From the IMG/VR virus record IMGVR_UViG_3300022562_001652, positions 49,816 through 113,815 of that record: a stretch of 64,000 bases of DNA, one strand, 5' to 3'. Positions 1-64,000 of this stretch are shown here, piece by piece; positions within the stretch are counted from its first letter, which is position 1, and every line of letters begins with the position of its first letter. The notes under the pieces are model-generated. The model made no database searches. It saw nothing but the letters and a program-made list of their open reading frames with translations, and was not told where the DNA came from. Position numbers and translations under genes: made by a program. The DNA is from a virus.

Positions 1-245
1 GGACCGAAGAACTCTCTCGAGCCGCTCGCAGCCACGACGACGAAGTCGTCACCCCCTCCTTCAGCGGCCACGCTCTTCGCCCGAGGAAGGTAGACGTTGA
101 GCGCATTCGTGGATCCTAGGTTCCTCACCACAACCTTGCGGGCGAAAGCGGATCTTCCCGTCAAAGGACTTACCATCCGAATATGGGTCACAGCCGACGA
201 CGCCGTTCCCTTGAAGATCGTCTCGTTTCCGTAGAACCCGTACAT
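1..245 (-). CDS. Partial hypothetical virion-module protein (runs off window start)
   Basis: ATG at 245 preceded by GAGGAGG; reads MYGFYGNETIFKGTASS... and stays open to the window edge. Confidence 0.6.
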   Translation of the reverse strand, partial: MYGFYGNETIFKGTASSAVTHIRMVSPLTGRSAFARKVVVRNLGSTNALNVYLPRAKSVAAEGGGDDFVVVAASGSREFFG

Positions 246-260
246 CAGAAACCTCCTCGA

Positions 261-3200
261 CTAGTTGTTGTCTACCCGAAGACTCGTAGACCAGTTAGTA
301 GCTGCGGGTACCGACGGATACGTAACTCCGTATGAGCCATCGTTCGTGAACTCCGTGTACATGACAGGATCCGTGGCAGCCCCTGGTACAGAAGCCACGA
401 TGCGATCGAAGATCAAGCTCCTCACGGTGATCTCGGAACTGAAGAACCACCCTTTGGTGGAGGCGAATTCCCCGCCTGTAACTGTGATCACCTCATCAGA
501 CACACTGACAACCTCAACGGTAGCACTCCCCGAGGCTGCGACGCGTAGTACGAACCAATCCACGTTGAGGGTCCCTGCGGGAGAGTCGATGAACCAGTCG
601 TTACCATGCACGTGAAGGTTGTCGTTTACAGACGCAGTGCCCTCTGCCCAGATGTTCCAGCCATAGGCAGCAACGGACGTGGATGTCACGCTAGACGCAG
701 TTCGATGCGTGTTGTTCGCGATCTTCAGCGAACCAATCTGGAGACCGGTCGTCGAAGACCCAACCTGAAGAAAAGAGCAGCGCGAATTTGAGTCACCGAA
801 ACGGTTTCCTGTGATCGCACACCGCTCCAACACGGATCCGGCATCTACCGTCCCACGGAGCTTCACTCCTGCGTCGATGCACGTGACTTGTTGGAAGTTA
901 GCTCCTGACGAACTTGCACCGAGGAGCTCTCCTACGTTGTTCGCGATCGTCCACCTGTGAACATGTGCGTCGAGCTGGATCAGACGATTCGGTCCTCCGT
1001 CATCCGGATCTGCCGTAGAGCCTGTGTAGACGACATTGTCGTTGGCTCGTCGAAAGGCGTTACCTTCGATCAAGGCGTCTATCTCGTAGGCCACCATGCG
1101 CAATCCGAGCCAGGTTGCCGCGCTCCCGTCGTTCGAGTAGCCCGAGTGAACGTTCCCTCTCCAGGTAGCTCTCGAAACGCCGTCCGTAGTGCTCATGGAG
1201 ATGATAGGAGCTTGGAGACCTGGATAAATCGACAGAGACGCGAAGAACACGTTGCCTTCGACGATGAGGCCACCAAGCGTGAAAACCACGCTATGTGCGA
1301 CAATCGCGAACGTACCGTTCAAGAAAGTGCACCCTCGAACGACGAGTCCAGATACGTCGTAACCAGATGTCTGGAGGGCACCAACCGTGAACCCTACCGA
1401 ACTGAAGGCGCAGCTGTCCACGATGGTGTTGATCGCCGCTACGTCAAAATGGACTCCTCTGCAGCTCGACTGGTTCGATGCTGAAGCACCGACGAAGTGA
1501 GATGAAGAGATCACCAGGTTACCCGCAGTGTTACTCGCACCAGTCACCCGCACCCCGGAGAGGACGTGGTCGAATACGCAGCTAGAAACAACGACGGAAC
1601 CGGCGTCGTACATCCTGACGCCTGTGTAGTTTGCCCTCCCTGCGTCGGTCAGACTCCCTCGAAAACGGCACCCTGTGACGGTCGTACCTCGTCCGAAGTT
1701 ACCATTCCTCAGGTAGATCATAGCCGTGTCGGCCGAAAGGTCCGACCCGTGCTCATACCCGAACACGAAGTAGCAACTGACGAAGCGGCCCCCGCTCCGA
1801 ACCTCGAAGTCGTAATCGATCGTCACCGTCCGCTGCAGACTCCTGTTGTAGAAAGTGCAGCTATCGAACACCACCTCGCAGTTGAAGAGGGTGCCGGACG
1901 CGACGTGCACAGCACTCGTCGCCGTGTCATCGGCCGTATCGAGTGATCCCTCGAAGTAGCAGTTGAAGAAGCGAAGGTGTTCGACGCTCGTAGCACCGGA
2001 AGTAAGGACGCTGGCTCCATCGTTGCTGACATTGCCAAACGAACTGTCGTGTGCCTCGAAGCGACCCCGTACCAGAAAGGCAGTCCCGTCGGCATCGACA
2101 GACAGATTTCGAAGAACCAGAAGGCCCCCGCTAGTGGGGGTTAGTATCTTGCGTCCTCCGAGCTGGATCATGCTGTAGGACGTCGGACCAAGAAGGCCTC
2201 GACGCCATCCCTCCAGCACGACGTCTTCCGTGCCATTCCCCTGATCGAAGGTCACATCGGCCGCGAAGTTGTCCAGCACCACACCAGGTTTGATAACGAT
2301 GGTTCCGCCACCACGCGCAACCACGTCGTTATACGCCGCCTTGAGGAGAAGATCGTCGCTAGCGAAGTCAGACTGATCGAACGTCCCAAAGGAAACCACG
2401 CCGTCTCCGACGGTCACCAGATCCTTCGAAGCACGATCCACAGAATCGAGGCCCCTACGAACCTCGCTGTAGGCTCCGTAGTTAGTGGACTGTTGAGGAG
2501 GATCCACCCCACCAGGCAAGTCGTGCGCCAGCACAGACCAGACGATGGATCCATCGTTGGCGTCGGGCTGGACGGCGTTCTTGTTGTAGACGTCGACGGT
2601 GGTGCTGTTGATGTACCCCGTGATTCTGAAGACGCCGTTGTTCCCAGAGGACGCCGCGCCGGAAAGAGAGAGGCTCTGACCGACGAGTGCAGCGTTCATG
2701 CCAGAAAGTCCGGATATGCGGATGTGGCTCGTCGCCGCTCCGGTAGTGGTGCTAGCGGCAGAACCTGACAGACCACCTTGGTCTGTGAACTTGGCTCGCG
2801 CGAGCTCATAGAGCGTGCCTTGGGAGACGTCGTGGAGTGTTCTAGCAGATCCGCTCGAGGAAGAGCTGCTCGGACGAGCTGTCGGCGGTTTGACCGTTCC
2901 GATCCGGTTCTCAGTCGCTGAGCCGTCGTATGTCACGACGCCAGCAGAATTGGAAGCGATGCCCAGGAACAGCAAAGCCGTCGTCACGCCGTTCACGGCA
3001 TCGGAGGCCACCACCGTCCCTAAGGTTCCTGCCTTCACGTAGATCCCGATCGCCCCTTGGAACCTCGTGTAGGGAGTGATCGTGAATTCCGTGAAGGGGG
3101 AAGTGGCAGGAATAGCTCTTCGCTTGGCTGCCTTGGTCGTGTCGTCGAGGTAGTAGAGGTAGACCTGGTAAGAGGCCCCACCAGCAGGAATCGCTACGGT

Positions 3201-3500
3201 GATGGCCGTCCCCTCAGGCTTGATCAGAGTCCGGCCGTCGGAATCAAGACCGACGAGCAACGTGGAATCCACACGAAGCAAACCATCGGTTCCAGAGGTC
3301 GGGTTGACTGTGATCGACCCGCCTGCCAAGAGCATCCCCACAGGAGCAGCGGAAGAAGCCAAAGGCGTGGCCAAGACAGCCTTCGAGGAGGCGTCTGCGT
3401 AGGCTCGGGCCTGTTGCGACAGGTGGTCGGCGTCTACATGATCGAGACGTTCGTTCGCAACAAAGCGGACTCGCTCAGGGTTTTCGACTTCTCCCGCCAT
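261..3500 (-). CDS. Tailspike/tail fibre with right-handed parallel beta-helix (putative depolymerase receptor-binding protein)
   Basis: 1079 aa; N-terminal baseplate-attachment-like region, GGTIVIKPG cap motif, then many 'xxIxxCxF/NxF' beta-helix repeats; downstream of baseplate genes; AAGGAG RBS. Confidence 0.75.
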   Translation of the reverse strand: MAGEVENPERVRFVANERLDHVDADHLSQQARAYADASSKAVLATPLASSAAPVGMLLAGGSITVNPTSGTDGLLRVDSTLLVGLDSDGRTLIKPEGTAITVAIPAGGASYQVYLYYLDDTTKAAKRRAIPATSPFTEFTITPYTRFQGAIGIYVKAGTLGTVVASDAVNGVTTALLFLGIASNSAGVVTYDGSATENRIGTVKPPTARPSSSSSSGSARTLHDVSQGTLYELARAKFTDQGGLSGSAASTTTGAATSHIRISGLSGMNAALVGQSLSLSGAASSGNNGVFRITGYINSTTVDVYNKNAVQPDANDGSIVWSVLAHDLPGGVDPPQQSTNYGAYSEVRRGLDSVDRASKDLVTVGDGVVSFGTFDQSDFASDDLLLKAAYNDVVARGGGTIVIKPGVVLDNFAADVTFDQGNGTEDVVLEGWRRGLLGPTSYSMIQLGGRKILTPTSGGLLVLRNLSVDADGTAFLVRGRFEAHDSSFGNVSNDGASVLTSGATSVEHLRFFNCYFEGSLDTADDTATSAVHVASGTLFNCEVVFDSCTFYNRSLQRTVTIDYDFEVRSGGRFVSCYFVFGYEHGSDLSADTAMIYLRNGNFGRGTTVTGCRFRGSLTDAGRANYTGVRMYDAGSVVVSSCVFDHVLSGVRVTGASNTAGNLVISSSHFVGASASNQSSCRGVHFDVAAINTIVDSCAFSSVGFTVGALQTSGYDVSGLVVRGCTFLNGTFAIVAHSVVFTLGGLIVEGNVFFASLSIYPGLQAPIISMSTTDGVSRATWRGNVHSGYSNDGSAATWLGLRMVAYEIDALIEGNAFRRANDNVVYTGSTADPDDGGPNRLIQLDAHVHRWTIANNVGELLGASSSGANFQQVTCIDAGVKLRGTVDAGSVLERCAITGNRFGDSNSRCSFLQVGSSTTGLQIGSLKIANNTHRTASSVTSTSVAAYGWNIWAEGTASVNDNLHVHGNDWFIDSPAGTLNVDWFVLRVAASGSATVEVVSVSDEVITVTGGEFASTKGWFFSSEITVRSLIFDRIVASVPGAATDPVMYTEFTNDGSYGVTYPSVPAATNWSTSLRVDNN

Positions 3501-3522
3501 GTGGGGCCTCTCCTTTTCTGTA

Positions 3523-3541
3523 ATTCTACCATCTTCTGGAG
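3523..3541 (-). promoter_or_regulatory. Putative late promoter CTCCA-N5-TGGTAGAAT (extended -10)
   Basis: Intergenic; same layout as CTCCA-N5-TGGTACATT at 34979-34997. Confidence 0.4.
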
Positions 3542-3561
3542 ATGTCCCACTCTTCGCCTTC

Positions 3562-4629
3562 TCACACCACTTCGAAGCGAACCACGACCCCGGCCGCTTT
3601 CAGCACCTCCAGAATGTACTGCTTCGCGATATCCAGGAGACCTTGCCCTTGAAGATAGACACGGTCGTCATGGACAGGCGTCGTGGCCGTGTCCGACTGC
3701 TCATCGGCATCCGCAGGAGACGCTACGACGGCGTAGAACCCTGCAGGAGGCGTCGCTCCGTTCGCTCCAAGCGTAAAAGTGTCCGACGTGTGAGAGAGAA
3801 TCGGATAGAAGATCGCTCCGTCAGCAAGACGCAAGAAATAGCTGGCATACTGATCAGGAGTGAGGGACAGACCAGAATCCGTAAAGGTGTCAGGACCTAC
3901 TGAAGTCGCCTCCCCGGTGACGTACCAGATAGGGGATATGTAGTCCCCTCGATAGCTGGAGGTGCTGTCTCCGGGAACCGTGACGAAGAACAGAGCCCCT
4001 GCCGTAGGCGTGTTCGAGTACGCGGACCCAACGGTGATCTCCGTTTCGTCGGATACGGCGTCGTATGTCGCGGTAGAAATCGTCTGCTCTTCCCAAGCCC
4101 CGTCGATGAGAACAGAACACCCCAAGCCAACGAGGTCGTCGGCCGCCGCGAGCGCGTTGCCCTTGGTCTGGAACACGGTGGTGGTCGCTCCATCAAGCAC
4201 GACCCCCGACCAACCATGGAGGTAGGAGGCCGTCTCGTTCGTCGTTCCCAAGAGATCGAACGGAACCTCGATGATCGTCTCGTTGGGATTCACCTCGTAG
4301 ACGCGCCACGGCCTTTTTCCATCTGTTACCAGGCTCCCCTGAGAACCGAACACTGCCTCGAGAAGAAAATAGAGCGTGGAAAGCAGCGTCTTGGGCCCAG
4401 GACACGCGATCGCCTGGATGATGCGTCTGTAGAGATCATCGTCGAAGGGTGAGAGATCCGGCCTGCGAATCCGGTAGTTCTGCCCAAGGGCTGTCAAAAA
4501 CTTCCCGAGAGACGTGTCTACGAAGAGCATGTCTCTCAGAGAATCGACCGCGCTCTGCTCCTGCTCCGGAATCTCGGTCGAAGGCGGAACGATCGTGGGG
4601 GAGTCAAAGTAGCTACCTGAGGTAGGCAT
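3562..4629 (-). CDS. Baseplate wedge protein (gpI/gp7-like)
   Basis: 355 aa; 'G..L..LG.....R....DD..YR..I' N-terminus and 'KAAGVVV' C-terminus typical of P2 gpI-like wedge proteins. Confidence 0.6.
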   Translation of the reverse strand: MPTSGSYFDSPTIVPPSTEIPEQEQSAVDSLRDMLFVDTSLGKFLTALGQNYRIRRPDLSPFDDDLYRRIIQAIACPGPKTLLSTLYFLLEAVFGSQGSLVTDGKRPWRVYEVNPNETIIEVPFDLLGTTNETASYLHGWSGVVLDGATTTVFQTKGNALAAADDLVGLGCSVLIDGAWEEQTISTATYDAVSDETEITVGSAYSNTPTAGALFFVTVPGDSTSSYRGDYISPIWYVTGEATSVGPDTFTDSGLSLTPDQYASYFLRLADGAIFYPILSHTSDTFTLGANGATPPAGFYAVVASPADADEQSDTATTPVHDDRVYLQGQGLLDIAKQYILEVLKAAGVVVRFEVV

Positions 4630-6579
4630 CTATTCCTCCTCCAATCCAAGAACGGTGATCGGGTATACAGTGAACTCAGGAGGAGCCGGCCATCCCCCAT
4701 CTCTGAGAACCGTGAACTCAAACCCAGGAGTCGCGGAATCTAGAGAAACGACACCGTTGACGACTCCCTGAAAATTCGGCCCAAACTCCGTTCCGTCGTA
4801 CAGAAAGTCCCAACCCGCACGTCCAGCATAGCGAGCTCGCACGAGCATGCGGCGCATGGGCGCGCTACACAGAACGCGGAAGGTGACAGCCGTGTAGCGG
4901 TAGACTGCCTGGCCAAGCGGAGGAGACACGAACTGGACAGTTGGCCTGTTTCCCGACCCTCCGGGGTTAATGCACGTATCGAACGCCGGCTCAGCGACAC
5001 CCCACGAGAACGTTTCGACCGTCAGATGCCCTTCTGAGTCAAAAGCGTAGGCAGTCAAAGACATGTTCGCAGGCCAACCCCCTCGATCAAAACTAAAACG
5101 CCAACCGTTCGTGATGGCCACCAAGGTGGAGTTCGTTATGTAAGCAGGCTCGAAGCCCACACCCCAAACATGAGCGAGCTCCCCGGAGTGCCCTGTAAAG
5201 GTAAAAATAGGAATGATGAACGTGATGTCGTCGTCTACGTCCGTAAAATCGACAATGATGACATCGTCTGGATCTATCGCGCCTTCCGGAGGATCGACGA
5301 GAGTGATGACAGGCGGAGAACCACTGAACTCCTCGGTTCCAGCAAACTCGAAAAAGATTCCGCCGGCTACCACTGTCCCACCATCAAGGTAGACCGACGG
5401 CGCATCGTCCGCGTTGGTTCGCCACAGACCACCAAACCCTGATGTGCCTGTGGAATAGCCCTGTTTCCACCCAGTAGGTGGGTTAGAGGTACCAAAACCA
5501 ACAGCCATGATCAACATACCGTTTGCTCGATCAGACACGGGGTCATCGAGCGTGAAGGAAAACTCACCGTTGGCGTTGACCGTCTCGGCCTTGCTCTGAA
5601 TGATGCCTGTACCACTCCCCACGCTAGGATCGAAGTTGGCCACCTCGATGATACGAAAATCGTGAATCGAGCCTGTAGACGAGCGTGTCAATCGTATCGT
5701 AACCGTCGACGACACAGTTGGGATCGACATCCTCCAGACGTAGTGCTTCCTGGATGTTCCGCTCGTCGCGAACGACTGCTCCACCGTGAAGGTGTACCCC
5801 GTCGCGTCGATCGTCGCAGATTGTGGATGATTGAGGCAGAAGTGAACGAAGTACTGTCTCCCTTTAATCACGTCTACGTTATGGATGAAGACGGTAGAAG
5901 AAGCCGCTCCTGTGTCGAATGCGAAAGCAACGCGGAAACTAACAGGGTTGGCTCCGTGAAGAATCTCCACGGCGATACCACACCATGACGTATTAGGCCC
6001 TGAGGCAGACACTGAACCAGTAGGGTCAATTCCTTCGAGAGCCTGAAGCTCTAGTCTGTTGCTAGACGCCCCAAGCTGTATGTCCAGCGTCTCTGAAAAA
6101 CCCGTCCTAGGAGTAATGGCGGACGTCGTACTGGCAGCAAAGAAAGCAGCTGTACCATTACGCTGATCGGTGCCGGTAAGACCGAAAGAAAAAGAGGTTC
6201 CGGATCCTGTTCCCTTTGTAGCCGTCCCGACAGCGTTAGCCCCCCAAGTACCGGTAGTGTCAACACCGCTCCACCACTGACCACCCCAACCGATCGCCGT
6301 CTGAGAGGCACCAGCATTTATGGTGACGGCGGTCAGTGTGTCCGTGTCCATCATGGTCCGGAAAAGGCACAGCCTTCTAGTAGTGCTGATCAGGACCGTG
6401 TCTATGAAAACCCACGTCTCTCCCCCATTGCCGGTCAGCGTGGGTTGTGCCGGAGTTGTGTCGTTGGTAAGGGTTGCTACAAGACAGACGCAGTTAGCCG
6501 GAAGCGTCATGTTCCCGACGATCGAAGAAACAGACGCCCCGCTTCCAGAACCAAGACTTCCTGAAAAAGGTGCCGTCAT
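4630..6579 (-). CDS. Beta-rich tail/baseplate accessory protein (tandem beta-sandwich domains)
   Basis: 649 aa, Thr/Ser/Gly-rich; two similar C-terminal domains ending 'FSFDRGGWP' and 'FTVLRDGGWP'. Confidence 0.5.
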   Translation of the reverse strand: MTAPFSGSLGSGSGASVSSIVGNMTLPANCVCLVATLTNDTTPAQPTLTGNGGETWVFIDTVLISTTRRLCLFRTMMDTDTLTAVTINAGASQTAIGWGGQWWSGVDTTGTWGANAVGTATKGTGSGTSFSFGLTGTDQRNGTAAFFAASTTSAITPRTGFSETLDIQLGASSNRLELQALEGIDPTGSVSASGPNTSWCGIAVEILHGANPVSFRVAFAFDTGAASSTVFIHNVDVIKGRQYFVHFCLNHPQSATIDATGYTFTVEQSFATSGTSRKHYVWRMSIPTVSSTVTIRLTRSSTGSIHDFRIIEVANFDPSVGSGTGIIQSKAETVNANGEFSFTLDDPVSDRANGMLIMAVGFGTSNPPTGWKQGYSTGTSGFGGLWRTNADDAPSVYLDGGTVVAGGIFFEFAGTEEFSGSPPVITLVDPPEGAIDPDDVIIVDFTDVDDDITFIIPIFTFTGHSGELAHVWGVGFEPAYITNSTLVAITNGWRFSFDRGGWPANMSLTAYAFDSEGHLTVETFSWGVAEPAFDTCINPGGSGNRPTVQFVSPPLGQAVYRYTAVTFRVLCSAPMRRMLVRARYAGRAGWDFLYDGTEFGPNFQGVVNGVVSLDSATPGFEFTVLRDGGWPAPPEFTVYPITVLGLEEE

Positions 6580-6588
6580 TTTTCTTCT

Positions 6589-7467
6589 TTAGACCTCGTC
6601 TGGAAGGAAGTCTTCGTCGCCGAAAAGACCGCCCAGATCGTTGTCGCAGCCTCCGATCGCCGTGAGTAGATTCGCCGTGAGCTCGCCGTAGGTAACATCA
6701 AAGGCAGGAGGCATGAACTGGTGTCTCATGATCTTCGCCTTGTACGTATCGTAGGAGTCCGCCGCCTCGACCAGAGGCTCGAAGACCCGAACGAGCCCGA
6801 CAGCGCCAGAAAGCGTCACCGACGCGTTCGACGCGACGGATGAAAGAGGACTCGTGTGCGGGTTCGTCTGAAGAGAGTCGACGAGCATCGCCGACGCCTG
6901 TGCCGATTCCACGCGTGATCGAATCGCCAGAAAAGGGGACGGATCGGAGAGCTTCGGCGTGAGCGAGGCATGCGTAGCTCCGAAGAAGAAAAGAGAACGT
7001 GAGTAGGCCTTGAAGCTCGACGACCCTGAGGAAGGAGTCGACACGGACGTGACGCCGGTCTGTGTGTTGGCCGTCCCCACGCTCCCTCCAGGAGCGTAAT
7101 ACCCAAACGGGTAGTTGACCGGATCATACAGGATATCCTGCTGCACGCCTCGACAGGCCTCTACGACGCACACCATCGGCTTGGATGCCGAGTAGCTGAA
7201 GACGGACGAGGTAGGGCCTTCTTGATCTTCTTCATCCACACTCACGTAGTGAAGAGCGGTGAAGACGATCTGATCACCTATCTCGATCGGGTTCGGCTCC
7301 ACGACCCATGCAGACGGCGGCGTAAGCACCGTCCCCACATATCCCTGAACGACGATGTAGGCGAAGAGGAGATCTCCGGCCTTCAGGCTCTCAAAGGCAG
7401 GCGTAGCCACCTCTATTGAGGAGCCCACGACGGCGCTAGACGTGCTTCCGAGGAACTTGACCGACAT
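6589..7467 (-). CDS. Tail/baseplate accessory beta-sandwich protein
   Basis: 292 aa; 'AGDLLFAYI...TPPSAW' motif common in phage tail adhesion domains. Confidence 0.45.
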   Translation of the reverse strand: MSVKFLGSTSSAVVGSSIEVATPAFESLKAGDLLFAYIVVQGYVGTVLTPPSAWVVEPNPIEIGDQIVFTALHYVSVDEEDQEGPTSSVFSYSASKPMVCVVEACRGVQQDILYDPVNYPFGYYAPGGSVGTANTQTGVTSVSTPSSGSSSFKAYSRSLFFFGATHASLTPKLSDPSPFLAIRSRVESAQASAMLVDSLQTNPHTSPLSSVASNASVTLSGAVGLVRVFEPLVEAADSYDTYKAKIMRHQFMPPAFDVTYGELTANLLTAIGGCDNDLGGLFGDEDFLPDEV

Positions 7468-9788
7468 CAGAACACGAACACGTTGGCCCCAGTGATGCGG
7501 GCCAACTGGCTATCGGCAACGGGTACGTTGGATGACGGAGACACGATCCTCACGTCCGCAACGTCGCGAAGCGCCTTCGTCCTATGAATGATCTCGGAAA
7601 GAATGATCTCATCCCCCATGCCGAGGTTGTTCACGTAGGCCTGCACCACCTGCTTCACGAGATCGTAGAGAGGGCCAGCCGACACACCGGATCTTGGAAG
7701 AACAGCGATCTGGAAAGTCGGGACAATGACCGTCGGCGCCACCACGAGGACTTTCACCCCGTGAGAGCGCACACCCATGAAGTCCGCGAAGTCGGTCGGA
7801 TCTCCGTTCACAGCCCGCTGGACCAAAGCAGCCAGCCCTTTAGCGAATGAGTAAGCTCCAACACTAGGAGACACGTTGTCGCCCGCCGCCACGACGGCGT
7901 CGTGGTCCAGGAGAGGATCGGCGACCTCCAAGTCCCCGTTGGCCTCGTTGAAGTTGAACCCCTCTCCAGGAACCAGAGGAAGGCTCTTTTCAGAAAAAAG
8001 AACCTGGTAGGGGCCAGATGCCGGCGTGGCTCCTCCTGCGTCGAGCGTGAAGGTATCAGCCGTGTTGGAAACGATCGTCCAGAGATCCTCGTTTGAATCG
8101 AGCAACACACGGTTCGCATGCTCGTTCACGGTCATGGTCTGCGTGGTGTCTACGAGCGTATTGGCGCTGGTACCAGTGCTACTCGAGGAGACGTATGGGG
8201 ACGAGGCGAGATCGAGAACGGCGTACGCTCCAGACGTGGGGGTACCGCCCGAAGCATCCAAAGTGAAGCGGATCGCCGTGTTCGACAGGATCTCGTAGAA
8301 CTGATCGTCCGCCGTTTTGAGGAACATCCCCGCGAAGGCGTCCGTCGTCATATTTTGCGTCGTGTCTTCCAGGTAATTCGTCCCTACGCTCGTGGATTCG
8401 CCACGGTTCACGCTCACGTAGACGCGAGGAGTACGCGACACCAAGGGCTGCTCTTGCACGAGGAAAGGAGCGGCAGCATGAAGCCTCCCTCTCCGATCTC
8501 CGGACGTCGCATTGGAGATGAGCACGTCCCTCCCTGTAAACGTCTCTCGCTCCACGACAAAGCTCGTGGATCCGTCGGAGATGTACAAAAGAGAGGTCCC
8601 AGTGGGAAGAACAGGCTCGATCACCTGTGCGAACCGAACCCTGCTGTTAGACACCTCGTCGTATAGACGAACAACGTGCGTTTCTATAGAGAGCGCCGTC
8701 CTTCCTCCGAAGCTGGCTACGAAGTTCTCGATCCTCTCGGCGTACTCCTCGTCTTTCTCCCGATCGCGGCCTCCGCCTGCAGGAAGCGGGTTAGACACCA
8801 CGGCGCCAGAGAAGGGTGCGGAGGTGATCTTGGAGATCGTCCCAGATCCGACGTTCGTGTCCAACCCGACCACCGAACACAGAGCGTCTACGAGCTCCGT
8901 CCAGAACTCCCCGTCACGAAGAGTGACAGCCTCCAGCGTCTCGAAGGTAACCTGCTTGGAGCTCTCCGTAGCTGGAACGTAGACCAGCGTCCCTGTGCCC
9001 ACCACACGGTCACTTCCGAACGTGCTTTGAACGACCACGGTATCGGCCAGATGTGCGAACGTCGTACCAGAACCCAAGGAAAGCACGTCTCCAGCACGAG
9101 TGAACGTCCGTGCCTCCTCCTGCGCCGTCCCCTGCTCGAAGATCACGGTTCCGGACAGGTTCCACGCTGCTCCGGTCCCAGACGCGAGGGTAGCCGTCAT
9201 GCCGCCGATGCTGATGCCGCTCGCCAAGGAGCTGTGCACGGCCGCGAGAGCGACCTCTCCGTATATGGCGTGCGGGTACGCGAACGCAGCCGGAGGCCAC
9301 ACTCGCGTGAACACATCTCCATTCCTAGTGAAGACCACGCGCTCGTACCGAGCCGTGCCTCTTTCCACGTCCAAGGCACCTGACGAAGGAAAGACGTCAC
9401 CTTCTCCGACACCCAACGTGAAAGTGGTATCGGAAACAAGAACATCTGCAGACAGATGCCCGGATACGAGCAACGTACCGTCCCCGAACGTAACCTTGGC
9501 CGTAGACCCCTCTGCCTGAAGGCGTCGTAGGTTCTTGCGAAGGAGAGTGCCGAAATCCAAAGCCCGACGATCTAGGTCTTCGCCACGACAGCTACGGAGA
9601 CTGAAGAGCTTCGGAATCTTGGACATCTGGACATGGATGTCCGCATCGGACATGGCTGCGGCCTGCATGACGCTGAGGAGCCACGAACCTATGGTGAAGT
9701 CCGAAGTGAGACCCTGCAGCTTGCGAAAGCGCGCGACCATGTTGTCGAGCACTTCCGGGAAGGTCTTGGGTCTATAGATCGTCGTCAC
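7467..9788 (-). CDS. Baseplate J-like (gp6-like) wedge protein with inserted domains
   Basis: 773 aa; 'GEDLDRRA', 'GGRDREKDEEYAERI', 'AYVNNLGMGDEIILSEII' baseplate-J motifs. Confidence 0.85.
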   Translation of the reverse strand: MTTIYRPKTFPEVLDNMVARFRKLQGLTSDFTIGSWLLSVMQAAAMSDADIHVQMSKIPKLFSLRSCRGEDLDRRALDFGTLLRKNLRRLQAEGSTAKVTFGDGTLLVSGHLSADVLVSDTTFTLGVGEGDVFPSSGALDVERGTARYERVVFTRNGDVFTRVWPPAAFAYPHAIYGEVALAAVHSSLASGISIGGMTATLASGTGAAWNLSGTVIFEQGTAQEEARTFTRAGDVLSLGSGTTFAHLADTVVVQSTFGSDRVVGTGTLVYVPATESSKQVTFETLEAVTLRDGEFWTELVDALCSVVGLDTNVGSGTISKITSAPFSGAVVSNPLPAGGGRDREKDEEYAERIENFVASFGGRTALSIETHVVRLYDEVSNSRVRFAQVIEPVLPTGTSLLYISDGSTSFVVERETFTGRDVLISNATSGDRRGRLHAAAPFLVQEQPLVSRTPRVYVSVNRGESTSVGTNYLEDTTQNMTTDAFAGMFLKTADDQFYEILSNTAIRFTLDASGGTPTSGAYAVLDLASSPYVSSSSTGTSANTLVDTTQTMTVNEHANRVLLDSNEDLWTIVSNTADTFTLDAGGATPASGPYQVLFSEKSLPLVPGEGFNFNEANGDLEVADPLLDHDAVVAAGDNVSPSVGAYSFAKGLAALVQRAVNGDPTDFADFMGVRSHGVKVLVVAPTVIVPTFQIAVLPRSGVSAGPLYDLVKQVVQAYVNNLGMGDEIILSEIIHRTKALRDVADVRIVSPSSNVPVADSQLARITGANVFVF

Positions 9789-9813
9789 GCCTGCCTCAGC
9801 TTTCTATTATGCC

Positions 9814-12006
9814 CTATCGGGACAGCTCCACAGAACTCGCTCGTTGAGCGTTGACGGGACGCACGTTCATACTCACACGAGCGGTTCCGGAGCTAAAAGA
9901 GAGCTTCAAGTCCGTCACGGTGTCTGTTCTCACGTCCTCCAGAAGGGACTGGCGAGCATAGAAGGTGTACAAAGGCAGGATTTCCGTCGAAGCAGGACGA
10001 CCAATCGGTAGAGAAAGCCCGTAGAAAGAATCGAACGGGTGCCCGCCACGGTTGGTCGCCATCCGAAGACGGAGGGCTTGGATGTAGTTCTCGAGTCCTG
10101 CTAGGGTCGCCACATCGCTCAAGCTGTTCAAGACAGCCTTAGCCTTGAGGGGGCTCTTCGTGACCCCGTTCTTGACGTCGAACAGCAGAAGAGCATCTCG
10201 TCCGTACGCGATCTCCTCAAGTGAAGGAGGAGATCGCAGAACGAACTCATCCAAGAAGAGGGAGAAGTCGTCGCCGATCGTGGGGGTCACGGCCCACGCC
10301 CGATTCAGCGTAAGCGTGTCTTCTGTGTTCGAAACCACGTATCTCACAGGATCGACAGTCCCCGATCCCGACAACAGCGTGACCGTGAAGCCGATCCACT
10401 GATCTTCACGCCACGGATCGTGGCTCGCACACACGACCTCCAGGCTCGAACCCGTAGCTGTGATACTGCCTGCGAAGCTAGCCACTGGGGGTGTCGGAGG
10501 ATCGTTTGCGATCGTACTCCCTGTCCCCGTCCTCACAGGAACCTTGATGTACTCACCCCAAGCGATCGTACCGGAAGGCTTTCCCACGAGCTCGGCCACG
10601 ATGTAGGGAAACGAGAGGTCGTTCACGAAGACGAGATCCGTAAACGCATAGATCGTCCCCATCGTCCTGCGAGCCACGTCGTAGATCGTCTCTCCCCTAT
10701 TCACGACCACGCTTCGAAACCCGTCTGTCGAAAGCAGACGAGCGCTATCCGCAACCGGGGACCTGTCCTCTTCTCCGACGAACGGGTTCACAGGGAGAGG
10801 AGATCCCTTCTCCGGCATGAAGTCAGTCGTGAATCCTTCCTTACCACGCACCTCTGCGAAAGAAGACACCCCTTCCACAACCTTGGAAGAAAGGGGACTC
10901 TGATCCCCAAGTGGTGACACCGCGAGGTGATCCACGAGCGACGTGGCTTCGATCACCCACTCGTTCCACTCGAACGCCGGACCATCGGACATCTCCTCGT
11001 ACGTGTAGAGACGCGGCATCTCGTTGAACAAGCGATCCTTGGCTGCTTCGAAAGCCGCGATGGAAGACTGCACGAGAAGCCCCATCGAATGCACGAGAGA
11101 GGTTCCCTCATCATACAGAGACACGATCTCGTGCACGGCGTCGACGGCCTGGTTGGCTAGCTCTCCGATCGCATACGGAACCGCACCGACAGCAGCCCTT
11201 CCGTTAGCGACGAGCTCACGCATCCTTCCGATGGCCGATCGTACTGCTGGAAGACCTACAGCGCGTGATAGCCCCGACGCGAAAGAGCCATCGAGCAAGG
11301 AGGTACCGAACGCGACAGTACCAGGGGAAAGAACCGCGTCGGTGATCCGATCGAACAAGGAGATAGACGAACGTGGACGACGGGTCACGATGGAAGATCC
11401 GGATGGCTCGATGCATGTGAATCGGATCTCGTAGTCGTGCAGAAAGTTTCGCCCAGAAGAAAGGCGGAGAACGAACACCTGAGGCTCGATCAACCAGAAC
11501 TCATCGTACTTCGTGTCGAAGTAGTGCATGCGTACCTGGTTCCCTTTCCTCTTTTCGAGCCCAAACTTGTTGAAGAGGTGCTTGAGTTCCAAGAACGCCT
11601 TGTAGCCGCTTCGGTTGGCCCTGCTCTCGTTCGCAGCAGTACTCTCGTCGACCAGCCTCCCAGAAAAACGCGTAGAAGACGCGACCCCAGCAGCTTCTCT
11701 ACGTGACAGGAGAGGATGAAGTCCCGTCGTTCCGACGATGACGGCGCTCTTCACGAGCTGTCCTCTCGACTCGATGATCTTCCCACCTCCCTGCGAGAAG
11801 GTGATAGCTGTCGCAAACGGCTCGCTATAAGAGACCTGCTGCGGATTCAGCGCAAGGCCTACGTAGTCCGAAGATCCGACAACATCGTCGATGTTCGCAC
11901 GGAAACGAGCATCCTGATCACTGGGATCGAACTCCAAGTAGAAACCGTACATGGAAGCATCGGCCCAACGGGAAGCCGGAGGTGGAGGAGGGAGACGGAG
12001 CGTCAT
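9814..12006 (-). CDS. Fused tube-initiator / LysM / gp25-like baseplate protein
   Basis: 730 aa; N-terminal 'LNPQQVSY' tube-initiator-like region, LysM-like 'VVNRGETIYDVARRTMG', C-terminal gp25-like 'GLENYIQALRLRMAT.RG.HPF..FYG'. Confidence 0.65.
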   Translation of the reverse strand: MTLRLPPPPPASRWADASMYGFYLEFDPSDQDARFRANIDDVVGSSDYVGLALNPQQVSYSEPFATAITFSQGGGKIIESRGQLVKSAVIVGTTGLHPLLSRREAAGVASSTRFSGRLVDESTAANESRANRSGYKAFLELKHLFNKFGLEKRKGNQVRMHYFDTKYDEFWLIEPQVFVLRLSSGRNFLHDYEIRFTCIEPSGSSIVTRRPRSSISLFDRITDAVLSPGTVAFGTSLLDGSFASGLSRAVGLPAVRSAIGRMRELVANGRAAVGAVPYAIGELANQAVDAVHEIVSLYDEGTSLVHSMGLLVQSSIAAFEAAKDRLFNEMPRLYTYEEMSDGPAFEWNEWVIEATSLVDHLAVSPLGDQSPLSSKVVEGVSSFAEVRGKEGFTTDFMPEKGSPLPVNPFVGEEDRSPVADSARLLSTDGFRSVVVNRGETIYDVARRTMGTIYAFTDLVFVNDLSFPYIVAELVGKPSGTIAWGEYIKVPVRTGTGSTIANDPPTPPVASFAGSITATGSSLEVVCASHDPWREDQWIGFTVTLLSGSGTVDPVRYVVSNTEDTLTLNRAWAVTPTIGDDFSLFLDEFVLRSPPSLEEIAYGRDALLLFDVKNGVTKSPLKAKAVLNSLSDVATLAGLENYIQALRLRMATNRGGHPFDSFYGLSLPIGRPASTEILPLYTFYARQSLLEDVRTDTVTDLKLSFSSGTARVSMNVRPVNAQRASSVELSR

Positions 12007-12875
12007 TGAAGAACCACCACGTCGGAGAGATCGTCCTCTTCCATGCTCTTCGCACTAGGAAGAGTAATAGGACTACCAAAACCACTGGTACCGGCACTCG
12101 GGTCGAACGCCGGTTTAGAAGTAGGTGCACCAAACACAGAATGCAGGTGGCTTAGAAACTTGTCCTTCAGGTTGTTGTGATCACTCACGAGAGCGTTGAA
12201 CCGCTCGAGCAGGTTGTCCCCCTTCACGGCTGGATGCACCGCGTCCATTCCGAGCTGGATGGAGCCAGTTCCTTCTAGCTGCACATGGAACGACCGATCC
12301 GTAGGACCTTCGACCACGATATTCCCTTCTGGAGTGATCGTGACTTTTGTCGGAGAGCTGCCGACGATGCGTGTGATGGACGCCGTGCCGTCCTCCTTCA
12401 CCTCGAACACTGTGTCGTAGTGGCGCACCACCCTACGTTCGCCGTTCGAAGAAGCAGACGCGTAGCTCGATGACGTGCCGCGTGGGATCGCCCCCAGGAT
12501 CACTGCCCTCTCCCGAGAACCGTTCAGGAAACCCACCAGAACGATGTCTCCGTCCGTGTCCCGCGCTCGTGTCGTCGTCTTCGAAAAAGAACCACCGTTC
12601 AGATTGCGGGAAGCAGGGTGGTAGACGACCTCTTCTCCGTTCGACACGCCACCGCTCCGCTCGAGAGATCGGGCTCCGTGGATAGGTTGTCCCGTAGCCG
12701 TGTCTCGGAGGTCGTACTCTACTCCTGTCCTGTTTCTGTTCCCGTCCTCGTCCACGAAGCGTCGATCGATCACAAGCGCCTCCACCAGGCCACTGATGGA
12801 GTACCCAGAAAGACTACCAACAAGGACCGTCCCGACCCCCGCTTGCCTCGGATGCCCGTCGTACGCGTCGCTCAT
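12003..12875 (-). CDS. Baseplate central spike (gpV/gp45-like)
   Basis: Probable start ATG 12875 overlapping the hub stop; OB-fold 'GDIVLVGFLNG..AVILGAI', beta repeats and C-terminal HxH (HLH). Confidence 0.7.
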   Translation of the reverse strand: MSDAYDGHPRQAGVGTVLVGSLSGYSISGLVEALVIDRRFVDEDGNRNRTGVEYDLRDTATGQPIHGARSLERSGGVSNGEEVVYHPASRNLNGGSFSKTTTRARDTDGDIVLVGFLNGSRERAVILGAIPRGTSSSYASASSNGERRVVRHYDTVFEVKEDGTASITRIVGSSPTKVTITPEGNIVVEGPTDRSFHVQLEGTGSIQLGMDAVHPAVKGDNLLERFNALVSDHNNLKDKFLSHLHSVFGAPTSKPAFDPSAGTSGFGSPITLPSAKSMEEDDLSDVVVLQ

Positions 12876-14752
12876 TCGTCTTCTCCCCTTGGTTCGATGG
12901 GAGCTGGTTCGTTGGCCGCCTTCTTCATCAGCCCGTTCACGTAGTAATCGAACGGATCCTTCACAGGAAGCATCCGCTTTTTCTCCGTCCAAAAGATGCT
13001 CGCCGCCGGGTTTTCCTTGTCGTTCGCATCGATTCCTCGAATCAGCACGACGTTCGTCGTGCTTCGACCAGGATCGTAGGCGAAGCTGTGCGACACTTTC
13101 TGAACGTAGAAGTGCAGCTCTTCTCGTCCCCCGCCAGACTTCCCGCGACGCAACACCAGACGCGTACCACATCTGATGTCGGGGCGAAAACGCATGGTGA
13201 GCGAACCCTCAAGCATGAGCTCGTTGAAAGCATGCCACGTAGACACGAGCCACACGTAGTATTCGTACACATCTTTGAAACCGACCCCGAACTGACGTCC
13301 TTTGGCTACCGACGTAGCATACTGGTTGGACACGAACGGGAACACCGTCTCTATCTCGCACCTGCGTAGGCCGAACCTAGAGATCGACTCTTTGTTTACC
13401 ATGATCCCGAAAATCAGCTCTTGAAGCTGAGGCGGGAGGGTAATCGCGTGGAGTCGGAAGAAGTTCATGACGTTGTGGATGCTCTTCGAGAGCTCAGAAG
13501 AGACCAACTCCGTCTCTTCCACCACGCTGTGCGGCAGCTTCATGAAGGTGCCTGTGTCATAAGGACGCTGACGAAACACGAGAGCCAACGCTGCCGAGCC
13601 TGTTTTTCCAATACTGATTCGCGAAGGAACGAAGTCTCGCCTGCCTTGATTCACTTCCTGCGCCCTGGGTGCTGAAGAACTCACGGAGGCAGGGATACTA
13701 GGATCAGGGATCACGTTCCCGACATTCTCTTCTCCAGAGACGAAGCGCTTCCTGTCCACGTCGCTGATGCCGAGGAGGTTGTTCCAGACGCGCCTCTTCT
13801 CGCGCACCTGTTCATCGGCATCTTTTGAAGGAACGAAGTTCCGCGCAAGGTTTTCCTGATAGGCATGAGCCTCTAGAGCCTCAGGAGTCACGTCACGTAT
13901 GTCCACGAACATCTCGTTCACGTCAGCGTTCTGGTAGTGCTGAAGAAGCTTCCAAAGACTGCCCGCCTCCGCCACCGGATACGTGTGAATGCCGTATCCG
14001 AACGTAGGGGCTTGAACAAAAGTCGAGACATCGAGGAAGGAGGCGATCGGAACCTCTTCGGCACCAGGAAACCTCCACTGTGTCCGAACGAGCTCGGAAG
14101 CCCCAGGCGTGGCGAGGAAAACATCGAGAAGCTGCAGAATCGTCTCCGTCGGACTCAGGATCCTCTCTATCTGTTTGAAGAGGAGCTCCTGGTTGTAGAA
14201 GATCTGGTCAACAGCCAGAAAAGCAGGATCTGAGACGAGGGCGGACTCAGCCAGGATCTTGCCGATATCACGAGCTGACACGGTGACAGCTTCGACCGTG
14301 GCCCCATTCCCATCCACTGCCCTCGTCTCGACGACGCTATCCACAAATACGATAGACACGGTAGTAGGGACTAGCCGATCGGACCCATCTAACGTCGACA
14401 TGAAGACGAGAAGAGCATCACCGGGACGGATCAGGTTTTTCCAATCCCTTCCTTGCTTCAAAACCACGCTCAAGACACCAGCAGGGTTGTTCGTGTCCAC
14501 CGTCTTTTGCCACGTGCAGGCGAGCACGTCGTTACGCACGTAACCCGCAGACCCAGACTGAAGCCATCTGCCAGACTGAAGCCACCTATCGCGGAACCCG
14601 GAAGCTGCGGGAATTTCGTCCAACGACCTTTGTCGAAAACTCCCAAAGTCATGACTCTTCTGCGCGAACCACAGAACATCACAACCAGAAAAGCTTCGCC
14701 AAAAGGTACGCTCTTCGGAAGGGTTCCCGGTACTGTACGAAGCGAACGACAT
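12872..14752 (-). CDS. Baseplate hub protein (gp27/gp44-like)
   Basis: 626 aa between tape measure and spike; C-terminal 'RPDIRCG..L...FYVQKVSHSF......T...L.RG' hub motif. Confidence 0.7.
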   Translation of the reverse strand: MSFASYSTGNPSEERTFWRSFSGCDVLWFAQKSHDFGSFRQRSLDEIPAASGFRDRWLQSGRWLQSGSAGYVRNDVLACTWQKTVDTNNPAGVLSVVLKQGRDWKNLIRPGDALLVFMSTLDGSDRLVPTTVSIVFVDSVVETRAVDGNGATVEAVTVSARDIGKILAESALVSDPAFLAVDQIFYNQELLFKQIERILSPTETILQLLDVFLATPGASELVRTQWRFPGAEEVPIASFLDVSTFVQAPTFGYGIHTYPVAEAGSLWKLLQHYQNADVNEMFVDIRDVTPEALEAHAYQENLARNFVPSKDADEQVREKRRVWNNLLGISDVDRKRFVSGEENVGNVIPDPSIPASVSSSAPRAQEVNQGRRDFVPSRISIGKTGSAALALVFRQRPYDTGTFMKLPHSVVEETELVSSELSKSIHNVMNFFRLHAITLPPQLQELIFGIMVNKESISRFGLRRCEIETVFPFVSNQYATSVAKGRQFGVGFKDVYEYYVWLVSTWHAFNELMLEGSLTMRFRPDIRCGTRLVLRRGKSGGGREELHFYVQKVSHSFAYDPGRSTTNVVLIRGIDANDKENPAASIFWTEKKRMLPVKDPFDYYVNGLMKKAANEPAPIEPRGEDE

Positions 14753-14759
14753 TCAGTTC

Positions 14760-17114
14760 CTACTTGCCTCCGAAAAGCTGTCCTACAGGACGAACGACGG
14801 AGCTCGTGATCCGCTCCACCGTAGTACGTGCGTCGTGCACCATGACGTTGAGAGAGTGCCCCATCGTGGCTCCGTACCCAACCATGGAAGAGAAACCTGC
14901 TTCCCCCATCACTGCAGATGGTTGTACAGCCTGACCTCCTTGGCTCGTATTTACATGGAGGTGCGAAGGATCACCCCCTGGGAAGTTTTTCTTCCTGGTT
15001 TTGCCAAGGTAGGTCCCTGCTCTCACTTTCCCTTTTCCGACGCCAACGTGTTCCAGATGATGAAACTGGTAAAGGATCCCGCTCTGATCACCCTGGAAAG
15101 TGACTGTCATCCCATATTGATCAGGGGGACCGTTCGTTGTGCCGATACGCAAAACCGTACCATCTTCAGGAGCTCGGATTTCTGTTCCTGGAGGAAGGTC
15201 GACGTCTTGAGCCATGTGCAACCTATTCCCTTTTACGTAGCCACCATGGCCGTCAGGACGGGTTCCGCGAGGCGCCATCCAACCTCGTGCTAACGAGGTA
15301 AAGTACCCTTGCTCCTTAGCAGGAGTAGGTGCTCCTGACGAAGAGGTAGTAGCTGCGGTGGCTACAGAAGGGGCTGTGGTGGGTTCTGGTTCACCGGTAA
15401 TGCCTCTTTTTATGAAACCCCACGCATTGGTCCACACCCGATGTGCGGCACCTGCATCATCCTCCGTATAGACCCTGTTCCCTCTTGCTTTCCTCTCCGC
15501 AGTCTTTCGAGCCTCGTCTCCCTCGTCTATGAAAGATCCTCGCCTGATCCCCTCGACTCCAGGGAAACCACCGGTACCGCCCCCAGCCTTGGTGACACCG
15601 AAGTGTCTGTCCAATATATCCACCATAACGGGACGAGGGATCCCAGGAAACAGGAGAGCGAGAGCCTCGGCCGCACGGCTCTTGCTGAGGGTGTCCCCCG
15701 GAGGCTGTCCCACGAAGGCCTCACGAAGACCAGGGATTTTGTCCGCCATCATGGCAAGGGACTGTTCGTCCGAAACCTTCCCGCGCTCCACCGCAAGTCG
15801 GGCCTCTGTGTAGGAGAGGCCCTGCTTCATCCCAGCCATCGTAGCCATGATTTGGGACACGCCTCCTGCCTGGCCTGTCCTCAACGCTTCGAGAGACTGA
15901 CGCGCCACGAGCCCTGAAGCAGAGGCTCCTTGGTAAGCCGGTCCCATGCCCCCCACGAACGACTCACGCGCAAGCACGTTTTGGACGTTGACGTACCCAG
16001 TCGTGACGGAGGCAATAGACTGAGCCGTGAGAGAAAGAACCTCTCCGAGGCGACCTTCCTCCAGTCCGTGCGCCAAGGATCGTCCTATCACTTCACCGAT
16101 TACGCGCTGTTGCTCACGCGTGTCCGTGATGCCTCCTTTGCGAAGAGCCCCAGCAGTGGCTGTACCCTCCGCCCCCAGCATTTTCCACCCTTCGAGACCA
16201 CCGATAAAAGGAAGGATGTCTTGTGACAGACCAGCACGGCCTACTCCAATACCAAGTTTAGCCCGGTCTTCGGGAGACAAGCCCATCCGCTCAAAAATTG
16301 TCGATGGGGCGTCTCCGGTCGTAAGAGCACCAGAGCTGCGTTCACCTGCTTCGAAGGCTGCCCTACCCGTAGGGCCTATCATCTGACCCATGCGGTAACG
16401 AAGAAGAGAACGAGCCTCTCTTTTTTGACTAGCGTTGCCTACGAGCTCGGCACCAAGCTGTATAACCCCACCAACAACAGGGATACCGAGAGCAGCCTGC
16501 CCTACGAGTCGTGCAATCGAAGAGTCTTGGTAACCTTCAAACTGTGCCTGCTGAGCTGCCCCAGCCACACCCATCATGTACATCCCGAAACGGCGAACCC
16601 TCTCTGCGGCGACGCCTCCTTCTCGGTAAGGGCCTCCGCCTCCGCCTCCGCCTCCTCCGCCTCCTCCCCCACTCATTGTCCCGCCGTAGGTTCCTCCTCC
16701 GCCAGGAGCGCCAGGCCCTGTTACAAAACCACCAAACCCACCGAAACCTCCGCCTCCGCCTCCGCCACCCCCACCGCCTGCTCCAAAACCAAAGAAACCA
16801 AACCCACCCGCCATAGCTCCCTTCGAGCCAGACCACGGTCCACCTGGACCACCTCCCATGTGCGAAAAGATAGAGCTGGCGATCTGAGACATGGCGTTCA
16901 TCTGACGCAACATGTGATCGCCACTTCGGATGTTCTCGGCGACTGCACCCGTAATCCTGCGAATCTGGGTGTCGGTAGCACGGGTGAACGAGTCACCCAT
17001 TCGAAGAATGGCCTGCTCGAACTGACGAAGCTCTCGGGTTGCTTCTTGGACCGTCGACCTGAGGTGGTCGAGGTCAATCCCGACACGAAGGAGTTCTTCG
17101 AAATCGACCGCCAC
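14760..17114 (-). CDS. Tape measure protein with C-terminal M23 peptidase
   Basis: Probable GTG start 17114 after GGAGGAG; Ala/Gly-rich helical body with poly-Gly tracts; M23 motifs HMAQD (HxxxD) and HLH. Confidence 0.75.
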   Translation of the reverse strand: MAVDFEELLRVGIDLDHLRSTVQEATRELRQFEQAILRMGDSFTRATDTQIRRITGAVAENIRSGDHMLRQMNAMSQIASSIFSHMGGGPGGPWSGSKGAMAGGFGFFGFGAGGGGGGGGGGGFGGFGGFVTGPGAPGGGGTYGGTMSGGGGGGGGGGGGGPYREGGVAAERVRRFGMYMMGVAGAAQQAQFEGYQDSSIARLVGQAALGIPVVGGVIQLGAELVGNASQKREARSLLRYRMGQMIGPTGRAAFEAGERSSGALTTGDAPSTIFERMGLSPEDRAKLGIGVGRAGLSQDILPFIGGLEGWKMLGAEGTATAGALRKGGITDTREQQRVIGEVIGRSLAHGLEEGRLGEVLSLTAQSIASVTTGYVNVQNVLARESFVGGMGPAYQGASASGLVARQSLEALRTGQAGGVSQIMATMAGMKQGLSYTEARLAVERGKVSDEQSLAMMADKIPGLREAFVGQPPGDTLSKSRAAEALALLFPGIPRPVMVDILDRHFGVTKAGGGTGGFPGVEGIRRGSFIDEGDEARKTAERKARGNRVYTEDDAGAAHRVWTNAWGFIKRGITGEPEPTTAPSVATAATTSSSGAPTPAKEQGYFTSLARGWMAPRGTRPDGHGGYVKGNRLHMAQDVDLPPGTEIRAPEDGTVLRIGTTNGPPDQYGMTVTFQGDQSGILYQFHHLEHVGVGKGKVRAGTYLGKTRKKNFPGGDPSHLHVNTSQGGQAVQPSAVMGEAGFSSMVGYGATMGHSLNVMVHDARTTVERITSSVVRPVGQLFGGK

Positions 17115-17115
17115 G

Positions 17116-17488
17116 CTACTCCTCCGTCCTGGGGTTCTTCCTTCTCTGGAAGAATCCTTCAATCATGGCACGCTCCTCGTCGGGAATACCGTCGAGAGCG
17201 TCGACCTCTTCCCCGCGATCGATCGCCTCCTCGATTCGCTGCGTGGCTGTCTTGGCCAGGGAGGAGGCGCGAGTGGCACGAACCACGGCAGGACCACCGT
17301 CCTTCTCGATCTCGTCCATCAGAAACTCCACGTAGAGCTCCTCCTCTGTGTACTCCGCGAGGAGCGGATCTTTGGACGGTCGGTGGTACTTATCGCACCA
17401 CCACTTCTTTAGCCACTCATGCTCGAGAGTCTCGAGTGCGATCTCACGCAATAGGTCTGCATCGTTTTCCCACGCCTTCTCAACGAAA
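17116..17488 (-). CDS. Tail assembly chaperone T-like C-terminal part (reached by +1 frameshift)
   Basis: Frame is +1 relative to the upstream chaperone and open from the TCC-TTT-CGT site; TTG start lacks an obvious RBS. Confidence 0.65.
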
Positions 17489-17914
17489 GGAACTCTCCCA
17501 GTGCCTCACGTGGTCGAGAACGACACCCACAGGACCGTCGTCGAAGAACTCTTCCGGCTTCCACCAGTCGGGAAACTCGATCAAGGCGATCTTGAGATAG
17601 GCCAACGCGTAGTGAAGGCCTGCCGTGTACCCGTCCAAGGCCTGGCCCTCGTTCAGACGAGCCTCCATAACACGGACCTTGCTCACACCACCGATGGTAA
17701 GGCGCTGAGCACGAAAAACACCGATCTTGGTCTCTTTCGATTCCGGATCGTCCCACTCAACGTCGAACGCCAGCTCGCGCCGAAGCTTGTCCGTACTGTC
17801 TGGACGACGGTCCGTGATCCGGAACTTCTTCTTCTCTTCAGCAAGACCGTCTTTCTTCTTGTTCTGGGTCTCATCTTCTAGAGGCGACACTTCTTTCAGA
17901 TTCGCGGAAGCCAC
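17480..17914 (-). CDS. Tail assembly chaperone (G-like)
   Basis: 144 aa between tube and tape measure; 'P.WW' motif; ends at the slippery site. Confidence 0.7.
   Translation of the reverse strand: MASANLKEVSPLEDETQNKKKDGLAEEKKKFRITDRRPDSTDKLRRELAFDVEWDDPESKETKIGVFRAQRLTIGGVSKVRVMEARLNEGQALDGYTAGLHYALAYLKIALIEFPDWWKPEEFFDDGPVGVVLDHVRHWESSFR
17483..17491 (-). other. Programmed +1 ribosomal frameshift site UCC-UUU-CGU(-UGA)
   Basis: Minus strand reads ...AGT TCC TTT CGT TGA; slipping UUU to UUC gives F-V-E-K-A-W-E-N-D-A-D-L-L-R-E-I..., the 17116 ORF. Confidence 0.7.
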
Positions 17915-17923
17915 GATCTCCTC

Positions 17924-18436
17924 CTACGGAGTGGTGAGGATCGGCGGCGTGAAGACCTGGATCTCGGGATCACCCTCATCCAGCATACGGGTCGTCACGA
18001 AGGTAAGGTTCTCGAGGACGACCCCACGTGCCGGAATGTTGAAGTTCCTGGACGCCGCCTTGACCTGTTCGAAGAAGTAGATCGCTTTCTTCGACAGCTC
18101 GTCGTACACCGCCACGTCCACGCCCTCGACAATCAGAATCTGACTGAGACGAGGGAAGATGTTCTGCTCTCGAAGAGAGCCTGGTGACGCCGACGTCTTC
18201 GGATCCGTTCTCCGCGAAATCGAACGGAAAATGGAACACGACAACGTGCAGCGATAACTGATGGGAACATGCTCCACAGCGGGAAGGCGGCCGAGAACCT
18301 CGATCGCCTCCTGCCCGATGTCCTCGCTCCCGGAAATACCGGTAGCCAGAGCGATGATCTCTCCGTTGTAGCTGAAGATCGCCCGGTCTCCAGCAAAGAC
18401 CCTCGTCCCAGGCCCTATTGGCAACGCGTTCGGCAT
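17924..18436 (-). CDS. Tail tube protein
   Basis: 170 aa directly after the sheath; 'EVLGRLPAVEHVP..Y..TLS' motif. Confidence 0.8.
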   Translation of the reverse strand: MPNALPIGPGTRVFAGDRAIFSYNGEIIALATGISGSEDIGQEAIEVLGRLPAVEHVPISYRCTLSCSIFRSISRRTDPKTSASPGSLREQNIFPRLSQILIVEGVDVAVYDELSKKAIYFFEQVKAASRNFNIPARGVVLENLTFVTTRMLDEGDPEIQVFTPPILTTP

Positions 18437-18451
18437 TGGTCGTTTCCTTTC

Positions 18452-20488
18452 TTACACCTCGATCACAGGAGGAACGAGAGAGGTAGTGATGAGCGCGTAG
18501 TCGATGCTCTCCGTCGGAGATATCGTGACTCCTACCGCCAGCGCACCACCGGAGAAGGACGCCGTCACGTTCCTCCATGCGTTGAGGGTGGTCCCGTCGC
18601 GAACGCTGTCCGTGATGGCCTTGTTGTCTCGGTACTGGTTACCGACGGTGTTTACCACCCCGGGCACAGAATTGATCTTCGACAGGTCGCTACCACGACC
18701 CACGAAACGTTCCTCGATCGCCCTGCGCATGTCATAGGAGAAGTGCTTCCAGATCTGGACGACGGTCTCCTGGATGAAAGCGTCGTTGTCGCTAGCGGTA
18801 TACGTCGTCACGACCTTGTCGTTCACGTACGTGACGCCGCGATCGCGATTCACACCACAGACCGTCACTCCGTTCAGGGTGAGATCTCCGACGTGGCCGT
18901 CGTCCTCATTCGACCACGAAGCATCCTGACGTACGCCGAAGCAGTTCACCCGCTTCTTCGTGATCGGCTCTCCTAGAGGAGCTCCTCCGCGCATGCCGGC
19001 GAGAGCGCACGCGTAGGACCACGCCGGCAACCACTCGATAGAGGAGGTCGCCACTTTCAAGAGAAGAAGCTCCTGCCCCGTCACAACCACGTGCGCGCTG
19101 TTCATGGACTGCGCCAACGTGATGAGCTCGTCCTTCGTCCTCTTGGTGCCGATCCATCCCTGGCACTCCGATCGCCCCGCCGTAGAGCTTCGCGTCCGCA
19201 TGGAAGCGGCCAGAGCAGCGGCGATCGAATCGAAGGTAAACGTGCCCTGCGATGCCGTAGCATCGTCGGATACGAGAGCGACGAGCTGGTTGATCCGCGT
19301 AGTCTGCAGAGCGGCGAAGGCGTTGACCCAATCGGCGTTCGTAGAGGTTCCCCGAGTACCGCCGGAAAACCCTGTCTCCGAGAAGATCGCGATCGGACCA
19401 ACTGCCCCCTTCGTGTAGGAGTCGGTATCGTCGACCACCACCGAGCTCTGCTGGTTCACCCAGTCGAGCAGGTCGAAGTTCGTCGCGTACACGTAATACG
19501 AACCCGTCGTCCACGCGATGGATCCGTCGTTGCCGTCAGGCTGTACAGCGGTCGCGTTGTAGATGTCCACGCTGGTAGCATTGTTGTAGGCCGCGATCTT
19601 GAACGTGCCGTTGTTCCCAGCACTGGCCGCACCGGAAATCGTGAGGTACTGGCCAACGTCTGTGGCGAGCATGCCTGTCAGACCAGTGAGCCGCAGCTGA
19701 CCGGCGGCTGCGCCTGCACCCGTGCTCGCAGCCGCTCCGCTTCGGGCAATGATGGGCACAGCAGCTAGAGCATCAAGATACGTCGGATCGAAGCTCCCGA
19801 CGTTCGTGATGAGTGCTGTGCACGTGTACGCAGCCAGAGAATTGATGTACGCGACGATCTCGAGAAGGCTACGGTAGTCGGCGAACGTAATGCTCAGGTT
19901 CTCACCACCAGGACCCCCTGTGACCGACGTCGTCAGCTGCGTCGCGGAGATCGTAAGGCTGCAGGCGGATCCTGCCCCCACGTAGGCGATCGTAAGCTTG
20001 GCATTCTCTCCCAGGCTGGGGGAAACCTCCGTGGTCTGGTTCCCTTGTGGATCGATGGCCTGGATGGTTAGAACACGACCGATCGTGGTGGTGCCCTCTG
20101 CAAGAGCCATCGTGATCGAGTTGGCCTGTAGACCATAGATCTGGCTCTTGAACGTGTGAGGACTCTTAACCAGGCTCGACTGCGTCGAGTTGTTGATCTT
20201 GTAGACGATGATCTTCTGAGCCCCAGCAGGAACACGTTCGTCGTTCGCTGGGTTAGCAACGATGTTAGCTGCCTCCACGATATCGCCTGAGCCGAACACG
20301 CTCTGAACGGCCTTGGCTCCTCCGATGAAGGCCATGATCGTCCGGGGAGGGCCGTAGTCGGCCTCCCCTACGAGAGCGACGATCCCGTTTCCACCGAGCT
20401 GAACATCCTCATACTGCGAGGCGTCGATCTTCGTCGCGGCTCCAGGGCGGATGATGACCGAGCCGTTGAAAACTACGAACCGCGCCAT
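18452..20488 (-). CDS. Tail sheath protein
   Basis: 678 aa; 'IRPGA', 'ALVGEA..GPP', 'FSGGT.G', 'FVG' and terminal 'ISP.ESIDYA.I' sheath motifs. Confidence 0.9.
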   Translation of the reverse strand: MARFVVFNGSVIIRPGAATKIDASQYEDVQLGGNGIVALVGEADYGPPRTIMAFIGGAKAVQSVFGSGDIVEAANIVANPANDERVPAGAQKIIVYKINNSTQSSLVKSPHTFKSQIYGLQANSITMALAEGTTTIGRVLTIQAIDPQGNQTTEVSPSLGENAKLTIAYVGAGSACSLTISATQLTTSVTGGPGGENLSITFADYRSLLEIVAYINSLAAYTCTALITNVGSFDPTYLDALAAVPIIARSGAAASTGAGAAAGQLRLTGLTGMLATDVGQYLTISGAASAGNNGTFKIAAYNNATSVDIYNATAVQPDGNDGSIAWTTGSYYVYATNFDLLDWVNQQSSVVVDDTDSYTKGAVGPIAIFSETGFSGGTRGTSTNADWVNAFAALQTTRINQLVALVSDDATASQGTFTFDSIAAALAASMRTRSSTAGRSECQGWIGTKRTKDELITLAQSMNSAHVVVTGQELLLLKVATSSIEWLPAWSYACALAGMRGGAPLGEPITKKRVNCFGVRQDASWSNEDDGHVGDLTLNGVTVCGVNRDRGVTYVNDKVVTTYTASDNDAFIQETVVQIWKHFSYDMRRAIEERFVGRGSDLSKINSVPGVVNTVGNQYRDNKAITDSVRDGTTLNAWRNVTASFSGGALAVGVTISPTESIDYALITTSLVPPVIEV

Positions 20489-20504
20489 GTCAAAGCCTCC
20501 TCAG

Positions 20505-20738
20505 CTAGAACTTCTCGAAGAGCAACGCCCAATCAAGAGGCGTCGCCTTCCGCACCTTCGTGAAGGCCTTCATCGCGGCCTGCCTCGCAGGATCGCGAAT
20601 TCCCTCCAACTTGAAGAACACTTCGATCGGAACAGCCTTCGGGTCGTCGTACTTCTTCTGCAGCTCAGTCCTGGCAGCGATCTCCGCTGCAGAGAGCGTA
20701 GGTACGAAGGCCTGTCCTCTGTAAATCTTGGCTCCCAT
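20505..20738 (-). CDS. Small hypothetical protein upstream of the sheath
   Basis: 77 aa, co-oriented with the structural operon. Confidence 0.55.
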   Translation of the reverse strand: MGAKIYRGQAFVPTLSAAEIAARTELQKKYDDPKAVPIEVFFKLEGIRDPARQAAMKAFTKVRKATPLDWALLFEKF

Positions 20739-20761
20739 CGTCGTGCTCGTAAGTATACACC

Positions 20762-21520
20762 CTATCCCTGTTCACCCGGAACCGGGGTCTCTTGGTACTC
20801 TCCATCCTTCAACGCGTCCACCAACAAGCCGAGGCCGAAGTTGACGCTCTTCACGACAGGGGAGTCGTCCGCCGGATCGTTCCACTCGAACACGGTCATG
20901 TATGTGAGATCGATCTCTTTGTAGAAACCGAACGTAGGGAACTTGGACGTGTCCAGCTTCAAGTCACGACTCGAGATCGAGAGGTTGTGGACGTCGTAGA
21001 ACTCCGTCAACTGATGCTTGTTGACGAAGAAGATGATCTTCACGATGTGGTGTAGGTACATCGTGAGATCCGCATCCGTTGTTCCCACGACGACCTTCGT
21101 CACGCAGCGCATCCCGACCCCCCGTTGGACACGCTCCATCACCACAGGACCCTCAGGGGTCTTGATCCGCATCACCCCCAGCCGGTCACCAAGGAAGGTG
21201 AATTTCCCATCCTCCGCCTCTCCTTGGTTGATAACACAGACGATCGGAAGCGCCTCGTCCGTGCTCGGCCAGTTCACCTGCGCTTTGAGGTTGGGGTGGT
21301 CTCGAAAAAAGGACTTGATCCGCCGAATCTCTTCTTCTGGCAAGTTAGCAAACAGATCGTCGATGACACCAAAAGGTTCGTCGATGTTAGAGCGGATGAG
21401 CTTGAGGTTGTACCCTACGAGCTGCCTAAAAGCGTACTCAGGGATACGCGCTCCAAAAGGCGTGTTCTCAGATCGCGTGTAGTTCTGCCCAGGATCGAGC
21501 AGATCGTCTTGATCGATCAT
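20762..21520 (-). CDS. Tail completion/terminator-like neck protein
   Basis: 252 aa; position before the sheath; 'P......P.V.V....E.E....LGD' pattern. Confidence 0.55.
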   Translation of the reverse strand: MIDQDDLLDPGQNYTRSENTPFGARIPEYAFRQLVGYNLKLIRSNIDEPFGVIDDLFANLPEEEIRRIKSFFRDHPNLKAQVNWPSTDEALPIVCVINQGEAEDGKFTFLGDRLGVMRIKTPEGPVVMERVQRGVGMRCVTKVVVGTTDADLTMYLHHIVKIIFFVNKHQLTEFYDVHNLSISSRDLKLDTSKFPTFGFYKEIDLTYMTVFEWNDPADDSPVVKSVNFGLGLLVDALKDGEYQETPVPGEQG

Positions 21521-22158
21521 CCGCCACCCTTTTTCAACTCATCGTCGAAGCTAGGACGGATCCCATCCGCCACTTTGGAAAGACGGGCGCGCATCTGCTC
21601 GTCCTCATCGTCCGGATTTCCGGGAATGATCCCCTTGCCGGGACCAAACCGCGTGCCGAATTGCCTAGGAGCAGACTGCTTCCCTGCCCCACCGAACCCA
21701 GGATGGATCCACGACCATATAGGGCTCCTAAGAGAAACCCTACGAAACAAGATAGGGCCGGACCCACGCTTGGGGTTCACAACGAAGCCAGGAGTACTCC
21801 AGGCCGCAAGGAGAGAGATCGTCTCCGGTTTATTTGCCAACCGGGACATGTTGACGGGCACGTCGACGTATGGCTCTCCCTTGTGCTTGCCCTTCTTCAC
21901 GTGCTTCTTGGTTTTCGCCAAAAGGCCAGGTTTGATGTCCCAAGGCGCCGCACCCCGTGTGATCGCTTGCGAGAGTCTCACGTTGAAGCCGAAGAACTCC
22001 TCTCCACGATCAGTGCTCTCTACACGTACTTCTGGAGTGTTTTGGACGGCAGCTTGTGCCTCCCGTCTCTTTTCGTCGATGACATGGCGTGCAACCTTTC
22101 GCACGCGAGCCAGGATGCGTGCTCCGAGCTGTTCTACTACTGAAAACAGGATCTTCAC
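21517..22158 (-). CDS. Neck/tail-completion protein
   Basis: 213 aa, basic; 'GAAPWDIKPGLL', 'YVDVP', 'SWIHPG' motifs. Confidence 0.55.
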   Translation of the reverse strand: MKILFSVVEQLGARILARVRKVARHVIDEKRREAQAAVQNTPEVRVESTDRGEEFFGFNVRLSQAITRGAAPWDIKPGLLAKTKKHVKKGKHKGEPYVDVPVNMSRLANKPETISLLAAWSTPGFVVNPKRGSGPILFRRVSLRSPIWSWIHPGFGGAGKQSAPRQFGTRFGPGKGIIPGNPDDEDEQMRARLSKVADGIRPSFDDELKKGGG

Positions 22159-22958
22159 CGTCTCAACTCGAAGGGGTCCGCGTCGTTCTGATCCGCGACA
22201 TCGCGGCTTTCATCACGAACCATGAAGTCGAGCTTCGCCACCGCTTGCACCGGGAAAGAGCGAACCGACCCACCGCTACTCCCATCAGGGGCCTCCCGAT
22301 GCTGATGCAGCAGATCTTGGACCACGTATCGTGGCCTGTACTGGTAGGAGATCTCGTAATAGGAACCGGCATCGGGTGCCGATGCCCCCCAAGAAACTTG
22401 GTTACCTACGATCGTTGCGTTGCTCGAATTTATGAGACCCCCTTCCAGCTCCACGAGCCCCCCTGCTCTGTCTACCCAAGAAACATGATCTACCTGTAGG
22501 ACGTCGTACTTGACTGCGTCCACGCCTCCTGAAGGCTGCCTGCGTATGATCTCAGAGGAACGGGCAGTACCGTTCCTCAGTGTGATCCGGTCCCACCAGC
22601 TGATGCGGTATTCAGGTCGCGCGGTAACCAGAACAGAGCCGGCGTCCCATCGTCCCTGCGCATAGAACTGTTGACTCAGGCGTACAGCCTGAACCAGCAT
22701 CTCTGTGTCCCGAGCTCCGTAGTAGATAAAGCCTTTGCCATCACAGAAGGAGCAGTTCACGTGATGCCGTTCCGGAGCAACACCATCCAATGGGCGATTC
22801 GGACACATGGCCGCCTTCTCCCACGTAACACAGTAGCCGTGGTCTCGAAGGAGAGCATCGAATTCTCCACGATCGAATAGAGCAGGAGAGGTGGGAAGGG
22901 AACCGCCTTCACGAACGACGAACCCCTCTCGAACCACGAGTGAGGATCGGAGCGTCAT
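22155..22958 (-). CDS. Head closure/neck protein
   Basis: 267 aa; 'G..V.WEKA..CP....C..C.G.GFIY' motif seen in large-myovirus neck proteins. Confidence 0.6.
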   Translation of the reverse strand: MTLRSSLVVREGFVVREGGSLPTSPALFDRGEFDALLRDHGYCVTWEKAAMCPNRPLDGVAPERHHVNCSFCDGKGFIYYGARDTEMLVQAVRLSQQFYAQGRWDAGSVLVTARPEYRISWWDRITLRNGTARSSEIIRRQPSGGVDAVKYDVLQVDHVSWVDRAGGLVELEGGLINSSNATIVGNQVSWGASAPDAGSYYEISYQYRPRYVVQDLLHQHREAPDGSSGGSVRSFPVQAVAKLDFMVRDESRDVADQNDADPFELRR

Positions 22959-23725
22959 GCTGCAGTTACCCTAACCCCGAAGTACGTGCTGCGAATCTGA
23001 CTAATGATCCCTGTTCCAGGAACTCCAGGCGTGCCAAACACGTCGGCTCGGTACTGGTTGATCCGAGCCTGGAAAGCAGGCACCAGGTAGCCACGAGACT
23101 GAGAGAGGCCGTCCACAGACAGTGATTGAGAACCAACCCCTAAGGGATTGATCAGATCCGATACGATCGACAAGATTTCGATCGACGCGATTTTACAGAT
23201 CGCGTCGACGATGATTCGTGGGATCTCGTTAGGGTTAAAACCACTCCTGTAGTCGACTTCCCAAAGATGAGGCAGGTAATCAGAAAACCAGATCAACGGG
23301 TAGAAACCGCCACGACCCACGACGATCTGTGCAACGGTTCCCCCGATCGGAACCAGGTTCAGCATCCCCTGCTCAATCTCGAGACGAACCCACTCGGTGG
23401 GAAAGATCTGAACCATGGCTCCATCGGGAAACACCGCCCGAACCTCAGACACGGACGTGCACGGCACCCTGAACAACTGCATGAAGGCGTAGTTCAGGTA
23501 GTCGAGAGCATGGTAGTCGTGCCTCTCGCCAACAGTGTCACGTTCAAGGACGTCGATCCCCGTCTCCTTCTCCAGAAGGTTCAAGGCATTACGGAGCTTC
23601 TCCTCGAAGAACTCGACGGGGAAAGGCTGCTTCTGACCGTTGAAGAGCTGAAAACCGGTAAGGTAGTTCGCCTGAAGGTAATCGGCGTCAACTTCGGAGA
23701 GCTTCTTGAACTCGGAGTAATCCAC
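22955..23725 (-). CDS. Head-tail adaptor
   Basis: 256 aa; 'ERHDY', 'V.Y.SGF', 'SQSLSVDGLSQS' motifs; follows the capsid gene. Confidence 0.65.
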   Translation of the reverse strand: MDYSEFKKLSEVDADYLQANYLTGFQLFNGQKQPFPVEFFEEKLRNALNLLEKETGIDVLERDTVGERHDYHALDYLNYAFMQLFRVPCTSVSEVRAVFPDGAMVQIFPTEWVRLEIEQGMLNLVPIGGTVAQIVVGRGGFYPLIWFSDYLPHLWEVDYRSGFNPNEIPRIIVDAICKIASIEILSIVSDLINPLGVGSQSLSVDGLSQSRGYLVPAFQARINQYRADVFGTPGVPGTGIISQIRSTYFGVRVTAA

Positions 23726-23743
23726 GAAGACCTCCGAAGACGA

Positions 23744-24004
23744 CTAGCCCTTCTCCTTCTTAGGAGCCTTCTTCTCGTCCGCCTTCTTCTCGCCTACGTC
23801 ATCCAAGACCTCAGCGAACCATCCGACGGACTTGTAGCGCGGAAGATCTTCGGCCACAGCGTCGACCTCCGCGTTTCCATGCTTGTCGAAGTCGACGCGG
23901 CCGATACTGGTCCCTACAGCAGGACTCTTGCCCGCGAGGGCGGCGCAGAATAGACGTACCTTCATTTTACGACCTACCTCTCCAGGGACACGATAGGGAC
24001 TCAT
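23744..24004 (-). CDS. Small hypothetical head-associated protein
   Basis: 86 aa (start may be internal), immediately after the major capsid gene. Confidence 0.5.
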   Translation of the reverse strand: MSPYRVPGEVGRKMKVRLFCAALAGKSPAVGTSIGRVDFDKHGNAEVDAVAEDLPRYKSVGWFAEVLDDVGEKKADEKKAPKKEKG

Positions 24005-24023
24005 CAGTTCCCTATTTTTTTCC

Positions 24024-25454
24024 TCAATCGTCGTTCACGTTATCGAAGATCACGTACTTCTGAGGAGCACGAGCGATCGGAGCGATGTACATGCCCTGCG
24101 CCCAACGCATCGACAGCGCCTGCGTCCCGAACGGGATCTTGAACATCGGCGCGAGCTGAATGAGGCCAACACACTCCTCGTTCATCTGGAACATGAACGC
24201 GCGCGACTTCCCAGGAAGGAACCTGTTGACGTCGTACGCCGTAGTCGTAGCCGCACCAGGAACGCGAGGCACGCTCATGATGAGCTTCTCGGTCCCGGCC
24301 GCTCCTCCTACCGCACTACGGTAGATGTCGTAACACGTTGCCGTGTCACCACCACCACCATCCGTAATGACGAGGTTCACGCGATCGCCAGAGGCCGTCA
24401 CAGCGACACCACCAGCCTCCTGCACGCCAGCCGAGGAACCGAAGCGGTTTCGCGCGGCGACCTTGTACTGATACGTGCCGATGTCCGACGTCGCGAACAG
24501 TGTTCCCTGTGCCGCAGTGATACTGCCCACGACCGACACGATCGACGACGGAGCCCGAACAGCCGTAGCAGAAGCAGGGGCGAACTGCGATCCTCTGTCT
24601 TTCCCAGGCCGCAGAAAGATCGACTTCTTCAGGTTCACTTCGTTCGACTGCAGCTGGACGGCACGAAGAGCCATGCCGATCACGCCGGCTTGTGGTGCAG
24701 GCAGAACGATCCGCTCCTTGGTGTGCTGCTGCTTCCCGAGATCCGAGAGAGCGCGCATCGACAGGTACAGATCAGTGGCTTCTCCGTATGCCTCTTCGAT
24801 GATGTTAGCCCCCTCCTCGAGCTTGTCGTAGGAGAGGGGGCCGCCACGAAGATCGAGGATGTTCGAAGCCCCGAACACCGAATCCTCACGCAGCAGTCGA
24901 TCGTACCCGTCGTACTCCTCCGGCACGCAGTCCGAGCGACCGTTGTACATGGCCTTCTCCGCCATCTTCATCAGCCACAGAGCTCCGTTGGCCGTGTACA
25001 TGGCGATGACGTCACCGTGCGCCGAACGCACGAGAGAAGTCGGGTGGTCGACTTCTCGCTGCGTTGCCAGGTACTTGACAGGGACGAACTTGCGAACGAA
25101 AGACGACTCCTGCACCTGCGGCGCTTCACCCGCACGAACGAAGGCTCCGTTCTCGACGCCGTACGAGGTCTGCTGATTAAACTCGTGGACCGTTGAGTAC
25201 GTCGGTGCCTTGGGAACGTCATGAAAGAGCACGATGTGACGAGCTCGATACGTGAGGACGCGGAGCGTCGCCTCGAGCGACTCCACACGCAACGCGCCGG
25301 AACCCGAAACACGCGGACTCTGGTAGTTGGCCGCAAGAGCCTTCTTGAACTCCTCGATCGGCATCTTCTCGAGAGGACCCTGCCGACCAGCAAAGCCTCC
25401 GTAGAACCCGCCTCCAAGACCTTCGTAGTCACGAAGAGAGATATCGCCGTACAT
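24024..25454 (-). CDS. Major capsid protein (HK97 fold, Herelleviridae-like precursor with an Ig/FN3-like insertion)
   Basis: 476 aa; 'KAL...GSGALRVESLE.TL..LT' and 'STVHEF' motifs; AAGGAG RBS. Confidence 0.9.
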   Translation of the reverse strand: MYGDISLRDYEGLGGGFYGGFAGRQGPLEKMPIEEFKKALAANYQSPRVSGSGALRVESLEATLRVLTYRARHIVLFHDVPKAPTYSTVHEFNQQTSYGVENGAFVRAGEAPQVQESSFVRKFVPVKYLATQREVDHPTSLVRSAHGDVIAMYTANGALWLMKMAEKAMYNGRSDCVPEEYDGYDRLLREDSVFGASNILDLRGGPLSYDKLEEGANIIEEAYGEATDLYLSMRALSDLGKQQHTKERIVLPAPQAGVIGMALRAVQLQSNEVNLKKSIFLRPGKDRGSQFAPASATAVRAPSSIVSVVGSITAAQGTLFATSDIGTYQYKVAARNRFGSSAGVQEAGGVAVTASGDRVNLVITDGGGGDTATCYDIYRSAVGGAAGTEKLIMSVPRVPGAATTTAYDVNRFLPGKSRAFMFQMNEECVGLIQLAPMFKIPFGTQALSMRWAQGMYIAPIARAPQKYVIFDNVNDD

Positions 25455-25469
25455 TCTTTGCTCCTTTCC

Positions 25470-26369
25470 CTACTCCGCCGAACGAAGGTCCCGGACGATC
25501 TCCGAAACCAGATTGCTGGGCAGCGCCCGGGGGTTGTACCGATTGGCCTCGAAGATCATCACCACGTCTTCAAGTGACTTCCTCAGCTTGCCCTCTGGCG
25601 TGGTATCCACCTTCTGGTAGAGCCAGCCCTTGATGAGGTCGGAAGGAACCTCGTCGAGAGGGTGTCCGGTGAACAGGAGACTGTTCTGCTCCGTCTCCTC
25701 GTGAGGATCGACGATGTCGCCTTTCTCCAAGACCATGGGACGATTGCCATAGTCGACGGGACTGTTGAGTGCCTTCTGGACTCCGTTCCCTATCTTGGAT
25801 AGGCGATCTTTGATAGTCGCGAGGCTACGAGCGATCGAAGCCATCTCCTCAGAGAGGACTACGAAACCCTTCGCGAGCTTCTTGTTGAACTCGGACTGCT
25901 CAGCGCGCACCGCAGTTCCGTGGCTGACAAGAGCTTTCGCCAGACCATTGAACTCCGCTTCGAAGTGTTCGCTGATAAGCGTGACGAAGGAATCGAGGAA
26001 GTCGCTTGCGTTGAACGCCTTGCGCATCTCGCCGTCGCGCTCCGCACGCTCGCGAAGTGACTTCCGGGTGTCGCTGTCGTCGTCGTCGTCATCGTCGTCA
26101 TCATCTGAACCATCGTCCGACGACGTGTTGTCTGAGTCGTCGTCTTCATCAGACGCCGACATCATCTTGGCCACGTGCTCGCCAGAGCGGCCCGCCTTAC
26201 CTGAAAGAGGAGTCCCCACCTTGGGAAGACCTCCTTCGGGATCTTGTGCAAGGACAGGATCACTCTTCTCGACGACAGCATCTTGAAGCTCGTCGAGCGC
26301 CTTGAGAAGACTCTCTTCCGAGACGATCTCCTCTTCTGCCTTCTTGATCTGCTTGGTCTTCGTCGCCAT
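25470..26369 (-). CDS. Capsid scaffold protein
   Basis: 299 aa; acidic poly-Asp tract, coiled coil, ~10 K|A/S/G motifs; lies upstream of the capsid gene. Confidence 0.7.
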   Translation of the reverse strand: MATKTKQIKKAEEEIVSEESLLKALDELQDAVVEKSDPVLAQDPEGGLPKVGTPLSGKAGRSGEHVAKMMSASDEDDDSDNTSSDDGSDDDDDDDDDDSDTRKSLRERAERDGEMRKAFNASDFLDSFVTLISEHFEAEFNGLAKALVSHGTAVRAEQSEFNKKLAKGFVVLSEEMASIARSLATIKDRLSKIGNGVQKALNSPVDYGNRPMVLEKGDIVDPHEETEQNSLLFTGHPLDEVPSDLIKGWLYQKVDTTPEGKLRKSLEDVVMIFEANRYNPRALPSNLVSEIVRDLRSAE

Positions 26370-26381
26370 GTGCCGCTCCTC

Positions 26382-26738
26382 TCAGGCGTACGCCCCCAGG
26401 AGCCCACCCACGGCGGTCACGCCAGTGATCGTGTAGACCAGAACTCCGTTGAGAGTGACCGTGATCGCGTTCGAGACCACCGAGCCGAGGATCAGGACAT
26501 CCCCAGGCTGAAGAACGAGGCCGTCAAACGTGAGATCGGTCGGACCCGCAGCGTCGTTGAACGCCGCATAGACGGTCGCGTACGCGACCTGGCGACGCGC
26601 GTCGAACGTCGTCACGGGGGAGACACCGCTGGACGCGTTTGTCGGCGACGGCGCCGTCACGTTGTCCGGAACGGTGAAGGTCTCGCCCTGAACCACCTTG
26701 AATCGCGTCGTGCCGCTGAAGTTGATTCCCGGATTCAT
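26382..26738 (-). CDS. Small beta-rich head protein (decoration-like)
   Basis: 118 aa with GGAG RBS in the head module. Confidence 0.45.
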   Translation of the reverse strand: MNPGINFSGTTRFKVVQGETFTVPDNVTAPSPTNASSGVSPVTTFDARRQVAYATVYAAFNDAAGPTDLTFDGLVLQPGDVLILGSVVSNAITVTLNGVLVYTITGVTAVGGLLGAYA

Positions 26739-26763
26739 CCTCTACTCCTTGTTGCCGCCGTCC

Positions 26764-27072
26764 CTAGTACAGAGACGCCGCGTTGCCCTCGAGAACGACG
26801 AAGGTGACATTGCGGGCCACCGTATCGGCGATCAAGTTGCCGAAAGCAGCATCCTGCTTGGCGATCGTGATGACGAAGGTGCCCGGAACGGTTCCATAGT
26901 CCCACGCGGGCTCAAAGCCATTCGCGATCGCGGTAAGACCGCCTTTCGCGAGCAGGGAGACGACTAGAAAGTTGTTGTGTCGGATGCCCAGATCTACCGT
27001 GAGAGTCCCGGTAACCGACACAGTTCCTTGGTGAAACTGTGGGAAATTCGGGTGTCGATAGTACGGGACCAT
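26764..27072 (-). CDS. Small beta-rich head protein (decoration-like)
   Basis: 102 aa with GAGGAGG RBS in the head module. Confidence 0.45.
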   Translation of the reverse strand: MVPYYRHPNFPQFHQGTVSVTGTLTVDLGIRHNNFLVVSLLAKGGLTAIANGFEPAWDYGTVPGTFVITIAKQDAAFGNLIADTVARNVTFVVLEGNAASLY

Positions 27073-27075
27073 TGT

Positions 27076-27837
27076 TCATCCTCCTCGGGCACGATGTACG
27101 ACGAAGCGGGCTGCCCTCTGCGTGGCCTTCTCCGTCAAGTGGGGCCACCTGTGCTTCACCAAGCGCATCGCGTGCTGAAACGCAGGACCGCTGGTCAACA
27201 AGGTCGGCGATGATTCGAGCTCTTCAGGGCGAAGAACACCTGGACCACCCGCAGCCGGGCTGGTCGTAGTAACTGACAAGGCCTTATCGGCGGCGTCGCT
27301 CACAGCAGATGGATCAGCGAAGGCCTTGGTAAGAACAGACCAAGAGCAACTCGTGTTCACAGGCATGCGTGTGATGGCGACATCGCGGACTTTGGCACGG
27401 AGGATCTTGTTGTACCCGTCTCTCTCGACCACCTTCCCTTCGATCGAGAAACCGAGTTTGCGAGGAGCTTGCATGCGTGCGAGGCTCTTGGCAAGCTCCC
27501 AGATCCGATCAGAAGGCGGATACCCAGGAATCAGATTCCCCTCCACCCACCAACGTCCTTTTTCCAACCGTGCGTCCGTCGGGTATCCGAGAGCAGCGGA
27601 CGTCTCTTGCCGATGGTTATCGTTGAACCACCCCCAAGAAACGAACTCAGAGAAATCCAACCCCTTTTGGACGACGATCTCCCCCTGTCGATCGAGATCT
27701 TCCGTCGAGGCAAAACCACCGATTGATCGACTCACTTCTACGTCGTCACCCGCCTTCTCCAGGATCTGGAAAACCCCGGGCACAAAGACGTTGAAGACGT
27801 CTTTGTCGGCTTGTTCAGAAGTTGTCTCTTCCAGCAT
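27076..27837 (-). CDS. Prohead (maturation) serine protease
   Basis: Probable start ATG 27837; 'IGGFASTEDLDRQGE', 'NDNH', 'LGFSIEG', 'VAIT.MPVN' HK97-type protease motifs. Confidence 0.9.
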   Translation of the reverse strand: MLEETTSEQADKDVFNVFVPGVFQILEKAGDDVEVSRSIGGFASTEDLDRQGEIVVQKGLDFSEFVSWGWFNDNHRQETSAALGYPTDARLEKGRWWVEGNLIPGYPPSDRIWELAKSLARMQAPRKLGFSIEGKVVERDGYNKILRAKVRDVAITRMPVNTSCSWSVLTKAFADPSAVSDAADKALSVTTTSPAAGGPGVLRPEELESSPTLLTSGPAFQHAMRLVKHRWPHLTEKATQRAARFVVHRARGG

Positions 27838-27875
27838 GTGTTCCTCGGCAGCCGCCACTCTGTAAGTAGATACTA

Positions 27876-28745
27876 CTACGAATTCAGAATCTGCAAAGGT
27901 GGGAAAGGAGAACCACTTCCCACAGCCTCTCTGAACATGGTTTCGTACGCCGGAAAGGAGGAGACACCCATCGTCCTTTGCGACACCTTTGCCCAAGGCA
28001 TCTTGTACGGGAACGTCTCCAAGAAAGCCTTCCTCACACAAGCATGTTCTACTTCAACAGGACTCACTAGTCCCGACAACGCATCGCGTATCTGATCCTC
28101 CGTCACGCTCATAAAGGAGTCCCACAAGGGATCCAAATGAATGCGCTCGTGGAAAAGGTACTTGTGGAAGATTTGGTGATAGAAACGCAACGTTTGTCCA
28201 AAAGAAACAGCGTTGTCCCACGCCACCAGACCATGCGACACGGTCCCGCCATCCAGCAGAACTCGCACGCCGACGTTGTTAGCGTGCCTGTCTCGAGCCC
28301 CTGCTACGAAGTCAAGAATCACAAGCTTCGTCCACTGTGTCTTTGGAACCAAAGAACAGACGGCTATGAGATCACTAACCCAGTTCGGGTTTCGTCGTGA
28401 ACGAAGCGACTTGCGAAACGATGATAGAGGAGCAGCAGAGATCCATGCCTGTGCAGACGCTTCTGCGCCATCGAGCTCGAAGAGAACTGTTTCAGGAACG
28501 ATGTCTTGGTACCCGTACAGGCTAGCAAGCTGCCAAAAAGCGACCTCTCGGCGAGGATGTGACAAGGCAGTTATTCCACGCTGCGCTACCTTGCCGCTAG
28601 GCAGCTTTTCCTTCGAAAACTTCACCAATGCCCGGGTTCCGTCCTGCCACCGTGCTTCGAAGGTTTCGCTTTTACCAACCTTGATAGGGGTCATCTCCCT
28701 GGGAGGAGATGATGTCACTCTCTTTTGGAAATCAGAAGGACCCAC
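27876..28745 (-). CDS. Atypical HipA/PI3-PI4-kinase-like protein kinase
   Basis: 289 aa; catalytic Lys (LVKF), 'REVAFWQL', 'VPETV', 'DRHANN', 'DN' motifs. Confidence 0.75.
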   Translation of the reverse strand: MGPSDFQKRVTSSPPREMTPIKVGKSETFEARWQDGTRALVKFSKEKLPSGKVAQRGITALSHPRREVAFWQLASLYGYQDIVPETVLFELDGAEASAQAWISAAPLSSFRKSLRSRRNPNWVSDLIAVCSLVPKTQWTKLVILDFVAGARDRHANNVGVRVLLDGGTVSHGLVAWDNAVSFGQTLRFYHQIFHKYLFHERIHLDPLWDSFMSVTEDQIRDALSGLVSPVEVEHACVRKAFLETFPYKMPWAKVSQRTMGVSSFPAYETMFREAVGSGSPFPPLQILNS

Positions 28746-28748
28746 CGC

Positions 28749-29510
28749 CTATGACCCCTTCTCCGATACGTGCACGACACGAAGCTCACAGCGACACCCT
28801 ACATGGACAGAGCCAACTACAGGCAACCACTCTGTGGCATTCTCCCCTTTAAACGTAGGACGGCCAGCTCTACGACCAACATTGCTGCCGTTCGACATAA
28901 GCTGGTCAATACGAAAGACACGAGGTCTGCTCCCGTCAACCGTGTAGAGAAGTCGACAATAGGAGCAGCAGTCTGGGTGTGTTTTCTTCCAGACCAGCGT
29001 GGTAGTCCCACTCTTCTTGATGATGGACGAAGCCCTGCCCTCCTCCATCGCATCGTGGATCGTGGTCCCTATGTCACGACGCCACTCACGAGAGGCGACA
29101 GATAGCGCCTTCTCAATCTGACCTTTGGCTATAGCCAAAGCGGCTCGTCGTGCTTTGCTGAGGTCTCTGGCAGAGAGCTTCCTCTTACGCAGAAGAGAAG
29201 AACCTTCTCGTAGAGCCAGGCGTACTTTCGACAAGAGACGATCACGAACAGACTGGGCTATGTCGGTAAGCTGATCTCGCAAAGCATCAGCGGCTGCTCG
29301 ATCGATAGGGACCTTGCCTTTTTCGATCATAGACCTGACGTACCACACCGTCGGCATGCTGCTGCTTCTAGATCCAGCACCAGACAGAAACCCGAGAGCC
29401 ACGCTTACCTCTGGTAAGTCGCTACCTGTAACTCCCTTGATGAGTTTGGCATGTGCGTCTCGCACACGACGCACCAAGGCTGCTTCTTGACTTTTGGACA
29501 ACAGCCTCAC
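28749..29510 (-). CDS. MuF/SPP1 gp7-like minor head protein
   Basis: 253 aa; 'DCCSYC..LY' and 'HVGCRCEL' (HxxCRC) MuF signatures. Confidence 0.75.
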   Translation of the reverse strand: MRLLSKSQEAALVRRVRDAHAKLIKGVTGSDLPEVSVALGFLSGAGSRSSSMPTVWYVRSMIEKGKVPIDRAAADALRDQLTDIAQSVRDRLLSKVRLALREGSSLLRKRKLSARDLSKARRAALAIAKGQIEKALSVASREWRRDIGTTIHDAMEEGRASSIIKKSGTTTLVWKKTHPDCCSYCRLLYTVDGSRPRVFRIDQLMSNGSNVGRRAGRPTFKGENATEWLPVVGSVHVGCRCELRVVHVSEKGS

Positions 29511-30949
29511 GCAGCGTCCTCCTCACCGGTCGTCACAGTAGGTGAAGTCGGAAACATCCTCTTAGCCCCCTCGATCACCGTAACGAAATCTGACGACTTC
29601 GTAGAAGCCACGAAGACTTCACGAACAACAGGATCCCCCTCGTTGGCTCTATTGAGCGCTTCAGCAAGGAACGACAGCAGCTCGTCAAGACGCTCTCTCA
29701 GTACTTCGAGCGTTCCGTCCTCGGGAGAAGTCATGACGCGCAAGCGAAGGGCCGAAAGACAGGTTTCTCCCAGCTTGGTATCGGGGACCACTCCAGTAGA
29801 CAGCTCGTACGAAAGCTTTTCAGGATGCCAAGCAACCATGAGTGCGGCAGCACAGTACAACAGAACTACGACGTGCAACGGCGGCTGCCGGAGCTCATCC
29901 AGGCTGATCTCAGCTAGAGAGCCGATACTTTCTTCGTCTTCAGAAAGAAGTTTCTCGTTTGGAGAGATGCTTTCTTCGTCCCCCGCCACAAGCAGCCCTA
30001 GCCTAGATAGAGCTACGATAGCTGCTAGCACGTCATCGCACCAATCGGTAGTGCCAGACATCCGACTCCCTACGCTCGCTAAGAAAAGCGTGTCGGGATG
30101 AGAGGCCCCTTTGAGCCATGCGTCAGGAGAGGCGGCGTCTCCTTTCTTCAAAGAAGGAACACTTGATTCCTTCTCTCCGAGTAGGAAAGCCTGTCGACGA
30201 TTTTTTGACGCAACCACAATCGAAGAAAAGGTTGTCGGAAGACGTTCTGCACGAACGAGCGGATGTGGGGCTTCTTTCGAAACGTACGAAAGCGTCACGT
30301 GTGGGATATACCCATGCTTCCTAGACATGAGGCTTCCCAGCGATCCGAGCTGAGACAAGAGTCTGTTACGAAAATCAGGAAGCTCAGGTGAGTCTACGAG
30401 AGCGACGATCACGTCTTTTCCGTCACTGCTGTCGCTAGCAGCAAAACGACCCACACCCCCAACTTCCCCAGAAAAAGGGGCCTGTTTCGCAGCAAATCCC
30501 GACACGACAGAACAGAGACTGTCCCACGTATCACCGTCTGACGTTTCCGGGAAATAAGCGAGCGTCACGTGCATGTCTTCAGGAGAGACCGACCCGAGAG
30601 GAGCCAACTGCTTTCCTGTAGTCTGGGGTACTTCAAGAGCGATCATGATCCCAGAATGTTTGTTCTCGTTTGTCGTCGATTTGACGAGATCTTCTAGATC
30701 TCCAACAAAGATCCCGTCGGCCTTCTCCAACGGCTTCTTGGAAAGCACATCATCTAGTACAAAGCGCACGTCTCGTAGACACGCCTCGTACGTCGAGGAG
30801 AGTTCATCCTCCAAAGATGCAGCTGCTCCCGAAGACTTTGATCGGACGAGAAGCTGCGCCTTGAGAACGAAGTCGTCATCGAGCTGGGCTCCGTCGCCAA
30901 GTACGGCGTCGAAGACGGAGCCCAGCTCTTGTGAACGAACCCGTCGCAC
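29507..30949 (-). CDS. 2H-phosphoesterase-domain protein (Acb1/LigT-like) in the head module
   Basis: 480 aa; twin HxT motifs HVTLAY and HVTLSY about 90 aa apart. Confidence 0.8.
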   Translation of the reverse strand: MRRVRSQELGSVFDAVLGDGAQLDDDFVLKAQLLVRSKSSGAAASLEDELSSTYEACLRDVRFVLDDVLSKKPLEKADGIFVGDLEDLVKSTTNENKHSGIMIALEVPQTTGKQLAPLGSVSPEDMHVTLAYFPETSDGDTWDSLCSVVSGFAAKQAPFSGEVGGVGRFAASDSSDGKDVIVALVDSPELPDFRNRLLSQLGSLGSLMSRKHGYIPHVTLSYVSKEAPHPLVRAERLPTTFSSIVVASKNRRQAFLLGEKESSVPSLKKGDAASPDAWLKGASHPDTLFLASVGSRMSGTTDWCDDVLAAIVALSRLGLLVAGDEESISPNEKLLSEDEESIGSLAEISLDELRQPPLHVVVLLYCAAALMVAWHPEKLSYELSTGVVPDTKLGETCLSALRLRVMTSPEDGTLEVLRERLDELLSFLAEALNRANEGDPVVREVFVASTKSSDFVTVIEGAKRMFPTSPTVTTGEEDAA

Positions 30950-30958
30950 GGGCAGCTC

Positions 30959-33900
30959 CTACCGCTGTCGGAACAGCTTGTCAATCGGTGGCACCGGCCT
31001 GAGAGCAGTGCCGTTGTCACCCTTGGAAATCAGATCTGCCGTGTACCGATCGAGACCTGAATCCACCCAGGTGAAGAAAGGACTTCCCGCAACGACCTCG
31101 GGGGCCATGATGCCCTTCATCAAGGCCACCTCGTCGACAGCCACCCCTTCCCCTACGGAAGCGTCGTCGTCGGCGTCGGTGTCGGCATCAGCATCAGCGT
31201 CAGCCTTCTTGATCTTCACAGACGAGTCCGCCTTCTTGAGATCAGGCTTTTCACGAAGAGCCTTTCCTACGATCTGGCTCTTCGTGATGGGTTCGTCACA
31301 GTGGGGACAGTCGATGATAGCCTTCTCCTCTGCCATCTCGTTCCCGATCTCACTCTTGAAAAGGTCGTGCATCTTTCCCATTTCGTTCTCCTCCAGCGGC
31401 TTCACGCTCTTTCCAACCTTACGAGACATGCCTGTCTGTCTAGACAGGTTTTCATGAGCATGTGCCAGCGCCTCGTGTACACCAGCACCAATGTGGTTGT
31501 TGTTGGCGCGCTCTCCATCAGCATGTTTTTGGTGTGTATAGCCCCACATCTGGTGGTCGGCAGATGTGTTGGGACCAGGGACTTGGGAACTAGTGTACGA
31601 GTAAGCCATGTGCGTCGCAGCTCGTTGTACTTCCTCGTGCGCCTTTGCTGCTTGGGCACTTTTCACGCCGTGCTTTAGCTGCGCCATACGGTGGTTGACG
31701 ACAGCATGATGAAGCTTGAGTTCTGAGATCTCCGCTCCAACGTGATCAGAGCCTTCATACTGTCCAGAAGAAACGAAGCGCGATGCCTTTTTCACGACAG
31801 GACCTTCTCCTTTCTCTGGAGCAGGTACGGCGGGCATTTCTTGAGTCTTGCGAGAGTGTGTTCGCAAAAGGTTGATCTTCGCCTTCTCATGCGCCACCGA
31901 CAGAGCACGGTGTACCTTGCTCGTCACACCCCTGCCCGAGGTTTTTGCATCAGCAGCCAATCCACCATGTATATGTTCCCACGTCTCATGGGTAGCTCGG
32001 TTAGGATTCGTAGTGTAGTGGCGCGCGATGTGGTCAGCTGCACGTTCCACGGCGGCATGCGTTTTTTGCGTATAGGGATGCTCGTCGCCGTGCTCCAGCC
32101 GAGCAATGTGGTGCTGCACCACAGCATGGTGCAACTTGAGCTCAGCGAGAGCAGCCCCTTTAGCGTCGCTACCCGTATACTGCTGAGGGGGTTTTTTTTC
32201 TTCTTCCTCCCCTTTCTTGATCTTCCGCGTCGACGCGCCAGTAGAGACCGCCGATACCGAAGATGCAGCCGGAACTTTGGCGGCCATAAGATGGTTGCCC
32301 CCTAGCTTGCTAAGCTCCTCTCGATGGGCCCAAGAAAGAGCCTCGTGCGCTTGAGCAGTGTGTGCATCGCCCGCCGACCGAGCAGCGCCAGCTCGACCAA
32401 GATGCTCCACATGAAGAGCCCTGTGCACACCTAGCATGTGAGAGGCGTAGGCCCGCGAATCATCGTGAAATGTCGAGGACCCCTTCGGCGATTTTGGTTC
32501 GAACCGTCCTTGTACAGAAGCCACGTGTGAAACATGCAGCTTGGCCGCGTTGTGTAATGCTTGAAACGCCCGTTGCGTCAGCGGATGGTCCGGGCCGTTC
32601 TTCACCGACGACATGTGGTGGAGCAGCGCTGCCTGGTGGACCCGTAGATACGAAAGCTCGGCCTTCTTTCCTCCAGATCCATCTGCCTTCGACAGCTGGT
32701 CGAGAAACGAGGAAGCTGCCTTATTCGTAGACAACCCCGCATGAGCAGCCTCTTGGTGGACTTTGGAGAAAGTGCGGTGTATTAGGAGAGTACGCTCTCC
32801 ATAAGGAAAAGCCACTCCGCTACCGGAAGATAGTCTCTTCTTGTTGCTCTCGTAGGCATGGGCCAGCCGATCGTGGTGCGCTGCCAAAGAAAGATGTGCC
32901 TCCGGAGACAGGCCAGAGAAGTGTTCCCCTACGTGCCTGCGCACGCGGCGTGATAGGGTCTTCTCAGAAGCTTTGCCTTCAAGCACACGCTTGGCATTTG
33001 CGTGCATCTCCGACGTAGGCAAGCTCGCGTCTACGGGAGACCACTTCTTCTTCTTCGGAGAAGAGCCTGTTGGAAGATGCGGCTCCGTCATGTATCGCGT
33101 GCCGCCCACGTTTATGATCGTCTTGGCGAGCTCCTCGAACGTGCTCGAGGCATCCATCGCAGCGACGCTCTTCTCGACCAGAGAAGGGAAAGAAGCATCG
33201 CGATCAAGGTCGATGAAGATCCCTACGAAGGATTTCACCTTCGAGTGAGGAGCGTTCTTCCGACGCTCGCTTCGATCGTATTGTTCGATGCGTTTCACTG
33301 TTCCCGCCTCGTCGTTGTTGACGGAGACGAGATGCGCCCTACGTCGAGCCTCGTAGTCGATCTGGTGTCTGTTCGAGGACGAAACCTTGCTTTTCGTCTT
33401 CTTGCCCTTCTTGGGAGGAGGCGCCTTCTTCTTTTGCTTCTTGTCTTTACCTAGCCACTTGCCCTTGGTCTTCTTCCCCGTCTTAAAACGTCCGTAGGGA
33501 ACGTTTCCGTGTACACGCCCTGAGCGTGCCTTCTCCTGCGAGACGTAACGAGGCTTCCCCTGCGTGTCGAAATGCTCGACCTGTCCTCCTCGACTTCCGA
33601 CCCCTTCGCCGGCCTTCTCTACGTCGACGTAGATGCCGACGCTTTTCCCGACCCCTTTTGCTCCAATCTGACGAGCCCGTTGAATATGTGCCGAGGCTAG
33701 AGACTCATGGACCTGGGCAAGGGCTGAATGTGTCGGATGGAGAGGGCTCCCGTCGTTAATTTTGGCATACTTCGGGCTCTGGTTACTGCGCGCCTCTTTC
33801 TCGTGATGCTCCTGCCACGCACGATGCCAACGAGCTTGCGCTTCGTGCTGTCCGGAAGACATGCCCCCAGAGGCTTCCTCCGTAGCCTTCACATGAGCAC

Positions 33901-34972
33901 GTACCGCCCCTCTCCACTGAGACGTTCTGTCGCCAACGTTTTGGTGAGCGAGCCTCATCAGATGGGCACCCGTCTCTCCGGTCGGGTGCATAGCCTGTCC
34001 TGGTGGAGCGTTGCCAGGAAGTGGGGCCTTGACGTACTTCGCTTTGGCTAGATCGAACACCAGCCCCGCCTTCTCCACCTTCTTCAGCTTCTGATAGTAG
34101 TGTGGATCTTCCACCAAGTGATCCATCGCGATCTCACGAGCAAGCTTGAGATCCTTCGTGTGTTCCATCTCGTGCTTCGCTCCCTCATGAAGTTGATCCT
34201 GGTCGAAGTCCTCAGGCTTCTTGTCGTCAGCCTTGCCTCCAGGAATTTGGTCCGCTTTCCCGATACCAGGATATTTTCGACGAACTGAAGAGCGAACCCG
34301 TGTCTTCTCTTCAGGGCTCCCAAACTGAGACACACGAGCCAAAGCGTTCCGAGCATGGGAAGCATCGTGGATGGGGTATCTGCGACCAGGCAACGCGAAG
34401 TCTTTGCTTTTGATCTTCTTCCGAGCTCGCGTCGTCAGCTTGGCTTTTTCAAGGTCAATGACCGCTTCTTCAGACTTCCCGACCTTGCGATCATACTTCA
34501 AGGCAAAGTCCTCCGTATCCGTGCTGCCTGAAAGCTTTCGACGTGTTGGGTACAGCATCTCACGGTGTGCGTCACGCATAGCTGCGTGTGCTATACGTTT
34601 GTGAAACTCGTCATCGGTAATTTCTTTACCAGCACGGTTTCGCAAATCAATGCGAAACTTAGCGGCAGCATGCGCGTTGTAAGCGCGCTCATGATCGTCA
34701 GAAGACATGTGCGTAAGACGTGAAACATGGTTCCGTGCCTCTGCTCTTGCCAGACGGTAGTTAGATCGCGACAAGGCAGACATAACTGCGTATGGGATAT
34801 CGGCAGCCTTCCCAAGATCAGCTACAAAGTCTTCGGACTTCCCACCCCGAAGCTTGTTGACAGTCGCCCAGCCAATCCTCTCAGCTTCCTCCTTCGAGGC
34901 GCCACGACGACGCTCAGAAGCGGTGATGTGCTTCACCTGTCGCTTCTCCTTGGCGCTATGGGAGCCTGGCAT
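30959..34972 (-). CDS. Large basic His-rich multi-domain internal head protein (putative polyprotein)
   Basis: 1337 aa; small domains separated by repeated K|S/A-x5-6-D-[LV]-x-K|A linkers; internal His-rich repeats. Confidence 0.65.
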   Translation of the reverse strand: MPGSHSAKEKRQVKHITASERRRGASKEEAERIGWATVNKLRGGKSEDFVADLGKAADIPYAVMSALSRSNYRLARAEARNHVSRLTHMSSDDHERAYNAHAAAKFRIDLRNRAGKEITDDEFHKRIAHAAMRDAHREMLYPTRRKLSGSTDTEDFALKYDRKVGKSEEAVIDLEKAKLTTRARKKIKSKDFALPGRRYPIHDASHARNALARVSQFGSPEEKTRVRSSVRRKYPGIGKADQIPGGKADDKKPEDFDQDQLHEGAKHEMEHTKDLKLAREIAMDHLVEDPHYYQKLKKVEKAGLVFDLAKAKYVKAPLPGNAPPGQAMHPTGETGAHLMRLAHQNVGDRTSQWRGAVRAHVKATEEASGGMSSGQHEAQARWHRAWQEHHEKEARSNQSPKYAKINDGSPLHPTHSALAQVHESLASAHIQRARQIGAKGVGKSVGIYVDVEKAGEGVGSRGGQVEHFDTQGKPRYVSQEKARSGRVHGNVPYGRFKTGKKTKGKWLGKDKKQKKKAPPPKKGKKTKSKVSSSNRHQIDYEARRRAHLVSVNNDEAGTVKRIEQYDRSERRKNAPHSKVKSFVGIFIDLDRDASFPSLVEKSVAAMDASSTFEELAKTIINVGGTRYMTEPHLPTGSSPKKKKWSPVDASLPTSEMHANAKRVLEGKASEKTLSRRVRRHVGEHFSGLSPEAHLSLAAHHDRLAHAYESNKKRLSSGSGVAFPYGERTLLIHRTFSKVHQEAAHAGLSTNKAASSFLDQLSKADGSGGKKAELSYLRVHQAALLHHMSSVKNGPDHPLTQRAFQALHNAAKLHVSHVASVQGRFEPKSPKGSSTFHDDSRAYASHMLGVHRALHVEHLGRAGAARSAGDAHTAQAHEALSWAHREELSKLGGNHLMAAKVPAASSVSAVSTGASTRKIKKGEEEEKKPPQQYTGSDAKGAALAELKLHHAVVQHHIARLEHGDEHPYTQKTHAAVERAADHIARHYTTNPNRATHETWEHIHGGLAADAKTSGRGVTSKVHRALSVAHEKAKINLLRTHSRKTQEMPAVPAPEKGEGPVVKKASRFVSSGQYEGSDHVGAEISELKLHHAVVNHRMAQLKHGVKSAQAAKAHEEVQRAATHMAYSYTSSQVPGPNTSADHQMWGYTHQKHADGERANNNHIGAGVHEALAHAHENLSRQTGMSRKVGKSVKPLEENEMGKMHDLFKSEIGNEMAEEKAIIDCPHCDEPITKSQIVGKALREKPDLKKADSSVKIKKADADADADTDADDDASVGEGVAVDEVALMKGIMAPEVVAGSPFFTWVDSGLDRYTADLISKGDNGTALRPVPPIDKLFRQR

Positions 34973-34978
34973 GTTGAG

Positions 34979-34997
34979 AATGTACCACGTATTGGAG
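34979..34997 (-). promoter_or_regulatory. Putative late promoter CTCCA-N5-TGGTACATT, probably giving a leaderless mRNA
   Basis: Extended -10 ends 6 nt before ATG 34972; no SD sequence present. Confidence 0.45.
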
Positions 34998-35002
34998 TCT
35001 AG

Positions 35003-35410
35003 CTACTTACGGCCCACAGATGCGTCGAAGACGCGTCCCCAGTAACCAGACTCTATCTTGTGCTTCTTCGCGAACTCCTTCAGGTGACTGCCCATGAAGC
35101 CAACGAAGCCCTTCTTCCCTCCAGGAGCCTTGCCCTGGTGAAAAGAGCCAGCGATCTTGTGGATCGTGTCTGGGTGAAAGCCTAGGCGAGCAGCTAACTT
35201 ATCGATCGAGACAGGGAGGGTACTGGCCTCAGGCACCTGCTCCTGCCCAACACTGTTAGAAGGAACACCCCCATTCCCCTTCTTGTCAGCAGGGTACGTG
35301 TACTTGGTGCGTCCTCCTGCACCAACCTTCTTCTTGGAAACAGCACGAACCGGGGTCTTCTTGACCTTCTCGGTTCGCTCCTTCTTCGGCAACGCCTTCT
35401 CCACAATCAT
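35003..35410 (-). CDS. Basic hypothetical head protein
   Basis: 135 aa; begins MIVEK|A; 'GGRTKYTY' motif. Confidence 0.55.
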   Translation of the reverse strand: MIVEKALPKKERTEKVKKTPVRAVSKKKVGAGGRTKYTYPADKKGNGGVPSNSVGQEQVPEASTLPVSIDKLAARLGFHPDTIHKIAGSFHQGKAPGGKKGFVGFMGSHLKEFAKKHKIESGYWGRVFDASVGRK

Positions 35411-35649
35411 CCTCGCTCCTCTGCGTCCTCGAGTTTTTCAAACTCGTCCCAGAGGCGTTCTTGGCTCTCGTTCGCCTCTCGAACGAAGAAGCCGTCACCC
35501 GACAAAGAGAAGCGACGCAGACGGCCGTCTACCTCCACGAGCCCCTCGTAACGAGGTCCTGTCTTACGAAGAGCCACGCGACCGACCTTCGCCGGCTTCA
35601 TCATCTCGACTACGTCATTTTTGATAGCCGCCATCCGAGTGTGAAGCAC
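35407..35649 (-). CDS. Hypothetical protein
   Basis: 80 aa tightly coupled to the portal gene. Confidence 0.5.
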   Translation of the reverse strand: MLHTRMAAIKNDVVEMMKPAKVGRVALRKTGPRYEGLVEVDGRLRRFSLSGDGFFVREANESQERLWDEFEKLEDAEERG

Positions 35650-35652
35650 GGA

Positions 35653-37383
35653 CTACTCCATATCTATGATCAGGTACTCGTCTTCGTCTCGCTTCTGCTT
35701 CTCTCCTTTGCGGAGATCGTTATCACGAGACACGGAAGCGTGTACGGAGCTGACCCAGTCGTCGCGCAGGAAGCCCTCGTCCACGGGCACTGGCGCAATC
35801 TTCTTCTCGCCGATGCGAGACGCAGCATCGAGAAGACGCTGCGCTCCTTGGTGCTCTTCATGACCGTGGTCTTCTCCCTCAAACATGCGGTCTTCCTCAT
35901 GCTGGGGTTGAGCGGCGGCCTGAGACGCGTCTCCTCCGGCCGCCTGTTGCTGCTGAGCCATCTGCGCCTTGAACTGAAGAGCGGCGATGTACGCAGGGTT
36001 CATGATGATGTCGCCACCCTCCTTCAGAGGCCCTAGATCCTCGAGCTCGCGGACCTCATTTACCGTGAGGTAGGTCTGTCCCTGTTTCGCACGAAGCTCG
36101 ACCGCTTGTTCCTCGGTCTTGGCATCCAGCCCGACGAATTCAAACTCGAACTGATCATCGATCGGCCAGACGACGTGGTTATTCAGAGACTCCGCGTAGA
36201 AATGAAGTAGTGGACGAAGCCCTCTGTCCTTCGATGCCTTCTGCTGTGCTTCGTTCGTCGACATGAAGAGGGGCTGCTGCGCCACGCTGCCACGAAGATC
36301 GTGGTTGATCTCGGCAGGATCTACCAGGAACACAGCGCAGGCACACTTCACCAAGAACTCCACCCAGAGCTGATACTCCATCTCCTTGTTGGTGGCCTGA
36401 AACGGGACCCATTGGATCTCGTCAGAGTTGACGATCGGCGTCTTCCACGCCTGCCCGACGCCTACGAGCTGCTGGTACCAGCTCTTGCGGAGCTCCTCCA
36501 GCTTCCTCTCGTTCAGCTTCCCCTTAATATTCAGGATCCCCTTCGCCGTAGTTCCCTGACTGAAGCCTTTGGCGTTGTAAGTCAGAGCCCACAGAAGCCA
36601 GGTGATCGTCTGAACTAGGATCTCTACTTCCGACAGACCGTAGCCGAAGGATCGGATGTCCGTGCTGGGGTTGCGCACCAAGAAGGCCAGCTCATCGGAC
36701 GTATACTCGCGGACTTTACGCGCATCGATCACCTGCGCATACTCGATCCGGTTTTTGAGTTCCGCCGTAGACGGGGGTGTTCCTCGACGATTCTTGGGAT
36801 GCGCGATCCTGACGGTGCCGGCGTCAACCGCGTGGATCGAATGCAAGCTCCCTCCGCGAGTCCACACCTTCTCGAAACACCCTCGATCCAAGGTCAAGGA
36901 GTCGGGCACGACCTTGCGAAGTAAGTTCGTCAGAGAACCCCTCTTCAGGTTGTACTCAACTCCTGTATTGACCAAGAAGTGAGTCAAGTAGTCGACGCGA
37001 TCCCGCTCCGAGTCGCTGAGCCTCCGAGCCGGATTGCCCCAACGTGGTTTGAATCTGAACCCGACGCTGTACTTGTTCGGCTGGGGCTGGCAGAAAGAGG
37101 TGATCTGGTTCTTCCGAAGAAGAATGATCGAAGAGATGATGTCGACGTGCTTCGCAGCGTTTCGCAGATCGTTATCGGAGAGACGAGAAGGGATATTCCT
37201 GTATCCCATCCCGAACGAGTCGGCCATCATGTCGGGATCGACGAAGTAGGACTTGGGCTCCTCTTCTTTAGGAGGACCGTCGTCGTCCTTGACTCCCGCC
37301 TGAGCAAGTTTCTCGGCAAACGTTCCGAAAGCCTCTATAGCAGCTTTCGTGACTTGTTCCGGAATGAACTCCACTAGGCTCAT
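35653..37383 (-). CDS. Portal protein
   Basis: 576 aa; 'HAVDAGTVR', 'GYGLSEVE', 'FSQG...KGIL', 'KEMEYQ.W', 'GLRPLL', 'TVNEVR' portal motifs. Confidence 0.92.
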   Translation of the reverse strand: MSLVEFIPEQVTKAAIEAFGTFAEKLAQAGVKDDDGPPKEEEPKSYFVDPDMMADSFGMGYRNIPSRLSDNDLRNAAKHVDIISSIILLRKNQITSFCQPQPNKYSVGFRFKPRWGNPARRLSDSERDRVDYLTHFLVNTGVEYNLKRGSLTNLLRKVVPDSLTLDRGCFEKVWTRGGSLHSIHAVDAGTVRIAHPKNRRGTPPSTAELKNRIEYAQVIDARKVREYTSDELAFLVRNPSTDIRSFGYGLSEVEILVQTITWLLWALTYNAKGFSQGTTAKGILNIKGKLNERKLEELRKSWYQQLVGVGQAWKTPIVNSDEIQWVPFQATNKEMEYQLWVEFLVKCACAVFLVDPAEINHDLRGSVAQQPLFMSTNEAQQKASKDRGLRPLLHFYAESLNNHVVWPIDDQFEFEFVGLDAKTEEQAVELRAKQGQTYLTVNEVRELEDLGPLKEGGDIIMNPAYIAALQFKAQMAQQQQAAGGDASQAAAQPQHEEDRMFEGEDHGHEEHQGAQRLLDAASRIGEKKIAPVPVDEGFLRDDWVSSVHASVSRDNDLRKGEKQKRDEDEYLIIDME

Positions 37384-37386
37384 CGA

Positions 37387-38067
37387 CTACTCCGCTGCTT
37401 CCCGAGCGGCCTCCTCCAACTCGGAAACCGCCTTGTCCAGAATGTCGGTACCTTCTTCTGCGCCCCCCTTCGCTGTCGTCGTGGAAGTAGCCGTTGTCGT
37501 GGTCGGCTTGGGCTTACCCTTCTTGCCATACCGCATCGGCGACTTCGGATCGTGGACACCGGGGAGGTAAACACCAGGAGGTGTTTTGGCCGCGTCGGAA
37601 GATGGGGCGACCGGCGTCATGGCACGCATCACGAACTCGTCGGCTTCTTCTCTCGTCGTCACGGCGCGGACTCGGTTCGGAAGCTTCTGCCAGAACCCAT
37701 CGCACACGAGACTACGCGCGACAGTGCCACAGCGACACGCCTCCTCCGAATAGAAACCGCCGCCGTCTGAGTGCCGTGGGCAGTGAGAACGCATGAGCGT
37801 CTGAAGATCAGACACGATCGACTTGACCATTCCCAGGTGCTTGTCGCCCAAGTGCTCTATCAGGCTCTTCGGGGTCTGCGGCGTATACGGTGCGAATGAT
37901 CGCAAGGGATCACTTCCCGTTCCACACCCAGCCGGCTGCTGCCCTACGGCGCAGACTCCGCTCATGCTCTTGTTCGCCTCGTAGTGCAGGCAGGATTCGC
38001 ACTTCCTGTTGGGAAACACCGTACGAGAGAGCATCCCCTGTCCCGAAATACCTAGCAGCATCGTCAT
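37387..38067 (-). CDS. Cys-rich hypothetical protein
   Basis: 226 aa; CxxC.HY..C pattern; AGGAG RBS. Confidence 0.55.
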   Translation of the reverse strand: MTMLLGISGQGMLSRTVFPNRKCESCLHYEANKSMSGVCAVGQQPAGCGTGSDPLRSFAPYTPQTPKSLIEHLGDKHLGMVKSIVSDLQTLMRSHCPRHSDGGGFYSEEACRCGTVARSLVCDGFWQKLPNRVRAVTTREEADEFVMRAMTPVAPSSDAAKTPPGVYLPGVHDPKSPMRYGKKGKPKPTTTTATSTTTAKGGAEEGTDILDKAVSELEEAAREAAE

Positions 38068-38078
38068 CGTCGTACTCC

Positions 38079-38501
38079 TTAGGACGCCTCCCCGACAAGG
38101 GCGACGTAGAAGCTCGCCGTCTCTGTAGACGACGGATTCGTGACATGAATAGAGCTCAGACTCCCCGTCAGAAGAAACAAGCCGGGCTGGTCATAGCGCT
38201 GAAGGTTCGACAAGATGTCTGAGGCAACGACCGCCGGCAGCGCGCTGATGGGTATGCTCGCTTGTCCTATCCCGTCTAGCTTCACCTCGATATCCTGGTA
38301 CGCCAAGATCAGAACGATCGAGGCGTCGGTCACTGCTCCAAAGGGAACGGCATAGTCCGCCTGCGCGGCTACCAGCGTCTGTCTGTGAGAAGAGAACGTG
38401 GAAGAGCTCGCATCGTCGATCGCCCACTTCCCCTTCAGCAAGGCGTCGAGCTGTTCGTCGTCCTCTGAGATCAGTGCTCGTATCTCGACGAAGCTGCGCA
38501 C
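38079..38501 (-). CDS. Hypothetical beta-rich protein
   Basis: 140 aa, coupled in the operon. Confidence 0.55.
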   Translation of the reverse strand: MRSFVEIRALISEDDEQLDALLKGKWAIDDASSSTFSSHRQTLVAAQADYAVPFGAVTDASIVLILAYQDIEVKLDGIGQASIPISALPAVVASDILSNLQRYDQPGLFLLTGSLSSIHVTNPSSTETASFYVALVGEAS

Positions 38502-38678
38502 TTAGAACCTCTTCCGAAGATCGGAGTCGTCGACGATCTTCTTGGTGATCTCGCCACCCCCACCCTTCGACAAAGACCCGCACTGCGGGCACGACGATGT
38601 AGAGGACAACCACCTGTGTCCGCAACTTGGGCACTCTCTCTCGTAGTGCCTGCTGCTGTTCTTCTTCTCTTCGCTCAT
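38502..38678 (-). CDS. Small zinc-ribbon protein (not in the ORF track)
   Basis: 58 aa MSEEKKNSSRHYERECPSCGHRWLSSTSSCPQCG...; abuts or overlaps both neighbours. Confidence 0.6.
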   Translation of the reverse strand: MSEEKKNSSRHYERECPSCGHRWLSSTSSCPQCGSLSKGGGGEITKKIVDDSDLRKRF

Positions 38679-38980
38679 CTTGGCCTCGTAGGAGGAGGCG
38701 GTATTTTCCCATCACGGCGCGCGTTCTCGACCGCCTCTCTCCTCTTGCTCTCGATCGCGTCCCGCTCCTTGGCGTACTTTTCCGAAGGATCTTGGAGTAC
38801 TTCCTCCTCTAGCTGGCCTATGAGCTCTCCGCCAGAGATTCCTTCACCACGGCGCTTCCTGAGCTCGGCGAGCTTCTTCTTCTCCGCTTGGTGTCGTGCC
38901 TCGAAGGCCTCTTCGTCCGCCTCGCGCAGCTTCCCGATCAAGGCTTCGAGAGACACGTACTCAACTTCTGGCTCCTTCAC
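38675..38980 (-). CDS. Hypothetical coiled-coil protein
   Basis: 101 aa; AAGGAG RBS. Confidence 0.55.
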   Translation of the reverse strand: MKEPEVEYVSLEALIGKLREADEEAFEARHQAEKKKLAELRKRRGEGISGGELIGQLEEEVLQDPSEKYAKERDAIESKRREAVENARRDGKIPPPPTRPR

Positions 38981-39279
38981 GGAGAATCTCCTTTATCCTT
39001 GGAGGATACCACGATGCGCTCGACCACGCGTCGCTTCCGCGCGTACACCCGATTCACACACCCACAAGAACGCGCGACCGTCTCCCCCATGGCCTTGCCA
39101 TCTCGTGAAGGAACGACGGCGGAGAACACCCCACGGCCGTAACACGTGCGACACTTCTGATCAGCGTTCTCCTTAGGGTCAAGGGAGAGACCGAGCTCGT
39201 CGCGAACCCGAATTTTCTTCCCGTTAGGAAGTAGGGACTCTTGATTGGGAGGGCCTATGTTCAGAGAGACCTTGCTCAT
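38977..39279 (-). CDS. Zinc-finger hypothetical protein
   Basis: Probable start ATG 39279; CRTCYGRG...CGC. Confidence 0.55.
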   Translation of the reverse strand: MSKVSLNIGPPNQESLLPNGKKIRVRDELGLSLDPKENADQKCRTCYGRGVFSAVVPSRDGKAMGETVARSCGCVNRVYARKRRVVERIVVSSKDKGDSP

Positions 39280-39845
39280 GTTCCTTCTTCCTTCAAGAAG
39301 TTCTCCCACATCCGACTCGAGATCGGTTTGGGATCCGAAGTACGAGCCCCTTGGTACTTCGCGTCCGACTTGACGCCGTACGGCCTGTCCACGACGCCCT
39401 CCACCGTCATCCAGTAGATCTGTCCGATGGGCATCTTCGGATAGACACGAACACACTGGACTACGCTGATCTCCATGGTCCAGTGCCCGCAGAACCCGAC
39501 GTCTCCTCTGCCGGCCGTGGCGTGGATGAAGATGCCGAGGCGGCCAGCAGAAGACTTCCCGTCCAGAAACGGGACGAAGTCGTGCGACTCCGTGTATTCC
39601 TCCGTGACGCCGAGATAGATCCTGCCCGGATAGAGAATGGTCCCCTCATCCGGGATCTCGAAGAGGAAGACCTCGTTGTTCTTGGCCGCGTCGATGAGCC
39701 CGGGATCGTACATGAGAAGATTGCGCCCGAGCCGAACGTCGTAGCTGTTCGATCCCAACCGTTGTGGGTCGAAGGGCTCTACGACGATCCTGCCTTTGTC
39801 GATCTCTTCTCGGATCCTGCTATCTGAGAGAATCATGAAAGCCAC
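39276..39845 (-). CDS. dcd: dCTP deaminase
   Basis: 'ILSD', 'SYDVRLG', 'GKSSAGRLG', 'GDVGFCG..TMEI', 'IGQI', 'KYQG' motifs. Confidence 0.93.
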   Translation of the reverse strand: MAFMILSDSRIREEIDKGRIVVEPFDPQRLGSNSYDVRLGRNLLMYDPGLIDAAKNNEVFLFEIPDEGTILYPGRIYLGVTEEYTESHDFVPFLDGKSSAGRLGIFIHATAGRGDVGFCGHWTMEISVVQCVRVYPKMPIGQIYWMTVEGVVDRPYGVKSDAKYQGARTSDPKPISSRMWENFLKEEGT

Positions 39846-40528
39846 CCCCTCTTCTCCAAAACGAGCAGCATCTCGTTCACCGTCTCGTCAGGGTTGTTGC
39901 GCTCAGTATTCACGTACGCCACCTTGTCCACAGCCCCTGCTTCTTCGAGCCGGCTGCTGTAAAGGGCGTAGTGTCTGTGGGTTCTTTCTAGTAGGTCTTC
40001 GTCCTTATCAAAGGAAGAGAGGTTTCCCCTTCCCTGCATCCTGTCCTTAGTAGCTTGGGGTGATGCCAGCAGAACAAAAAGCAAAGTGGTGTCTGGAACC
40101 AAAGTAAAAGGATCATCACCACCCGACCTTAAAGCCCTAGGAACGATGTTCCTAAAAACACGGTGCACTACAGACGACCACCACGCGCTACCTTGATACA
40201 CGTAGCTGGTCGTCAGCGGGTGTCGATCGCAGATGACGACCCCTCCCTCCTTCAAGAAAGGGTTGATGTGCTTGAAGTGCTCGTCGAGTGCGTCTGCGAC
40301 TAGCAGATGCAGCATGGCGGCATCGTGGAAGCATGAGGGGGAGCTACCACCACCCGTGGACAACTTTTCCCGAATCAACTTCCCGATCGGACTATGCTTC
40401 GTAGGAAAGTGAAAAGCCTTTACCAGGATCTGCTTCTCTTGAATCCTCTCCACCAGACCGGCTACGGCGGTCGTCTTGCCTACCCCGTCTGGGCCATCGA
40501 CGATCATGAATCTGCGATTACCCTGCAT
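39833..40528 (-). CDS. tmk: Thymidylate (dTMP) kinase
   Basis: P-loop GPDGVGKTT, 'FP', 'VICDR....SYVYQG' motifs. Confidence 0.9.
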   Translation of the reverse strand: MQGNRRFMIVDGPDGVGKTTAVAGLVERIQEKQILVKAFHFPTKHSPIGKLIREKLSTGGGSSPSCFHDAAMLHLLVADALDEHFKHINPFLKEGGVVICDRHPLTTSYVYQGSAWWSSVVHRVFRNIVPRALRSGGDDPFTLVPDTTLLFVLLASPQATKDRMQGRGNLSSFDKDEDLLERTHRHYALYSSRLEEAGAVDKVAYVNTERNNPDETVNEMLLVLEKRGWLS

Positions 40529-40565
40529 CTGAAACCTCCTCTTCTGGTGAACGAAAGGCTAGCAC

Positions 40566-40619
40566 TTTTCGCCTAAAACAGCTACGAAACGTGTACCTTG
40601 TTTTTTCACCTAAAACCGC
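40566..40619. repeat. Imperfect 17-bp direct repeat TTTTC(G/A)CCTAAAAC(A/C)GC, 37-bp period
   Basis: Copies at 40566-40582 and 40603-40619 in the AT-rich divergent control region. Confidence 0.6.
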
Positions 40620-40641
40620 GAACATGCTGAGAAAATAGTTG

Positions 40642-40670
40642 TTGACATTTTATTAAAAATATGCTACATT
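40642..40670 (+). promoter_or_regulatory. Sigma70-type promoter
   Basis: TTGACA (40642-47), 17-nt spacer, TACATT (40665-70) with TG extension; AT-rich upstream. Confidence 0.75.
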
Positions 40671-41099
40671 TCAGCTTGCTGAAAAGGTGGCGGAGCCACG
40701 GTTGGTGCAGCGGTCTCCCGGCAGGGAGGCCCTGGACAACCAACCACTCCTCGTAAAAGAGATCAACACAACCAAGCAAAAATGAAGAAGCGACAAGGTC
40801 GAGCTCCGCGAGACCGTCTTCGCTTCTTCATTCGCGAAGCGAATCTTCGCGCTCCACGAGGAAGAAAAGCACGGAGCAGACGGCCAAAGCTCTGTGTTCT
40901 CACGAACACGATCCTACAACCCCTGTGGACACTGTCTCATAGAACGTGTGAAGTAGGACCCACGTAGCTCCTACCCCTCGCCAGTCTGCCTCTTTCCTCC
41001 CTCCCCCTTTCCTCTCGTATCGGCTCGTGTATAACGCTTGTTATAACTTGGTCTGCTTTTCCCCTGATCCTGGAAAAAGCGGAAAGGGAGCTCTTTGAG

Positions 41100-41405
41100 T
41101 CAGGGTTTGCGCAGACAGCGCGCGTCCGCGATCGCTGCTCGAGCAACGAGCAACCGGACGTTGAAGAGGAGGGCAGCGTGTTGCCCGGCGTCGTAGCACA
41201 CCTCGTCAGGAAGACACTTCTTAGCTAGACACGTTTCCAGGGAGTCGTCGTCTTCGCATGCGTGCGGCTCGCCGACCGGGAGAAGGTCGGCGAGCATCGG
41301 CATATCCAGGCAAGGAAGAGTCTCGGTACGCACGACCACGCTAGGTGGGGGACATGTCTTGCAACAAGCCTCTAGGAGCAGGGTCACCAGAAGGAGAGCT
41401 CTCAT
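41100..41405 (-). CDS. o-spanin-like lipoprotein
   Basis: Start ATG 41405; signal peptide MRALLLVTLLLEAC; Pro/Cys-rich; overlaps the i-spanin-like gene. Confidence 0.55.
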   Translation of the reverse strand: MRALLLVTLLLEACCKTCPPPSVVVRTETLPCLDMPMLADLLPVGEPHACEDDDSLETCLAKKCLPDEVCYDAGQHAALLFNVRLLVARAAIADARCLRKP

Positions 41406-41746
41406 GGAGAGTCCTCTTCTTTCTTGGGCCATAGAGAGGCCATCTCCTTTGCCTGCTGCTTGGCGTTCGCGCTCATGTTGCTCTTCAGGATCTCTTGCAG
41501 CAGAGCGTCGGCTTTCGCAAAGGCTGCCTTGTTTCTCTTCTCCTCTTCTTCCTTTTGCATCTCTGAGTCCAGGAGCTCTTTCTCCAACGTAGCGAGGTTC
41601 TCACGCATCGATCCGATGCGTGTGTCACGCTCAGACAGCTCCTTCTTCAGGCTCTTCTCGTCCGACAAGCTGATACGCCACAGGACGAAAAAGAATCCGG
41701 CGAGCACCCCGCCTCCCAGGAGGCTCACCAGGGTATAGACGCTCAT
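41402..41746 (-). CDS. i-spanin-like membrane-anchored coiled-coil protein
   Basis: N-terminal TM helix plus charged coiled coil; follows the holin-like gene. Confidence 0.55.
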   Translation of the reverse strand: MSVYTLVSLLGGGVLAGFFFVLWRISLSDEKSLKKELSERDTRIGSMRENLATLEKELLDSEMQKEEEEKRNKAAFAKADALLQEILKSNMSANAKQQAKEMASLWPKKEEDSP

Positions 41747-42165
41747 GGGCTCGTCTTGGCGAACCCACGCGCGATGGTGTAGCCGAGCGCCACCAGCGTA
41801 GACTGCGCCAGAGCAAAGGCCTGCGCGACAGGTCCGTCGGTCGGCATGAGGCCTGAAGTCGCCGCCAAGCCTACAGCCAAGCTCACCACAGTGAGCCAGA
41901 ACTCCGTCGTCTTGTACCCAGGCCCTGGCTCGTCCGACTCTCCGTGCTTCACCAGGCCGCGAACCATGGTGTAGCCGAGCGTGGACAGCATCATCGTGAC
42001 GAACGCGATGACCTGTCCGACGACGCCGCTGTCGCTGAGCAGGTGGTTGGCTCCGAGCAGGCCCAGGACGGCGGCCAGCACAGTTAGCCAGAACTCCGTC
42101 GTCTTGTATCCTGGCTTGATGGGTGCTTCTTCCGTAGAAGAGGTCGTGAGAGTTTCAGATGTCAT
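41743..42165 (-). CDS. Holin-like membrane protein with internal duplication
   Basis: Two copies of 'PGYKTTEFWLTV'-TM-TM-'LGYT..RG..K'; DNA repeat at ~41894-41916 and ~42086-42108. Confidence 0.6.
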   Translation of the reverse strand: MTSETLTTSSTEEAPIKPGYKTTEFWLTVLAAVLGLLGANHLLSDSGVVGQVIAFVTMMLSTLGYTMVRGLVKHGESDEPGPGYKTTEFWLTVVSLAVGLAATSGLMPTDGPVAQAFALAQSTLVALGYTIARGFAKTSP

Positions 42166-42176
42166 TTTTTCCTCCT

Positions 42177-42476
42177 TCAGTCGTACTTCTCTTCATCTGC
42201 GTGTCGAGATAAGGTTCTCTTCTGCTCGTATTTCGCATGAACATCTTCGACGATCTTCGTCACTTCATTGAACATCTTCTCCTGTAGGTCAGGTAGGTTT
42301 CTGTCCCCACGACCCACGTACACGACGACCTCGAGGTGATCAGGAGACAGGCGCAGCTCGAACAGCCTCATCGTGGCTACGAGCTCTCGCACGATGTCTC
42401 CGGCCTCGTCGGAAGTCAGTTCCCGCCGCCACCATAGAGGACGCACGACGATGTCTAGCCTCGGTAACATGCTCAT
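42177..42476 (-). CDS. Hypothetical protein
   Basis: 99 aa; GGAG RBS; TGCTATTAT extended -10 upstream. Confidence 0.5.
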   Translation of the reverse strand: MSMLPRLDIVVRPLWWRRELTSDEAGDIVRELVATMRLFELRLSPDHLEVVVYVGRGDRNLPDLQEKMFNEVTKIVEDVHAKYEQKRTLSRHADEEKYD

Positions 42477-42566
42477 TTTGGCTTTGCTCCCGTCGTTTCG
42501 GGCTCATAATAGCACGCGTTCTCGAAAGAGGGACGTTCGTCAAAAAGAGAGAAGAGGGAGGACGAT

Positions 42567-43466
42567 ATGAAAATCATCGACAAGCCGCAAGTGTTCCTGA
42601 TCGCGTCTCCGACCCTGCGTTGGCAGGGTATCGAGAGGTATCTGGCAGAGGTAGGAGGAGAAGCATGGGAAGAGCAGAAGGTATTATCGGAGGAGTCTGG
42701 TCTAAATGAGCCAGAGGCAGAGACTCTCGTCGAGTTCATGGGGCGGGTCTGCTACCGAAGCTGGAAACCAGGACTGAACGCTAACGTGACGAAGGTGAGG
42801 ACGGACACGAAGGAGTATCTTCATAACGTCCTGAAGAGTGGGCACGGCCGCCTCCTCGAGCACGCGAACTTCAGTTTCGTCTTCCACAACGTCTCTCGAA
42901 TTTTGACACATGAGCTGGTTAGACATAACGTCGGTACGGTGTTCGCGCAGGAGTCGATGCGCTTCGTCAGGCTCACCGACATCCCGTTCTGGTTTCCTGA
43001 GTGGGCTCTTTGTGATGAAGAGTTGAAGAAGCACGCCTACGATCTCCTACAACACATGGAAACCTTCCAGCTCTGGATGGCGAAGCACTTCGAGCTCGAC
43101 GAAAAGGAGATCACCTGCCCGAACTGTGGGGGGAGTGGGAAATGGGAGATGGGGTGTGTGCGAGAGTCCTGTTCTGCGTGCGGCGGCTCCGGGAAGTTCG
43201 CCAACAGCTTTGCTAACAAGAAACACAAGACATCCTTCATGCGTCGATTCGCCCCTCAGGGCGTAGCCACCGGTATCGGAGCTACGTTCAACATCCGAGC
43301 GTTACGGCACATCATCTACATGCGGACTGCGCTGGCCGCTGAGGAAGAGATCAGGTTGGTCATGGACGATGTGGCTGAGATCGTCCTACATGAGGTGCCG
43401 AATCTCCTGCAGGACTACTCTCCGAATGAAGACAGGGAGTGGATCCCTGAGTTCATGAAGGTGTGA
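42567..43466 (+). CDS. thyX: Flavin-dependent thymidylate synthase with a CxxCxGxG zinc-finger insertion
   Basis: 'GRVCYRS', 'GH..LLEH', 'SRILTHELVRH...QESMRFV', 'N.RALRH...R', 'EEIR' motifs. Confidence 0.9.
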   Translation: MKIIDKPQVFLIASPTLRWQGIERYLAEVGGEAWEEQKVLSEESGLNEPEAETLVEFMGRVCYRSWKPGLNANVTKVRTDTKEYLHNVLKSGHGRLLEHANFSFVFHNVSRILTHELVRHNVGTVFAQESMRFVRLTDIPFWFPEWALCDEELKKHAYDLLQHMETFQLWMAKHFELDEKEITCPNCGGSGKWEMGCVRESCSACGGSGKFANSFANKKHKTSFMRRFAPQGVATGIGATFNIRALRHIIYMRTALAAEEEIRLVMDDVAEIVLHEVPNLLQDYSPNEDREWIPEFMKV

Positions 43467-43669
43467 AAATGGCACTGTACCCAAGCCGAAGCCTCATCCA
43501 CAAGTACATGGGACCACCCGATTCGTGCTCTAAGTGTTGCGGGATGGGGTGGTACCCAGACGAGGTCGGCGATCGGTACTGCGACTGCGGTACAGAGAGG
43601 AAACGTCTAGATAAGAAATGGGAAGAACAAAAGCTTCGAGAAAAGGAGAAGAGGCAGCGTGGCAGCTAG
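43463..43669 (+). CDS. Small Cys-rich protein
   Basis: 68 aa; CxxCxGxG...CxC; coupled to thyX. Confidence 0.5.
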   Translation: MKMALYPSRSLIHKYMGPPDSCSKCCGMGWYPDEVGDRYCDCGTERKRLDKKWEEQKLREKEKRQRGS

Positions 43670-44337
43670 CCGACCTTTCGACCGCGCGACAGGCTTCGTA
43701 GCTGCTCGAGTTTCACCCTAGCCCACACCTTGTTCCTCTTCCCTGGCGCCAGGTGTTCGTCCCAGAAGGCGCCACACTCCTTCTTCAGACGCTTGATCAG
43801 GAGGTCGTCTCTAGGCACGGGGAAGACCTCTATGTCTCCCCCACCGAGGAGGGCGACGACAGTGATTTCGGAGTAGCCGAGCACAGCCATCTGCCACTGG
43901 CACTGGACGGCTACATACTCGGGTACCTTCTTTCCCCAGTCCCAGTGGCTGAGTTGCTTCCACCCCACGCACTTGATCTCGATGACACGCGCCTGTTCCT
44001 CAGGGATGGGTTTTCCCTTTCGATAGGTCTCGCTGCCCGTTCTCAGCACGTAGAAGTCTGGCGTGGTCGACATCCATTCGTTCGCGATCACGGTGTAGCC
44101 ACCTACGAGAGATACCCCTTCTATCTTCCCTAGCTCTAGCGCCAGTTCTGCTACAGGACGTTCCAGCTTGTGACCGATCTTGAAGGCGTCTTTCTCCTCT
44201 GACTTCTTCGGGTCGAGCTTCCTCTCCAGGACCTGACTTCCAGAGGACCACGGGCTCATCCCAACGATAGACGGCACGTCCGAGCTCCCTACGGTCCACT
44301 TTCTCTTCTCTAGCTCTGCAGGACTGAGCATACCCAT
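43666..44337 (-). CDS. YqaJ-like / lambda-exonuclease-family nuclease
   Basis: 'GSSD...IVG.SPW', 'G..LE', 'TPD', 'EIK', 'Q.QWQM.V.G' motifs. Confidence 0.88.
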   Translation of the reverse strand: MGMLSPAELEKRKWTVGSSDVPSIVGMSPWSSGSQVLERKLDPKKSEEKDAFKIGHKLERPVAELALELGKIEGVSLVGGYTVIANEWMSTTPDFYVLRTGSETYRKGKPIPEEQARVIEIKCVGWKQLSHWDWGKKVPEYVAVQCQWQMAVLGYSEITVVALLGGGDIEVFPVPRDDLLIKRLKKECGAFWDEHLAPGKRNKVWARVKLEQLRSLSRGRKVG

Positions 44338-44708
44338 GATGATACACGATCTTTTAGTCGAAACGGCGTTAGCTTTTTTTGGCGAAAAAAGACCTTGCTA
44401 CCTGTTGGAAGGAGAGCTACTCTTCACGTTGAAGATGGCCGTGTATGTAGCCTACAGAGAACGAGGAAAAGGGCCGAAGAGACTGGCCAGGCAGAACGCT
44501 TTGGAGCTGCGCCAGGAGCTCCGCACGTTCGCGAACACGACGTGGACCGTTGCTCGCTACACCACCTCCTCGTGGAAGGAGGAAACGTTGTGTCGTCTTT
44601 TTGAGAACCCGCTAAAGGTCGAGGCTGACGACGTCGAGCGCTACGACGTCTCCTCTTCTGGCAGAATAAGGAGGGTGTACGAATGACGACCCTCCTGGAG
44701 AAGAGAGA

Positions 44709-44945
44709 ATGAAGCGAAGACTGCGCATCTCGACCACGAAGCCGAAGGAGCTAGGAGCTCTGATTCGTAGTCTTCGAAAGGATCTTGGCCTCTCCCTCAG
44801 AGAGGTGGCTGAGAAGACGGGGATGGGCACGGCTCACGTGAGCCGGATCGAGCTCGGCCAATCGGTTCCCACGGTGAGCACGCTGAACCGGCTTGCTAGC
44901 GTGCTCAAGGTCAAGTGGGTGCTGGTAGCTAAGGAGAGGAAGTGA
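44709..44945 (+). CDS. XRE-family HTH transcriptional regulator
   Basis: 'IRSLRKDLGLSLREVAEKTG...HVSRIELG..VPT..TL.RLA..L'. Confidence 0.85.
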   Translation: MKRRLRISTTKPKELGALIRSLRKDLGLSLREVAEKTGMGTAHVSRIELGQSVPTVSTLNRLASVLKVKWVLVAKERK

Positions 44946-45066
44946 GGAAAGTTCGAGATTGGATCGGGTACGTGTTGATCCGGTTCGGACTCAAAGTCCT
45001 CCCGGCCAGCAGGACGAAGGAAGAGCTCTACATCGTCTTCGAACTGTGGAAAGGGGATGATGATGC

Positions 45067-45315
45067 ATGAGTGGGCGCCGTAGAAGACGGGTCTGGGGGA
45101 AAGTCTTTCTGAACGAAATTCCGTGCAACAAAACCTGGAGCGCGTGGGTGTTCTGCCCGAATCCAGACTACGAGCTGTACAACAGGTACGATGTTGTCTT
45201 TCTGGCTTCTCTAGGAAACCAGACGGCACAAGAAGCGATAGATAGGGTCGGCAAGTTGTTGGAGAGAGACAGACAGAAGATCGAAGAACTCAGAGAGAGG
45301 AGAAGGGTACGATGA
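45067..45315 (+). CDS. Hypothetical protein
   Basis: 82 aa in a tightly coupled run of plus-strand genes. Confidence 0.45.
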   Translation: MSGRRRRRVWGKVFLNEIPCNKTWSAWVFCPNPDYELYNRYDVVFLASLGNQTAQEAIDRVGKLLERDRQKIEELRERRRVR

Positions 45316-45494
45316 CGATCGCCGAGATGTTCGAAGAGCTGAAGCGCCTCGTGGACGAGGACGAGTACAACGCAGACGACACCGTCGTAGCGATGGTGGT
45401 CGAGAAGTCCGACGGATCTGGTGCCTTCGCGGAGGAGATCGTGTCTCTAGCGCCAGAGAAGTGGGGAGGTCGGACGGTCATCGTGGTGCGGTGA
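45312..45494 (+). CDS. Small acidic hypothetical protein
   Basis: 60 aa; ATGA overlap with the upstream gene. Confidence 0.5.
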   Translation: MTIAEMFEELKRLVDEDEYNADDTVVAMVVEKSDGSGAFAEEIVSLAPEKWGGRTVIVVR

Positions 45495-45678
45495 TGAGAC
45501 CCTCTCGGGAGGAGGGTTTCTGTCTCGCCGAGCGCGAAGAGGAGGCGAAGCATCGGCGAAACAAGAAAGGGGTAGCGGAGTGTGGGACTCCCGCCAAGCA
45601 GGAGGATCTGACGGACGACATCGACGAGGTTACTTGCCCAAGATGCGCCGTTACTCCGCTCTTTCCGAGAGGTACTCA

Positions 45679-46188
45679 ATGAAGGCGATAGCTGCCGCGT
45701 GTGTCGTAGCTTTTTCAACTTCCTGTGGATCCTCTACACCTGACTCGAACGCGACGGCGTTGTTCGTGGACATGTCGACTCTGCCGTACCCAGATCGGAT
45801 CGACGACGCTGAGGCCACTGTCGAAGAAACCATCTCGTTTTACGAAGAGCGTGGCTTCTCGATACTCCGAGCCAGTACCAGGGAGACGTCGAACGTGTAC
45901 CTGTACTGGGGGGAAACGACGTATCTTGGGTATACCAGCCACAACCCTGGCGGTGTCGTGATCGTGATTCGAGACCACCTAGCCAACCACCTCGAGTGGT
46001 GGTGGGAAGAGGATGGTTTGGAGCGCTGCAGCCCCGGCATGGCCGACATGACTGGGATCATCATGCATGAAATCGGACACGCTCTCGGGCTCGTGCATGT
46101 CGAGGATGACCGGGACGTGATGGACCCTGGGCTGGTCCCTTGCGAACCGCGTCGACGGTTGTCACAGACGCGGAACGGAGTCTTCTAG
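45679..46188 (+). CDS. Matrixin (M10-like) zinc metalloprotease lipoprotein
   Basis: Start ATG 45679; lipobox-like STSC; HEIGHALGLVH...DVM metzincin motif. Confidence 0.8.
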   Translation: MKAIAAACVVAFSTSCGSSTPDSNATALFVDMSTLPYPDRIDDAEATVEETISFYEERGFSILRASTRETSNVYLYWGETTYLGYTSHNPGGVVIVIRDHLANHLEWWWEEDGLERCSPGMADMTGIIMHEIGHALGLVHVEDDRDVMDPGLVPCEPRRRLSQTRNGVF

Positions 46189-46465
46189 CAGGGAGGTACG
46201 TGATGTCGTTGCTTGTTGCACCTTCACGAGGAATGACGAACAGGTTCATACGCTTCCTTCGTTACGTAGGGATGTTTCGCCCGTACCCAAGGATCAGCGT
46301 TCTCGACGATGCTGCCGACATCGGCGGCGCGCTCATAGTGATGCTGGTGCTGTGTCCTGTCTTCATCGCAGAACTGCTGCGGCGTCGGAGAGAGAGTAAA
46401 GCCCACATTATCCGGGTGGTCGGATCCTTGGGTCAGCTGTCGGGGTCGGAAAGAAAGGCGCTACA

Positions 46466-46684
46466 GTGACCTTTCCTTACACGACCCCGGTGCTGCTCAC
46501 GATCAAGACAAACGACGAGCAACGCAAGGTGTCTGGTCTGCTGTTGATGTGTGCTTGTGGAGGGAACGCGTTTCACGTCTTCCAGATGACAGGACACACG
46601 GATGGGCACCAACACCTGTCGTGCACGTTGTGCCGCAAGGTGTACTGCCAGGAAGACGCCTGCAGCATCCCAGAGGTTCAGTAG
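46466..46684 (+). CDS. Small zinc-ribbon protein
   Basis: CACG...CTLC pattern. Confidence 0.5.
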   Translation: MTFPYTTPVLLTIKTNDEQRKVSGLLLMCACGGNAFHVFQMTGHTDGHQHLSCTLCRKVYCQEDACSIPEVQ

Positions 46685-46972
46685 GAAAGGTGACTCGGAC
46701 AATAAGTTGCGCTCGGAGCCATTCCCATAGGTAACCGAGCGCTAGCGGCCCAAGTCGCGGACACCGTAGTAGCAAGAGGGAGGATCGTCAAGTGAAGAAG
46801 AAGAAGAGTGTCTCCCGCAGGGAGAAGAGAGGGACTGTCGTCAGTATTCGTCTGCTTCCGACAGAGTTACAGACGGACAAGTAGTTGTTCGCTGTCTGAG
46901 GAGGGTGGACGCCGATCTAGTCTTGCGTTTGGTAAACAACAGCGCCCACGAACCCAAAAGGTGAGGAGAACG

Positions 46973-47968
46973 ATGGTGTCCGTTGACGCTCCGACATGCG
47001 CTGAATGTGGCTCGATCATGGTTCGCATGGTGCAGGCGATCGGGCTCTCAGATGATACCGAGTTCGTTTACTGTTGCTCGAACTGCGAGCACACCATCAG
47101 TGACAACAGACTAGCAGTCGCGACAGAGAGTGTAAGTCTCAACTCGCGGGTTCTGAAAGAGATGCTCCCCGAGTTGTTGCCTCTGTACGACGGCAAGTGG
47201 GTCATCTTTCGTGATCGCGTCGTGCACGCTCATTTCGACGATGAAGAAGAAGCGTATCGTTGGGGAGTGAAGAACTTGGGTCTGTACGGAGGATGGGTGC
47301 TGGCCTATATCGACGTCGATTACGGTAAGCCGATCCCGATCGCAGACCTGGGCAGCGCGGGAGCCGTCATCATGGAAACGGAGGCAAAGAAGCTACGTGA
47401 TGAACGCGATGCTTTGAAAGAGGGGGCCGAGCGGCTGCAGCGAGAACTAAGCGCAGCTCGTCATGGGGTGTCTGTCTACTTGCAGCAGCTTGGTGATACG
47501 GCCGACGAGTTGAACAGGCTTCGTGATCGTGCTCAGACCGCTCTCGCCGAACGTGATCGTGCTCGAACCGCTCTCGCCGAAGCACAGGCCGAAGTTACAC
47601 GCCTGTGGACTGAGTTGTCCGCTCGTGACAGTACCCGAGAGAGGATGGCCAGCATTCTCGATCGCACGGCCGAGGCGCTGAAAGGTCCCCCAGCCGACAA
47701 CGTTATGCATTCCTGGCACGACCTGCCTGACCTCGCGGCACGAGTCCGGACCGCGATCGCGCTCGAAGACGCACACCTGGCAAAGTTGAAAACCCGAGAA
47801 GAACGAAAGAAAGCGGCGATAGAGTATCACTGTGGCTCTGGTGACAAGCAGTCGTTCAACAAAGCCCGTGTTCGCGATCTCGAGGCAGAGAAAACACTCA
47901 ACGATGCCTTGGTTGCAAGCCGCAAAGCCCAGGTCGAGAGGGAAAAGAGGGAAGATCGAGATGAATGA
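46973..47968 (+). CDS. Multi-domain hypothetical protein (Zn ribbon + small alpha/beta domain + coiled coil)
   Basis: GAGGAG RBS before ATG 46973; CAEC...CSNC; 30-bp tandem repeat at 47522-47581. Confidence 0.55.
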   Translation: MVSVDAPTCAECGSIMVRMVQAIGLSDDTEFVYCCSNCEHTISDNRLAVATESVSLNSRVLKEMLPELLPLYDGKWVIFRDRVVHAHFDDEEEAYRWGVKNLGLYGGWVLAYIDVDYGKPIPIADLGSAGAVIMETEAKKLRDERDALKEGAERLQRELSAARHGVSVYLQQLGDTADELNRLRDRAQTALAERDRARTALAEAQAEVTRLWTELSARDSTRERMASILDRTAEALKGPPADNVMHSWHDLPDLAARVRTAIALEDAHLAKLKTREERKKAAIEYHCGSGDKQSFNKARVRDLEAEKTLNDALVASRKAQVEREKREDRDE

Positions 47969-48088
47969 GATCACGTTGTTCACCAACATCAGCTTCGTGT
48001 GCATCAGGAACCTGCGTCTAGACGCGCACGCTCTCGCCAGTGGGACATCGATGACAGATGATCGGGATGGCGCGATAGGGAGAACAGC

Positions 48089-50551
48089 ATGACGAAGGAA
48101 GACAAAGGGTACGTAGAGGTCATGAGACCCTCAGGACCTGTGTACCTGAGCACCACGCCTCATGTGGAACCCACGAAGCAAGATCTGTGGATCAAGATGT
48201 GGGCAGACATCGGCATGTACGCCTCTTGGCGCATCGACAGCCAGAAGCGAGATCAAAAAGATCGTGAGCGTGAGTTAGCAGAGGCGCATGCCACGATCGA
48301 CAAGCACCGAGGCGACAGTGACGAAGAATAGAAACCACTGGTGGGCAGAGCAGGGAGCGGGAGTCGGTGTGGCCTGGTTCTGTACAGGATACTGGTGCTC
48401 TAGGAAACCTCACCGCTTGCACATTCCCGAAAAAAGAAGGACGCATTCGCAAGGAGAGTTCGACCGTCTTTCTTCGCTGCTTGGGTGTCGGCGTGCTCCG
48501 TGCTGGAAGTGTGGTGGCAAAATCTCCGTGTCGATCATGTTTTGGGGAGAGAAGCCATGAAACCTTTGCACTGCGTCTATCCTGAGTGCGACGGCGTGAT
48601 GGAGCCGAGAAAACCCTGTGAAGAATGTTCCAGCGCTAGCAAGAAGACCATGTGGGAATGGCAGTGCGGGAAATGCAACACGGCGCGGTGCGCCTCGATT
48701 ATTGAGTACCCTCCGATTTTCATAAAGGAAGAGATGATGGAGATGGTAGGAAAGAAGCGAGAAAACGAACTGCTGGATGTTGTCATAGGAGGGGTACACG
48801 GGTTCTACGAGAAGACCATGAGACACCCTGTGGGTGTTCTGTTGAGTGAGAAGGACTTCGAGGAGCTATATCGTCTTGTGACGTCTTCGGGACCATTCAA
48901 GAGTGTGCCGATACAGGCCAAGCACACACCCGTCTCGATCGGGAAAGACTTCATAACGAGGGAGGAACAGTGGTTGGAAGTAACCACAAGCGTAGGGCAC
49001 GTAAGAGTAGCCCCCAGCGCGTTCGTGGTGGGGGGAGCGCTTGTGCTGGACGACTACACGTGGAATTCTGAAGCGGGGGCTTATCTGAGAGCCATGTACA
49101 GGCGATGAAGTGCGAGATGGTGGACGTGTTCCCGAGCTGGGAAGAAGAGAGCGCTGGGGAGCCGATCGAAGAAGAATGCCAAGAGGAAGCGGTGACGCGG
49201 ATCGAAGGACTCCCGTGTTGCGAATACCACGCCATCCGCTGTCGCATCGAAGAGCTCGAAGAGAGCCCTTTGTAAAGAGGAGGTAGAAGATGCGCAAGAT
49301 GTTCAGGATGAAGTACGAGAGCTGCTCTGGGCAGTGCTACGCCTATTCGGACGTGCTGCGGGTCCATACGCTGGGCTTGGACGAAGACGGCACAGTTTCT
49401 TTTCTGAAGAGGCTGCTGGCGATCCACGGTCCTGCGTGCGGGAACCAGCACCTGGCGTTCCGTCTGGATCACGACGAGGATCTTGGAATCTTCGTGGCGT
49501 CGTTCGAACGCTACGGGTCTTTGGACCTGTTCGCCGATCGTACCCCTCTGGGGGCTTTGAACAAGATGATCGATGGAGTCTTGTCATATTACCAGAGCGA
49601 GGAGTACGCGAACGACTATCGGAGGCAGCCGGGTCTGGGGCGCGGTGTCTGCAGGCACGGATCCGACGACGCGCTGGTGAACTTCGCGCTAGCCTTTTCG
49701 GGCTTGTCCGTAGAGCAGCAGAGTAGGATCCGAAACCGATTCTGGGGACCCTTAGCATGAAGAAGACCGTCGGTCTCACCACCCCCAAAGAAACGATCAC
49801 GGTGGAGGCCCTGAGGTGCCGAGATTGTGGGCGGTTGGTTATTTCGCTCGACGATCACAGGATCACCAAGCACAAATGCTCGGGAGCATGGAACGTCGAG
49901 TTCTCAGAACACGTCGAGCCAGAAGAAATCAGAAAGGCCATCAGAGGGGCCTTCAAGCAGAGGACAAAACCACCTTTGGATAGGTACTAAGATGATGAGC
50001 AACGAAAAAATCCTGCCACACGGGTTCCTTTTGTTCATGGCCCTGACGGTAATCGCGTCTGTCTTCCTTTCTGGCGTCTCCGTCAAGATCGCTTTCGATC
50101 AAGAAAATCGTTCGACGCCCAAGCTCTATGATCTAGAAGTTCGCGTCACGCGAATCGAGGAGGCATGCATGCGAAGCAGCTTCGTTCCTAAGGAGAAGCA
50201 ATGACTCCTGAAGAAGCGGTAGAGGCTCACAACAAGTACAGCGACGAGCTGCAGGAAGTCACGGCTCAACGCGACGAGCTTCGTGCCGAAGTCGAGCGTC
50301 TAAGAGGTATCTGCGACCACCAGCGTTACACCCTGTACTTCCTCGAAGGAACAGAGGACGGCGAAGAGCTCCATGCTTGTGACGCTCGCTATGAAGAGGT
50401 GGAAACTCTCAAGAAAGAGAACGAGCGTCTACGCAGAATGGAGCAGGTCGTTCTCGAATGGTGGTCGGCGGACCTGTCATTACCTCGCGTGCGACATGCT
50501 CTCCGAGAAAGAATGGCGGCGTGCGTGGAAGAGGCTAAGAGGACGCCATGA
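48089..50551 (+). other. Cluster of small coupled early-type hypothetical genes
   Basis: ORFs 48089-48331, ~48557-49108, 49290-49760, 49757-49990, ~49992-50204 and 50201-50551 with SD sites and ATGA overlaps. Confidence 0.5.
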
Positions 50552-52479
50552 GCACCGACCATCCGGACCACCTGGAGAGACTGCTGGCCGCGTGGCCTGA
50601 GCGTGACCTCACGGTCTATCCTCTCAGTGAGGACGACTGGATCGTGTACCATGGCAGAGCCACTGAAGGAGGCATGCGCAAGGATTTGTCTCGCATGAAC
50701 GAGGCACAGGCCCGTCTCATCGCCGCCGCCATCAACGCCCTGCCCGAACTGATCGCGCGGGTGCGGGTCGCGGAGATGACACTGGCCGAACTCAGGGAGT
50801 GGACGCACCAGCACGGGCGCGCGCTGTGTCCACCGGGCGCGGACGCGTACGGCGAGGGCATGCGCGACGCAAAGGCGCAGGTCGACAGGCTGCTGGCCGC
50901 GCGCGGAGACACGCCATGACCAGCGAGGAGCGCGAGCGGCTGCGGGCGCGGGCCACTGAGGCGGTGGCGCTGGATTCGGGGGGTCGTGTCGGCGTTCTGC
51001 CAGGCGACCTCGTCGATCTCCTGGACGCCGACGAGGCGCGCGAGCGGGCAGAGGCTGAGTTGGTTGCTCTCCGAGCCGACCTCCGCGCTGAGGACAAGGA
51101 GAGCGAGCACCTGGGCGCCGGTCCCTACCGCAGGATGGCCGGCCGGTACCTCGACGAGATCGACCGTCTCCGCGCCGAGTTGGCCCGCGCCCACGAGCTC
51201 GAGGAGGCGACGCTGGCATACGAGGACGCCAGGGGCGACACAGAGGGGCACGGCGGGTCGCCCATGGAGGCGCTCGAGGAGTGGCTGTCCCGGGCGGTCG
51301 CCGCCAGCCGCGCGGCCCGGGCCAAACGAGGAGGCACCGATGAGTGAGCGTATCGTGTCGCCGTGGACGTATCACACGGTCCCCAGTCGGCAGGGGAGGC
51401 GCCGATTCAATTCACGCCAGCGACGGTATCTGGACAGGGTGAGAGAGGCGCTTGCTGACAGTTCAGCGCACGAACTGACGCCGCAGGAATACATGTGCTG
51501 CCTGGATGAGATTCGGGCAATGGTGGAGGCGATGGATGCGGCCGGCGAGTGAGTGGACGCAGCGCGCCTACGATCGGTGCGGTGTCGAAGGACCACAGAT
51601 AGGCGTGAAACGCGTTCTGGAGGAGGAATTCGCTGCCGCCCAGGCCGACGCGTTGGAGCACGCGGCGGCGCTGGTGTTCGACGCGGTCGCCGATTGGCTG
51701 CGCGTGGCACCCGACGACGCGGCGCTCGACGGTTGTGGACGCGTGCTCCTGGCCGAGCTCCGCGCCGAGGCCGCCAAGCTGCGAGGGGGAGGCGAGGGGT
51801 GAGCAAGCGCTACTTGGTCGAACAGCAGGCGTGGCCCGATCGAATCTGCGATGGTTCGGGGTCGCATTGGTACCCGAGAGCCGGGGCAGGACCGGCCGCC
51901 GTCCCCGAGGAGGAGGAGTAGACATGGCCTTCAATTGCACAACCTGTGGCAGAGGTGAGGACCGCTGCCGGTCATGCCAGCGCGACGGCCGCCGGGTGCG
52001 GCACAGTGAGCGGGTCCTGGCTCGCGTCCGAGTCCCGGGCGGGGTCAGATGGGAATGGGAGTGCGAGTGCGGTTCGCAATGAGCGTGCTTATCGACGACG
52101 AGCACGCGATCGCGGACGCGGACAAGGAGGCAACCCATGGGACTGTTCGACCGACAGCCGTTCCCGAGGAGGGGTAGGACATGGGATACCCGATGAGCTA
52201 CGCTCGAGACTAGCGCAGACGAAGGCCACGTTTTTTTCGACCGTCCGCCCTCCCTCCCTCGACAACGCTGCGCTGGATGCGCAGAACATGTCTGAGAAGG
52301 AGAAGGCAGTACCCGACCTTTCTAGCCTCCGAGTACGCCAGACTTCCCTAGTCCCCCTAGAGCGGGATAAAGACGACGGCACCACGGAGCGGGTTCTGTA
52401 CTGGCTGATAGGGGACGAGGTCTACGTGCACCCGCACCGTTGGCCAGAGTTCCTCCTCCTGGTGAACGGCGCCCCGTAG
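50548..52479 (+). other. Cluster of small hypothetical genes, mostly high-GC
   Basis: Coupled ORFs such as 50548-50919, 50916-51347, 51340-51552 and 51549-51802; ~70% GC in the sampled line. Confidence 0.5.
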
Positions 52480-52853
52480 CTCCACATATAAAGGAGGAGC
52501 TCCACAAGCGGAGGATAGTTCAAAAAAACCCTCCCAAAAAAAAACAAAAAAACGAGCGGGATGCCTAGCACCGCGATACCCCCTTCCCCGGCCTTTTTTT
52601 CCGTGGTTCACCTTACCGATCCCACGCCTTCCCTAGACCCCACTCCACAGACCACGTCAACCCCTACTCACACGGCGTACGGGGCTTGCCCATGCTTGGC
52701 GTGCGCTCCTGGTTCGCCGCGATCACAGCAGGCGCAGCAAGGGGTCCAACGGGCCTGCTGACGGCCGATCTCGATCACCGGGCCATAGGCGGACACGGCA
52801 GGTGAGCACGGCCTCACAAGCCCTGTGAGGGGCCTTCTACGCGGTGTGTGGAT

Positions 52854-52976
52854 GGACCAGGAGGGTTACCCCTAGGCCACGTCTATCCCCTCTCACAAGC
52901 TCTGTGAGAGGACCAGGAGGGTTACCCCTAGGCCACGTCTATCCCCTCTCACAAGCTCTGTGAGAGGGGATAGACG
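52854..52976. repeat. 56-bp tandem repeat (x2) ending in an 18-bp perfect inverted repeat
   Basis: Units 52854-52909 and 52910-52965; IR arms 52936-52953 and 52959-52976 (CGTCTATCCCCTCTCACA). Confidence 0.9.
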
Positions 52977-53591
52977 GGACACAGGAGTACGATCCCACAG
53001 GGCTTGCGCTCCTGGCGACCGGGCATCGCCGGTGTGGTGAAAACCAGCATGTCGGATTTTACCGTAGTGAAAACCCACAGCAGTGTAGGAAAACCCCACG
53101 ATCCAGGCCCCGGATCGGCGGGATCCGGGGTAGCGGGATGCTACCCGCCCCTAGTGTTTCTGGCCACTTAGGCGTTTTTCCCCTTCCCCAGGGTACTCTG
53201 GCCGGGTTGCTGCATCGTGATCCGGCGAGGCGAAATACGCCTGCTTGCGCCGCTTGCGAGGCTGACGTGGTCAGCCGGAAAGCACCGTCCGAATGGACGA
53301 AACACCACTCCCCTACCCTGGGGACGGCGGGAAATGGTTCCCGTGTGTCCTCTGGTATCGGGGAGTGGTTTGGAGGTTTCCTATGTTCGCTGGATCCCTT
53401 GACGGACGGCTCTTTATTGGGACCTTGGACGACATCATCGACGCGCTCTTTGCGTCGACGATGCCGTCGCCAAGGTTCCGGTCCTTTTCATTCGATATCG
53501 CTTTGGCCACTGACCCTGACGGTGTAGTGACCGTCAGGGCTATCTGTGCCCGTACGGGCACAACCCTTCTAACCCTGTGAGAGGAGAAACC

Positions 53592-53993
53592 ATGAGCGAA
53601 GAAAACAAGATCGAAGGTCAGACTGTCGTGGAGAAGGCTCCGCGCAATCGACGCGAAAGGCGGGAAATGGAGCAGAGCAAGGGGAGTGGTGGTCGTGGTC
53701 AGGATCAGGCCGTGGCCAAGGTCGATGACGTCGACGTCCTGGCCAGCGCGACGGCGGCGATCACTGCACACGCCAACATCGACGCGGAAATCTTCGCGTC
53801 GTTTTCCCCGCTGTACGCCACCCTGGCCAAGGTGGATGTCGCGCTGGCCAGCGCGACGGAAGAAACCCGGCCAACCCTGGAGTTGACGCGAGCCCGCGTG
53901 ATGGATCAGCTCCAGGCTCGTAAGGACGGCGCCGCCCGTGCCTTCCGTGGTCTGTACCGCGACATCATGGTCAAGCACACCGGCGGCAAGTAG
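53592..53993 (+). CDS. Hypothetical protein
   Basis: GAGGAG RBS before ATG 53592. Confidence 0.6.
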   Translation: MSEENKIEGQTVVEKAPRNRRERREMEQSKGSGGRGQDQAVAKVDDVDVLASATAAITAHANIDAEIFASFSPLYATLAKVDVALASATEETRPTLELTRARVMDQLQARKDGAARAFRGLYRDIMVKHTGGK

Positions 53994-54025
53994 GTCTCCC
54001 CGCCCGATCCCACGGGATCGGGCCA

Positions 54026-54073
54026 TCATCTCTCACACCGTGTGAATCTGTGCCCACACGGTGTGAGAGATGA
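54026..54073. repeat. 19-bp perfect inverted repeat with a 10-nt loop
   Basis: TCATCTCTCACACCGTGTG / CACACGGTGTGAGAGATGA; preceded by a 9-bp hairpin at 54002-54023. Confidence 0.85.
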
Positions 54074-54084
54074 GGGAAAACGGG

Positions 54085-54897
54085 ATGAGCAAGCTAGACA
54101 AAGCCTATCGGCTTGAGAGCACCTTGCGTGCGCTCACCGGTACGCTGGATCCGCTGGCGGATCCGCTTTATGACTGCAAGGTCCGGGCTATCCTGGACCT
54201 TGCGGGCGTTGCCCTGCCGTCAGAGTACGACGGCAACGGCGCTATCCGCGTCGTCGACGCGCCCGACGCCAAGGTCCCGTATCGTCGCAACCCGACGGTA
54301 CGGGTGACCTGGCGTGGTGTCCCGTCGGGTCTCGCGACGGTCAAGGATGCGCGTGGTGTCCCGACCGTTCAGGTTGCCTCGCAAGGTGAGGTTACCCACG
54401 GCAATCTCGACCCTCGGATCGAGATTGCCGACCTTAGCCGGCGCAAGGCGCTAGCTCGGGAAGCAATCCGCAAGGCATGGTGCAGGTTGTCTGCACATGC
54501 CAAGCGTAGGATCCGTCGAGCGCTGGCGTCGGGTCAGGTCGCGCTGGCTAGACCTGCTAGCGCGACCTTGGTTGTGCCCGATCGCTGGCCAGCGCTGGCC
54601 GTTCTCGGTCGCATCGTGGCCAGCGTGGCGGTACGCGCAGCAAGGGACGCGCGTACCGCCAGCGTGGCGTCAACCTACGCCGCGCACAACGTCGAGGCGC
54701 CTAGGCCAGCGGTTTCCCGCCAGCCTAAGACGATCTTTCGCGTCGACGGGGAATTCGTTGGCCCACTCCGGCAGGATGCCAAGGTCGGGCATCCCGCCAA
54801 GGTCGGTCGACTGGCTGACCGTGTGCCTTGTACCGAGTGTGGGACAGGAACACGGCACCCGTCGCGACTGTGCGGCGAATGCCTGAAAGGGGAGTGA
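54085..54897 (+). CDS. Basic hypothetical protein with C-terminal Zn finger
   Basis: ~270 aa; CTECG...LCGEC. Confidence 0.55.
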   Translation: MSKLDKAYRLESTLRALTGTLDPLADPLYDCKVRAILDLAGVALPSEYDGNGAIRVVDAPDAKVPYRRNPTVRVTWRGVPSGLATVKDARGVPTVQVASQGEVTHGNLDPRIEIADLSRRKALAREAIRKAWCRLSAHAKRRIRRALASGQVALARPASATLVVPDRWPALAVLGRIVASVAVRAARDARTASVASTYAAHNVEAPRPAVSRQPKTIFRVDGEFVGPLRQDAKVGHPAKVGRLADRVPCTECGTGTRHPSRLCGECLKGE

Positions 54898-54900
54898 AAC

Positions 54901-55113
54901 ATGCGAACCATCAAGATGGCACGTTACCCACTGGCCAGCGCTGTGCTGGCCTACGTGGAGACCCGCGCGGATTCTCGCGCGGCCCACTTTTGGAATCGCC
55001 TTGTCGACCACGCGCACGCGATGATCGCGTGCGACTTCGTCGAGGAGGGAGACATGGACGCGGCGTGGGGCTGCGTCGCGTCCCTTCATGGAGAGCTCGG
55101 GGTGGCAGCGTGA
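54901..55113 (+). CDS. Hypothetical protein
   Basis: 70 aa; GGGGAG RBS. Confidence 0.55.
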   Translation: MRTIKMARYPLASAVLAYVETRADSRAAHFWNRLVDHAHAMIACDFVEEGDMDAAWGCVASLHGELGVAA

Positions 55114-55197
55114 CGATCCACGTCACGCTTTCGTGGCCGGTCGTGGCCGCTTTGTGCGCCGCGATCGTCCTCTGGGCCCTGATCCGGCGCAAGCGCT

Positions 55198-55268
55198 AAA
55201 AGCTGCGCCGCTACTGCGCCGGCCTAGCGGCGAGCGTAGGCTGAAAAGCTGCGCCGCTACTGCGCCGG
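55198..55268 (+). repeat. 25-bp perfect direct repeat with a 21-nt spacer
   Basis: AAAAGCTGCGCCGCTACTGCGCCGG at 55198-55222 and 55244-55268. Confidence 0.85.
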
Positions 55269-55274
55269 TGTTTC

Positions 55275-55326
55275 CCCTACGGGTGGTCCGTAGTGCGCTC
55301 GGGTTCGATTCCCGAGGTAGGGGCCA
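55275..55326 (+). ncRNA. tRNA-like element 1 (52 nt, no anticodon arm)
   Basis: CCCTAC/GTAGGG acceptor; GGG-TGG-TCC mini D arm; CTCGGG-TTCGATT-CCCGAG T arm; G+CCA. Confidence 0.7.
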
Positions 55327-55387
55327 AAAAGCGCGTGTCAGATCGGCACGCGCTAGTGCGTCTAAAAGACGCAAAAGGAGACATACC

Positions 55388-55954
55388 ATGACCAAGCACG
55401 TCATCGTTTCGCGTCATCCCGCCGCCGTGTCTTTCATCCGGGCCGAGTGCCCGGAATTCGCGGACGCGGAAGTGCTCGCGTCCGCCACGGCGGAACAGGT
55501 CCGCGACGCGATCATCGCAGGCAACCTGCCACTTCACCTCGCGGTGGAAGCCCGCGAGGTCTGGGCCGTGGAGTTCGCCGGCTCCGCGCCGCGTGGGGCC
55601 GAGTATGGCCTCGATGAAATGCGCGCGGCGGGGGCGCGCATCGCGAAGTACGCGGTAGCGCACCGGTCGTGCGCCGGTTCGGGATACGAGCACCACGATC
55701 CGTGCTCGTTCCTGGCTTCGGAGCACGTGGTCGACACGCAAACCGAGGAGCGTGTCCCGGTTTGCGTTTGGCATCAGGCCCGGTGTCTTTCCGCAAAGCG
55801 GTACCGGAAGGTTGCGGGTCCCGACGATCCCCAGCCGGATGGGGCTGTATGGGCCCCGTACGGCTGGAACGATGGATGGTATCGGTGGGATTGGATGTAC
55901 CACCTTCCCACCGGGCCGGATGATCGACCGCAACCCACATCCCCACGGCCGTAG
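55388..55954 (+). CDS. Csx16-like (Cas_VVA1548-type) domain protein with a C-terminal extension; putative ring nuclease
   Basis: AAGGAG RBS; 'VSRHPAAV.F', 'GNLPLHLA', 'RGAEYG.DEM.AAGARI..Y.V' match the Csx16 pattern. Confidence 0.65.
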   Translation: MTKHVIVSRHPAAVSFIRAECPEFADAEVLASATAEQVRDAIIAGNLPLHLAVEAREVWAVEFAGSAPRGAEYGLDEMRAAGARIAKYAVAHRSCAGSGYEHHDPCSFLASEHVVDTQTEERVPVCVWHQARCLSAKRYRKVAGPDDPQPDGAVWAPYGWNDGWYRWDWMYHLPTGPDDRPQPTSPRP

Positions 55955-55969
55955 GACCTGTGGGCCATC

Positions 55970-56030
55970 CCCTACGGATGGATCCGCCCGTTTCTGCGGG
56001 TGTCGGGTTCGATTCCCGATGTAGGGGCCA
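55970..56030 (+). ncRNA. tRNA-like element 2 (61 nt)
   Basis: CCCTAC/GTAGGG; GGA-TGGA-TCC; hairpin GCCCG-TTTCTG-CGGGT; GTCGGG-TTCGATT-CCCGAT; G+CCA. Confidence 0.7.
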
Positions 56031-56044
56031 ACAGGAGGAGACGA

Positions 56045-56506
56045 ATGGAGATGATCATCCTCCGGGGCCTGCCCGGCTCCGGGAAAAGCCACTACGCCGC
56101 GCAGTTTGCGGCGAACGAACCAACGAAGAAAGTCGTCGTCGCGTCAGCCGACGACTTCTTCATGACCCCGAACGGGTACCGGTTCGACCCGTTCAAGCTG
56201 ACGGCGGCGCACGCAAGCTGCTTCCGCCGCGTGCTCAACGCATTGGAAGCGGACGTCGACGACATGGTGTTCGTCGACAACACGAACTCCACGGCGTGGG
56301 AGATGTCGCCATACGTGATGTTGGCGAACGTGTTCGATGTGCCCTTCGTCGTCTTCAGGATCGAGTGTGATCCTGAAGTTGCGTACGCACGGCAACGCCA
56401 CGGCGTTCCGCGCGAGACGTTCGATGCGATCGGCCGCCGACTCGCCACGGAGTGGATCCCTCCGTGGTGGGTACAACGAAGTGCGCCGGTAATGCGCCGG
56501 AGGTAG
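56045..56506 (+). CDS. AAA_33 P-loop kinase (polynucleotide-kinase/N4BP2-like)
   Basis: 'ILRGLPGSGKS', 'SADDFF', 'VDNTN...WEM.PY', 'R..HGVP' motifs; AGGAGG RBS. Confidence 0.85.
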   Translation: MEMIILRGLPGSGKSHYAAQFAANEPTKKVVVASADDFFMTPNGYRFDPFKLTAAHASCFRRVLNALEADVDDMVFVDNTNSTAWEMSPYVMLANVFDVPFVVFRIECDPEVAYARQRHGVPRETFDAIGRRLATEWIPPWWVQRSAPVMRRR

Positions 56507-56508
56507 CC

Positions 56509-56727
56509 ATGGAAGACAAGATTCGGGAGATCCGTGAGCGGGTGCGCCTGCGGCGCAAGGATGCTGAGATCGCCAGTTTCAAGGCTGGCGATCCGGTGTC
56601 CTACCGCCGCCGGGGCATGCTCCATTTCGGAGCGATCCTCTCGATCGAGGATGGGATCGCCAAGGTGTCCGCTTCCGGTGGTGGGTACAACGAGGTACCC
56701 ACCACCATGCTCAGACCCTCCAGGTAG
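56509..56727 (+). CDS. Small SH3/KOW-like protein
   Basis: 'FKAGDPVSY......G.I..I' pattern; GGAGG RBS. Confidence 0.5.
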   Translation: MEDKIREIRERVRLRRKDAEIASFKAGDPVSYRRRGMLHFGAILSIEDGIAKVSASGGGYNEVPTTMLRPSR

Positions 56728-56975
56728 AAGGTAGAAAGGAGAAACCGATGCACTGGCCGTAGGACGATCCTTTGGTGCGTTCCAACTAATGGCGACACAC
56801 CGGGATGTGCCTAAGCGCACTGTTCAGTCCCGGAACAAGTCTAGGAGACCGGCATGACTTGGATTAACGCGTGACCGCGAAGTACCGTCGAACGTAGAGA
56901 CGTGCGTCTATCGACGGGCGCGGATAAGCCGTAACGTCTGACGAGCAGGTCAAAACTGTTCAACCGGGCTCGTCG

Positions 56976-57112
56976 CCCACGCCGTGGAAAGCGGCGGGTA
57001 GTGCCTGATCCACAATGTATGTCTTTGTGTTGTGAACAGAAGCGCGCTCTGTCACCCCAAGACTCGTTGGTGGTTCGGAACGAGAGCGGTTCGACTCCGC
57101 TCCGTGGGCCCA
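56976..57112 (+). ncRNA. tRNA-like element 3 (137 nt, multi-hairpin insert)
   Basis: CCCACG/CGTGGG; CCG-TGGAAAG-CGG; three inner hairpins; GAGCGG-TTCGACT-CCGCTC; C+CCA. Confidence 0.65.
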
Positions 57113-57301
57113 AGGAAAAGCTGAGAGGTGCCCGGGTGGCTCCGGGCTAGTCGGGGTGTCTATTTCCCCGATGAACAAGCGGACTAAGCTACCGCAAAAA
57201 AAGGCCCTCGCCCTGGATCGGGCCGCCGCCGGTGAGCGGCGATAGCTGAGGACGCAGAGGGGTTCGCCCCGGTGAAGGCGGATCTCGGCTCTCACCACCT
57301 T

Positions 57302-57348
57302 GCGCAGGAGGGGTTTGTAGGCGAGTTCGACTCTCGCCCTGCGCCCTA
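57302..57348 (+). ncRNA. tRNA-like element 4 (47 nt, minimal)
   Basis: GCGCAG/CTGCGC; GAG-GGG-TTT; GGCGAG-TTCGACT-CTCGCC; C+CTA. Confidence 0.6.
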
Positions 57349-57361
57349 AAAGGAGACAAAG

Positions 57362-57604
57362 ATGGCACGCAAGTGCAAATGCCACGAAAGAGTACGTCAG
57401 GCCATGGATCGTGGAATGGGCTTCCACGAAGCCTACGCTAAGTACGGACGACCTGGGTACCACGAGCACAGGTGTGAGTGTCCCTGCGGATGCAAGCAAG
57501 ACACACTGGGGTACGCATACTGTCCTTACTGCCATTTCGAGCATGCGGAAAGGCGTGGCGAAGTGATCGGGATCCTCGGGCTCCCCTTCAAGAAGAAGGA
57601 TTAA
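57362..57604 (+). CDS. Cys/His-rich small protein
   Basis: 80 aa; CECPCGC...CPYC; AAGGAG RBS. Confidence 0.6.
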   Translation: MARKCKCHERVRQAMDRGMGFHEAYAKYGRPGYHEHRCECPCGCKQDTLGYAYCPYCHFEHAERRGEVIGILGLPFKKKD

Positions 57605-58000
57605 TGCCCACCACGAAGAAGAAGAAGAAGAGCAGCAGGCAGCTGCTGCTTCTGAGCTGGCGCTGTGCCAATTGCAGGAAACTCGTATCCGCTTTCGTGC
57701 GGACGAAGGGCGATCGGGGGCGCGCATGCCTGCGGCTGTTTCCGCGCCACAATTGCGCCGCTGCTGCGCCCGCTGAAGCTTCTACAGGAGGAAAGTGAAG
57801 ATGAACGTTCACGTGATCGAGATCTCTGATGAAGAGGCGTGGATCCTCGCGGTGCGGGCTCGCGTTGCTCTCGGGGCCTCTCTCGAAGAAGCAGCCTCTA
57901 TCACGAAGAGAAACGCTCCAGAGCTCGCCGCCCGCGTTCTGGATCGCATCGGTAGCTGGCCATCTAGCTACCTTGAGCTGCGGGCGCTGCAGGAGCTACC

Positions 58001-58447
58001 ATGAAGGACGAGGGAATCAGAATCAGCCCCAAGCACGGGCTGAACCCAGCTATCCCCAAATGCTTCTACTGCCTGCAGAACAAGAACGAGATCATCCTGG
58101 CAGGCATGATGAAGCCGCTCTCAGGCAAAGGGCGAAACGCCAAGCCTGCGGAGTACGACCCCCAGGCCCCGCAGGGAATGGTCTGGGACAAGGTGCCATG
58201 CTGCGAGTGCGCCGGCTTCATGGAGAAGGGAATCATCCTGATCAGCGCGCTCGACTCTGAAGAGGGAAGCGATAACCCGTACCGCACCGGGGGGTGGGTC
58301 GTGGTCACCGACGGCTTCATCCGTCGCTTGCTCGGCGACACGCCCCTGTGTGAGGACATTTTGAAGAGGCGCGTGGCTTTCCTGCCAGACAAGGTGTGGG
58401 ATCAGATCGGCCTGCCGCGCGGCGAGAAAGAAGAAGAGGGGACATGA
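58001..58447 (+). CDS. Hypothetical Zn-binding phage protein
   Basis: 'SPKHGLNP..CFYC...C.EC...NPYRTG'; AGGAG RBS. Confidence 0.6.
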   Translation: MKDEGIRISPKHGLNPAIPKCFYCLQNKNEIILAGMMKPLSGKGRNAKPAEYDPQAPQGMVWDKVPCCECAGFMEKGIILISALDSEEGSDNPYRTGGWVVVTDGFIRRLLGDTPLCEDILKRRVAFLPDKVWDQIGLPRGEKEEEGT

Positions 58448-58670
58448 AGTCGACAGAAGAGAGACTGCGCACCGCCATTCAGAAGCTCCGGGAAGAGATC
58501 TTCGATCTGGAGCTTGCCCTGCATCAGGAAGGTTTTTGGACAGGCATACTTGTCTCCGCCGTCGAAGTAGAGGCCGCTGCTCACGAGACAGCGAACATCG
58601 TTCGCCGTCGGCTGGATCTGGACAAGAAGCGCGACGAAAATCTCAGTTTCATGGAAAGGAAGGGATAGAA

Positions 58671-60116
58671 ATGGCCGTCTTCGAAGCGAGCCCCGAAGGT
58701 TTCCGCGCCCAGAACATGGGCCGTCCGCCCGCGCATCTGGTGCGCGAGCTCATCCAGAATGCCTTTGACGAGGAAGCGTCCGTCGTCAAGGTGTTCATCA
58801 AGTGGACGCCGAAGCGTGGCGTCCAGCTGCGCGTCACAGACGATGTCCCCGGCGGCATCCGCGACGAGCGTCTGGTCTTCACGATCTGGGAGACGGACAA
58901 GGCCGATTCTCCGACGAAGCGTGGGCGCATGGGCCGTGGCCTCAAGGAGGTCGTGTCGGTCTCAGACCGCACGATCGTGTCGACGCAGGGAAGAAACGCG
59001 ACGGTCTTCGAACGCGTCGCCGACGGCGACTGGAAACGCTATACCTCGAACAAGTTCCCACCGCCGACACAGGGAACTGTCGTCGAGGCCAAGATCAAGT
59101 CGTGGAAACAGAAGGACGTCGACGACGTCGTCGAGTACCTGCGCCACATCCGCGCTCCGAATCACATGATGTTCTACGTGAACGATGAGTGGATCCGCGC
59201 TGCTCCTGCGCTGGAAGAATACGAAATGTACCTTCCCTCCGTGACCTTCGTGACCGAAGAGGGCGAACGCCGCGTGAGCAACCGCAGCTTCAACACCAAG
59301 GTCCAGCTCTTTCACGAAGCTGAGAGCTGGGTCTACGAGATGGGGTTGCCGATCGAGAAGATCGAATTTCCCATGTCGATCGACGTCGGGCAGCGCGTGC
59401 CGTTGAGAGAGCAGCGGGACACTCTCACCAAGAACTACAGAGACGAGCTCTTCGCGAAGCTGGTGAGCAGACGGATCGACGTGATCCCGTCCGAAGAGCT
59501 CAAAGACAACTACGTGCTCAATGCGGCGAGCTACGGCTTTCTCATGAGCGACGCTGCACAGAAGAAGATCGCGGATGCCTGGACAGAAGGCAAGCCGTAT
59601 GCCGCAACCCCCACCATGATGTCCGTCGCGACGGGTGCCCACATCCCCGTGGTGAACCTGCGCACGCTGCCTGAGGCGATTCGCGAGCTCGTCAAGCGGG
59701 TCGGATCCGATGTGAAGGAAGTCATCCGCTCACGCAAGGAAGCGGCGACCTCGACATCCCAACTCACGGCGTCTCATCGACGCCTCATCCAGGCTTGGGA
59801 GTGGCTCGCCGAGAAGATCGGTCGCCCAGTCTTCGTCCGAATCATGGACGGTAGCGTGTCGTCACGGGCGGACTTCAGCCCGGAATCTCGCGTCCTCACT
59901 CTCTATCGAGAGGTCGCAGGCGACGCCTTCTTCTCGGAGCCGTTTGGAGCCGAGCAACTCGGCCTGTTCATCCACGAGGTCTCACACTGGTCCCGCCGTG
60001 AAAACCAGCACGGTCTCGACTTCGTCTCGGACGCGGAGAAGGTGGGAGGGCAGGTCGCCAGCGTCTTCCTGAAGAGTTTCAGCGAGGCTCACGAAGTGCT
60101 TCGTTCTGTGCAATGA
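58671..60116 (+). CDS. GHKL (HATPase_c) ATPase with a C-terminal HExxH domain
   Basis: 'RELIQNAFD' N-box, 'DDVPGG', 'RGRMGRGLK', 'GT.V'; C-terminal IHEVSH. Confidence 0.75.
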   Translation: MAVFEASPEGFRAQNMGRPPAHLVRELIQNAFDEEASVVKVFIKWTPKRGVQLRVTDDVPGGIRDERLVFTIWETDKADSPTKRGRMGRGLKEVVSVSDRTIVSTQGRNATVFERVADGDWKRYTSNKFPPPTQGTVVEAKIKSWKQKDVDDVVEYLRHIRAPNHMMFYVNDEWIRAAPALEEYEMYLPSVTFVTEEGERRVSNRSFNTKVQLFHEAESWVYEMGLPIEKIEFPMSIDVGQRVPLREQRDTLTKNYRDELFAKLVSRRIDVIPSEELKDNYVLNAASYGFLMSDAAQKKIADAWTEGKPYAATPTMMSVATGAHIPVVNLRTLPEAIRELVKRVGSDVKEVIRSRKEAATSTSQLTASHRRLIQAWEWLAEKIGRPVFVRIMDGSVSSRADFSPESRVLTLYREVAGDAFFSEPFGAEQLGLFIHEVSHWSRRENQHGLDFVSDAEKVGGQVASVFLKSFSEAHEVLRSVQ

Positions 60117-60600
60117 TCCCAGGCAATAAAAGAACGGCGTCGCACGGTGGGATGTGCCTAGCTGACTCGACACGCCAGGGCACATCAAGGAGATCTCGAT
60201 GGGAATCAAGGTTCTTGGAACTCAGGGACTTGTAGAGTATGCGTGGCGCCACATAGGCGAGATCAAGGTACTCTACTACCGCTTCTTGGATCGGAAGAAC
60301 GACTGGAAGCCGGTTGCGTACTAAGGGGGAAAGAGATGTCGCTTAGCCGCGAACAGATCGGAAGAGGACGGCGGTGGTCGTTCATCAACGGACGCTGGCA
60401 CAAGCGTCAGATGTCGCGGTGGCGACGTCGTCAGCAGCGCTTGGCTCTTTCCCGTGGGGAAGAGCCTGTTGTGGGACGCGACTACGTCGGCTTCGCTTCT
60501 TAAGGAAAGGAGGTGATGTGGAATGGGCCCGCTCCGGGAAAGCCGGGGAGCCAGTAAACGCTAGGCCGAAACCCTGATTTATGTAGGCCATTGATTGAAA

Positions 60601-60689
60601 GAACGGCGTATCTCAAGTGGTAGAGAACCTGCAACGATCTCGTAAGGTCTTGTAGGAAGATGCCGGTTCGAATCCGGTCGCCGTTCCCA
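60601..60689 (+). tRNA. Non-canonical tRNA with a 29-nt extended anticodon arm (identity unclear)
   Basis: AACGGCG/CGCCGTT acceptor, TA, TCTC-AAGTGGTA-GAGA D arm, GCCGG-TTCGAAT-CCGGT T arm, C+CCA; G at -1. Confidence 0.7.
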
Positions 60690-60723
60690 AAGAAGTAGGT
60701 TTCACCAAAGAGGAGGAAACGCC

Positions 60724-61020
60724 ATGCACGACTGCCCATGCTGTGGGGAGGAAGTCGTCTATTCGGACAACCCTTCCGAGCTCTGCGACAGCTGCGAGTC
60801 CGCCGGGTGTGAGCCACACGAATGTGGCTGCGTCTGGTCTTGTGGAATCGGAAACCAGTGCGACGAGGAAGGCGTCTATCTGGACTGTCAAGTCCCGCAG
60901 TGCTTCGAGTGCGGGACGAGAGCGTCGCTGATGAACGACGGTTTCTGGCACTCCAACTGTGAAGAAGACGAGTGCACGAACGCGAACAAGTCGTGGCCTG
61001 CCACGATGCAATCCGCTTGA
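60724..61020 (+). CDS. Cys-rich acidic small protein
   Basis: 98 aa with many Cys; GAGGAGG RBS. Confidence 0.6.
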   Translation: MHDCPCCGEEVVYSDNPSELCDSCESAGCEPHECGCVWSCGIGNQCDEEGVYLDCQVPQCFECGTRASLMNDGFWHSNCEEDECTNANKSWPATMQSA

Positions 61021-61034
61021 AGAAGGAGGGGCTG

Positions 61035-61755
61035 ATGACGGTCGTCTCAAAATTGAAAGAGCTCGAGGAAAAGAAAAAAGACTTCCTCAAGAACGCTCCG
61101 CCTCCTCCCACAAAGGAATTCTCGTGGGGTCTGTTCGAAAACCTCCTAAACGGGTACGTCAAGGACGCACTTCACGAGTCTCCTGTTGACTGGAGATGGA
61201 ACTCTGAGGATCAGACCTTCGACTTCGAACTTGCACAGGCTGTTCGAGTAGGTGGGTTTGACGGTGTCATGACTCGAACCTTCACGTTCAACCCTCACCA
61301 CGATCTGGTGAAAGAGTTAAAGAGGCTGTACGAAGAGCGAAAGCGCTGGATCGGCACCTGCATCAAGACCTCTTTCTCGGGAGGAACACCATGAACGCAC
61401 CGACAACTGAAACCAAGAGGCGGTATCCGATCGTCGCGTCGCGCTGGTACAACGCGACAGAATGCGCGAGCATCGCGAAGATTCTGAAGGCTGGGGATCA
61501 TCGCGCCCTCCGAGACGGTGCTTGGGGAATCAACCTGGCCCGTGCTGTGGACCCTTACCGCGAGCTCACCGAGCTCGTCTCGGCTTTCCGATGACGCTCA
61601 AGGCCTTCGTTAAGAAGTACCGCCGGGAACTGGACGGCTACATCCAAAGTGCTGTTCCCGGTGCTCGAAAGAACGACGAAGAGCGTCAGCTGTGGGTGTT
61701 GAACGACGAGTATCTCTACCACTGGGCTCTTCGTTCCGGTGTGAAGGAGATCTGA
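61035..61755 (+). other. Three small coupled hypothetical genes
   Basis: ~61035-61394, 61391-61594 and 61591-61755 with SD sites and overlaps. Confidence 0.5.
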
Positions 61756-62450
61756 TGGGGACGCCGTTGAAGCTGAAGCTGTTCTACAGCGACGTCGACG
61801 ACAACCCGTCAGAGTACGACAGTTGGAAGCTCTACTCGTTCAGCCGGAAGCACGTCAACTACAGGCACCTGGACAACTTCCTGCCGCCGGGTCTCGGTCT
61901 TCGGAGAAAGCTCGAGGTCGGAACAGCCTTCCTGCTCTCGTACTACGAGCACGGGCAGTGTGTGTGGTCCCTTCAAGACGAAGGCCCACAGTGCCGATGG
62001 GACACCGTCAACTGCGCCGGGATCTTGCTCTGGGAACAAAGCCCTAAGAATCTCGGCGCCAAGACCCTCGAAGCAAGGCGTGAAGACGCGCGTCAGTTTC
62101 TCAAGACGTATACGGCCTGGTGCAACGGCGAGTGCTTCGGGTACATCCTCTACGAAGGGAACACAGAGGACGAAGAGGTTGATTCGTGTAGCGGGTTCTA
62201 TGACCCGGAAGAAATGGCAGAGAGCGTGCGCCTTGCTGCTGAAGGTCGTCGCGTCGAGATCGTCCCCACGAACGGCGGCTCCGATGCCAGCTCTCTCGCC
62301 GATTCCTACGAGTTCGGGCAGAACGTGATCGAGCCTGTCGTGCGCTGTCCCAAATGCCGCGCTCCCATGCGTAGCTGTTCTACTGGTGACCAAGATGCCC
62401 ACTGCGACAGCTGTCTCACCGTGGTGCCTTTGGAAAGGAAGAACTCGTGA
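61755..62450 (+). CDS. Hypothetical phage protein
   Basis: Start ATG 61755 with AAGGAG; 'YEHG..WD..G.L..Y..W.NGE.FGY..DSC.GFY' pattern; C-terminal Zn ribbon. Confidence 0.6.
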   Translation: MGTPLKLKLFYSDVDDNPSEYDSWKLYSFSRKHVNYRHLDNFLPPGLGLRRKLEVGTAFLLSYYEHGQCVWSLQDEGPQCRWDTVNCAGILLWEQSPKNLGAKTLEARREDARQFLKTYTAWCNGECFGYILYEGNTEDEEVDSCSGFYDPEEMAESVRLAAEGRRVEIVPTNGGSDASSLADSYEFGQNVIEPVVRCPKCRAPMRSCSTGDQDAHCDSCLTVVPLERKNS

Positions 62451-63824
62451 TGAACAACGAGAGCGCGAAGCATGCGAAGAGCGAATTCGGCACACAAGAC
62501 GGTGTCGACTTCGATGCCCATTACCGCATCAAGAAACCGTGGGCCAGGGGTGTCGCCTGGTTCTTGCTCGGCTGGGAAGCCAGGTACGTGCCCGAGCTCG
62601 CTTTCATGTGGGACGAGTTCGGAAACGAGTGGGAAGAAGAGGTTGAGGGAAAGTGGGTTCCCGACGTCGGCGGCAGGGTCGTAGCCGTGATGGTGGGCGA
62701 CGATCGGCGCTTCGTCTTCGACCTCGAAGACCTCGAAGTCATCAAAGAAGACAGCTTCTGCTCCGGCTGTGGTCAGATCGGATGCGGTTGGTGCTGAAAG
62801 AAAGGACGGTGGGATGAGCAACGAATCAGACAGCCGTCTCAAGGAAGCCAGCCTCGTCGCGGACGAGCTCGTCAGTGCTGCCAACGAGATCGAGCAAGTT
62901 GCGGGTGCTTTGAGGCTTTTGGGAGCCAAAGATGGATCGCTTCAGCTTCTCGAAGCTGTCAAGACGATCGACCGTTCGCGCGTGTTTCTCAGGACCCTGC
63001 ATCGCTTTCGGAACCGATAGGCAAGGAGGAGGACTGATGCGTTGTCCCGACTGCAACAAGTTCGTCTCGGAAAACACCGACGAAGATCCTGAATTCTCCA
63101 TCGACGCCTGGATGGAGGGCGACGTGATCACCGTCTCGGGTACGGTGTCGATCATCAACACCTGCGCGGAGTGTGGTACCGAGTTGCGTACTGCGTCTTT
63201 CGACACAGAGGCGACCATCTTCCGAAAGAAGGACGCACCAGCCCATTGTGGATCGCCTGATATCGACGAGTCGGATATCGACGCGGAGCGCACGGAAGAG
63301 ACGAAGGGGAAGGTTCGCTACTTCGGGTACAGAGCGACCGTGCCTATCCGTTGCTCGGGCTGCGAAGAGGTGATCACGGAGATCGAAATCTCCGATCAGA
63401 TCGCGGCTTCCGACATGGACTCAGCGGTGTAGGGGGATAGGATGACGAGGCAAATCACCCCGGAAACTCCGCAAGAGCTCTGCCTTTGGGACGAATACGG
63501 CGAAGCTCGACAGTTTGGAAGACGAAGATGACCTCTGACGAGAAAACCAACACGCCGCTCGACGTGTGGTGTCACACCTGCCACGTCGACGCCGGGCAAC
63601 TTTGCAGGTGGGGTGCTGTTGGGGAGTTACATACGATGCGTGAGCTCGGCTTCAAGCATCGCTCGTTTCCGTGTGAAGCAGAGATCGATCTCTCGAAGCC
63701 TATAGGCTTCGAGAAACGTCGTGGCTATCAACCACCGTGGTACACGGTGTTCTTCTACACGTGCCCACGCTGCGATAAGCGTGTGAACCTCCGACTCGTC
63801 CGCGATGGTCGGTGGACGATCTAA
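62447..63824 (+). other. Cluster of small hypothetical early-type genes, several Zn-binding
   Basis: 62447-62797, ~62814-63020, ~63037-63432 and ~63528-63824. Confidence 0.5.
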
Positions 63825-64000
63825 ATGAGGAGAAGAGCGTCCTATTCGACGAACGGGGGCAAGGTGCCTACGCCACCTACAGGCACTATCAAGTGTCCGT
63901 GGCGCCTCAGTGCTCCGACTACCAGATAGAAGAGGGAGGAAAGAGATGGACATCAAGTGCGTAGTCTGTGGTGAACCGTGGGACGCCTGGGGAGTGAACC

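Follow-up and report, generated by a model that had tools for sequence, protein, structure and literature searches.

The small basic head-internal proteins IPI-III of phage T4 carry a capsid-targeting peptide of about 10 residues (Mullaney and Black 1996, reviewed in PMC9026906), and their products are located with the DNA and pass into the host (PMC9026906). Polyvalent proteins have been described in phages and conjugative elements (Iyer, Burroughs, Anand, de Souza, Aravind 2017, PMC5512222), and in the giant phages phiKZ, 201phi2-1 and SPN3US the ejection or inner-body proteins are processed by the prohead protease (PMC5694885, PMC10052503). The case presented here falls among known kinds, namely polyvalent proteins and T4 internal proteins. 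In the window, a stretch of 64,000 nucleotides from an uncultured 114-kb phage (113.8-kb genome), a gene adjoining the portal gene likely encodes a head-internal polyprotein that the phage's own maturation protease would cut into about 11 propeptide-bearing modules. One gene would thereby probably yield a set of small proteins inside the capsid.

The reading frame of the original prediction is real: a single uninterrupted ORF of 1337 codons at 30959-34972, given there without a strand and found on the minus strand. Its true start is the ATG at 34972, which is supported by the L006 orthologue sharing MPG.HSA.EKRQ with it from residue 1; the public gene call (P0002) begins 12 aa downstream. Between the portal and the protease lie five genes, encoding a 135-aa protein, the polyprotein, a 2H protein, a MuF-like protein and a kinase-like protein. 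The features of this region are as follows (bars mark predicted cuts):

35003..35410, minus strand: basic 135-aa protein, begins MIVEK|ALPKK, fused into polyproteins of relatives
30959..34972, minus strand: polyprotein P0001, 1337 aa
29507..30949, minus strand: 2H phosphoesterase protein, 480 aa (PF13563, E 7.6e-12)
27076..27837, minus strand: prohead protease (phrog_1028, E 8.6e-52), proposed processing enzyme
25470..26369, minus strand: scaffold-like acidic 299-aa protein, 7 phi-x-K[AS] sites versus 1.0 expected
24024..25454, minus strand: major capsid protein (phrog_752), predicted maturation cut EEFKK38|A39

The protein had been named a capsid polyprotein. Because the capsid shell protein has its own gene (24024-25454), "head-internal (cargo) polyprotein" is the better name. 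The peptides reported as related to its linkers are present, the portal ending in YLIIDME and the 480-aa protein having a double-site linker, LEK|ADGIFVGDLEDLVK|S, ahead of its 2H domain. An Acb1 match in the latter protein was weak (E 2e-4, below the cut-off of the profile search). The 135-aa module recurs at the C-terminus of the L006 370-aa and L007 439-aa ORFs, where the junctions ahead of it read FKK|ALPKK and VSK|ALPKK, respectively.

The polyprotein looks like a chain of about 11 small modules, mostly basic, joined by short acidic cut-site peptides:

34838..34972, minus strand: M1, aa 1-45, conserved basic N-terminal module, pI 11.0, ends GGK45|S
34808..34837, minus strand: linker L1, aa 46-55, acidic, K|S site ahead and K|A site behind (GGK45|SEDFVADLGK55|A)
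34475..34807, minus strand: M2, aa 56-166, His-rich helical paralogue 1 (internal repeat alignments), ends VGK166|S
34445..34474, minus strand: linker L2, aa 167-176 (VGK166|SEEAVIDLEK176|A)
34256..34444, minus strand: M3, aa 177-239, phrog_16160/DUF6582-like, pI 11.7, ends GIGK239|A
34070..34255, minus strand: M4, aa 240-301, DUF5661 module, ends VEK301|A
34043..34069, minus strand: linker L3, aa 302-310 (VEK301|AGLVFDLAK310|A)
33644..34042, minus strand: M5, aa 311-443, His-rich helical paralogue 2 (internal repeat alignments), ends VGK443|S
33614..33643, minus strand: linker L4, aa 444-453 (VGK443|SVGIYVDVEK453|A)
33233..33613, minus strand: M6, aa 454-580, GSRGG..GKPRY motif and Lys-rich stretch, pI 10.7
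33170..33232, minus strand: long linker L5, aa 581-601 (KVK580|SFVGIFIDLDRDASFPSLVEK601|S)
32720..33169, minus strand: M7, aa 602-751, divergent His-rich helical paralogue
32687..32719, minus strand: linker L6, aa 752-762 (TNK751|AASSFLDQLSK762|A)
31409..32686, minus strand: M8-M10, aa 763-930, 931-1062 and 1063-1188, three tandem His-rich modules, end VGK1188|S
31355..31408, minus strand: linker L7, aa 1189-1206, propeptide-like, precedes the C-terminal module (VGK1188|SVKPLEENEMGKMHDLFK1206|S)
30962..31354, minus strand: M11, aa 1207-1337, C-terminal CPHC module, acidic (pI 4.5)

All linkers quoted previously were found at their residues, and L7 is a seventh. The claim that they separate self-contained modules is supported, and the C-terminal module also occurs as stand-alone small proteins. 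M4 was confirmed as DUF5661 (PF18905; E 1.1e-11, 45.3 bits versus a threshold of 27, covering positions 16-63 of the 65 in the profile). For M3, the suggested DUF6582 remained below threshold (20.8 versus 27.3 bits, E 5e-4), whereas phrog_16160 gave a strong match (E 2.7e-17, profile positions 2-61 of 69, from segment residue 1). The module boundaries that these two matches give independently, a start at residue 177 for phrog_16160 and an end at residue 301 for DUF5661, fall on predicted cuts. M1, which shares 56% identity with the N-terminal part of the 570-aa orthologue in L006, had been described as ChaB-like, but the Pfam search returned no match to ChaB or any other family; its look-alikes in the atlas are clusters of 52-55-aa hypothetical proteins, a weak resemblance (score 0.90). 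The GSRGG..GKPRY motif is real and recurs in P0037 (twice), in the L006 631-aa ORF and in the L007 439-aa and 380-aa ORFs. The C-terminal CPHC is likewise present (residues 1222-1225), in M11, the most conserved part of the family, for which the AF2 model was poor (pLDDT 54). This module holds conserved internal phi-x-K[AS] motifs (PITK|SQVxK|A), which may be structural.

Six modules are paralogous His-rich four-helix bundles without known relatives. Among M8-M10, pairwise repeat E-values range from 3e-9 to 1e-6. In the AF2 model (pLDDT 80, pTM 0.67), aa 931-1062 form a four-helix bundle, and the ends, which are disordered, coincide with predicted cuts; no match at E<=0.001 was found for it in the PDB fold search, nor for the M8-M10 block in the atlas search. 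In a phmmer search of 1.8e9 proteins, the last module of this block matched P0037 only, and M5-M9 matched none. The M9/M10 junction reads VKK1062|A, and the M8/M9 junction has IKK920|G only, a possible site. The products may be effectors, as originally proposed, but profile searches detected no enzymatic or known anti-defence domain in the polyprotein, and the six orphan bundles, which account for most of its mass, are closer in character to basic internal head proteins than to enzymes.

The polyprotein contains 17 phi-x-K[AS] motifs versus 5.0 expected from composition-preserving shuffles (n=2000, of which 0/2000 reach 17), and three double-site patterns versus 0.0005 expected. Across the whole 113.8-kb genome, the motif is enriched in head-module proteins 5.2-fold per residue (odds ratio 5.2; Fisher p 3e-13) and 3.6-fold per lysine (p 2e-8), with 0-3 motifs per 1000 aa in tail and replication genes. 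The first sites GGK|S, KVK|S and TNK|A of three linkers have no hydrophobic P3 residue.

In sequence, the motif agrees with the site at which proteases of the homologous lineage cut. The protease of this phage is 27-40% identical to those of phages 812, SP-10 and L003. In the capsid protein of Staphylococcus phage 812, the sequence reads EDVVK24|SFQTGYG; its PDB entries comprise 463 aa (5lii) versus 439 aa (9row) with an alignment offset of exactly 24, and the solved mature chain 9row_B begins at residue 25, a chain length that may reflect modelled residues rather than a measured N-terminus. K24 shares an invariant alignment column with K38|A39 here, NLNK|A in SP-10 and ADLRK|A in L003, and SPO1 gp6.1 reads DALNK|ALEAGH. 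The protease also has sites of its own, ILEK28|A and SVLTK171|A. The N-terminal motif is found in three of the four proteases (ILEK|A here, MDLKK|S in 812, VDLKK|S in SP-10; L003 has WHK|A), and the post-domain site has an invariant lysine, with the motif in 4/4. The scaffolds carry 12 sites in L003, 7 in 812, about 7 in SP-10 and 7 in the 299-aa protein. The proposed excision of linkers by the prohead protease agrees with this specificity, cleavage itself being read from the motif, and cleavage of the polyprotein by this enzyme is well supported by inference.

It is unlikely that the polyprotein is an uncut polyvalent virion protein, intact in the capsid or processed only after injection, with peptides that are spacers inherited with duplicated modules. 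The N4 virion RNA polymerase is an example of a chain kept intact in the capsid, and six modules are paralogous, so duplication could explain some linker similarity. For many polyvalent proteins, packaging of the whole chain or processing by a peptidase domain of its own has also been proposed (PMC5512222). However, profile searches found no peptidase domain within this chain, the linkers also flank unrelated modules (M1, M3/M4, M6 and M11), and their identity at the DNA level (31-67%) is about equal to that at the protein level, so they are not recent DNA duplications. Moreover, the motif is that of the capsid-protein and scaffold sites of the lineage, and in the genome-wide count it is enriched in head proteins only.

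An accessory scaffold or core protein, which would help to build the prohead and then be chopped into pieces that exit before DNA entry and never reach the host, could account for the co-location with assembly genes, for the acidic linkers resembling scaffold peptides and for a site density similar to that of the scaffold (12.7 versus 23 per 1000 aa). We nevertheless find this very doubtful. A scaffold gene is already present separately (25470-26369), the modules are basic whereas the scaffold is acidic, and cuts at domain boundaries would leave folded 5-18-kDa modules, such as the four-helix bundle, for whose exit the pores of an HK97-fold shell are too small. DUF5661 also occurs in 31 other large phage proteins, and because its companions in phage proteins are NUDIX, GNAT, topoisomerase IB and 2H domains, a cargo context is indicated.

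The relatives of M11 bear on the origin of the linkers. With phmmer, M11 matched P0034 (134 aa, E 3e-18; on a 22-kb contig) and P0035 (131 aa, E 1e-10), as well as the C-termini of P0036-P0038 and of L006 and L007 proteins. Its stand-alone relatives (131-202 aa) begin with a 7-10-residue peptide, M..D-L-F-K|S, and L7 aligns with the N-termini of P0034 (MNKDVRDLFK|S), P0035 (MFEDIFK|A) and P0039 (MSKVADLFK|S). This makes retained N-terminal propeptides the best reading of the linkers. In L006, L007 and P0036-38, the same modules occur in other orders and other genes, again with phi-x-K|[AS] junctions; modules are shuffled between neighbouring genes always at K|A/S junctions, and the excess of the motif is significant in five of the seven cases (p 0-0.014). 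Distant DUF5661 polyproteins in phages of the same head families have the same double-site linkers: P0009, which adjoins the portal, protease (phrog_1028) and MCP (phrog_752) in L003, contains AK|SERLVLDLVK|A, and P0003 has 16 sites versus 3.8 expected. Larger proteins, not stand-alone genes, contain the S3-like module of Streptomyces phage JustBecause and the DUF5661 of virus Rctr197k.

The original prediction regarded the linkers as addresses. They may be portable capsid-targeting tags as well as protease sites, a reading that we hold tentatively: the hydrophobic-acidic phi-phi-x-D part would bind the scaffold, protease or portal core and pull the chain into the prohead, and the C-terminal phi-x-K would serve processing, as in the 10-residue T4 sequence. 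The T4 sequence is equally two-part: its residues 4 and 7 serve targeting, and residues 8 and 10 serve processing (PMC9026906). The stand-alone homologues bear the peptide as a 7-10-residue N-terminal propeptide, and a small internal protein would gain little from a cleavable propeptide other than targeting or latency. In a post-hoc comparison, the phi-phi-x-D extension was found in 6/7 linkers versus 3/33 scaffold sites, and seems unnecessary for cutting because so few scaffold sites have it, although the cutting of scaffold sites is itself inferred. Propeptides of like form are found at the N-termini of 3/4 proteases (FNAFVPMDLKK|S in 812, FFVEADVDLKK|S in SP-10 and FNVFVPGVFQILEK|A here) and in the L003 capsid protein (DDLADLRK|A). 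Nevertheless, the extension could be a higher-affinity P4-P8 recognition element, and the CPHC module, always located at the C-terminus, is as good a candidate for anchoring. Of the cargo-loading interpretation, the chain of modules with lineage-matching protease sites holds, and the 10-residue peptide could be either an address or an extended protease recognition element. The address role and injection of the products are both plausible.

In the favoured reading, that of a head-internal polyprotein cut into propeptide-bearing modules, the chain would be a late product, like the portal, protease, scaffold and capsid protein with which it is made, and would become part of the prohead. The HK97-type (phrog_1028) maturation protease would cut after lysine, at phi-x-K|[A/S], in the short acidic-hydrophobic linkers, releasing about 11 modules of 5-18 kDa, most of which are basic (pI 9-11.7), and excising linker peptides of about 10 residues, each the retained N-terminal propeptide of the next module. 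The products would be packed inside the capsid, most likely as DNA-associated internal proteins and co-ejected factors. Because a module encoded as a separate gene starts with that peptide, the polyprotein probably arose by end-to-end fusion of genes for propeptide-bearing internal head proteins, and reshuffling of modules at these junctions continues in relatives.

In its architecture, the T4 capsid-targeting sequence is a fitting comparison. In IPI-III, an N-terminal peptide of similar length also ends in a prohead protease site and is removed inside the prohead. There is no sequence similarity, however, and T4 gp21 cuts at I/L-x-E, whereas the protease here is of the HK97/phage 812 type. 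Unlike in IPI-III, the peptides here are internal, repeated up to seven times per chain and bracketed by two sites, which would give many products from one gene, with targeting putative. Polyvalent proteins are likewise large, multi-module and encoded among virion genes, with mobile small domains, including DUF5661, that recombine freely; they too have MuF-like and 2H neighbours, and packaging and delivery alongside the DNA are predicted for them. Their processing has been attributed to embedded zincin-like metallopeptidase domains (PMC5512222), whereas here regular linkers point to the prohead protease, and most modules are orphan helical bundles rather than detectable enzymes. Giant phages share the many head-internal substrates with a short consensus readable from sequence, as well as paralogous internal protein families. 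In SPN3US the motif ends in Glu instead of Lys, and 13/14 mapped sites remove an N-terminal propeptide to leave one mature C-terminal product, in contrast to the roughly 11 products predicted per chain here. The Herelleviridae (812/K, SPO1 and SP-10) have a portal, protease and capsid protein homologous to those here (the capsid proteins are 25-35% identical), and they share propeptide removal by a phrog_1028 protease; identical phi-x-K|S/A sites occur in their capsid protein, scaffold and protease. Their protease gene directly follows the portal gene, whereas here five genes are inserted between the two.

The analysis points to a string of protein modules that the head-maturation protease would cut at regular joints, these joints apparently being former propeptides of stand-alone genes. 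The whole virus record is complete, with 113.8 kb and direct terminal repeats, and the window is its right-hand 64 kb. The 1337-codon open reading frame (P0001, referred to here as the polyprotein) was verified at 30959-34972 on the minus strand, inside a head-assembly block that is read on this strand.

Head-gene block, in window positions
35653-37383, minus strand: portal (phrog_12, Pfam Phage_portal)
35003-35410, minus strand: basic 135-aa protein, second in the block after the portal
30959-34972, minus strand: 1337-aa polyprotein, third in the block
29507-30949, minus strand: 480-aa protein with a 2H phosphoesterase domain (PF13563, E 8e-12)
28749-29510, minus strand: MuF-like 253-aa protein
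27876-28745, minus strand: kinase-like 289-aa protein
27076-27837, minus strand: head-maturation protease (phrog_1028, E 9e-52)
27325-27339, minus strand: post-domain site within the protease (aa 167-171, VLTK171↓A; the arrow marks a predicted cut)
26382-27072, minus strand: two small ORFs (102 and 118 aa) in the gap between protease and scaffold
Between these small ORFs and the capsid gene, minus-strand block: acidic scaffold-like protein
24024-25454, minus strand: major capsid protein (phrog_752, E 6e-79)

The capsid protein shares 25-35% identity with its counterparts in Herelleviridae such as SPO1, SP-10, phage 812/K and Listeria phages. As the protease directly follows the portal in the Herelleviridae compared, the five intervening genes constitute an insertion particular to this lineage. 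The protease at 27076-27837 gave no match in Pfam, NCBIfam or PDB sequences, and its assignment therefore rests on PHROGs and on its alignment to annotated Herelleviridae proteases. The 102- and 118-aa ORFs had no family match and contain no φ-x-K[AS] site, which is the putative prohead-protease motif.

All six linkers quoted in the original prediction are present in the polyprotein at the residues proposed, and a seventh was found ahead of the C-terminal module. Their consensus, K↓S-E-x-φ-φ-x-D-φ-x-K↓A, describes an acidic-hydrophobic peptide of ~10 residues (pI 4.1-5.9, acidic to mildly acidic) with a site at each end. The φ-x-K[AS] motif occurs 17 times, a count reached by none of 2000 composition-matched shuffles (5.0 expected), and the double-site pattern occurs three times against 0.0005 expected. 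The gp21-type test motif (I/L-x-E), scored as φ-x-E[AS], is not enriched (2 vs 3.7 expected). In a motif count over the whole genome, based on a crude gene call of 148 ORFs and 35,280 aa, the head block was 5.2-fold enriched per residue (40 in 4177 aa vs 58 in 31,103 aa, p 3e-13) and 3.6-fold per lysine (p 2e-8), and the motif was almost absent from the tail genes. The nucleotide identity between linkers, 31-67%, tracks their protein identity, which argues against fresh DNA repeats and indicates conservation at the level of the peptide.

Cleavage at all the strong sites would yield eleven modules (M1-M11) and seven linkers. The modules are mostly basic (pI 9.0-11.7), the acidic exceptions being M4 (pI 5.4) and the C-terminal module (pI 4.5). 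With regard to domain identity, the proposed DUF5661 assignment (PF18905) was borne out at aa 257-301, with 39.5 bits for the whole protein and 45.3 bits for the segment against a cut-off of 27; this domain constitutes M4 (aa 240-301), and the end of the match coincides with the K301↓A cut. The proposed DUF6582 (PF20223) fell below its gathering score (20.8 vs 27.3 bits, E 5e-4, profile positions 16-51 of 83). The corresponding module M3 (aa 177-239) matched the related phage family phrog_16160 over essentially all 69 profile positions (E 2.7e-17), beginning at the first residue past the K176↓A cut. The edges of two independent domain matches thus fall on predicted cuts. A Glu-type cut at the conserved K-φ-E end of DUF5661 was rejected, since all 31 relatives have K-φ-E within the domain irrespective of the linkers they carry.

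The ChaB label (PF06150) given to the N-terminal module found no support: aa 1-45 had no Pfam hit even at E<=10, a profile search of PDB sequences returned nothing at E<0.7, and the nearest named atlas cluster, DUF7218 (0.76), is a lead only. This module (M1) is 56% identical to the N-terminus of an orthologue on a related contig, L006, which identifies the ATG at 34972 as the true start. Tiling of the protein revealed internal repeats, namely six paralogous modules (aa 56-166, 311-443, 602-751, 763-930, 931-1062 and 1063-1188; best pairs E 3e-9 and 1e-6), all of which are rich in histidine (6-11%); M2, M5 and M10 terminate in VGK↓S. An AlphaFold2 model of one of them, with the paralogues as alignment, predicted a four-helix bundle (pLDDT 80, pTM 0.67) whose ends, carrying the predicted cuts, are disordered. 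A fold search with this model retrieved only generic helical bundles (best E 0.4), with no hit in the ESM atlas. M6 comprises a Lys-rich tract together with the GSRGG..GKPRY motif. A single chain, encoded between the portal and protease genes, contains at least five module types that are unrelated to one another (M1, M3, M4, M6, the His-rich modules and M11). Pfam, PHROGs and NCBIfam revealed no enzymatic domain in the polyprotein, nor was any peptidase family hit, including the zincin-like metallopeptidases.

The reading of φ-x-K[AS] as a prohead-protease site has its experimental anchor in the differing lengths of two PDB chains. The capsid protein of the herellevirus Staphylococcus phage 812, whose protease is 27% identical to that of this phage and keeps the STxxxDxQG, NxxH and LGFSIEG blocks, is deposited with 463 residues (5lii) and with 439 residues (9row, 9rox, 9roz). 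The alignments of the two forms to the query are offset by exactly 24, so the mature chain starts at Ser25, after V-V-K, in the sequence QFQEDVVK24↓S25FQTGYG. K24 is an invariant alignment column (SP-10 TNLNK↓ALEAGYG; L003, a metagenomic relative with the same head families, DDLADLRK↓ALTAGQ; this phage PIEEFKK38↓ALAANYQ), and SPO1 gp6.1 reads DVDALNK↓ALEAGH. HK97 gp4 cuts its capsid protein at F-N-K↓S, and ~23-24 residues are removed from the capsid proteins of A511 and phage K. A literature search for the Herelleviridae cut site retrieved no open paper. The polyprotein carries this lineage's capsid-maturation site type, φ-x-K↓S/A, 17 times.

Other head proteins carry this site as well. The scaffold-like proteins contain 7-12 sites (7 vs 1.0 expected here, 12 in L003, 7 in phage 812). 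Three of the four proteases exhibit the site near their N-termini (FNVFVPGVFQILEK↓A in this phage, FNAFVPMDLKK↓S in 812, FFVEADVDLKK↓S in SP-10), and the L003 protease has IEVWHK↓A at this position. All four aligned proteases also carry an invariant φ-x-K↓[A/S] just after the catalytic domain (SVLTK↓AF, SFMK↓SF, AVVK↓SF, VLAK↓SM), which is probably a self-cut that removes the C-terminal tail. The φ-φ-D-x-E peptide previously noted at the end of the portal was confirmed as YLIIDME at 35653-35673 (minus strand). Portals of this lineage end in a short φ-x-φ-[D/E]-φ-[E/V] tail (YLIIDME here, FLRIEIE in SP-10, FFDLDV in L006, YRIEV in L003), which resembles the P-side of the linkers minus the lysine; the phage 812 portal has no such C-terminal tail.

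The origin of the linkers is suggested by the C-terminal CPHC module. A phmmer search (HMMER) with aa 311-1337 against 1.8 billion representatives returned six proteins only, all matching the C-terminal ~240 residues, so that most of the His-rich modules remain orphans. Small stand-alone homologues of the C-terminal module are P0034 (134 aa, encoded on a 22.5-kb contig), P0035 with 131 aa and P0039 with 202 aa, which start MNKDVRDLFK↓SELGEE..CPHC, MFEDIFK↓AELAGE..CPNC and MSKVADLFK↓SEGV..CPHC, respectively. Their common pattern, M..D[LI]FK↓[SA], is a 7-10-residue N-terminal peptide ending in a protease site. The corresponding peptide is internal in the polyprotein (EMGKMHDLFK1206↓SEIGNE..CPHC), as it is in the homologues P0036, P0037 and P0038 and in the loci L006 and L007. 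Since the stand-alone and the fused peptide are the same, the N-terminal peptide becomes a linker when its module is fused behind another. The basic 135-aa neighbor (35003-35410) starts MIVEK↓ALPKK, and the same module forms the last part of a 370-aa protein in L006 (junction FKK↓ALPKK) and of a 439-aa protein in L007 (VSK↓ALPKK), an example of genes being split or joined precisely where a protease site lies.

Within the C-terminal module (30962-31354, minus strand), most family members retain the motif CPHC..PITK↓SQ[VI]xxK↓A, found here at aa 1222-1237. This motif may represent a further double cut freeing a Cys-His knuckle of ~25 residues, or it may merely be a site-like structural motif. 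An additional CxxC...CxC insertion is present in P0038 and P0039. The AF2 model of the C-terminal module was unusably poor (pLDDT 54), a word search for longer proteins with this module returned solely the query's own gene call (P0002), and pattern scans with P0003, P0034 and P0038 for genomic context found nothing.

The original prediction regarded the linker peptide as a capsid-targeting address, and this reading receives modest support. The peptide is a propeptide in the stand-alone homologues, its form recurs in the propeptides of three of the four proteases, and the φ-φ-x-D extension occurs in six of seven linkers vs 3 of 33 scaffold sites in a post-hoc comparison. A plain extended recognition element would account for these observations about as well, as would anchoring by the CPHC module, which is invariably C-terminal.

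With regard to the entire polyprotein, no close relative was found in 50,697 phage records beyond two small domains, IMG/VR contained no matching locus, and a set of 5.8 billion proteins yielded only proteins sharing DUF5661. Partial relatives reveal extensive exchange of modules. L006, a 7.7-kb IMG/VR contig, encodes past its portal a 570-aa orthologue with the same N- and C-terminal modules and a different middle, as well as a 631-aa protein with the GSRGG motif. In L007, one gene combines DUF5661, GSRGG and the 135-aa module, and the next gene comprises a His-rich module, the double-site linker VAK↓SELGSYQIISLSDAAMENAMEK↓A, GSRGG and the CPHC module. P0037 (557 aa) contains a VRIIDLNK↓A linker, His-rich helices, two GSRGG motifs and the CPHC module; it is encoded on an 18.6-kb contig, and P0038 on one of 115.7 kb. 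The L007 gene preceding the DUF5661 polyprotein (L007:3-1241, plus strand) encodes a eukaryotic-type topoisomerase IB catalytic domain (PF01028, E 5e-24). Elsewhere, the partner domains of DUF5661 include NUDIX, GNAT, topoisomerase IB and 2H; the topoisomerase IB domain is fused to DUF5661 in P0004, P0008 and P0019.

A significant excess of φ-x-K[AS] (p 0-0.014) was observed in the L006 570-aa ORF, an L007 380-aa ORF, P0036, P0037 and P0038. Among 31 large DUF5661 proteins, the excess was strong in some, namely P0003 (16 vs 3.8), P0021, P0025 and P0009; in others it was absent or replaced by an excess of φ-x-E[AS], as in P0012, P0019, P0024 and P0029, of which P0024 itself bears a Peptidase_S78 domain. 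This hints that linker chemistry may follow the resident protease, in which case such a mixture of K and E types is expected. P0009, which contains AK↓SERLVLDLVK↓A, is encoded in a 98.8-kb phage contig, where its neighbors are a portal, a protease and a capsid protein assigned to the PHROG families of their counterparts in this phage.

The neighboring 2H and kinase-like proteins share the N-terminal-type sites and look more like classical effectors. The linker proposed for the 2H protein was recovered as a double-site LEK↓ADGIFVGDLEDLVK↓S ahead of the 2H domain. This 480-aa protein also matched an Acb1 model under its cut-off (E 2e-4), and it is a candidate for an enzyme that is packaged and counters defence signalling by cyclic nucleotides. 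The MuF-like 253-aa ORF (HPDCCSYC...VHVGCRCEL) ends EKGS-TAG-GCG-GTG and is in frame with the 289-aa ORF, from which it is separated by one amber stop and one codon. The latter has a GARDRHANN loop of the PI3/4-kinase / HipA-like type and, at its N-terminal end, the site IKVGK↓SE. Read-through of the stop could produce a MuF-kinase fusion.

From these observations we infer a pathway in which the chain is probably taken into the prohead, where the maturation protease would probably cut it into about eleven folded modules and free acidic decapeptides; the basic modules would then remain with the packaged DNA. Cleavage, packaging and delivery of the products are all envisaged from sequence. A broader and more tentative proposal, to which we assign rather less than even odds, is that the linker peptide is a portable capsid-targeting and release tag for phages with HK97- or phage 812-type proteases, the portal tail and the protease propeptide being written in the same code. 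Any module placed behind this peptide would be loaded into the prohead and then freed by the protease, and internal-protein genes would fuse, split and swap modules at the tags as at a universal joint, giving a polyprotein cargo system of tailed phages. In the main reading, cutting by the maturation protease at regular joints would already explain the fast reshuffling of cargo repertoires. It would also provide a simple sequence-only rule with which to predict which proteins are packaged in a large group of phages, including the Herelleviridae, which share the protease and site and are used in phage therapy. The peptide is in addition a candidate for a short tag with which foreign proteins could be brought into these capsids, a use that the T4 sequence has made possible in T4.

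Tailed phages are not noted for viral-style polyproteins, and their internal or ejected proteins are normally encoded by separate genes with a propeptide each. The T4 capsid-targeting sequence occupies the first ten residues; positions 4 and 7 determine targeting, and positions 8 and 10 determine processing (PMC9026906). The likeness to T4 that had been proposed holds for the stand-alone P0034, P0035 and P0039 and for the 135-aa neighbor (MIVEK↓A), which start with a short peptide ending in the cognate protease motif; in the polyprotein this peptide is internal. The polyprotein differs from the T4 system in having neither a PHROG or Pfam match to internal head proteins nor an excess of gp21-type sites. 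Its nearest counterpart in concept is the polyvalent proteins, for which processing by embedded zincin-like peptidases has been proposed (PMC5512222); as in these, several unrelated domains are present in one chain among virion genes. Polyvalent proteins combine disparate, mostly enzymatic activities; our scan of the polyprotein revealed no enzymatic domain, and the partners that DUF5661 has elsewhere include NUDIX, GNAT, topoisomerase IB and 2H. A zincin-like peptidase was looked for in the polyprotein and not found. The prohead proteases of T4 and of phiKZ/SPN3US-like phages trim off N-terminal propeptides to give one mature product per gene, a pattern that holds for 13 of the 14 mapped sites in SPN3US (PMC5694885, PMC10052503). 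The polyprotein appears to combine both patterns, as a chain of many modules with propeptide-like prohead-protease sites as its joints.

Follow-up and report, generated by a model that had tools for sequence, protein, structure and literature searches.

RNase P and RNase Z release the vertebrate nuclear mascRNA from within a longer transcript. In plant mitochondria, t-elements, i.e., tRNA-like folds located beside protein genes, aid the formation of mRNA 5' and 3' ends via the tRNA-processing enzymes (PMC1920247). RNase P substrates other than tRNAs include synthetic acceptor/T-arm minihelices, the phage M3 RNA, the C4 RNA of P1 and P7, and pre-tmRNA, and the E. coli RNase P RNA cleaves acceptor/T-stem/T-loop hairpins correctly, with preference for a 3' CCA (PMC11143913). 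The tRNA cluster of phage T4 contains two small stable RNAs of unassigned function, species 1 and 2 (rnaC and rnaD). Unusual acceptor/T splits (8/5, 9/4, 8/4, and 9/3) are described for tRNAs (PMC5389517, PMC7609411); a 6/6 case was not found in the passages of PMC7609411 that were examined.

We analyzed a 64,000-nt window (positions 49,816–113,815 of IMGVR_UViG_3300022562_001652) from an uncultured 114-kb phage. Four short RNA folds were found in its non-coding intergenic spacers, all on the + strand, which is also the coding one (Table 1). The folds represent only the top half of a tRNA, the acceptor stem and the T arm, usually followed by CCA. In their common design, an acceptor helix of 6 bp without mismatches stacks on a T stem, also of 6 bp, whose loop is TTCGAYT; a UGG-type motif placed 2–5 nt past the acceptor mimics the D loop, and the tail is N-CCA in three elements and N-CTA in the remaining one. 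All 12 pairs of each element are intact (no mismatches in 48 stem pairs), with three acceptor and four T-stem sequences represented, so the direct reading of the sequence confirmed the proposal of an earlier note that the four follow one plan with compensatory changes in the stems; the lengths of the acceptor and T stems, the T loops, and the tails were also as described there, and none of the elements has a 7-nt anticodon loop. The T loops, TTCGATT in two elements and TTCGACT in two, are of the TTCRANN type and each is closed by G53:C61. The string GTTCGAYTC occurs five times in 64 kb, four times as the T loop of these elements.

Table 1. Features of the analyzed locus; positions refer to the 64,000-nt window.
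Feature	Position	Strand	Details
Motif TGCGCCG-N4-TGCGCC, just upstream of element 1	55204..55267	+	two exact copies
Element 1, 52-nt top-half mimic	55275..55326	+	acceptor CCCTAC/GTAGGG; T stem CTCGGG/CCCGAG; TTCGATT; G-CCA; D-loop mimic GGUGGUCC
Cas_VVA1548 (Csx16-like) gene between elements 1 and 2	55388..55954	+	PF09652, E 7.7e-08, residues 6–90
Element 2, 61-nt three-arm mini cloverleaf	55970..56030	+	acceptor CCCTAC/GTAGGG; T stem GTCGGG/CCCGAT; TTCGATT; G-CCA
P-loop kinase gene, AAA_33/polynucleotide-kinase type, after element 2	56045..56506	+	PF13671, E 1.7e-15; phrog_2071, phrog_505
Non-coding stretch (634 nt) holding elements 3 and 4	56728..57361	+	no codon-position GC periodicity
Element 3, 137-nt insert-bearing mimic	56976..57112	+	acceptor CCCACG/CGTGGG; T stem GAGCGG/CCGCTC; TTCGACT; C-CCA
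Element 4, 47-nt mimic	57302..57348	+	acceptor GCGCAG/CTGCGC; T stem GGCGAG/CTCGCC; TTCGACT; C-CTA instead of CCA
Cys-rich 80-aa gene directly 3' of element 4	57362..57604	+	ORF

The elements differ in what lies between the two stems. Element 1 (48 bits with the covariance model R2) has no anticodon arm; its C55274 is able to pair with G73. In element 2, a GGA-UGGA-UCC hairpin occupies the D side, and a 6-bp hairpin with a tetraloop replaces the anticodon arm. Only for this element does unconstrained folding give the cloverleaf-like form as the minimum-energy fold (z -2.9); in the others, the tRNA-like fold lies 1–3 kcal/mol above the minimum-energy fold. Element 3 has a CCG-UGGAAAG-CGG hairpin followed by an insert of about 90–100 nt, and an imperfect inner 5' strand at 57056 provides an alternative to the perfect outer one, the R2 match (E 0.027) being to the inner version. 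An extra G56975:C73 pair is possible in this element. Element 4 has AGGGG only, and 11 nt in total between position 7 and the 6-bp T stem. The 3-bp D-like stem that had been attributed to all four, together with a (T/G)GG loop, is borderline in element 1 and missing from element 4; the UGG-type motif is the part they share. The 7:66 positions, which would form the seventh acceptor pair, are G.G in element 1, where therefore only 6/6 fits, and C.C in element 3, so this pair is impossible in both, as the note had stated. The pair can form in elements 2 (G.U) and 4 (G-C), which makes these two ambiguous for 6/6 on their own. Element 2 starts 15 nt past the stop codon at 55952–55954 and ends 14 nt before ATG 56045, and element 4 ends 13 nt before ATG 57362; in agreement with the earlier description, the next gene's ribosome-binding site follows directly in both cases.

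The same design recurs in unrelated phage contigs: three copies in L046, two in L217, and others in the L196 group, L250, and L249. Model R1, built from the L046 elements alone, retrieved elements 4, 2, and 1, with element 4 as the best non-self match (25.7 bits, E 0.0012). Model R2 matched L217, L196, L223, and L250 at E from 4e-10 to 6e-06 and found no fifth element over the whole genome of the phage. No such mini-elements (minis) appeared in any of five mononucleotide shuffles of 2 Mb; together with the retrieval by a model derived from another phage's elements, this excludes a chance origin. The four elements are a real family of anticodon-less tRNA mimics, and this unannotated family is present in other phages too.

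In an alignment of 14 sequences, fitted to the model because MAFFT misaligned the 5' strands, 98.2% of the cells pair, a count that rests on such fitting, and the covariation score was 1.13 versus 0.27 in shuffles. In 12 of the 14 sequences the sixth pair of the T stem is formed (as CG, GC, AU, or GU), and in 4 of 13 the canonical 7:66 pair, which is the chance level; among 933 phage tRNAs used as a baseline, the corresponding values were 16% and 96% (899/933). The independent examples and this baseline support the predicted 6/6 acceptor/T geometry and bear out the claim of a 6/6 family. The minis of L173 and L181 are 7/5, so 6/6 is a frequent subtype among phage minis and not a universal one.

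A pattern scan with the TTCGATT loop yielded seven mini families in 119 loci, and its TTCGAAT-loop version gave no convincing minis in 111 loci. Over approximately 1.9 Mb of kinase-neighbour loci, R1 and R2 matched mostly pieces of real tRNAs. The sequence L089:9217-9261 agrees with the model but is doubtful, as it has no D-like motif and runs into the end of an ORF; further minis were not found in the whole records of L082 and L089. No close relatives of the phage were detected in the phage collection or IMG/VR by DNA, Csx16-like protein, portal protein, or element pattern, no relatives of L046 were found, and the element pattern had no match in bacterial genomes.

The elements were then compared with the known RNA families. 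No match to canonical tRNA (RF00005) was obtained for any of the elements, even with E allowed up to 10, and none is called by Rfam at gathering scores, in line with the expectation that no existing family would claim them; the sole ARAGORN call in the window was at 60602–60689. They possess neither the canonical anticodon arm (5-bp stem, 7-nt loop) nor the canonical arrangement of a 7-bp acceptor with the 7:66 pair and a 5-bp T stem. The mascRNA-menRNA model (RF01684) aligned end to end with element 2 (27.8 bits, E 0.022, below the gathering score of 42.5) and did not match elements 1, 3, and 4. Like element 2, the mascRNA/MEN-beta RNA is a small tRNA look-alike with three arms, of which the anticodon arm is shortened, but the structure of the model is 7/5. 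The tRNA-like domain of tmRNA also resembles the phage elements in having an acceptor, T arm, reduced D loop with a UGG-type motif, and CCA, with no anticodon arm. Unlike tmRNA, which is 7/5, the phage elements have no mRNA-like domain or pseudoknots, and their position 3:70 is C-G or G-C and not the G3:U70 alanine mark. ARAGORN detected no tmRNA at default settings and only noise-level permuted candidates at the 80% threshold, hence element 3 or the 634-nt gap as tmRNA was rejected; the cyano_tmRNA model matched the T arm only (12 bits). Two other assignments were discarded: a 95-nt selenocysteine-type tRNA with element 4 forming its 3' part (20.8 bits, E 2.1) and an attP-type tRNA fragment, since both acceptor strands are present.

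T4 rnaC (139 nt) has a canonical T arm and is close in size to element 3. Its match to R2 covers the T arm only (14.5 bits, model positions 22–38), and neither a clean 6-bp acceptor nor a CCA tail was seen. The t-elements and mitochondrial tRNA punctuation share with the phage elements the tRNA-like folds that have no decoding function and adjoin protein genes; the t-elements, however, are organellar, defined by mapped ends, and with no described 6/6, whereas the phage elements are known from sequence and have CCA encoded. The minihelices likewise carry an acceptor on a T stem-loop with 3' CCA, which suffices for their correct cleavage by RNase P. These and similar substrates are laboratory models or single cases, whereas the phage elements occur naturally in multiple copies, as a family that includes a D-loop mimic and has its junction shifted to 6/6. 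The tRNAs with unusual splits also have the junction shifted with the total stack at or near 12–13 bp, but they are anticodon-bearing decoders with a longer acceptor and a shorter T stem, the reverse of the phage elements. The literature and Rfam search revealed no paper or family describing phage 6/6 tRNA top-half mimics.

In the flanking genes, the Pfam domains begin at residues 3–6 of the starts 55388 and 56045, and codon-position GC is flat in 55088–55387, 56728–57361, and the antisense ORFs, which indicates that the elements are non-coding. Coding readings (the in-frame ORF 55088–55954 and the antisense ORFs 56960–57727, 55277–56092, and 56092–56820) were rejected for lack of a family match and of codon periodicity. 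The antisense ORF of the 634-nt stretch had no Pfam match and the folding energy of the stretch was not unusual, and the Cys-rich protein matched no family in Pfam or PHROGs. The motif upstream of element 1 has further copies at 56482–56499 and 57754–57771, giving only four in the 114-kb genome, all on the + strand. The closest homologue of the kinase is 51% identical.

The elements and their relatives are located on the coding strand, in spacers, and precede by 1–60 nt an ORF that has a ribosome-binding site (elements 2 and 4; L082; L046a and L046b; the L196 group; L217a/b). The reading we favor, at slightly less than an even chance, is that they are built-in substrates for RNase P and the 3' tRNA-processing enzymes which split polycistronic transcripts upstream of the next ribosome-binding site. 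Each element would be transcribed within a rightward polycistronic RNA and fold into the tRNA top half, a 12-bp coaxial stack of the 6-bp acceptor and the 6-bp T stem plus the T loop, with the small UGG-bearing loop mimicking the D-loop side of the elbow. Host RNase P would then cut at the 5' edge of the acceptor and the host 3' tRNA-processing enzymes would trim to the encoded CCA; element 4 would be cut after the discriminator and CCA then added. Host enzymes would be used since the phage lacks its own: searches for an encoded CCA-adding enzyme, Rnl1, Rnl2-type ligase, or RtcB found none. The transcript would in this way be severed at fixed points, the downstream message would start just ahead of the ribosome-binding site, and the piece set free, a CCA-ended RNA of 45–60 nt (137 nt for element 3), would be a by-product or perhaps functional itself.

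What is established in this model is the fold, the conservation and covariation that it shows in unrelated phages, the 6/6 junction, and the placement between genes. The 12-bp total that the elements preserve is also the stack length to which RNase P, RNase Z, and the CCA-adding enzyme respond. A structure-specific signal acting in cis would be consistent with the occurrence of several copies, differing in sequence, within a single operon. The tRNA-punctuation reading of the earlier note is plausible, as it fits both the spacer positions and the known type of RNase P substrate. Against cutting, some operon spacers have no element, and elements 3 and 4 are not tightly intergenic but lie in the long non-coding stretch. 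Moreover, position +1 is C and -1 can pair with 73 in elements 1–3, so the RNase P cleavage could be shifted or weakened.

Some minis lie inside tRNA arrays, between tRNA-Trp and tRNA-Val in L249 and 5 nt before tRNA-Arg in L250, where they would mature like tRNAs; a pure cutting signal would be redundant there, which suggests that the released RNA has a role. The CCA-ended minis could then act in trans as tRNA look-alikes occupying or diverting a protein that probes or attacks the tRNA acceptor end or elbow, possibly a host tRNA enzyme or a defence toxin that modifies the acceptor end. The retained elbow mimic (the UGG motif and the T loop) and CCA agree with such a decoy, as do the Csx16-like and polynucleotide-kinase-like neighbours, the homologue of the latter adjoining RNA ligase 1 and a metallophosphoesterase in the RNA-repair cluster of phage PVP-SE1. 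We nevertheless find it fairly unlikely: the acceptor and discriminator (G, C, or T) vary between copies, so no single identity is conserved, and no kinase or Csx16 homologue was found near the minis of L196, L217, L250, L249, and L173, for which reason a general link between minis and the kinase gene was rejected. Distraction of anticodon nucleases is impossible for RNAs with no anticodon loop. The analysis gave no support to the note's idea of element 3 as a scaffold for cargo RNA. It is a speculative and unlikely extension that the 6/6 mimics, which carry a UGG mini D loop and N-CCA but no anticodon, form a widespread phage class matured by the host into stable trans-acting RNAs of 45–60 nt, which would, e.g., soak up enzymes or toxins reading or modifying the 3' end or the elbow of tRNA; owing to the 6/6 junction, they would pass the processing rulers and be rejected by the translation machinery.

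That the folds stay uncut on the message, shielding it from exonucleases or 5'-end-dependent decay or tuning the translation of the adjacent gene, seems quite unlikely. L217b and L046a do lie directly behind promoter-like sequences in 5' leaders, and the acceptor 3' strand of L046b holds the likely ribosome-binding site of the next gene; a plain hairpin would be enough for these tasks, however, leaving the T loop, the UGG motif, the 12-bp ruler, and N-CCA unexplained. Phage tRNA regions are recombination hot spots, the phage holds other odd tRNA-like genes (60602–60689 and, in genome coordinates, 31417–31700), and an HNH endonuclease gene follows L046b, all of which could speak for functionless, decaying remnants of tRNA genes minus their anticodon arms. 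This origin is very improbable in view of the flawless stems and of the recurrence of the design, with covariation, in unrelated phages; remnants should also keep the 7/5 register, whereas here it is the sixth T pair that is kept, with 7:66 at chance.

If processing at these elements is true, phages use stripped-down tRNA shapes as portable cut marks or small RNAs in operons of unknown genes, elements which the standard tRNA finders and Rfam miss entirely. The mimics can be told apart from real tRNAs by a simple rule: they have the sixth T pair and lack 7:66. With a covariance model like R2, phage metagenomes could be annotated for the family, and the elements could be used as compact parts for RNA processing. 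For the question of how tRNA is measured by RNase P, RNase Z, and the CCA-adding enzyme, the 12-bp stack split 6/6 constitutes a natural experiment.

The sequence and a scan for complementary strands bore out the proposal that the four elements, anticodon-less mimics of the tRNA top half (minis), share one plan with perfectly paired 6-bp acceptors and 6-bp T stems. Besides its copy in each element, the T-arm motif GTTCGAYTC occurred only once more in 64 kb, and directly 3' to every element T arm there was a strand fully complementary to an upstream 6-nt strand. The bases flanking the 5-bp T stem paired in all four, giving a T stem of 6 bp. As the earlier note had claimed, the canonical seventh acceptor pair was impossible in elements 1 (G.G) and 3 (C.C), and none of the four had a 7-nt loop on an anticodon arm; in elements 2 and 4 the seventh pair could form. 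The proposed 3-bp D-like stem was confirmed in part: it was weak in element 1 and absent from element 4, but in several family members covaried (GGA/UCC, CCG/CGG, CCC/GGG, GCA/UGC) around a UGG-type motif common to minis 2–5 nt past the acceptor. The unconstrained fold of element 2 was a three-arm mini cloverleaf (z -2.9); in elements 1, 3, and 4 the tRNA-like fold lay 1–3 kcal/mol above the minimum.

Coordinates of the elements and other features (window positions unless marked; element acceptors pair perfectly)
Feature	Position	Strand	T-arm motif	Acceptor	3' tail
Element 1	55275-55326	+	55303	CCCTAC/GTAGGG	G-CCA
Element 2	55970-56030	+	56007	CCCTAC/GTAGGG	G-CCA
Element 3	56976-57112	+	57089	CCCACG/CGTGGG	C-CCA
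Element 4	57302-57348	+	57325	GCGCAG/CTGCGC	C-CTA
Motif TGCGCCG-N4-TGCGCC	55204-55221, 55250-55267, 56482-56499, 57754-57771	+
Possible 29-codon ORF	55110-55199	+
Ribosome-binding site and four-codon ORF	56737-56760
tRNA-like gene	60602-60689	+		AACGGCG/CGCCGTT	CCA
284-nt tRNA-like RNA	genome 31417-31700 (L163:11517-11800), outside window	-		AACGGTG/CACCGTT	CCA
Two tandem tRNAs	genome 16945-17101, outside window	-
Mini in contig L082	L082:4309-4355
Promoter-like pair in L082	L082:3565-3595, 5407-5435

Ordinary phage tRNAs in the loci scanned for minis were counted in two sets: the 7:66 pair of the usual 7/5 geometry was present in 131/131 and 899/933, and a sixth T pair was merely possible in 23/131 and 151/933. 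Under the 6/6 structure, 98.2% of cells were paired in A5, an alignment of 14 minis that was fitted to the covariance model but whose sixth-T-pair column is nonetheless fixed beside the T stem; the covariation score was 1.13 vs. 0.27 in shuffles. The sixth pair was CG in five sequences, GC in four, AU in two, GU in one, and unpaired in two; with the 7:66 pair in its place, pairing failed in 9 of 13 cells. When IMG/VR was scanned with a pattern that fixed neither pair (TGGT, then after a short gap a T arm with TTCGATT, and CCA), five of the seven mini families found had the sixth T pair and the other two were 7/5. Hence, judged on a small family sample by the A5 pairing, the tRNA baseline, and these families, the suggested 6/6 family is a genuine and frequent subtype but not a universal rule. 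In the passages of a tRNA-geometry review returned by a term search, 8/5, 9/4, and 8/4 were listed and 6/6 was absent (PMC7609411).

Relatives were sought in 160 loci with a kinase homologue (2 Mb). Metagenome contig L046 carried three elements of the same build amid ordinary tRNA genes and small ORFs, two of 49 nt with tails T-CCA and G-CCA, plus a third that has an insert and the tail G-CTA. In L082, the mini was situated 12 nt past a stop codon and 20 nt short of the next start in a promoter-bounded operon; near-identical promoter-like sequences (TTTACTTC..AAG.TGAAAT.GGT.TATAAT) flank the five-gene unit holding it and the kinase homologue. L089 contained one doubtful mini. When a model was built from the two 49-nt L046 minis alone, its top non-self matches in 234 kb included elements 4, 2, and 1 (E 0.0012 to 0.06). 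The IMG/VR scan revealed minis in the L196 group (five related contigs), two in L217, and one each in L250, L249, and L173, none of them called by ARAGORN. The covariance model R2, trained on the elements of the window, L046, and L089 only, recovered scan minis (L217, L196, L223, L250; E 4e-10 to 6e-06). The same design recurs in other phage contigs. TTCGAAT is the commonest T loop among ordinary tRNAs; the same IMG/VR scan with this loop gave nothing convincing. In A5 and the scans, T-loop position 59 showed a strong pyrimidine preference (TTCGATT or TTCGACT).

Neither ARAGORN nor Rfam at gathering thresholds called anything at the elements. At permissive thresholds, element 2, alone among the four, resembled mascRNA (27.8 bits; gathering score 42.5), and element 4 in an extended version was weakly like tRNA-Sec (E 2.1). 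T4 rnaC and the minis had nothing but the T arm in common, and no description of such phage elements was found in the literature searched.

The elements are non-coding. Real genes displayed the usual high-low-high pattern of codon-position GC, which was missing in 55088-55387, 56728-57361, and the antisense ORFs; the latter matched no family. Pfam domains of the flanking genes started at residues 3–6, counted from starts 55388 and 56045. As proposed, elements 2 and 4 adjoined the next gene, with a ribosome-binding site directly after the tail and the ATG 14 and 13 nt away, respectively; element 2 began 15 nt downstream of a stop codon. All genes around the elements were on the + strand. The assumed early-operon setting was unproven, as a search of 53500-61500 for sigma-70-like promoters gave none. 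The TGCGCCG-N4-TGCGCC motif had four copies in the entire 114-kb genome, all inside one 2.6-kb block, each 10–40 nt upstream of either a ribosome-binding site or element 1. Candidate roles are a phage-specific promoter and a site for a regulator; alternatively, the motif may form a small GCGC hairpin whose loop is 7 nt long. The possible 29-codon ORF, 75 nt upstream of element 1, would encode a hydrophobic peptide, and its GTG start overlaps the TGA stop of the preceding gene (54901-55113). The 634-nt non-coding stretch begins with a strong ribosome-binding site, AAAGGAGA, and a four-codon ORF (ATG CAC TGG CCG TAG).

The window is the right-hand 64 kb of a 113,815-bp record whose ends share a repeat of only 144 bp. 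The portal protein shared ~39% identity with its counterparts in SPO1-like phages. DNA and protein searches of the phage collection and IMG/VR gave no close relatives, and the four elements had no orthologues. The kinase next to the elements was 51% identical to its closest homologue; no kinase homologue was found near the minis of L196, L217, L250, L249, or L173. In Salmonella phage PVP-SE1 (L161, 77-80 kb), a homologue clusters with a metallophosphoesterase and RNA ligase 1 in what looks like a split T4 Pnkp/Rnl1-type RNA repair set, whereas the studied phage has the kinase without the ligase: the genome encoded neither an RNA ligase nor a CCA-adding enzyme.

Other odd tRNA-like genes were also noted. 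The gene at 60602-60689 (Rfam tRNA 44.7 bits; ARAGORN call Cys) had 7/5 geometry, a possible G-1:C73 pair, an encoded CCA, and a 6-nt loop on a long anticodon-arm helix of 7+4 bp, which leaves it no usable anticodon. Its acceptor was close to that of the 284-nt RNA, which had an insert of ~250 nt, G-1:C73, and a canonical T arm. An A.C mismatch closes the GUAAUGA loop (anticodon AAU) of one tandem tRNA, and the other had anticodon UUA (would read UAA) with a closing G.G. The AGUAAUGAC / CGUAAUGAC loop recurred in unrelated kinase-bearing contigs (L005:35-104, L070:10737-10805, L070(-):15225-15298), so the odd Ile-type tRNA looks conserved. Many tRNA-like genes in L106, L108, L120, L132, L149, L153, L154, and L159 had 40–130 extra central nucleotides, normal 7/5 acceptor/T arms, normal D arms, and no ARAGORN call; these are possibly tRNAs that contain an intron or an insert.

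The acceptor/T stack and the elbow are what RNase P, RNase Z, and the CCA-adding enzyme recognize. E. coli RNase P RNA correctly cuts hairpins in which the acceptor stem is joined to the T stem-loop, helped by a 3' CCA, and RNase P has further substrates in phage M3 and C4 RNAs, pre-tmRNA, and certain mRNAs (PMC11143913); in plant mitochondria, t-elements help to form mRNA ends (PMC1920247). The elements retained precisely these features, with the total kept at 12 bp, and lacked the decoding parts. The elements are unlikely to be old tRNA genes in decay because their stems are flawless, the minis covary, and the acceptor/T register is shifted.

The presence of some relatives within tRNA arrays counts against a purely cis role and in favor of the released mini RNA itself being important, which we consider rather improbable. 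The elements and their relatives lay on the coding strand a short distance upstream of an ORF, and several copies per operon with differing sequences would fit a structure-specific cis signal. In view of the retained processing features, the pre-ORF position, and the multiple differing copies, we tentatively favor the prediction that the elements act as built-in RNA-processing sites.

Follow-up and report, generated by a model that had tools for sequence, protein, structure and literature searches.

A Csx16-family protein with an orphan C-terminal tail in a complete tailed phage: a candidate viral ring nuclease between tRNA-like elements

The DNA analysed here, hereafter the window, is a stretch of 64,000 nucleotides that forms the right-hand 64 kb of a 113,815-bp IMG/VR record (IMGVR_UViG_3300022562_001652). 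The record is the genome of a complete tailed phage with direct terminal repeats, whose exact overlap is 144 bp. The phage encodes a portal, a baseplate J protein, an M23 peptidase and a protein resembling tail-tube initiators. Structural genes occupy the minus strand as far as about 42 kb, and at 42.5 kb the plus strand takes over with a run of mostly small genes that reaches the end. The cultured phages nearest to it are SPO1-like Herelleviridae, whose portals share about 39% identity with its own, and a search of 50,697 phage records returned no DNA relatives of this phage. The gene under study encodes a Csx16-like protein of 188 amino acids (P0001) and sits within the plus-strand small-gene block. 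Its coordinates and those of the surrounding features are collected in Table 1.

The start codon is preceded by a well-placed ribosome-binding site, and both halves of the gene have the high-low-high GC content over the three codon positions that the adjoining genes show. A consensus scan in the vicinity found no promoter-like site and no convincing terminator. Directly downstream lies a P-loop kinase gene with its own ribosome-binding site (GGAGGAG) right behind the second tRNA-like element; its product may have a role in RNA repair or act as a nucleotide kinase. Elsewhere in the window, the head-gene region encodes a protein with a 2H phosphoesterase domain. Its similarity to the anti-CBASS Acb1 family is sub-threshold (21.6 bits, cut-off 27), and it could be a second cyclic-nucleotide-degrading enzyme of this phage. 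A 526-residue protein with a GHKL-type ATPase domain, for which no PHROG match was found, is encoded further along the plus strand, and a perfect, apparently non-coding tandem duplication lies upstream of the small-gene block.

Table 1. Features of the P0001 locus and other features of the window (window positions).
Feature	Position	Strand	Evidence
480-aa protein with 2H phosphoesterase domain	29507-30949	−	2_5_RNA_ligase2, E 7.6e-12
Portal gene	35653-37383	−	
Tandem duplication, 56-nt unit	52854-52967		TRF score 228
Two perfect 25-nt direct repeats just upstream of tRNA-like element 1	55198-55222, 55244-55268	+	sequence
tRNA-like element 1, no anticodon arm, upstream of the gene	55274-55326	+	sequence, fold
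Ribosome-binding site AAGGAG, 7 nt 5′ of the ATG	55375-55380	+	sequence reading
P0001 coding sequence (Csx16-like protein, 188 aa), with the stop codon TAG (55952-55954)	55388-55954	+	ORF, ribosome-binding site, codon-position GC
Csx16 (PF09652) core, residues 1-91, Rossmann-like five-strand fold, SRH/GNLP/RGxE/GA..Y motifs	55388-55660	+	Pfam, PADLOC, alignments, model
Orphan C-terminal tail, residues 92-188 (97 aa), Cys/His/Trp/Pro-rich, pLDDT 29-66	55661-55951	+	model, HMMER, composition
tRNA-like element 2, starts 14 nt past the stop codon	55969-56030	+	sequence, fold z −2.93, mascRNA model
P-loop kinase gene, directly downstream of the Csx16-like gene	56045-56506	+	Pfam AAA_33 E 2.3e-15; PHROG 'ATPase' 1.9e-25, polynucleotide kinase 2.7e-8
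Further T-loop element, near 57088	about 57040-57115		
Further T-loop element	57251-57345		
80-aa ORF, very Cys/His-rich	57362-57604	+	
526-aa protein with GHKL-type ATPase domain	58536-60116	+	HATPase_c 27.4 bits (cut-off 26.4)
tRNA-Cys(GCA), 88 nt	60602-60689	+	ARAGORN; Rfam tRNA model 44.7 bits (E-value scan, 50000-64000)

The original prediction had the gene flanked on both sides by tRNA-like elements. Elements 1 and 2 indeed share a 7-bp acceptor stem (CCCCTAC/GTAGGGG), the T arm GGTTCGATTCC, with a 6-bp stem and the loop TTCGATT, and a 3′ CCA. They are direct repeats lying 704 nt apart, identical at 28 of 29 positions in their 3′ halves and at 13 of 14 at their 5′ ends. Element 2 has two more hairpins, one of 3 bp and one of 6 bp with a 4-nt loop, and its fold is compact and cloverleaf-like (z −2.93), with the 4-nt loop in the place of the anticodon loop; its sole Rfam match, to the tRNA-like mascRNA model, is sub-threshold (27.8 bits, E 0.039). 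As true tRNAs both elements had to be rejected: ARAGORN made no call on either, Rfam RF00005 gave no match at E up to 10, and the folds comprise the acceptor stem and T arm only, with no 7-nt anticodon loop. What stands is a pair of near-identical repeats of acceptor stem and T arm. The two 25-nt repeats that closely precede element 1 fold, with their spacer (55198-55268), into a long hairpin.

Further T-loop elements follow downstream, and such anticodon-less tRNA-like sequences (acceptor stem and T arm, with a CCA or CCCAA end) precede successive small plus-strand genes. Directly behind the fourth of them is the Cys/His-rich 80-residue ORF (CKCH, HRCECPCGCK, CPYCHFEH), which has no Pfam or PHROG match. 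The series may represent RNase P/Z processing sites or recombination sites, and the direct repeats that bracket the P0001 gene would make it a discrete unit and would allow its gain or loss by recombination. Searches with the genes up- and downstream of it, made to learn if related phages lack the cassette, found no close relatives of the phage. At the 29 other phage Csx16 loci described below, tRNA or T-loop neighbours are absent as a rule, so the bracketing is a trait of this phage rather than of the family. As for tRNA calls, the tRNA-Cys(GCA) of Table 1 was missing from a whole-window Rfam gathering scan with fast filters, and outside the window ARAGORN reports a tandem tRNA-Ile(AAT) and 'tRNA-Stop'(TTA) at genome positions 16945-17101, on the minus strand.

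The N-terminal 90 or so residues had been said to follow the Csx16 pattern, with an HMM search proposed as the check. Our results show that Pfam PF09652 (Cas_VVA1548/Csx16) matches residues 6-90 of P0001 over profile positions 2-90 of 91, at 32.9 bits (E 7.7e-8; cut-off 25 bits). In a six-frame search of the whole genome this profile hits a single place, the P0001 gene (34.5 bits). Four PADLOC Csx16 models also match, the CARF-HEPN-Csx16 fusion model among them, with scores that include 31, 25.5 and 14.8 bits. The NCBIfam model TIGR02620 (curated cut-off 46.35 bits) gave no hit at E up to 10, and there was no PHROG hit. All the motifs named beforehand are present, as S8-R9-H10, G45-N-L-P-L-H-L-A52, R69-G70-x-E72, M78, G82-A83, Y88 and V90. 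When P0001 was aligned with 14 domains of the viral branch and 10 from cas-linked cellular proteins, [ST]RH after strand 1, G[NT]LP, RGxE and GA..Y proved constant across both branches, and P0001 keeps them all; in a 32-sequence alignment of the viral branch, 17 residues are invariant (V7, S8, R9, H10, G45, N46, P48, L51, A52, E62, P68, R69, G70, M78, A81, A83 and Y88). On these profile matches P0001 is a Pfam-level member of the Csx16 family, in a divergent subfamily.

In the AlphaFold2 model, residues 1-91 form a Rossmann-like (CARF-like) domain, a five-stranded sheet with flanking helices, at a pLDDT of 93-98. The structural likeness of P0001 to ring nucleases (DUF1874) and CARF domains is weak (Z at most 4.8), many generic Rossmann folds being matched as well, and Foldseek searches of the PDB and BFVD returned nothing significant. 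Weak structural likeness to DUF1874 and CARF is a property that cellular Csx16 shares (PMC12409355). We found no published mapping of Csx16 catalytic residues.

A search of 5.8 billion proteins with P0001 yielded 87 metagenomic relatives, with identities of up to 75%, all of which carry PF09652 and each of which aligns to the first half of P0001 only. The 50,697 phage records contained no match to P0001 at either the DNA or the protein level, tblastn included. A pattern scan of IMG/VR recovered 29 viral loci with relatives of P0001, and a pattern scan of 185,579 prokaryote species (GTDB, one genome per species) recovered six loci only. Cas10 was matched in none of the 22 viral records tested. 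The 130 neighbouring ORFs at the viral loci fall into ordinary phage families (portal, terminase, lysozyme, integrase, QueC, dCTP deaminase); among the 25 neighbour families listed none is a cas family and none recurs, and no flanking gene is common to those phages or to this one. Such a lack of conserved neighbours, in surroundings of ordinary phage genes, is what an accessory gene that moves horizontally would show. Where members of the viral branch are genome-borne, their neighbours are HNH endonuclease, transposase, exonuclease, methyltransferase and terminase genes; they lie on other contigs than the RAMP genes, and a type III system is present elsewhere in two of five genomes. One of these genome-borne members (L031, Moorellaceae AZ2 contig 6, 7650-8279) reads SNN at the SRH motif and QG at the RG motif, substitutions that probably render it inactive. 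It is fused to a 115-residue N-terminal domain, and the type III genes of the same genome are on another contig.

As a control, we looked at canonical Csx16, which is present in 28 of 400 sampled gammaproteobacterial genomes with near-full-length PF09652 matches of 63-136 bits. In all five cases checked, the canonical cellular gene lies 0.3-10 kb from RAMP genes, and the Pokkaliibacter copy has a Cas10-like match 5 kb away. Csx16 is an established associate of type III loci. Its activity as a cA4-specific ring nuclease in vitro is published (Hoikkala et al. 2025, PMC12409355). In one gammaproteobacterial genome (L040, G227:C1:1336416-1339685) the canonical Csx16 domain forms the C terminus of a 516-residue open frame, and a RAMP gene lies 1.6 kb away. 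It fits the PADLOC CARF-HEPN-Csx16 fusion type, a self-limiting effector arrangement like Csx1-Crn2.

P0001 resembles the cellular proteins in the ~90-residue domain from end to end and in the four constant motifs. It differs from them in being phage-borne without cas neighbours, whereas the cellular genes adjoin RAMP genes, in its PF09652 score (33 bits, where cellular members reach 117-136 bits), in the missing TIGR02620 hit, in a shorter loop before the RG motif and in the added 97-residue tail. The shorter loop is a feature of the viral branch as a whole. In a maximum-likelihood tree, the canonical and viral-type clades are split by a long branch with 100/100 support; because the sets were retrieved with bias (the patterns came from a viral-type alignment and the canonical set from one bacterial class), the split indicates two branches and does not make the viral-type branch exclusively viral. 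P0001 belongs to a divergent, virus-dominated branch of Csx16. This branch also falls short of TIGR02620, which scores a canonical Csx16 at 122.7 bits and three viral-branch relatives at 26.9, 24.8 and 14.8 bits, below its cut-off. Annotation pipelines that rely on this model would therefore leave P0001 unnamed.

The presence of Csx16 in viruses is not new. A published survey noted it in two phage genomes only, both of cultured viruses (PMC12409355). Searches that started from a viral-branch relative and from a canonical Csx16 domain found Csx16-like genes in the Methanobacterium viruses Drs3 and PhiF3, in Bacillus phage Shbh1 (gp42) and in Clostridium phage phiCs5676-1; P0001 as a query finds none of them, these proteins being too distant from it for detection by tblastn. 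Those of Drs3 and PhiF3 are annotated 'putative CRISPR-associated protein' and Shbh1 gp42 'CRISPR related domain'. All four share with P0001 a Csx16 domain, a viral genome as their setting and the absence of cas genes. Shbh1 is a member of the Herelleviridae, whose portals are nearest to that of this phage, and its gp42 likewise has the domain among small early-type genes and fused to an extra stretch of about 90 residues. The two proteins are 33% identical over 61 residues and their extensions are unrelated.

The extension of P0001 (residues 92-188) had been described as rich in Cys, His and Trp, a description that its composition bears out: it holds four Cys (95, 106, 126 and 133), six His, six Trp and also 12 Pro. 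The AlphaFold2 model of the tail is poor (pLDDT 29-66), with three short strands. An exhaustive HMMER search with residues 92-188 against 1.84 billion representatives returned the sequence itself and one weak match to a Trp-rich repeat, in a carboxypeptidase-regulatory-like repeat protein, which at E 1.9e-4 is too weak to use. Searches of the tail against Pfam gave zero hits and against the ESM Atlas nothing usable. Extensions of at least 40 residues are frequent among the relatives, C-terminal in 47 and N-terminal in 13, and fall into many unrelated groups. The largest group (n=10) shares a beta-rich domain of about 130 residues, with P0008, P0017 and L006 among its members. The cores of these phage fusions belong to the same viral branch as P0001, at 55-70% identity, and they too carry the extension at the C terminus. 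Whether the tail of P0001 is this ~130-residue domain was checked, and it is not (hmmsearch score −1.4, hhalign probability 0.4%). CxxC...CxxC signatures occur in seven independent extensions, two of them with sub-threshold zinc-ribbon matches in Pfam. The P0001 tail has no CxxC pairs, so that metal binding by it is only a guess. We would describe the tail as an add-on specific to this lineage.

The window had been reported to contain no cas genes. This holds for the complete 113,815-bp record, in which no Cas10/Csm1, RAMP or Cas1 match was found, and the 64-kb window contains no CRISPR-like array. Absence of cas genes is expected for a viral copy; it speaks against a 'cas gene' proper, not against the fold or the activity. 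In being virus-encoded, stand-alone and without cas neighbours (also in the 22 viral records), P0001 resembles AcrIII-1 (Crn2/DUF1874), the viral cA4 ring nuclease that acts as an anti-CRISPR.

Type III CRISPR signalling is switched off by ring nucleases. P0001 is probably a phage cA4 ring nuclease of the Csx16 family that acts as an anti-CRISPR. This reading draws on the full-length PF09652 match, the constant motifs, the confidently modelled core fold, the published activity of Csx16 and the cas-free phage context. The low scores (about 33 bits with PF09652, no hit with TIGR02620) and the shortened loop before the RG motif count against it. In the mechanism that we envisage, the host's type III CRISPR Cas10 would make cyclic tetra-adenylate (cA4) on recognising phage transcripts. 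P0001, presumably dimeric as other ring nucleases are, would bind cA4 with its CARF-like Rossmann core (residues 1-91) and cut it to linear products without a metal ion, and the CARF/SAVED effectors (Csm6/Csx1, Can1/2, Cam1) would then never be activated. Made from the rightward block of small accessory genes, P0001 would thus serve as an anti-CRISPR in the way of AcrIII-1. The 97-residue tail might bind metal through its four Cys and six His or be a partner-binding module, and is dispensable for explaining the activity of the core. The original prediction of a co-opted anti-CRISPR is in keeping with the HMM match, the complete cas-free phage and the viral relatives, except that 'co-opted' implies a direction of transfer that goes beyond the data.

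Two alternatives keep P0001 within nucleotide signalling. The core could recognise something other than cA4, as a nuclease or binder of cA3, cA6, a CBASS nucleotide or another cyclic nucleotide. The long, fully supported branch between the viral and canonical clades leaves room for such a change. Csx20, which is related, cleaves cA3 as well, Crn4 has a broad spectrum, and the 2H phosphoesterase of this phage, with its sub-threshold similarity to Acb1, suggests that the phage may counter several nucleotide signals. We nevertheless consider this distinctly unlikely, as the only Csx16 assayed is strictly cA4-specific and the conserved ligand-facing motifs are identical. Alternatively, the core could be a sponge that binds cA4 uncut and blocks signalling by sequestration, as suggested for the related candidate Csx15 and known in phage anti-CBASS and anti-Thoeris proteins (PMC12409355). 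The divergence of the branch from the assayed enzyme and the shortened pre-RG loop would suit a loss of catalysis. Such a loss would make the retention of all the family-constant polar residues (S8, R9, H10, R69 and E72) unexpected, however, and sequestration appears very unlikely to us.

Equally small, in our estimate, is the probability that the protein serves no defence-related purpose and is a Rossmann-like nucleotide- or RNA-binding protein, for instance one that works with the tRNA-like elements and the P-loop kinase to process or repair RNA. The position of the gene between two such elements and beside an AAA_33/polynucleotide-kinase-like gene would fit this role, as would the weak structural matches, shared with many generic Rossmann folds. 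Yet the other 29 viral loci have, as a rule, no tRNA or T-loop neighbours and have no conserved kinase neighbour. It is more improbable still that the gene is decaying, or that the tail is read-through junk left after the original stop codon was lost. The tail indeed has no homologues and a low fold confidence, and third-position GC drops toward the 3′ end. But the core is intact in every invariant residue, the high-low-high GC pattern runs on through the tail, and C-terminal tails of at least 40 residues occur in 47 relatives.

Returning to the ring-nuclease reading, a broader version of it can be drawn up, which we regard as unlikely in its entirety. The viral Csx16 branch would be a virus-dominated anti-CRISPR lineage comparable to DUF1874, its core serving as a platform for fast-evolving add-ons. 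The Cys/His/Trp tail would here be a new metal- or partner-binding module, which might regulate the nuclease or dock on either an effector or the Cas10 complex, and the gene would perhaps be a cassette between tRNA-like processing or recombination repeats.

That Csx16 is a ring nuclease and that it occurs in phages is already known; peculiar to this case are the orphan tail and the bracketing tRNA-like repeats. As a single gene, P0001 is an expected example and no surprise. Among viral ring nucleases AcrIII-1 is long established, and SAVED-type and Crn4-type ones have been described or proposed more recently. The present case and its relatives (29 viral contigs, 87 metagenomic proteins) show that uncultured phages commonly carry a divergent branch of Csx16, outside cas loci, and that TIGR02620 misses it. 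If the viral branch is active, viral cA4 nucleases would include a second large family, and the many unrelated tails of this branch would be candidates for new accessory functions.

Follow-up and report, generated by a model that had tools for sequence, protein, structure and literature searches.

Large non-coding regions of the GOLLD and ROOL type occur in phage genomes, often near tRNA genes, and the tRNA cluster of phage T4 includes 'species 1 and 2', small stable RNAs of ~120-140 nt with unknown function that are co-transcribed and processed with the tRNAs. In plant mitochondria, t-elements composed of a GGTTCRANYCC T arm and an acceptor stem are found on the coding strand, beside mRNAs or between them (Forner et al. 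2007, PMC1920247). Where they begin and end, RNase P and RNase Z generate mRNA ends, and CCA-type tails are added (PMC1920247). YrlA, a ~110-nt RNA that combines a T arm with an acceptor-like stem, occurs in phages (Chen et al. 2014, PMC4201824; RF02553); in M. smegmatis this bacterial tRNA mimic, whose acceptor stem has 7 bp, is an RNase P substrate and acquires CCA (PMC4201824). Here we describe a gap in the early operon of a marine-sediment phage that contains two tRNA-like elements, and compare it with these systems.

The window, that is, the whole 64,000-nt stretch of DNA analysed, covers the final 64 kb of an IMG/VR virus record of 113,815 bp (G000:C1:49816-113815). The phage is a myovirus whose genome ends in short direct terminal repeats (144 bp, exact) and whose portal, sheath and major head proteins share at most 35% identity with those of Herelleviridae-type phages, indicating distant kinship only. 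The sole public run containing DNA of this phage is a marine-sediment metagenome, which is probably the source sample; no RNA run containing it turned up. Beyond ~53 kb, every gene called in the window is on the + strand. The genome encodes a suppressor tRNA with the anticodon UUA, and the only default ARAGORN call within the window is an odd 88-nt tRNA with an extended anticodon arm (60602-60689). The gap itself (56728-57361, 634 nt) lies between a 72-aa ORF and an 80-aa ORF, downstream of a kinase gene, and a further neighbour encodes a Csx-like protein with a Cas_VVA1548 domain. The adjoining genes are as follows:

56045-56506, + strand: AAA_33 / polynucleotide-kinase-like P-loop kinase (Pfam PF13671, 1.7e-15; PHROG 2071 and 505).
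56509-56727, + strand: 72-aa ORF forming the upstream boundary of the gap (GGAGG-N5-ATG start, TAG stop).
57362-57604, + strand: 80-aa Cys-rich ORF forming the downstream boundary of the gap (AAGGAGA-N5-ATG at 57350-57364).

The gap is real and non-coding, in agreement with the first-pass annotation of this DNA. Its three + frames contain 7, 8 and 10 stops, respectively. The kinds of stop codon matter here because the genome encodes a UUA-anticodon suppressor tRNA; TAA, TAG and TGA occur in all three frames, and therefore no stop-codon reassignment opens the gap and an alternative genetic code is ruled out. On the minus strand, a 255-aa ORF (56960-57727) was rejected as a gene, as it has a flat GC content by codon position (0.62/0.56/0.61), a low-complexity translation and no family match. 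Nearly all of the real genes compared have a low GC2 (0.38-0.55) and a high GC3 (0.64-0.82); the 72-aa ORF upstream of the gap, which has no family match either, shows values of about 0.61/0.49/0.78. With the + frames closed and the minus-strand ORF devoid of a coding signature, the gap is therefore considered non-coding. Stop-free peptides of the gap gave no match to Pfam or PHROGs, and a tblastn search for gene remnants using 7,577 ORFs (from 88 loci and the phage's own genome) returned chance-level matches only. A promoter and terminator scan produced nothing useful.

Within this non-coding gap, M3 and M4 are non-random acceptor-stem/T-arm modules that form part of a four-copy operon family. 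The module detector required a TTCRANY loop, a 5- or 6-bp closing stem and then an acceptor strand giving a perfect 12-bp stack, with the acceptor partner strand sought within 170 nt upstream. Applied to the 114-kb genome, it found six elements, as compared to 0.17 per Markov shuffle. One of the six is a real tRNA, another is the 88-nt tRNA at 60602-60689, and the remaining four are non-tRNA elements, all on the + strand and within 2.07 kb of each other (the T arm of M3 is given on a line of its own):

55275-55326, + strand: M1, a 52-nt acceptor/T-arm element ending GCCA, outside the gap (module detector).
55970-56030, + strand: M2, a 61-nt miniature cloverleaf ending GCCA, outside the gap (module detector; mascRNA model, 27.8 bits).
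56976-57112, + strand: M3, a 137-nt tRNA-like element (module detector; fold z -1.52).
57084-57102, + strand: T arm of M3, GAGCGG TTCGACT CCGCTC, containing GGTTCGACTCC (aligns to the T arm of the tmRNA model, 12.1 bits).
57302-57348, + strand: M4, a 47-nt acceptor/T-arm minihelix (module detector).

That tRNA-like modules divide the gap into four had been recognised at first reading, and the measured segments are 248, 137, 189 and 47 nt. M1 and M2 are the only pair of modules that can be aligned within the genome, with 28 of 29 bases identical in their 3' halves. N-CCA is encoded in three of the four modules (M1, M2 and M3), and M4 has C-CTA. M2 ends 14 nt before the ATG of the kinase gene and M4 ends 13 nt before the ATG of the 80-aa gene; no credible gene start is found downstream of M3. 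The non-coding status of the gap, the modules, their geometry and their placement are direct observations, and the tRNA-like motifs of the gap are specific to the + strand.

In M3 the acceptor stem (CCCACG/CGTGGG) and the T stem have 6 bp each, four hairpins make up the 102-nt body, and the 3' end comprises the discriminator C followed by an encoded CCA. M4 consists of the acceptor GCGCAG(G)/(C)CTGCGC, a 12-nt linker, the T arm GGCGAG TTCGACT CTCGCC and then C-CTA; its 12-bp stack can be read as either 6+6 or 7+5 bp, with CTA in place of CCA. A GTTCRANYC-type T-arm loop is present in both, as GGTTCGACTCC at 57088-57098 in M3 and as GAGTTCGACTCTC at 57323-57335 in M4. The sequence features that define t-elements, namely a GGTTCRANYCC-type T arm with an adjacent acceptor stem, the absence of a decoding arm, an intergenic position and location on the coding strand, are found here, with the T arm of M4 two positions off the GGTTCRANYCC motif. 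The predicted T stems have pair probabilities of about 1.0 in M1 and M3 (0.99-1.0 in M3), 0.65-0.76 in M2 and 0.33-0.92 in M4. Acceptor pair probabilities are about 1.0 in M2, 0.04-0.57 in M3 (0.04-0.21 for its inner pairs), 0.15 in M4 and 0.02 in M1. The tRNA-like folds of the modules lie 0-2.6 kcal above the minimum free energy (MFE), the constrained fold of M3 being 1.9 kcal above it, and the cloverleaf of M2 is itself the MFE structure (fold z -2.56).

Two known identities were considered for M3 and rejected. As a tmRNA, its alignment is confined to 17 nt of the T arm (12.1 bits), ARAGORN -m reports none at default settings, and the acceptor pairs C1-G72, C2-G71 and C3-G70 leave no G3:U70. 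As a YrlA, there is no RF02553 match in the gap at E up to 10, with the positive control in one of the kinase-homologue loci described below (L047) scoring 36 bits. Likewise, the gap contains no canonical tRNA, for which a D arm, a 5-bp anticodon stem with a 7-nt loop and an above-threshold score would be expected; default ARAGORN made no call in it, and the best tRNA-clan match, whose anticodon stem is broken, scored 20.8 bits (gathering score, 47).

The best explanation, and one to which we would give about an even chance, is that the gap is an untranslated spacer of the early operon in which two tRNA top-half mimics act as tRNA-like processing or stability signals. Under this explanation the gap would be an untranslated part of the + strand early-operon transcript and not one RNA machine. 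The acceptor/T stack of M3 and M4 may be recognised by host tRNA-processing enzymes, with RNase P acting on the 5' side of a module and RNase Z, or RNase E together with exonucleases, acting on the 3' side with CCA repair. Cuts at the modules would split the polycistronic message, leaving downstream genes with short defined leaders and upstream messages with structured ends; cleavage would also set small tRNA-like RNAs free. The 248- and 189-nt remainder would be spacer, with ordinary hairpins and two mini-ORFs led by start signals. Transcription of the gap, cleavage at the modules and any effect on expression are inferred. Observations in favour include the six modules as compared to 0.17 in shuffles and the position of M2 and M4 13-14 nt before ATGs. 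Several observations weigh against processing signals. In the predicted ensemble, the acceptors of M1 and M4 and the inner acceptor pairs of M3 close only weakly; each of M1-M3 begins with C and its -1:73 position can pair, a context that is less than optimal for RNase P; and M4 lacks CCA. In addition, M3 as punctuation marks nothing obvious, there being no credible gene start after it, and the 248-nt and 189-nt spacers are given no role.

Alternatively, the gap could be what is left, with no current function, of a tRNA array and small genes beside the kinase, a scenario that we consider unlikely; in its details, held at the same low level, M3 and M4 would be pseudo-tRNAs that have kept only their most stable parts, and the rest would be debris. 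This scenario draws on a second reading of M4, in which a 95-nt stretch (57251-57345) aligns over its full length with tRNA-Sec, a tRNA model with a long variable arm; the score is 20.8 bits (gathering score, 47), and the anticodon stem is broken (3 of 6 pairs). Relaxed ARAGORN calls a 93-nt 'tRNA' at the same place, in runs (-ps70/80, intron, mitochondrial and tmRNA modes) whose output is mostly noise. The presence of CTA where CCA is expected in M4, the resemblance of the mini-ORFs to orphaned gene starts, spacers that fold no better than chance and the real tRNA genes that adjoin kinase homologues elsewhere are also consistent with decay. However, in all four modules the 12-bp acceptor/T stack is perfect and the T loop fits the consensus, M1 and M2 hardly differ in their 3' halves, and M2 and M4 each keep a fixed short distance to a start codon. 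Furthermore, tblastn with the ORFs of the 88 loci and the phage's own genome revealed no significant gene remnant in the gap, no GTDB genome has the 3' half of M3 or M4 as a tRNA end, and useless DNA is usually deleted quickly from phage genomes.

Comparative searches provide the genomic context of the modules. Phage relatives were sought by blastn against GenBank phages and none were found, and the exact module patterns have no relative in IMG/VR or GTDB genomes. Protein-guided scans using the kinase, 80-aa, capsid, HATPase and Csx-like proteins recovered only two distant loci (L002 and L003), both of which encode a homologue of the 80-aa protein and neither of which has the gap RNA. The closest kinase homologues share 51% identity. 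To this was added a context set of 80 metagenomic loci with kinase homologues (33-45% identity), among which blastn of the gap detected no RNA homologue. In this set, a same-strand tRNA gene lies at most 200 nt from the kinase homologue in 5 of the 80 loci, with ~1.4 expected as an estimate from the tRNA density of the loci. Locus L047 has a YrlA-like tRNA-mimic RNA (36 bits) between its kinase gene and a tRNA-His, and group I introns occur in kinase locus L033 and in L084, a locus from the same record as the 80-aa homologue locus L002. Acceptor/T modules ending GCCA and not called by ARAGORN are also present in two loci. A 45-nt module in L049 (1909-1953) abuts the ATG of an ORF whose translation, read by eye, resembles an HNH homing endonuclease, and a 69-nt module in L008 (35-103) is followed by a 3-codon ORF with a Shine-Dalgarno (SD) sequence. 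Given these tRNA genes, the YrlA-like RNA and the modules near kinase homologues, the kinase therefore tends toward tRNA/RNA-rich neighbourhoods, with tRNA look-alikes in the present phage where other loci have tRNAs.

These neighbourhoods also bear on the idea that M3, and perhaps M4, are stable, free-standing small RNAs that take part in RNA repair or counter-defence. Such tRNA-like RNAs might engage host factors directed at acceptor ends, either as decoys or as ligands, or might be partners of the PNK-like kinase and the Csx-like protein; we regard both the idea and these roles as quite unlikely. M3 has an encoded CCA and a closed multi-hairpin body, its neighbours are a polynucleotide-kinase-like gene and a gene for a Cas_VVA1548-domain protein, and the same genome contains an 88-nt tRNA with an extended anticodon arm. 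A YrlA-like tRNA-mimic RNA lies beside the kinase homologue of L047, and phages are known to have RNAs of the YrlA type, which RNase P cleaves (PMC4201824). On the other hand, no homologue was found in the searches above, M3 has no match to YrlA or any other Rfam model, and its fold z is only -1.5. The most specific form of this idea, that M3 is a stable 137-nt, tRNA-topped and CCA-ended phage decoy or adaptor, its 102-nt four-hairpin body replacing the D and anticodon arms, working with the PNK-like and Csx-like proteins against tRNA-attacking defences, is decidedly unlikely in our estimation; if true, it would constitute a new class of phage tRNA-mimic effector RNA.

The remainder of the gap, which the processing-signal explanation treats as spacer, contains the following features:

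56728-56975, + strand: 5' spacer of 248 nt with no tRNA-like module (no Rfam match; fold z -0.16).
56736-56762, + strand: AAGGAGA-N5-ATG and the 4-codon mini-ORF MHWP with a TAG stop (ATG at 56748; start-signal motif).
56843-56874, + strand: AGGAGA-N5-ATG and the 6-codon mini-ORF MTWINA with a TGA stop (ATG at 56854; start-signal motif).
56885-56917, + strand: local hairpin, the longest in the 5' spacer, in which CCGTCGA ... TCGACGG encloses a further 5-bp stem (fold and inverted-repeat check).
57113-57301, + strand: inner spacer of 189 nt, in which a GGGG-UUCG-CCCC tetraloop hairpin occurs alongside several ordinary GC hairpins (fold z -0.74).

Small ORFs, which the first-pass annotation had named as evidence that would tell against its large RNA if Ribo-seq showed them, are partly borne out at the sequence level, as two + strand mini-ORFs have a canonical start signal. 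In a scan of 54-60 kb, AAGGAGA/AGGAGA-N5-ATG heads real genes at 55388, 57362 and 60199, and the starts at 56045, 56509 and 58001 have related SD variants. The two occurrences of AGGAGA-N5-ATG in the gap compare with ~0.03 expected per 634 nt, an estimate from base composition. Judged from these signals, MHWP and MTWINA may be either tiny translated ORFs or relics, that is, orphaned starts of lost genes. If translated, they could act as leader peptides that regulate downstream expression or RNA stability, making the gap a translational control region. This seems very unlikely. Both mini-ORFs are led by the canonical signal that is so rarely expected by chance (~0.03), Trp is codon 3 in each, and the kinase-homologue locus L008 has its SD-led 3-codon ORF directly after a tRNA-like element. 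Nevertheless, no terminator/antiterminator alternative was evident in the scan, and the next gene is 500-600 nt away, with M3 and M4 in between.

The first-pass annotation had interpreted the entire gap as one hairpin-dense structured RNA of ~620 nt. All 12 of its inverted-repeat pairs were found at the expected places, and the gap is large, ORF-free within a dense operon and rich in inverted repeats. Nonetheless, a single ~620-nt structured non-coding RNA of the GOLLD/ROOL class is highly improbable, since the + strand folds no better than dinucleotide shuffles at every scale, an outcome that the first-pass annotation itself had named as a refutation. The MFE of the whole gap on the + strand is -253.1 kcal/mol as compared to -245.0 +/- 7.5 kcal/mol in 60 dinucleotide shuffles (z -1.08), with 9 of the 60 shuffles folding as well; with 20 shuffles, z was -1.36. 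For individual + strand segments compared with 200 shuffles each, z was -0.16 for 56728-56972 (81 of 200 shuffles as good), -1.52 for 56970-57113, -0.74 for 57113-57303 (47 of 200 as good) and -1.71 for 57250-57350. Sliding 120-nt windows gave z values of -2.1 to +0.7 inside the gap and -3 to -7 in the coding region at 54000-54700. The minus strand of the gap has a z of -3.1 against shuffles, which could be cited in favour of a single large RNA; it is read here as ordinary Watson-Crick stems compared with shuffles that are poorer in G-U pairing, stems that shuffles of the G+U-rich + strand attain as well.

Hairpin density likewise fails to set the gap apart from its surroundings. Counting perfect stems of 5 bp or more with loops of 3-12, the gap has 19 short hairpins versus 7.5 in shuffles, a density of 3.0 per 100 nt. 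Short hairpins are denser in the adjacent protein-coding genes, with 6.0 per 100 nt in the kinase and 72-aa genes, 5.6 in the Csx-like gene, 4.9 in a 275-aa ORF and 3.5-3.6 in the downstream genes; the capsid and portal genes have 1.7-1.9. As the flanking genes exceed the gap, hairpin richness is therefore a trait of the whole early operon. The 5' spacer has one short hairpin where 2.6 are expected, and the inner spacer has nine where 3.0 are expected (P 0.03). A 5' part of 248 nt that is below chance in hairpins and has two ribosome start sites is difficult to reconcile with a single RNA, and the presence of two module ends of the CCA type inside the gap points to several pieces. With Rfam 15, cmscan of the whole window gave no match at the gathering threshold. 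At E up to 10, the only two matches in the gap are the tRNA-Sec alignment (57251-57345) and a 17-nt tmRNA T-arm fragment (57085-57101); GOLLD, ROOL, tmRNA, YrlA, group I/II introns and small ribozymes are absent from the gap at this level. This bears out the earlier remark that the gap was not recognisable as GOLLD or ROOL. The value of these results is mainly corrective, in that the gap is not worth following up as a molecule of the GOLLD/ROOL type; experiments are warranted only for the 137-nt and 47-nt elements and, perhaps, the two mini-ORFs.

Comparison with the described systems places the modules among tRNA-like elements of differing resemblance. The gap is like GOLLD and ROOL in being a large phage non-coding region, but differs in matching neither model at the gathering threshold or at E up to 10, in folding no better than chance and in breaking into pieces. 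Canonical and long-variable-arm tRNAs, including tRNA-Sec (CL00001), share the T arm, the acceptor stem and, in the case of M3, the encoded CCA; although 57251-57345 aligns with tRNA-Sec end to end, its 20.8 bits against 47 and its broken anticodon stem set it apart. 'Species 1 and 2' of phage T4 are similar to M3 in size and offer a lead only. In YrlA the order of parts is permuted, the T arm being followed by a capped acceptor hairpin and then the D arm, all enclosed by a Ro-binding stem, whereas the acceptor of M3 has free 5' and 3' ends and M3 has neither a D arm nor a Ro-binding stem.

Closer parallels in form are the mascRNA-type 3' elements of MALAT1 and MEN-beta (RF01684), which are small cloverleaves without a decoding anticodon loop that serve as RNase P/Z processing signals. 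M2 aligns over the full length of this model at 27.8 bits, which is below the gathering score of 42.5. These elements come from vertebrate nuclear lncRNAs, and neither M3 nor M4 gives any match to the model; the likeness of M2 is one of form, not homology.

The plant-mitochondrial t-elements resemble M3 and M4 in being non-canonical tRNA-like folds with a GGTTCRANYCC-type T arm and an acceptor stem. They differ in that the present elements belong to a phage operon, CCA is encoded in M3, the phage stack is best read as 6+6 bp and not 7+5 bp, and M3 has a 102-nt multi-hairpin body; moreover, the phage elements are known from sequence, whereas the ends at the plant elements have been mapped. No formal description of 'tRNA punctuation' by phages was found in the published literature searched. 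If the modules are indeed cut by host tRNA-processing enzymes, they would represent a mitochondrion-like 'tRNA punctuation' that matures phage early messages.

Folding in 53000-54700 of the window is, on both strands, far stronger than at any place in the non-coding gap (56728-57361) between the 72-aa and 80-aa ORFs, with fold z scores of -6.6 (plus strand) and -7.0 (minus strand) for 53000-53633 and of -6.8 at 54000-54119. Long inverted repeats, partly within ORFs without a family match, are found at the following positions:

52923-52989, long inverted repeat with 31-nt arms
54023-54076, long inverted repeat with 22-nt arms that are 95% complementary

Short hairpins are also abundant in coding sequence here. 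The density of perfect short hairpins is 3.5-6 per 100 nt in the coding genes of the early operon (52400-58000, plus strand) and 1.7-1.9 in those for capsid and portal. The early-operon counts lie well above what shuffling the same genes yields (z up to 7.2).

Short repeated motifs recur in the same operon. A 25-nt motif based on TGCGCC-N5-TGCGCC is present in 4 copies in the window:

55198-55222, 25-nt motif
55244-55268, 25-nt motif
56476-56500, 25-nt motif
57748-57772, 25-nt motif

Two exact copies lie immediately upstream of M1, the tRNA-like acceptor/T-arm element at 55275-55326, and 76% copies (n=2) precede the 72-aa gene and the 57801 gene, 9-30 nt from the respective start. This motif may have a regulatory role or bind a protein. 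In addition, a 19-nt direct repeat (18/19 identical, core GTGGTGGGTACAACGA) occurs at 56464-56482 and 56678-56696, near the 3' ends of the polynucleotide-kinase-like gene and the 72-aa gene, respectively.

The phage carries further tRNAs and T arms, some of them outside the window and numbered here on the whole 113,815-bp record (G000:C1):

G000:C1:16945-17101, minus strand, outside the window, tRNA-Ile (anticodon AAU) and an adjacent suppressor tRNA, called by ARAGORN
Window 60602-60689, odd 88-nt tRNA

The suppressor tRNA has the anticodon UUA and reads UAA. The odd tRNA has normal acceptor, D and T arms and a greatly extended anticodon arm, CCA is encoded, a G-1:C73 pair is possible, and its fold z of -4.2 is the best among all RNA elements tested. 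Its 3' end is similar to that of a further T arm on the minus strand at G000:C1 ~31441, which ends in CACCGTTCCCA.

Two protein genes of the window should also be noted:

29507-30949, minus strand, 2H phosphoesterase-domain protein of 480 aa, encoded in the structural module
55388-55954, 188-aa protein matching Cas_VVA1548 (PF09652, 7.7e-08) over its N-terminal 90 residues

Domain matches of the 480-aa protein are to 2_5_RNA_ligase2 (7.6e-12), LigT and, weakly, the anti-CBASS protein Acb1. As to the 188-aa protein, no cas genes stood out in the window.

RNA elements also lie in other, metagenomic loci, most of which carry a homologue of the kinase. Group I introns occur beside tRNA genes in two of these loci:

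L033:1271-1472, group I intron (78 bits), kinase-homologue locus
L084:1680-1874, group I intron (62 bits), from the same record as L002, which holds the 80-aa homologue

In L049, a tRNA cluster adjoining the kinase homologue includes a 45-nt acceptor/T minihelix (1909-1953) with a GCCA end, directly abutting the ATG of an ORF that, read by eye, looks like an HNH homing endonuclease, and a ~480-nt non-coding stretch (given as 2540-2880) with a long hairpin and another T-arm element. L008 (35-137), on the same contig as a kinase homologue, has a 69-nt tRNA-like element with a GCCA end and no ARAGORN call. Next comes AAGGAGA-N6-ATG with a 3-codon ORF (MSH), which overlaps the region where another ORF starts; judged by eye, this other ORF looks like a peptidyl-tRNA hydrolase of the Pth2 type. 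Finally, on the freshwater-type metagenome contig L047, an RNA at 819-922 that scores 36 bits, below the Rfam gathering score of 69, is a YrlA-like (Y RNA-like) tRNA mimic, with the kinase homologue on one side and a tRNA-His gene on the other.
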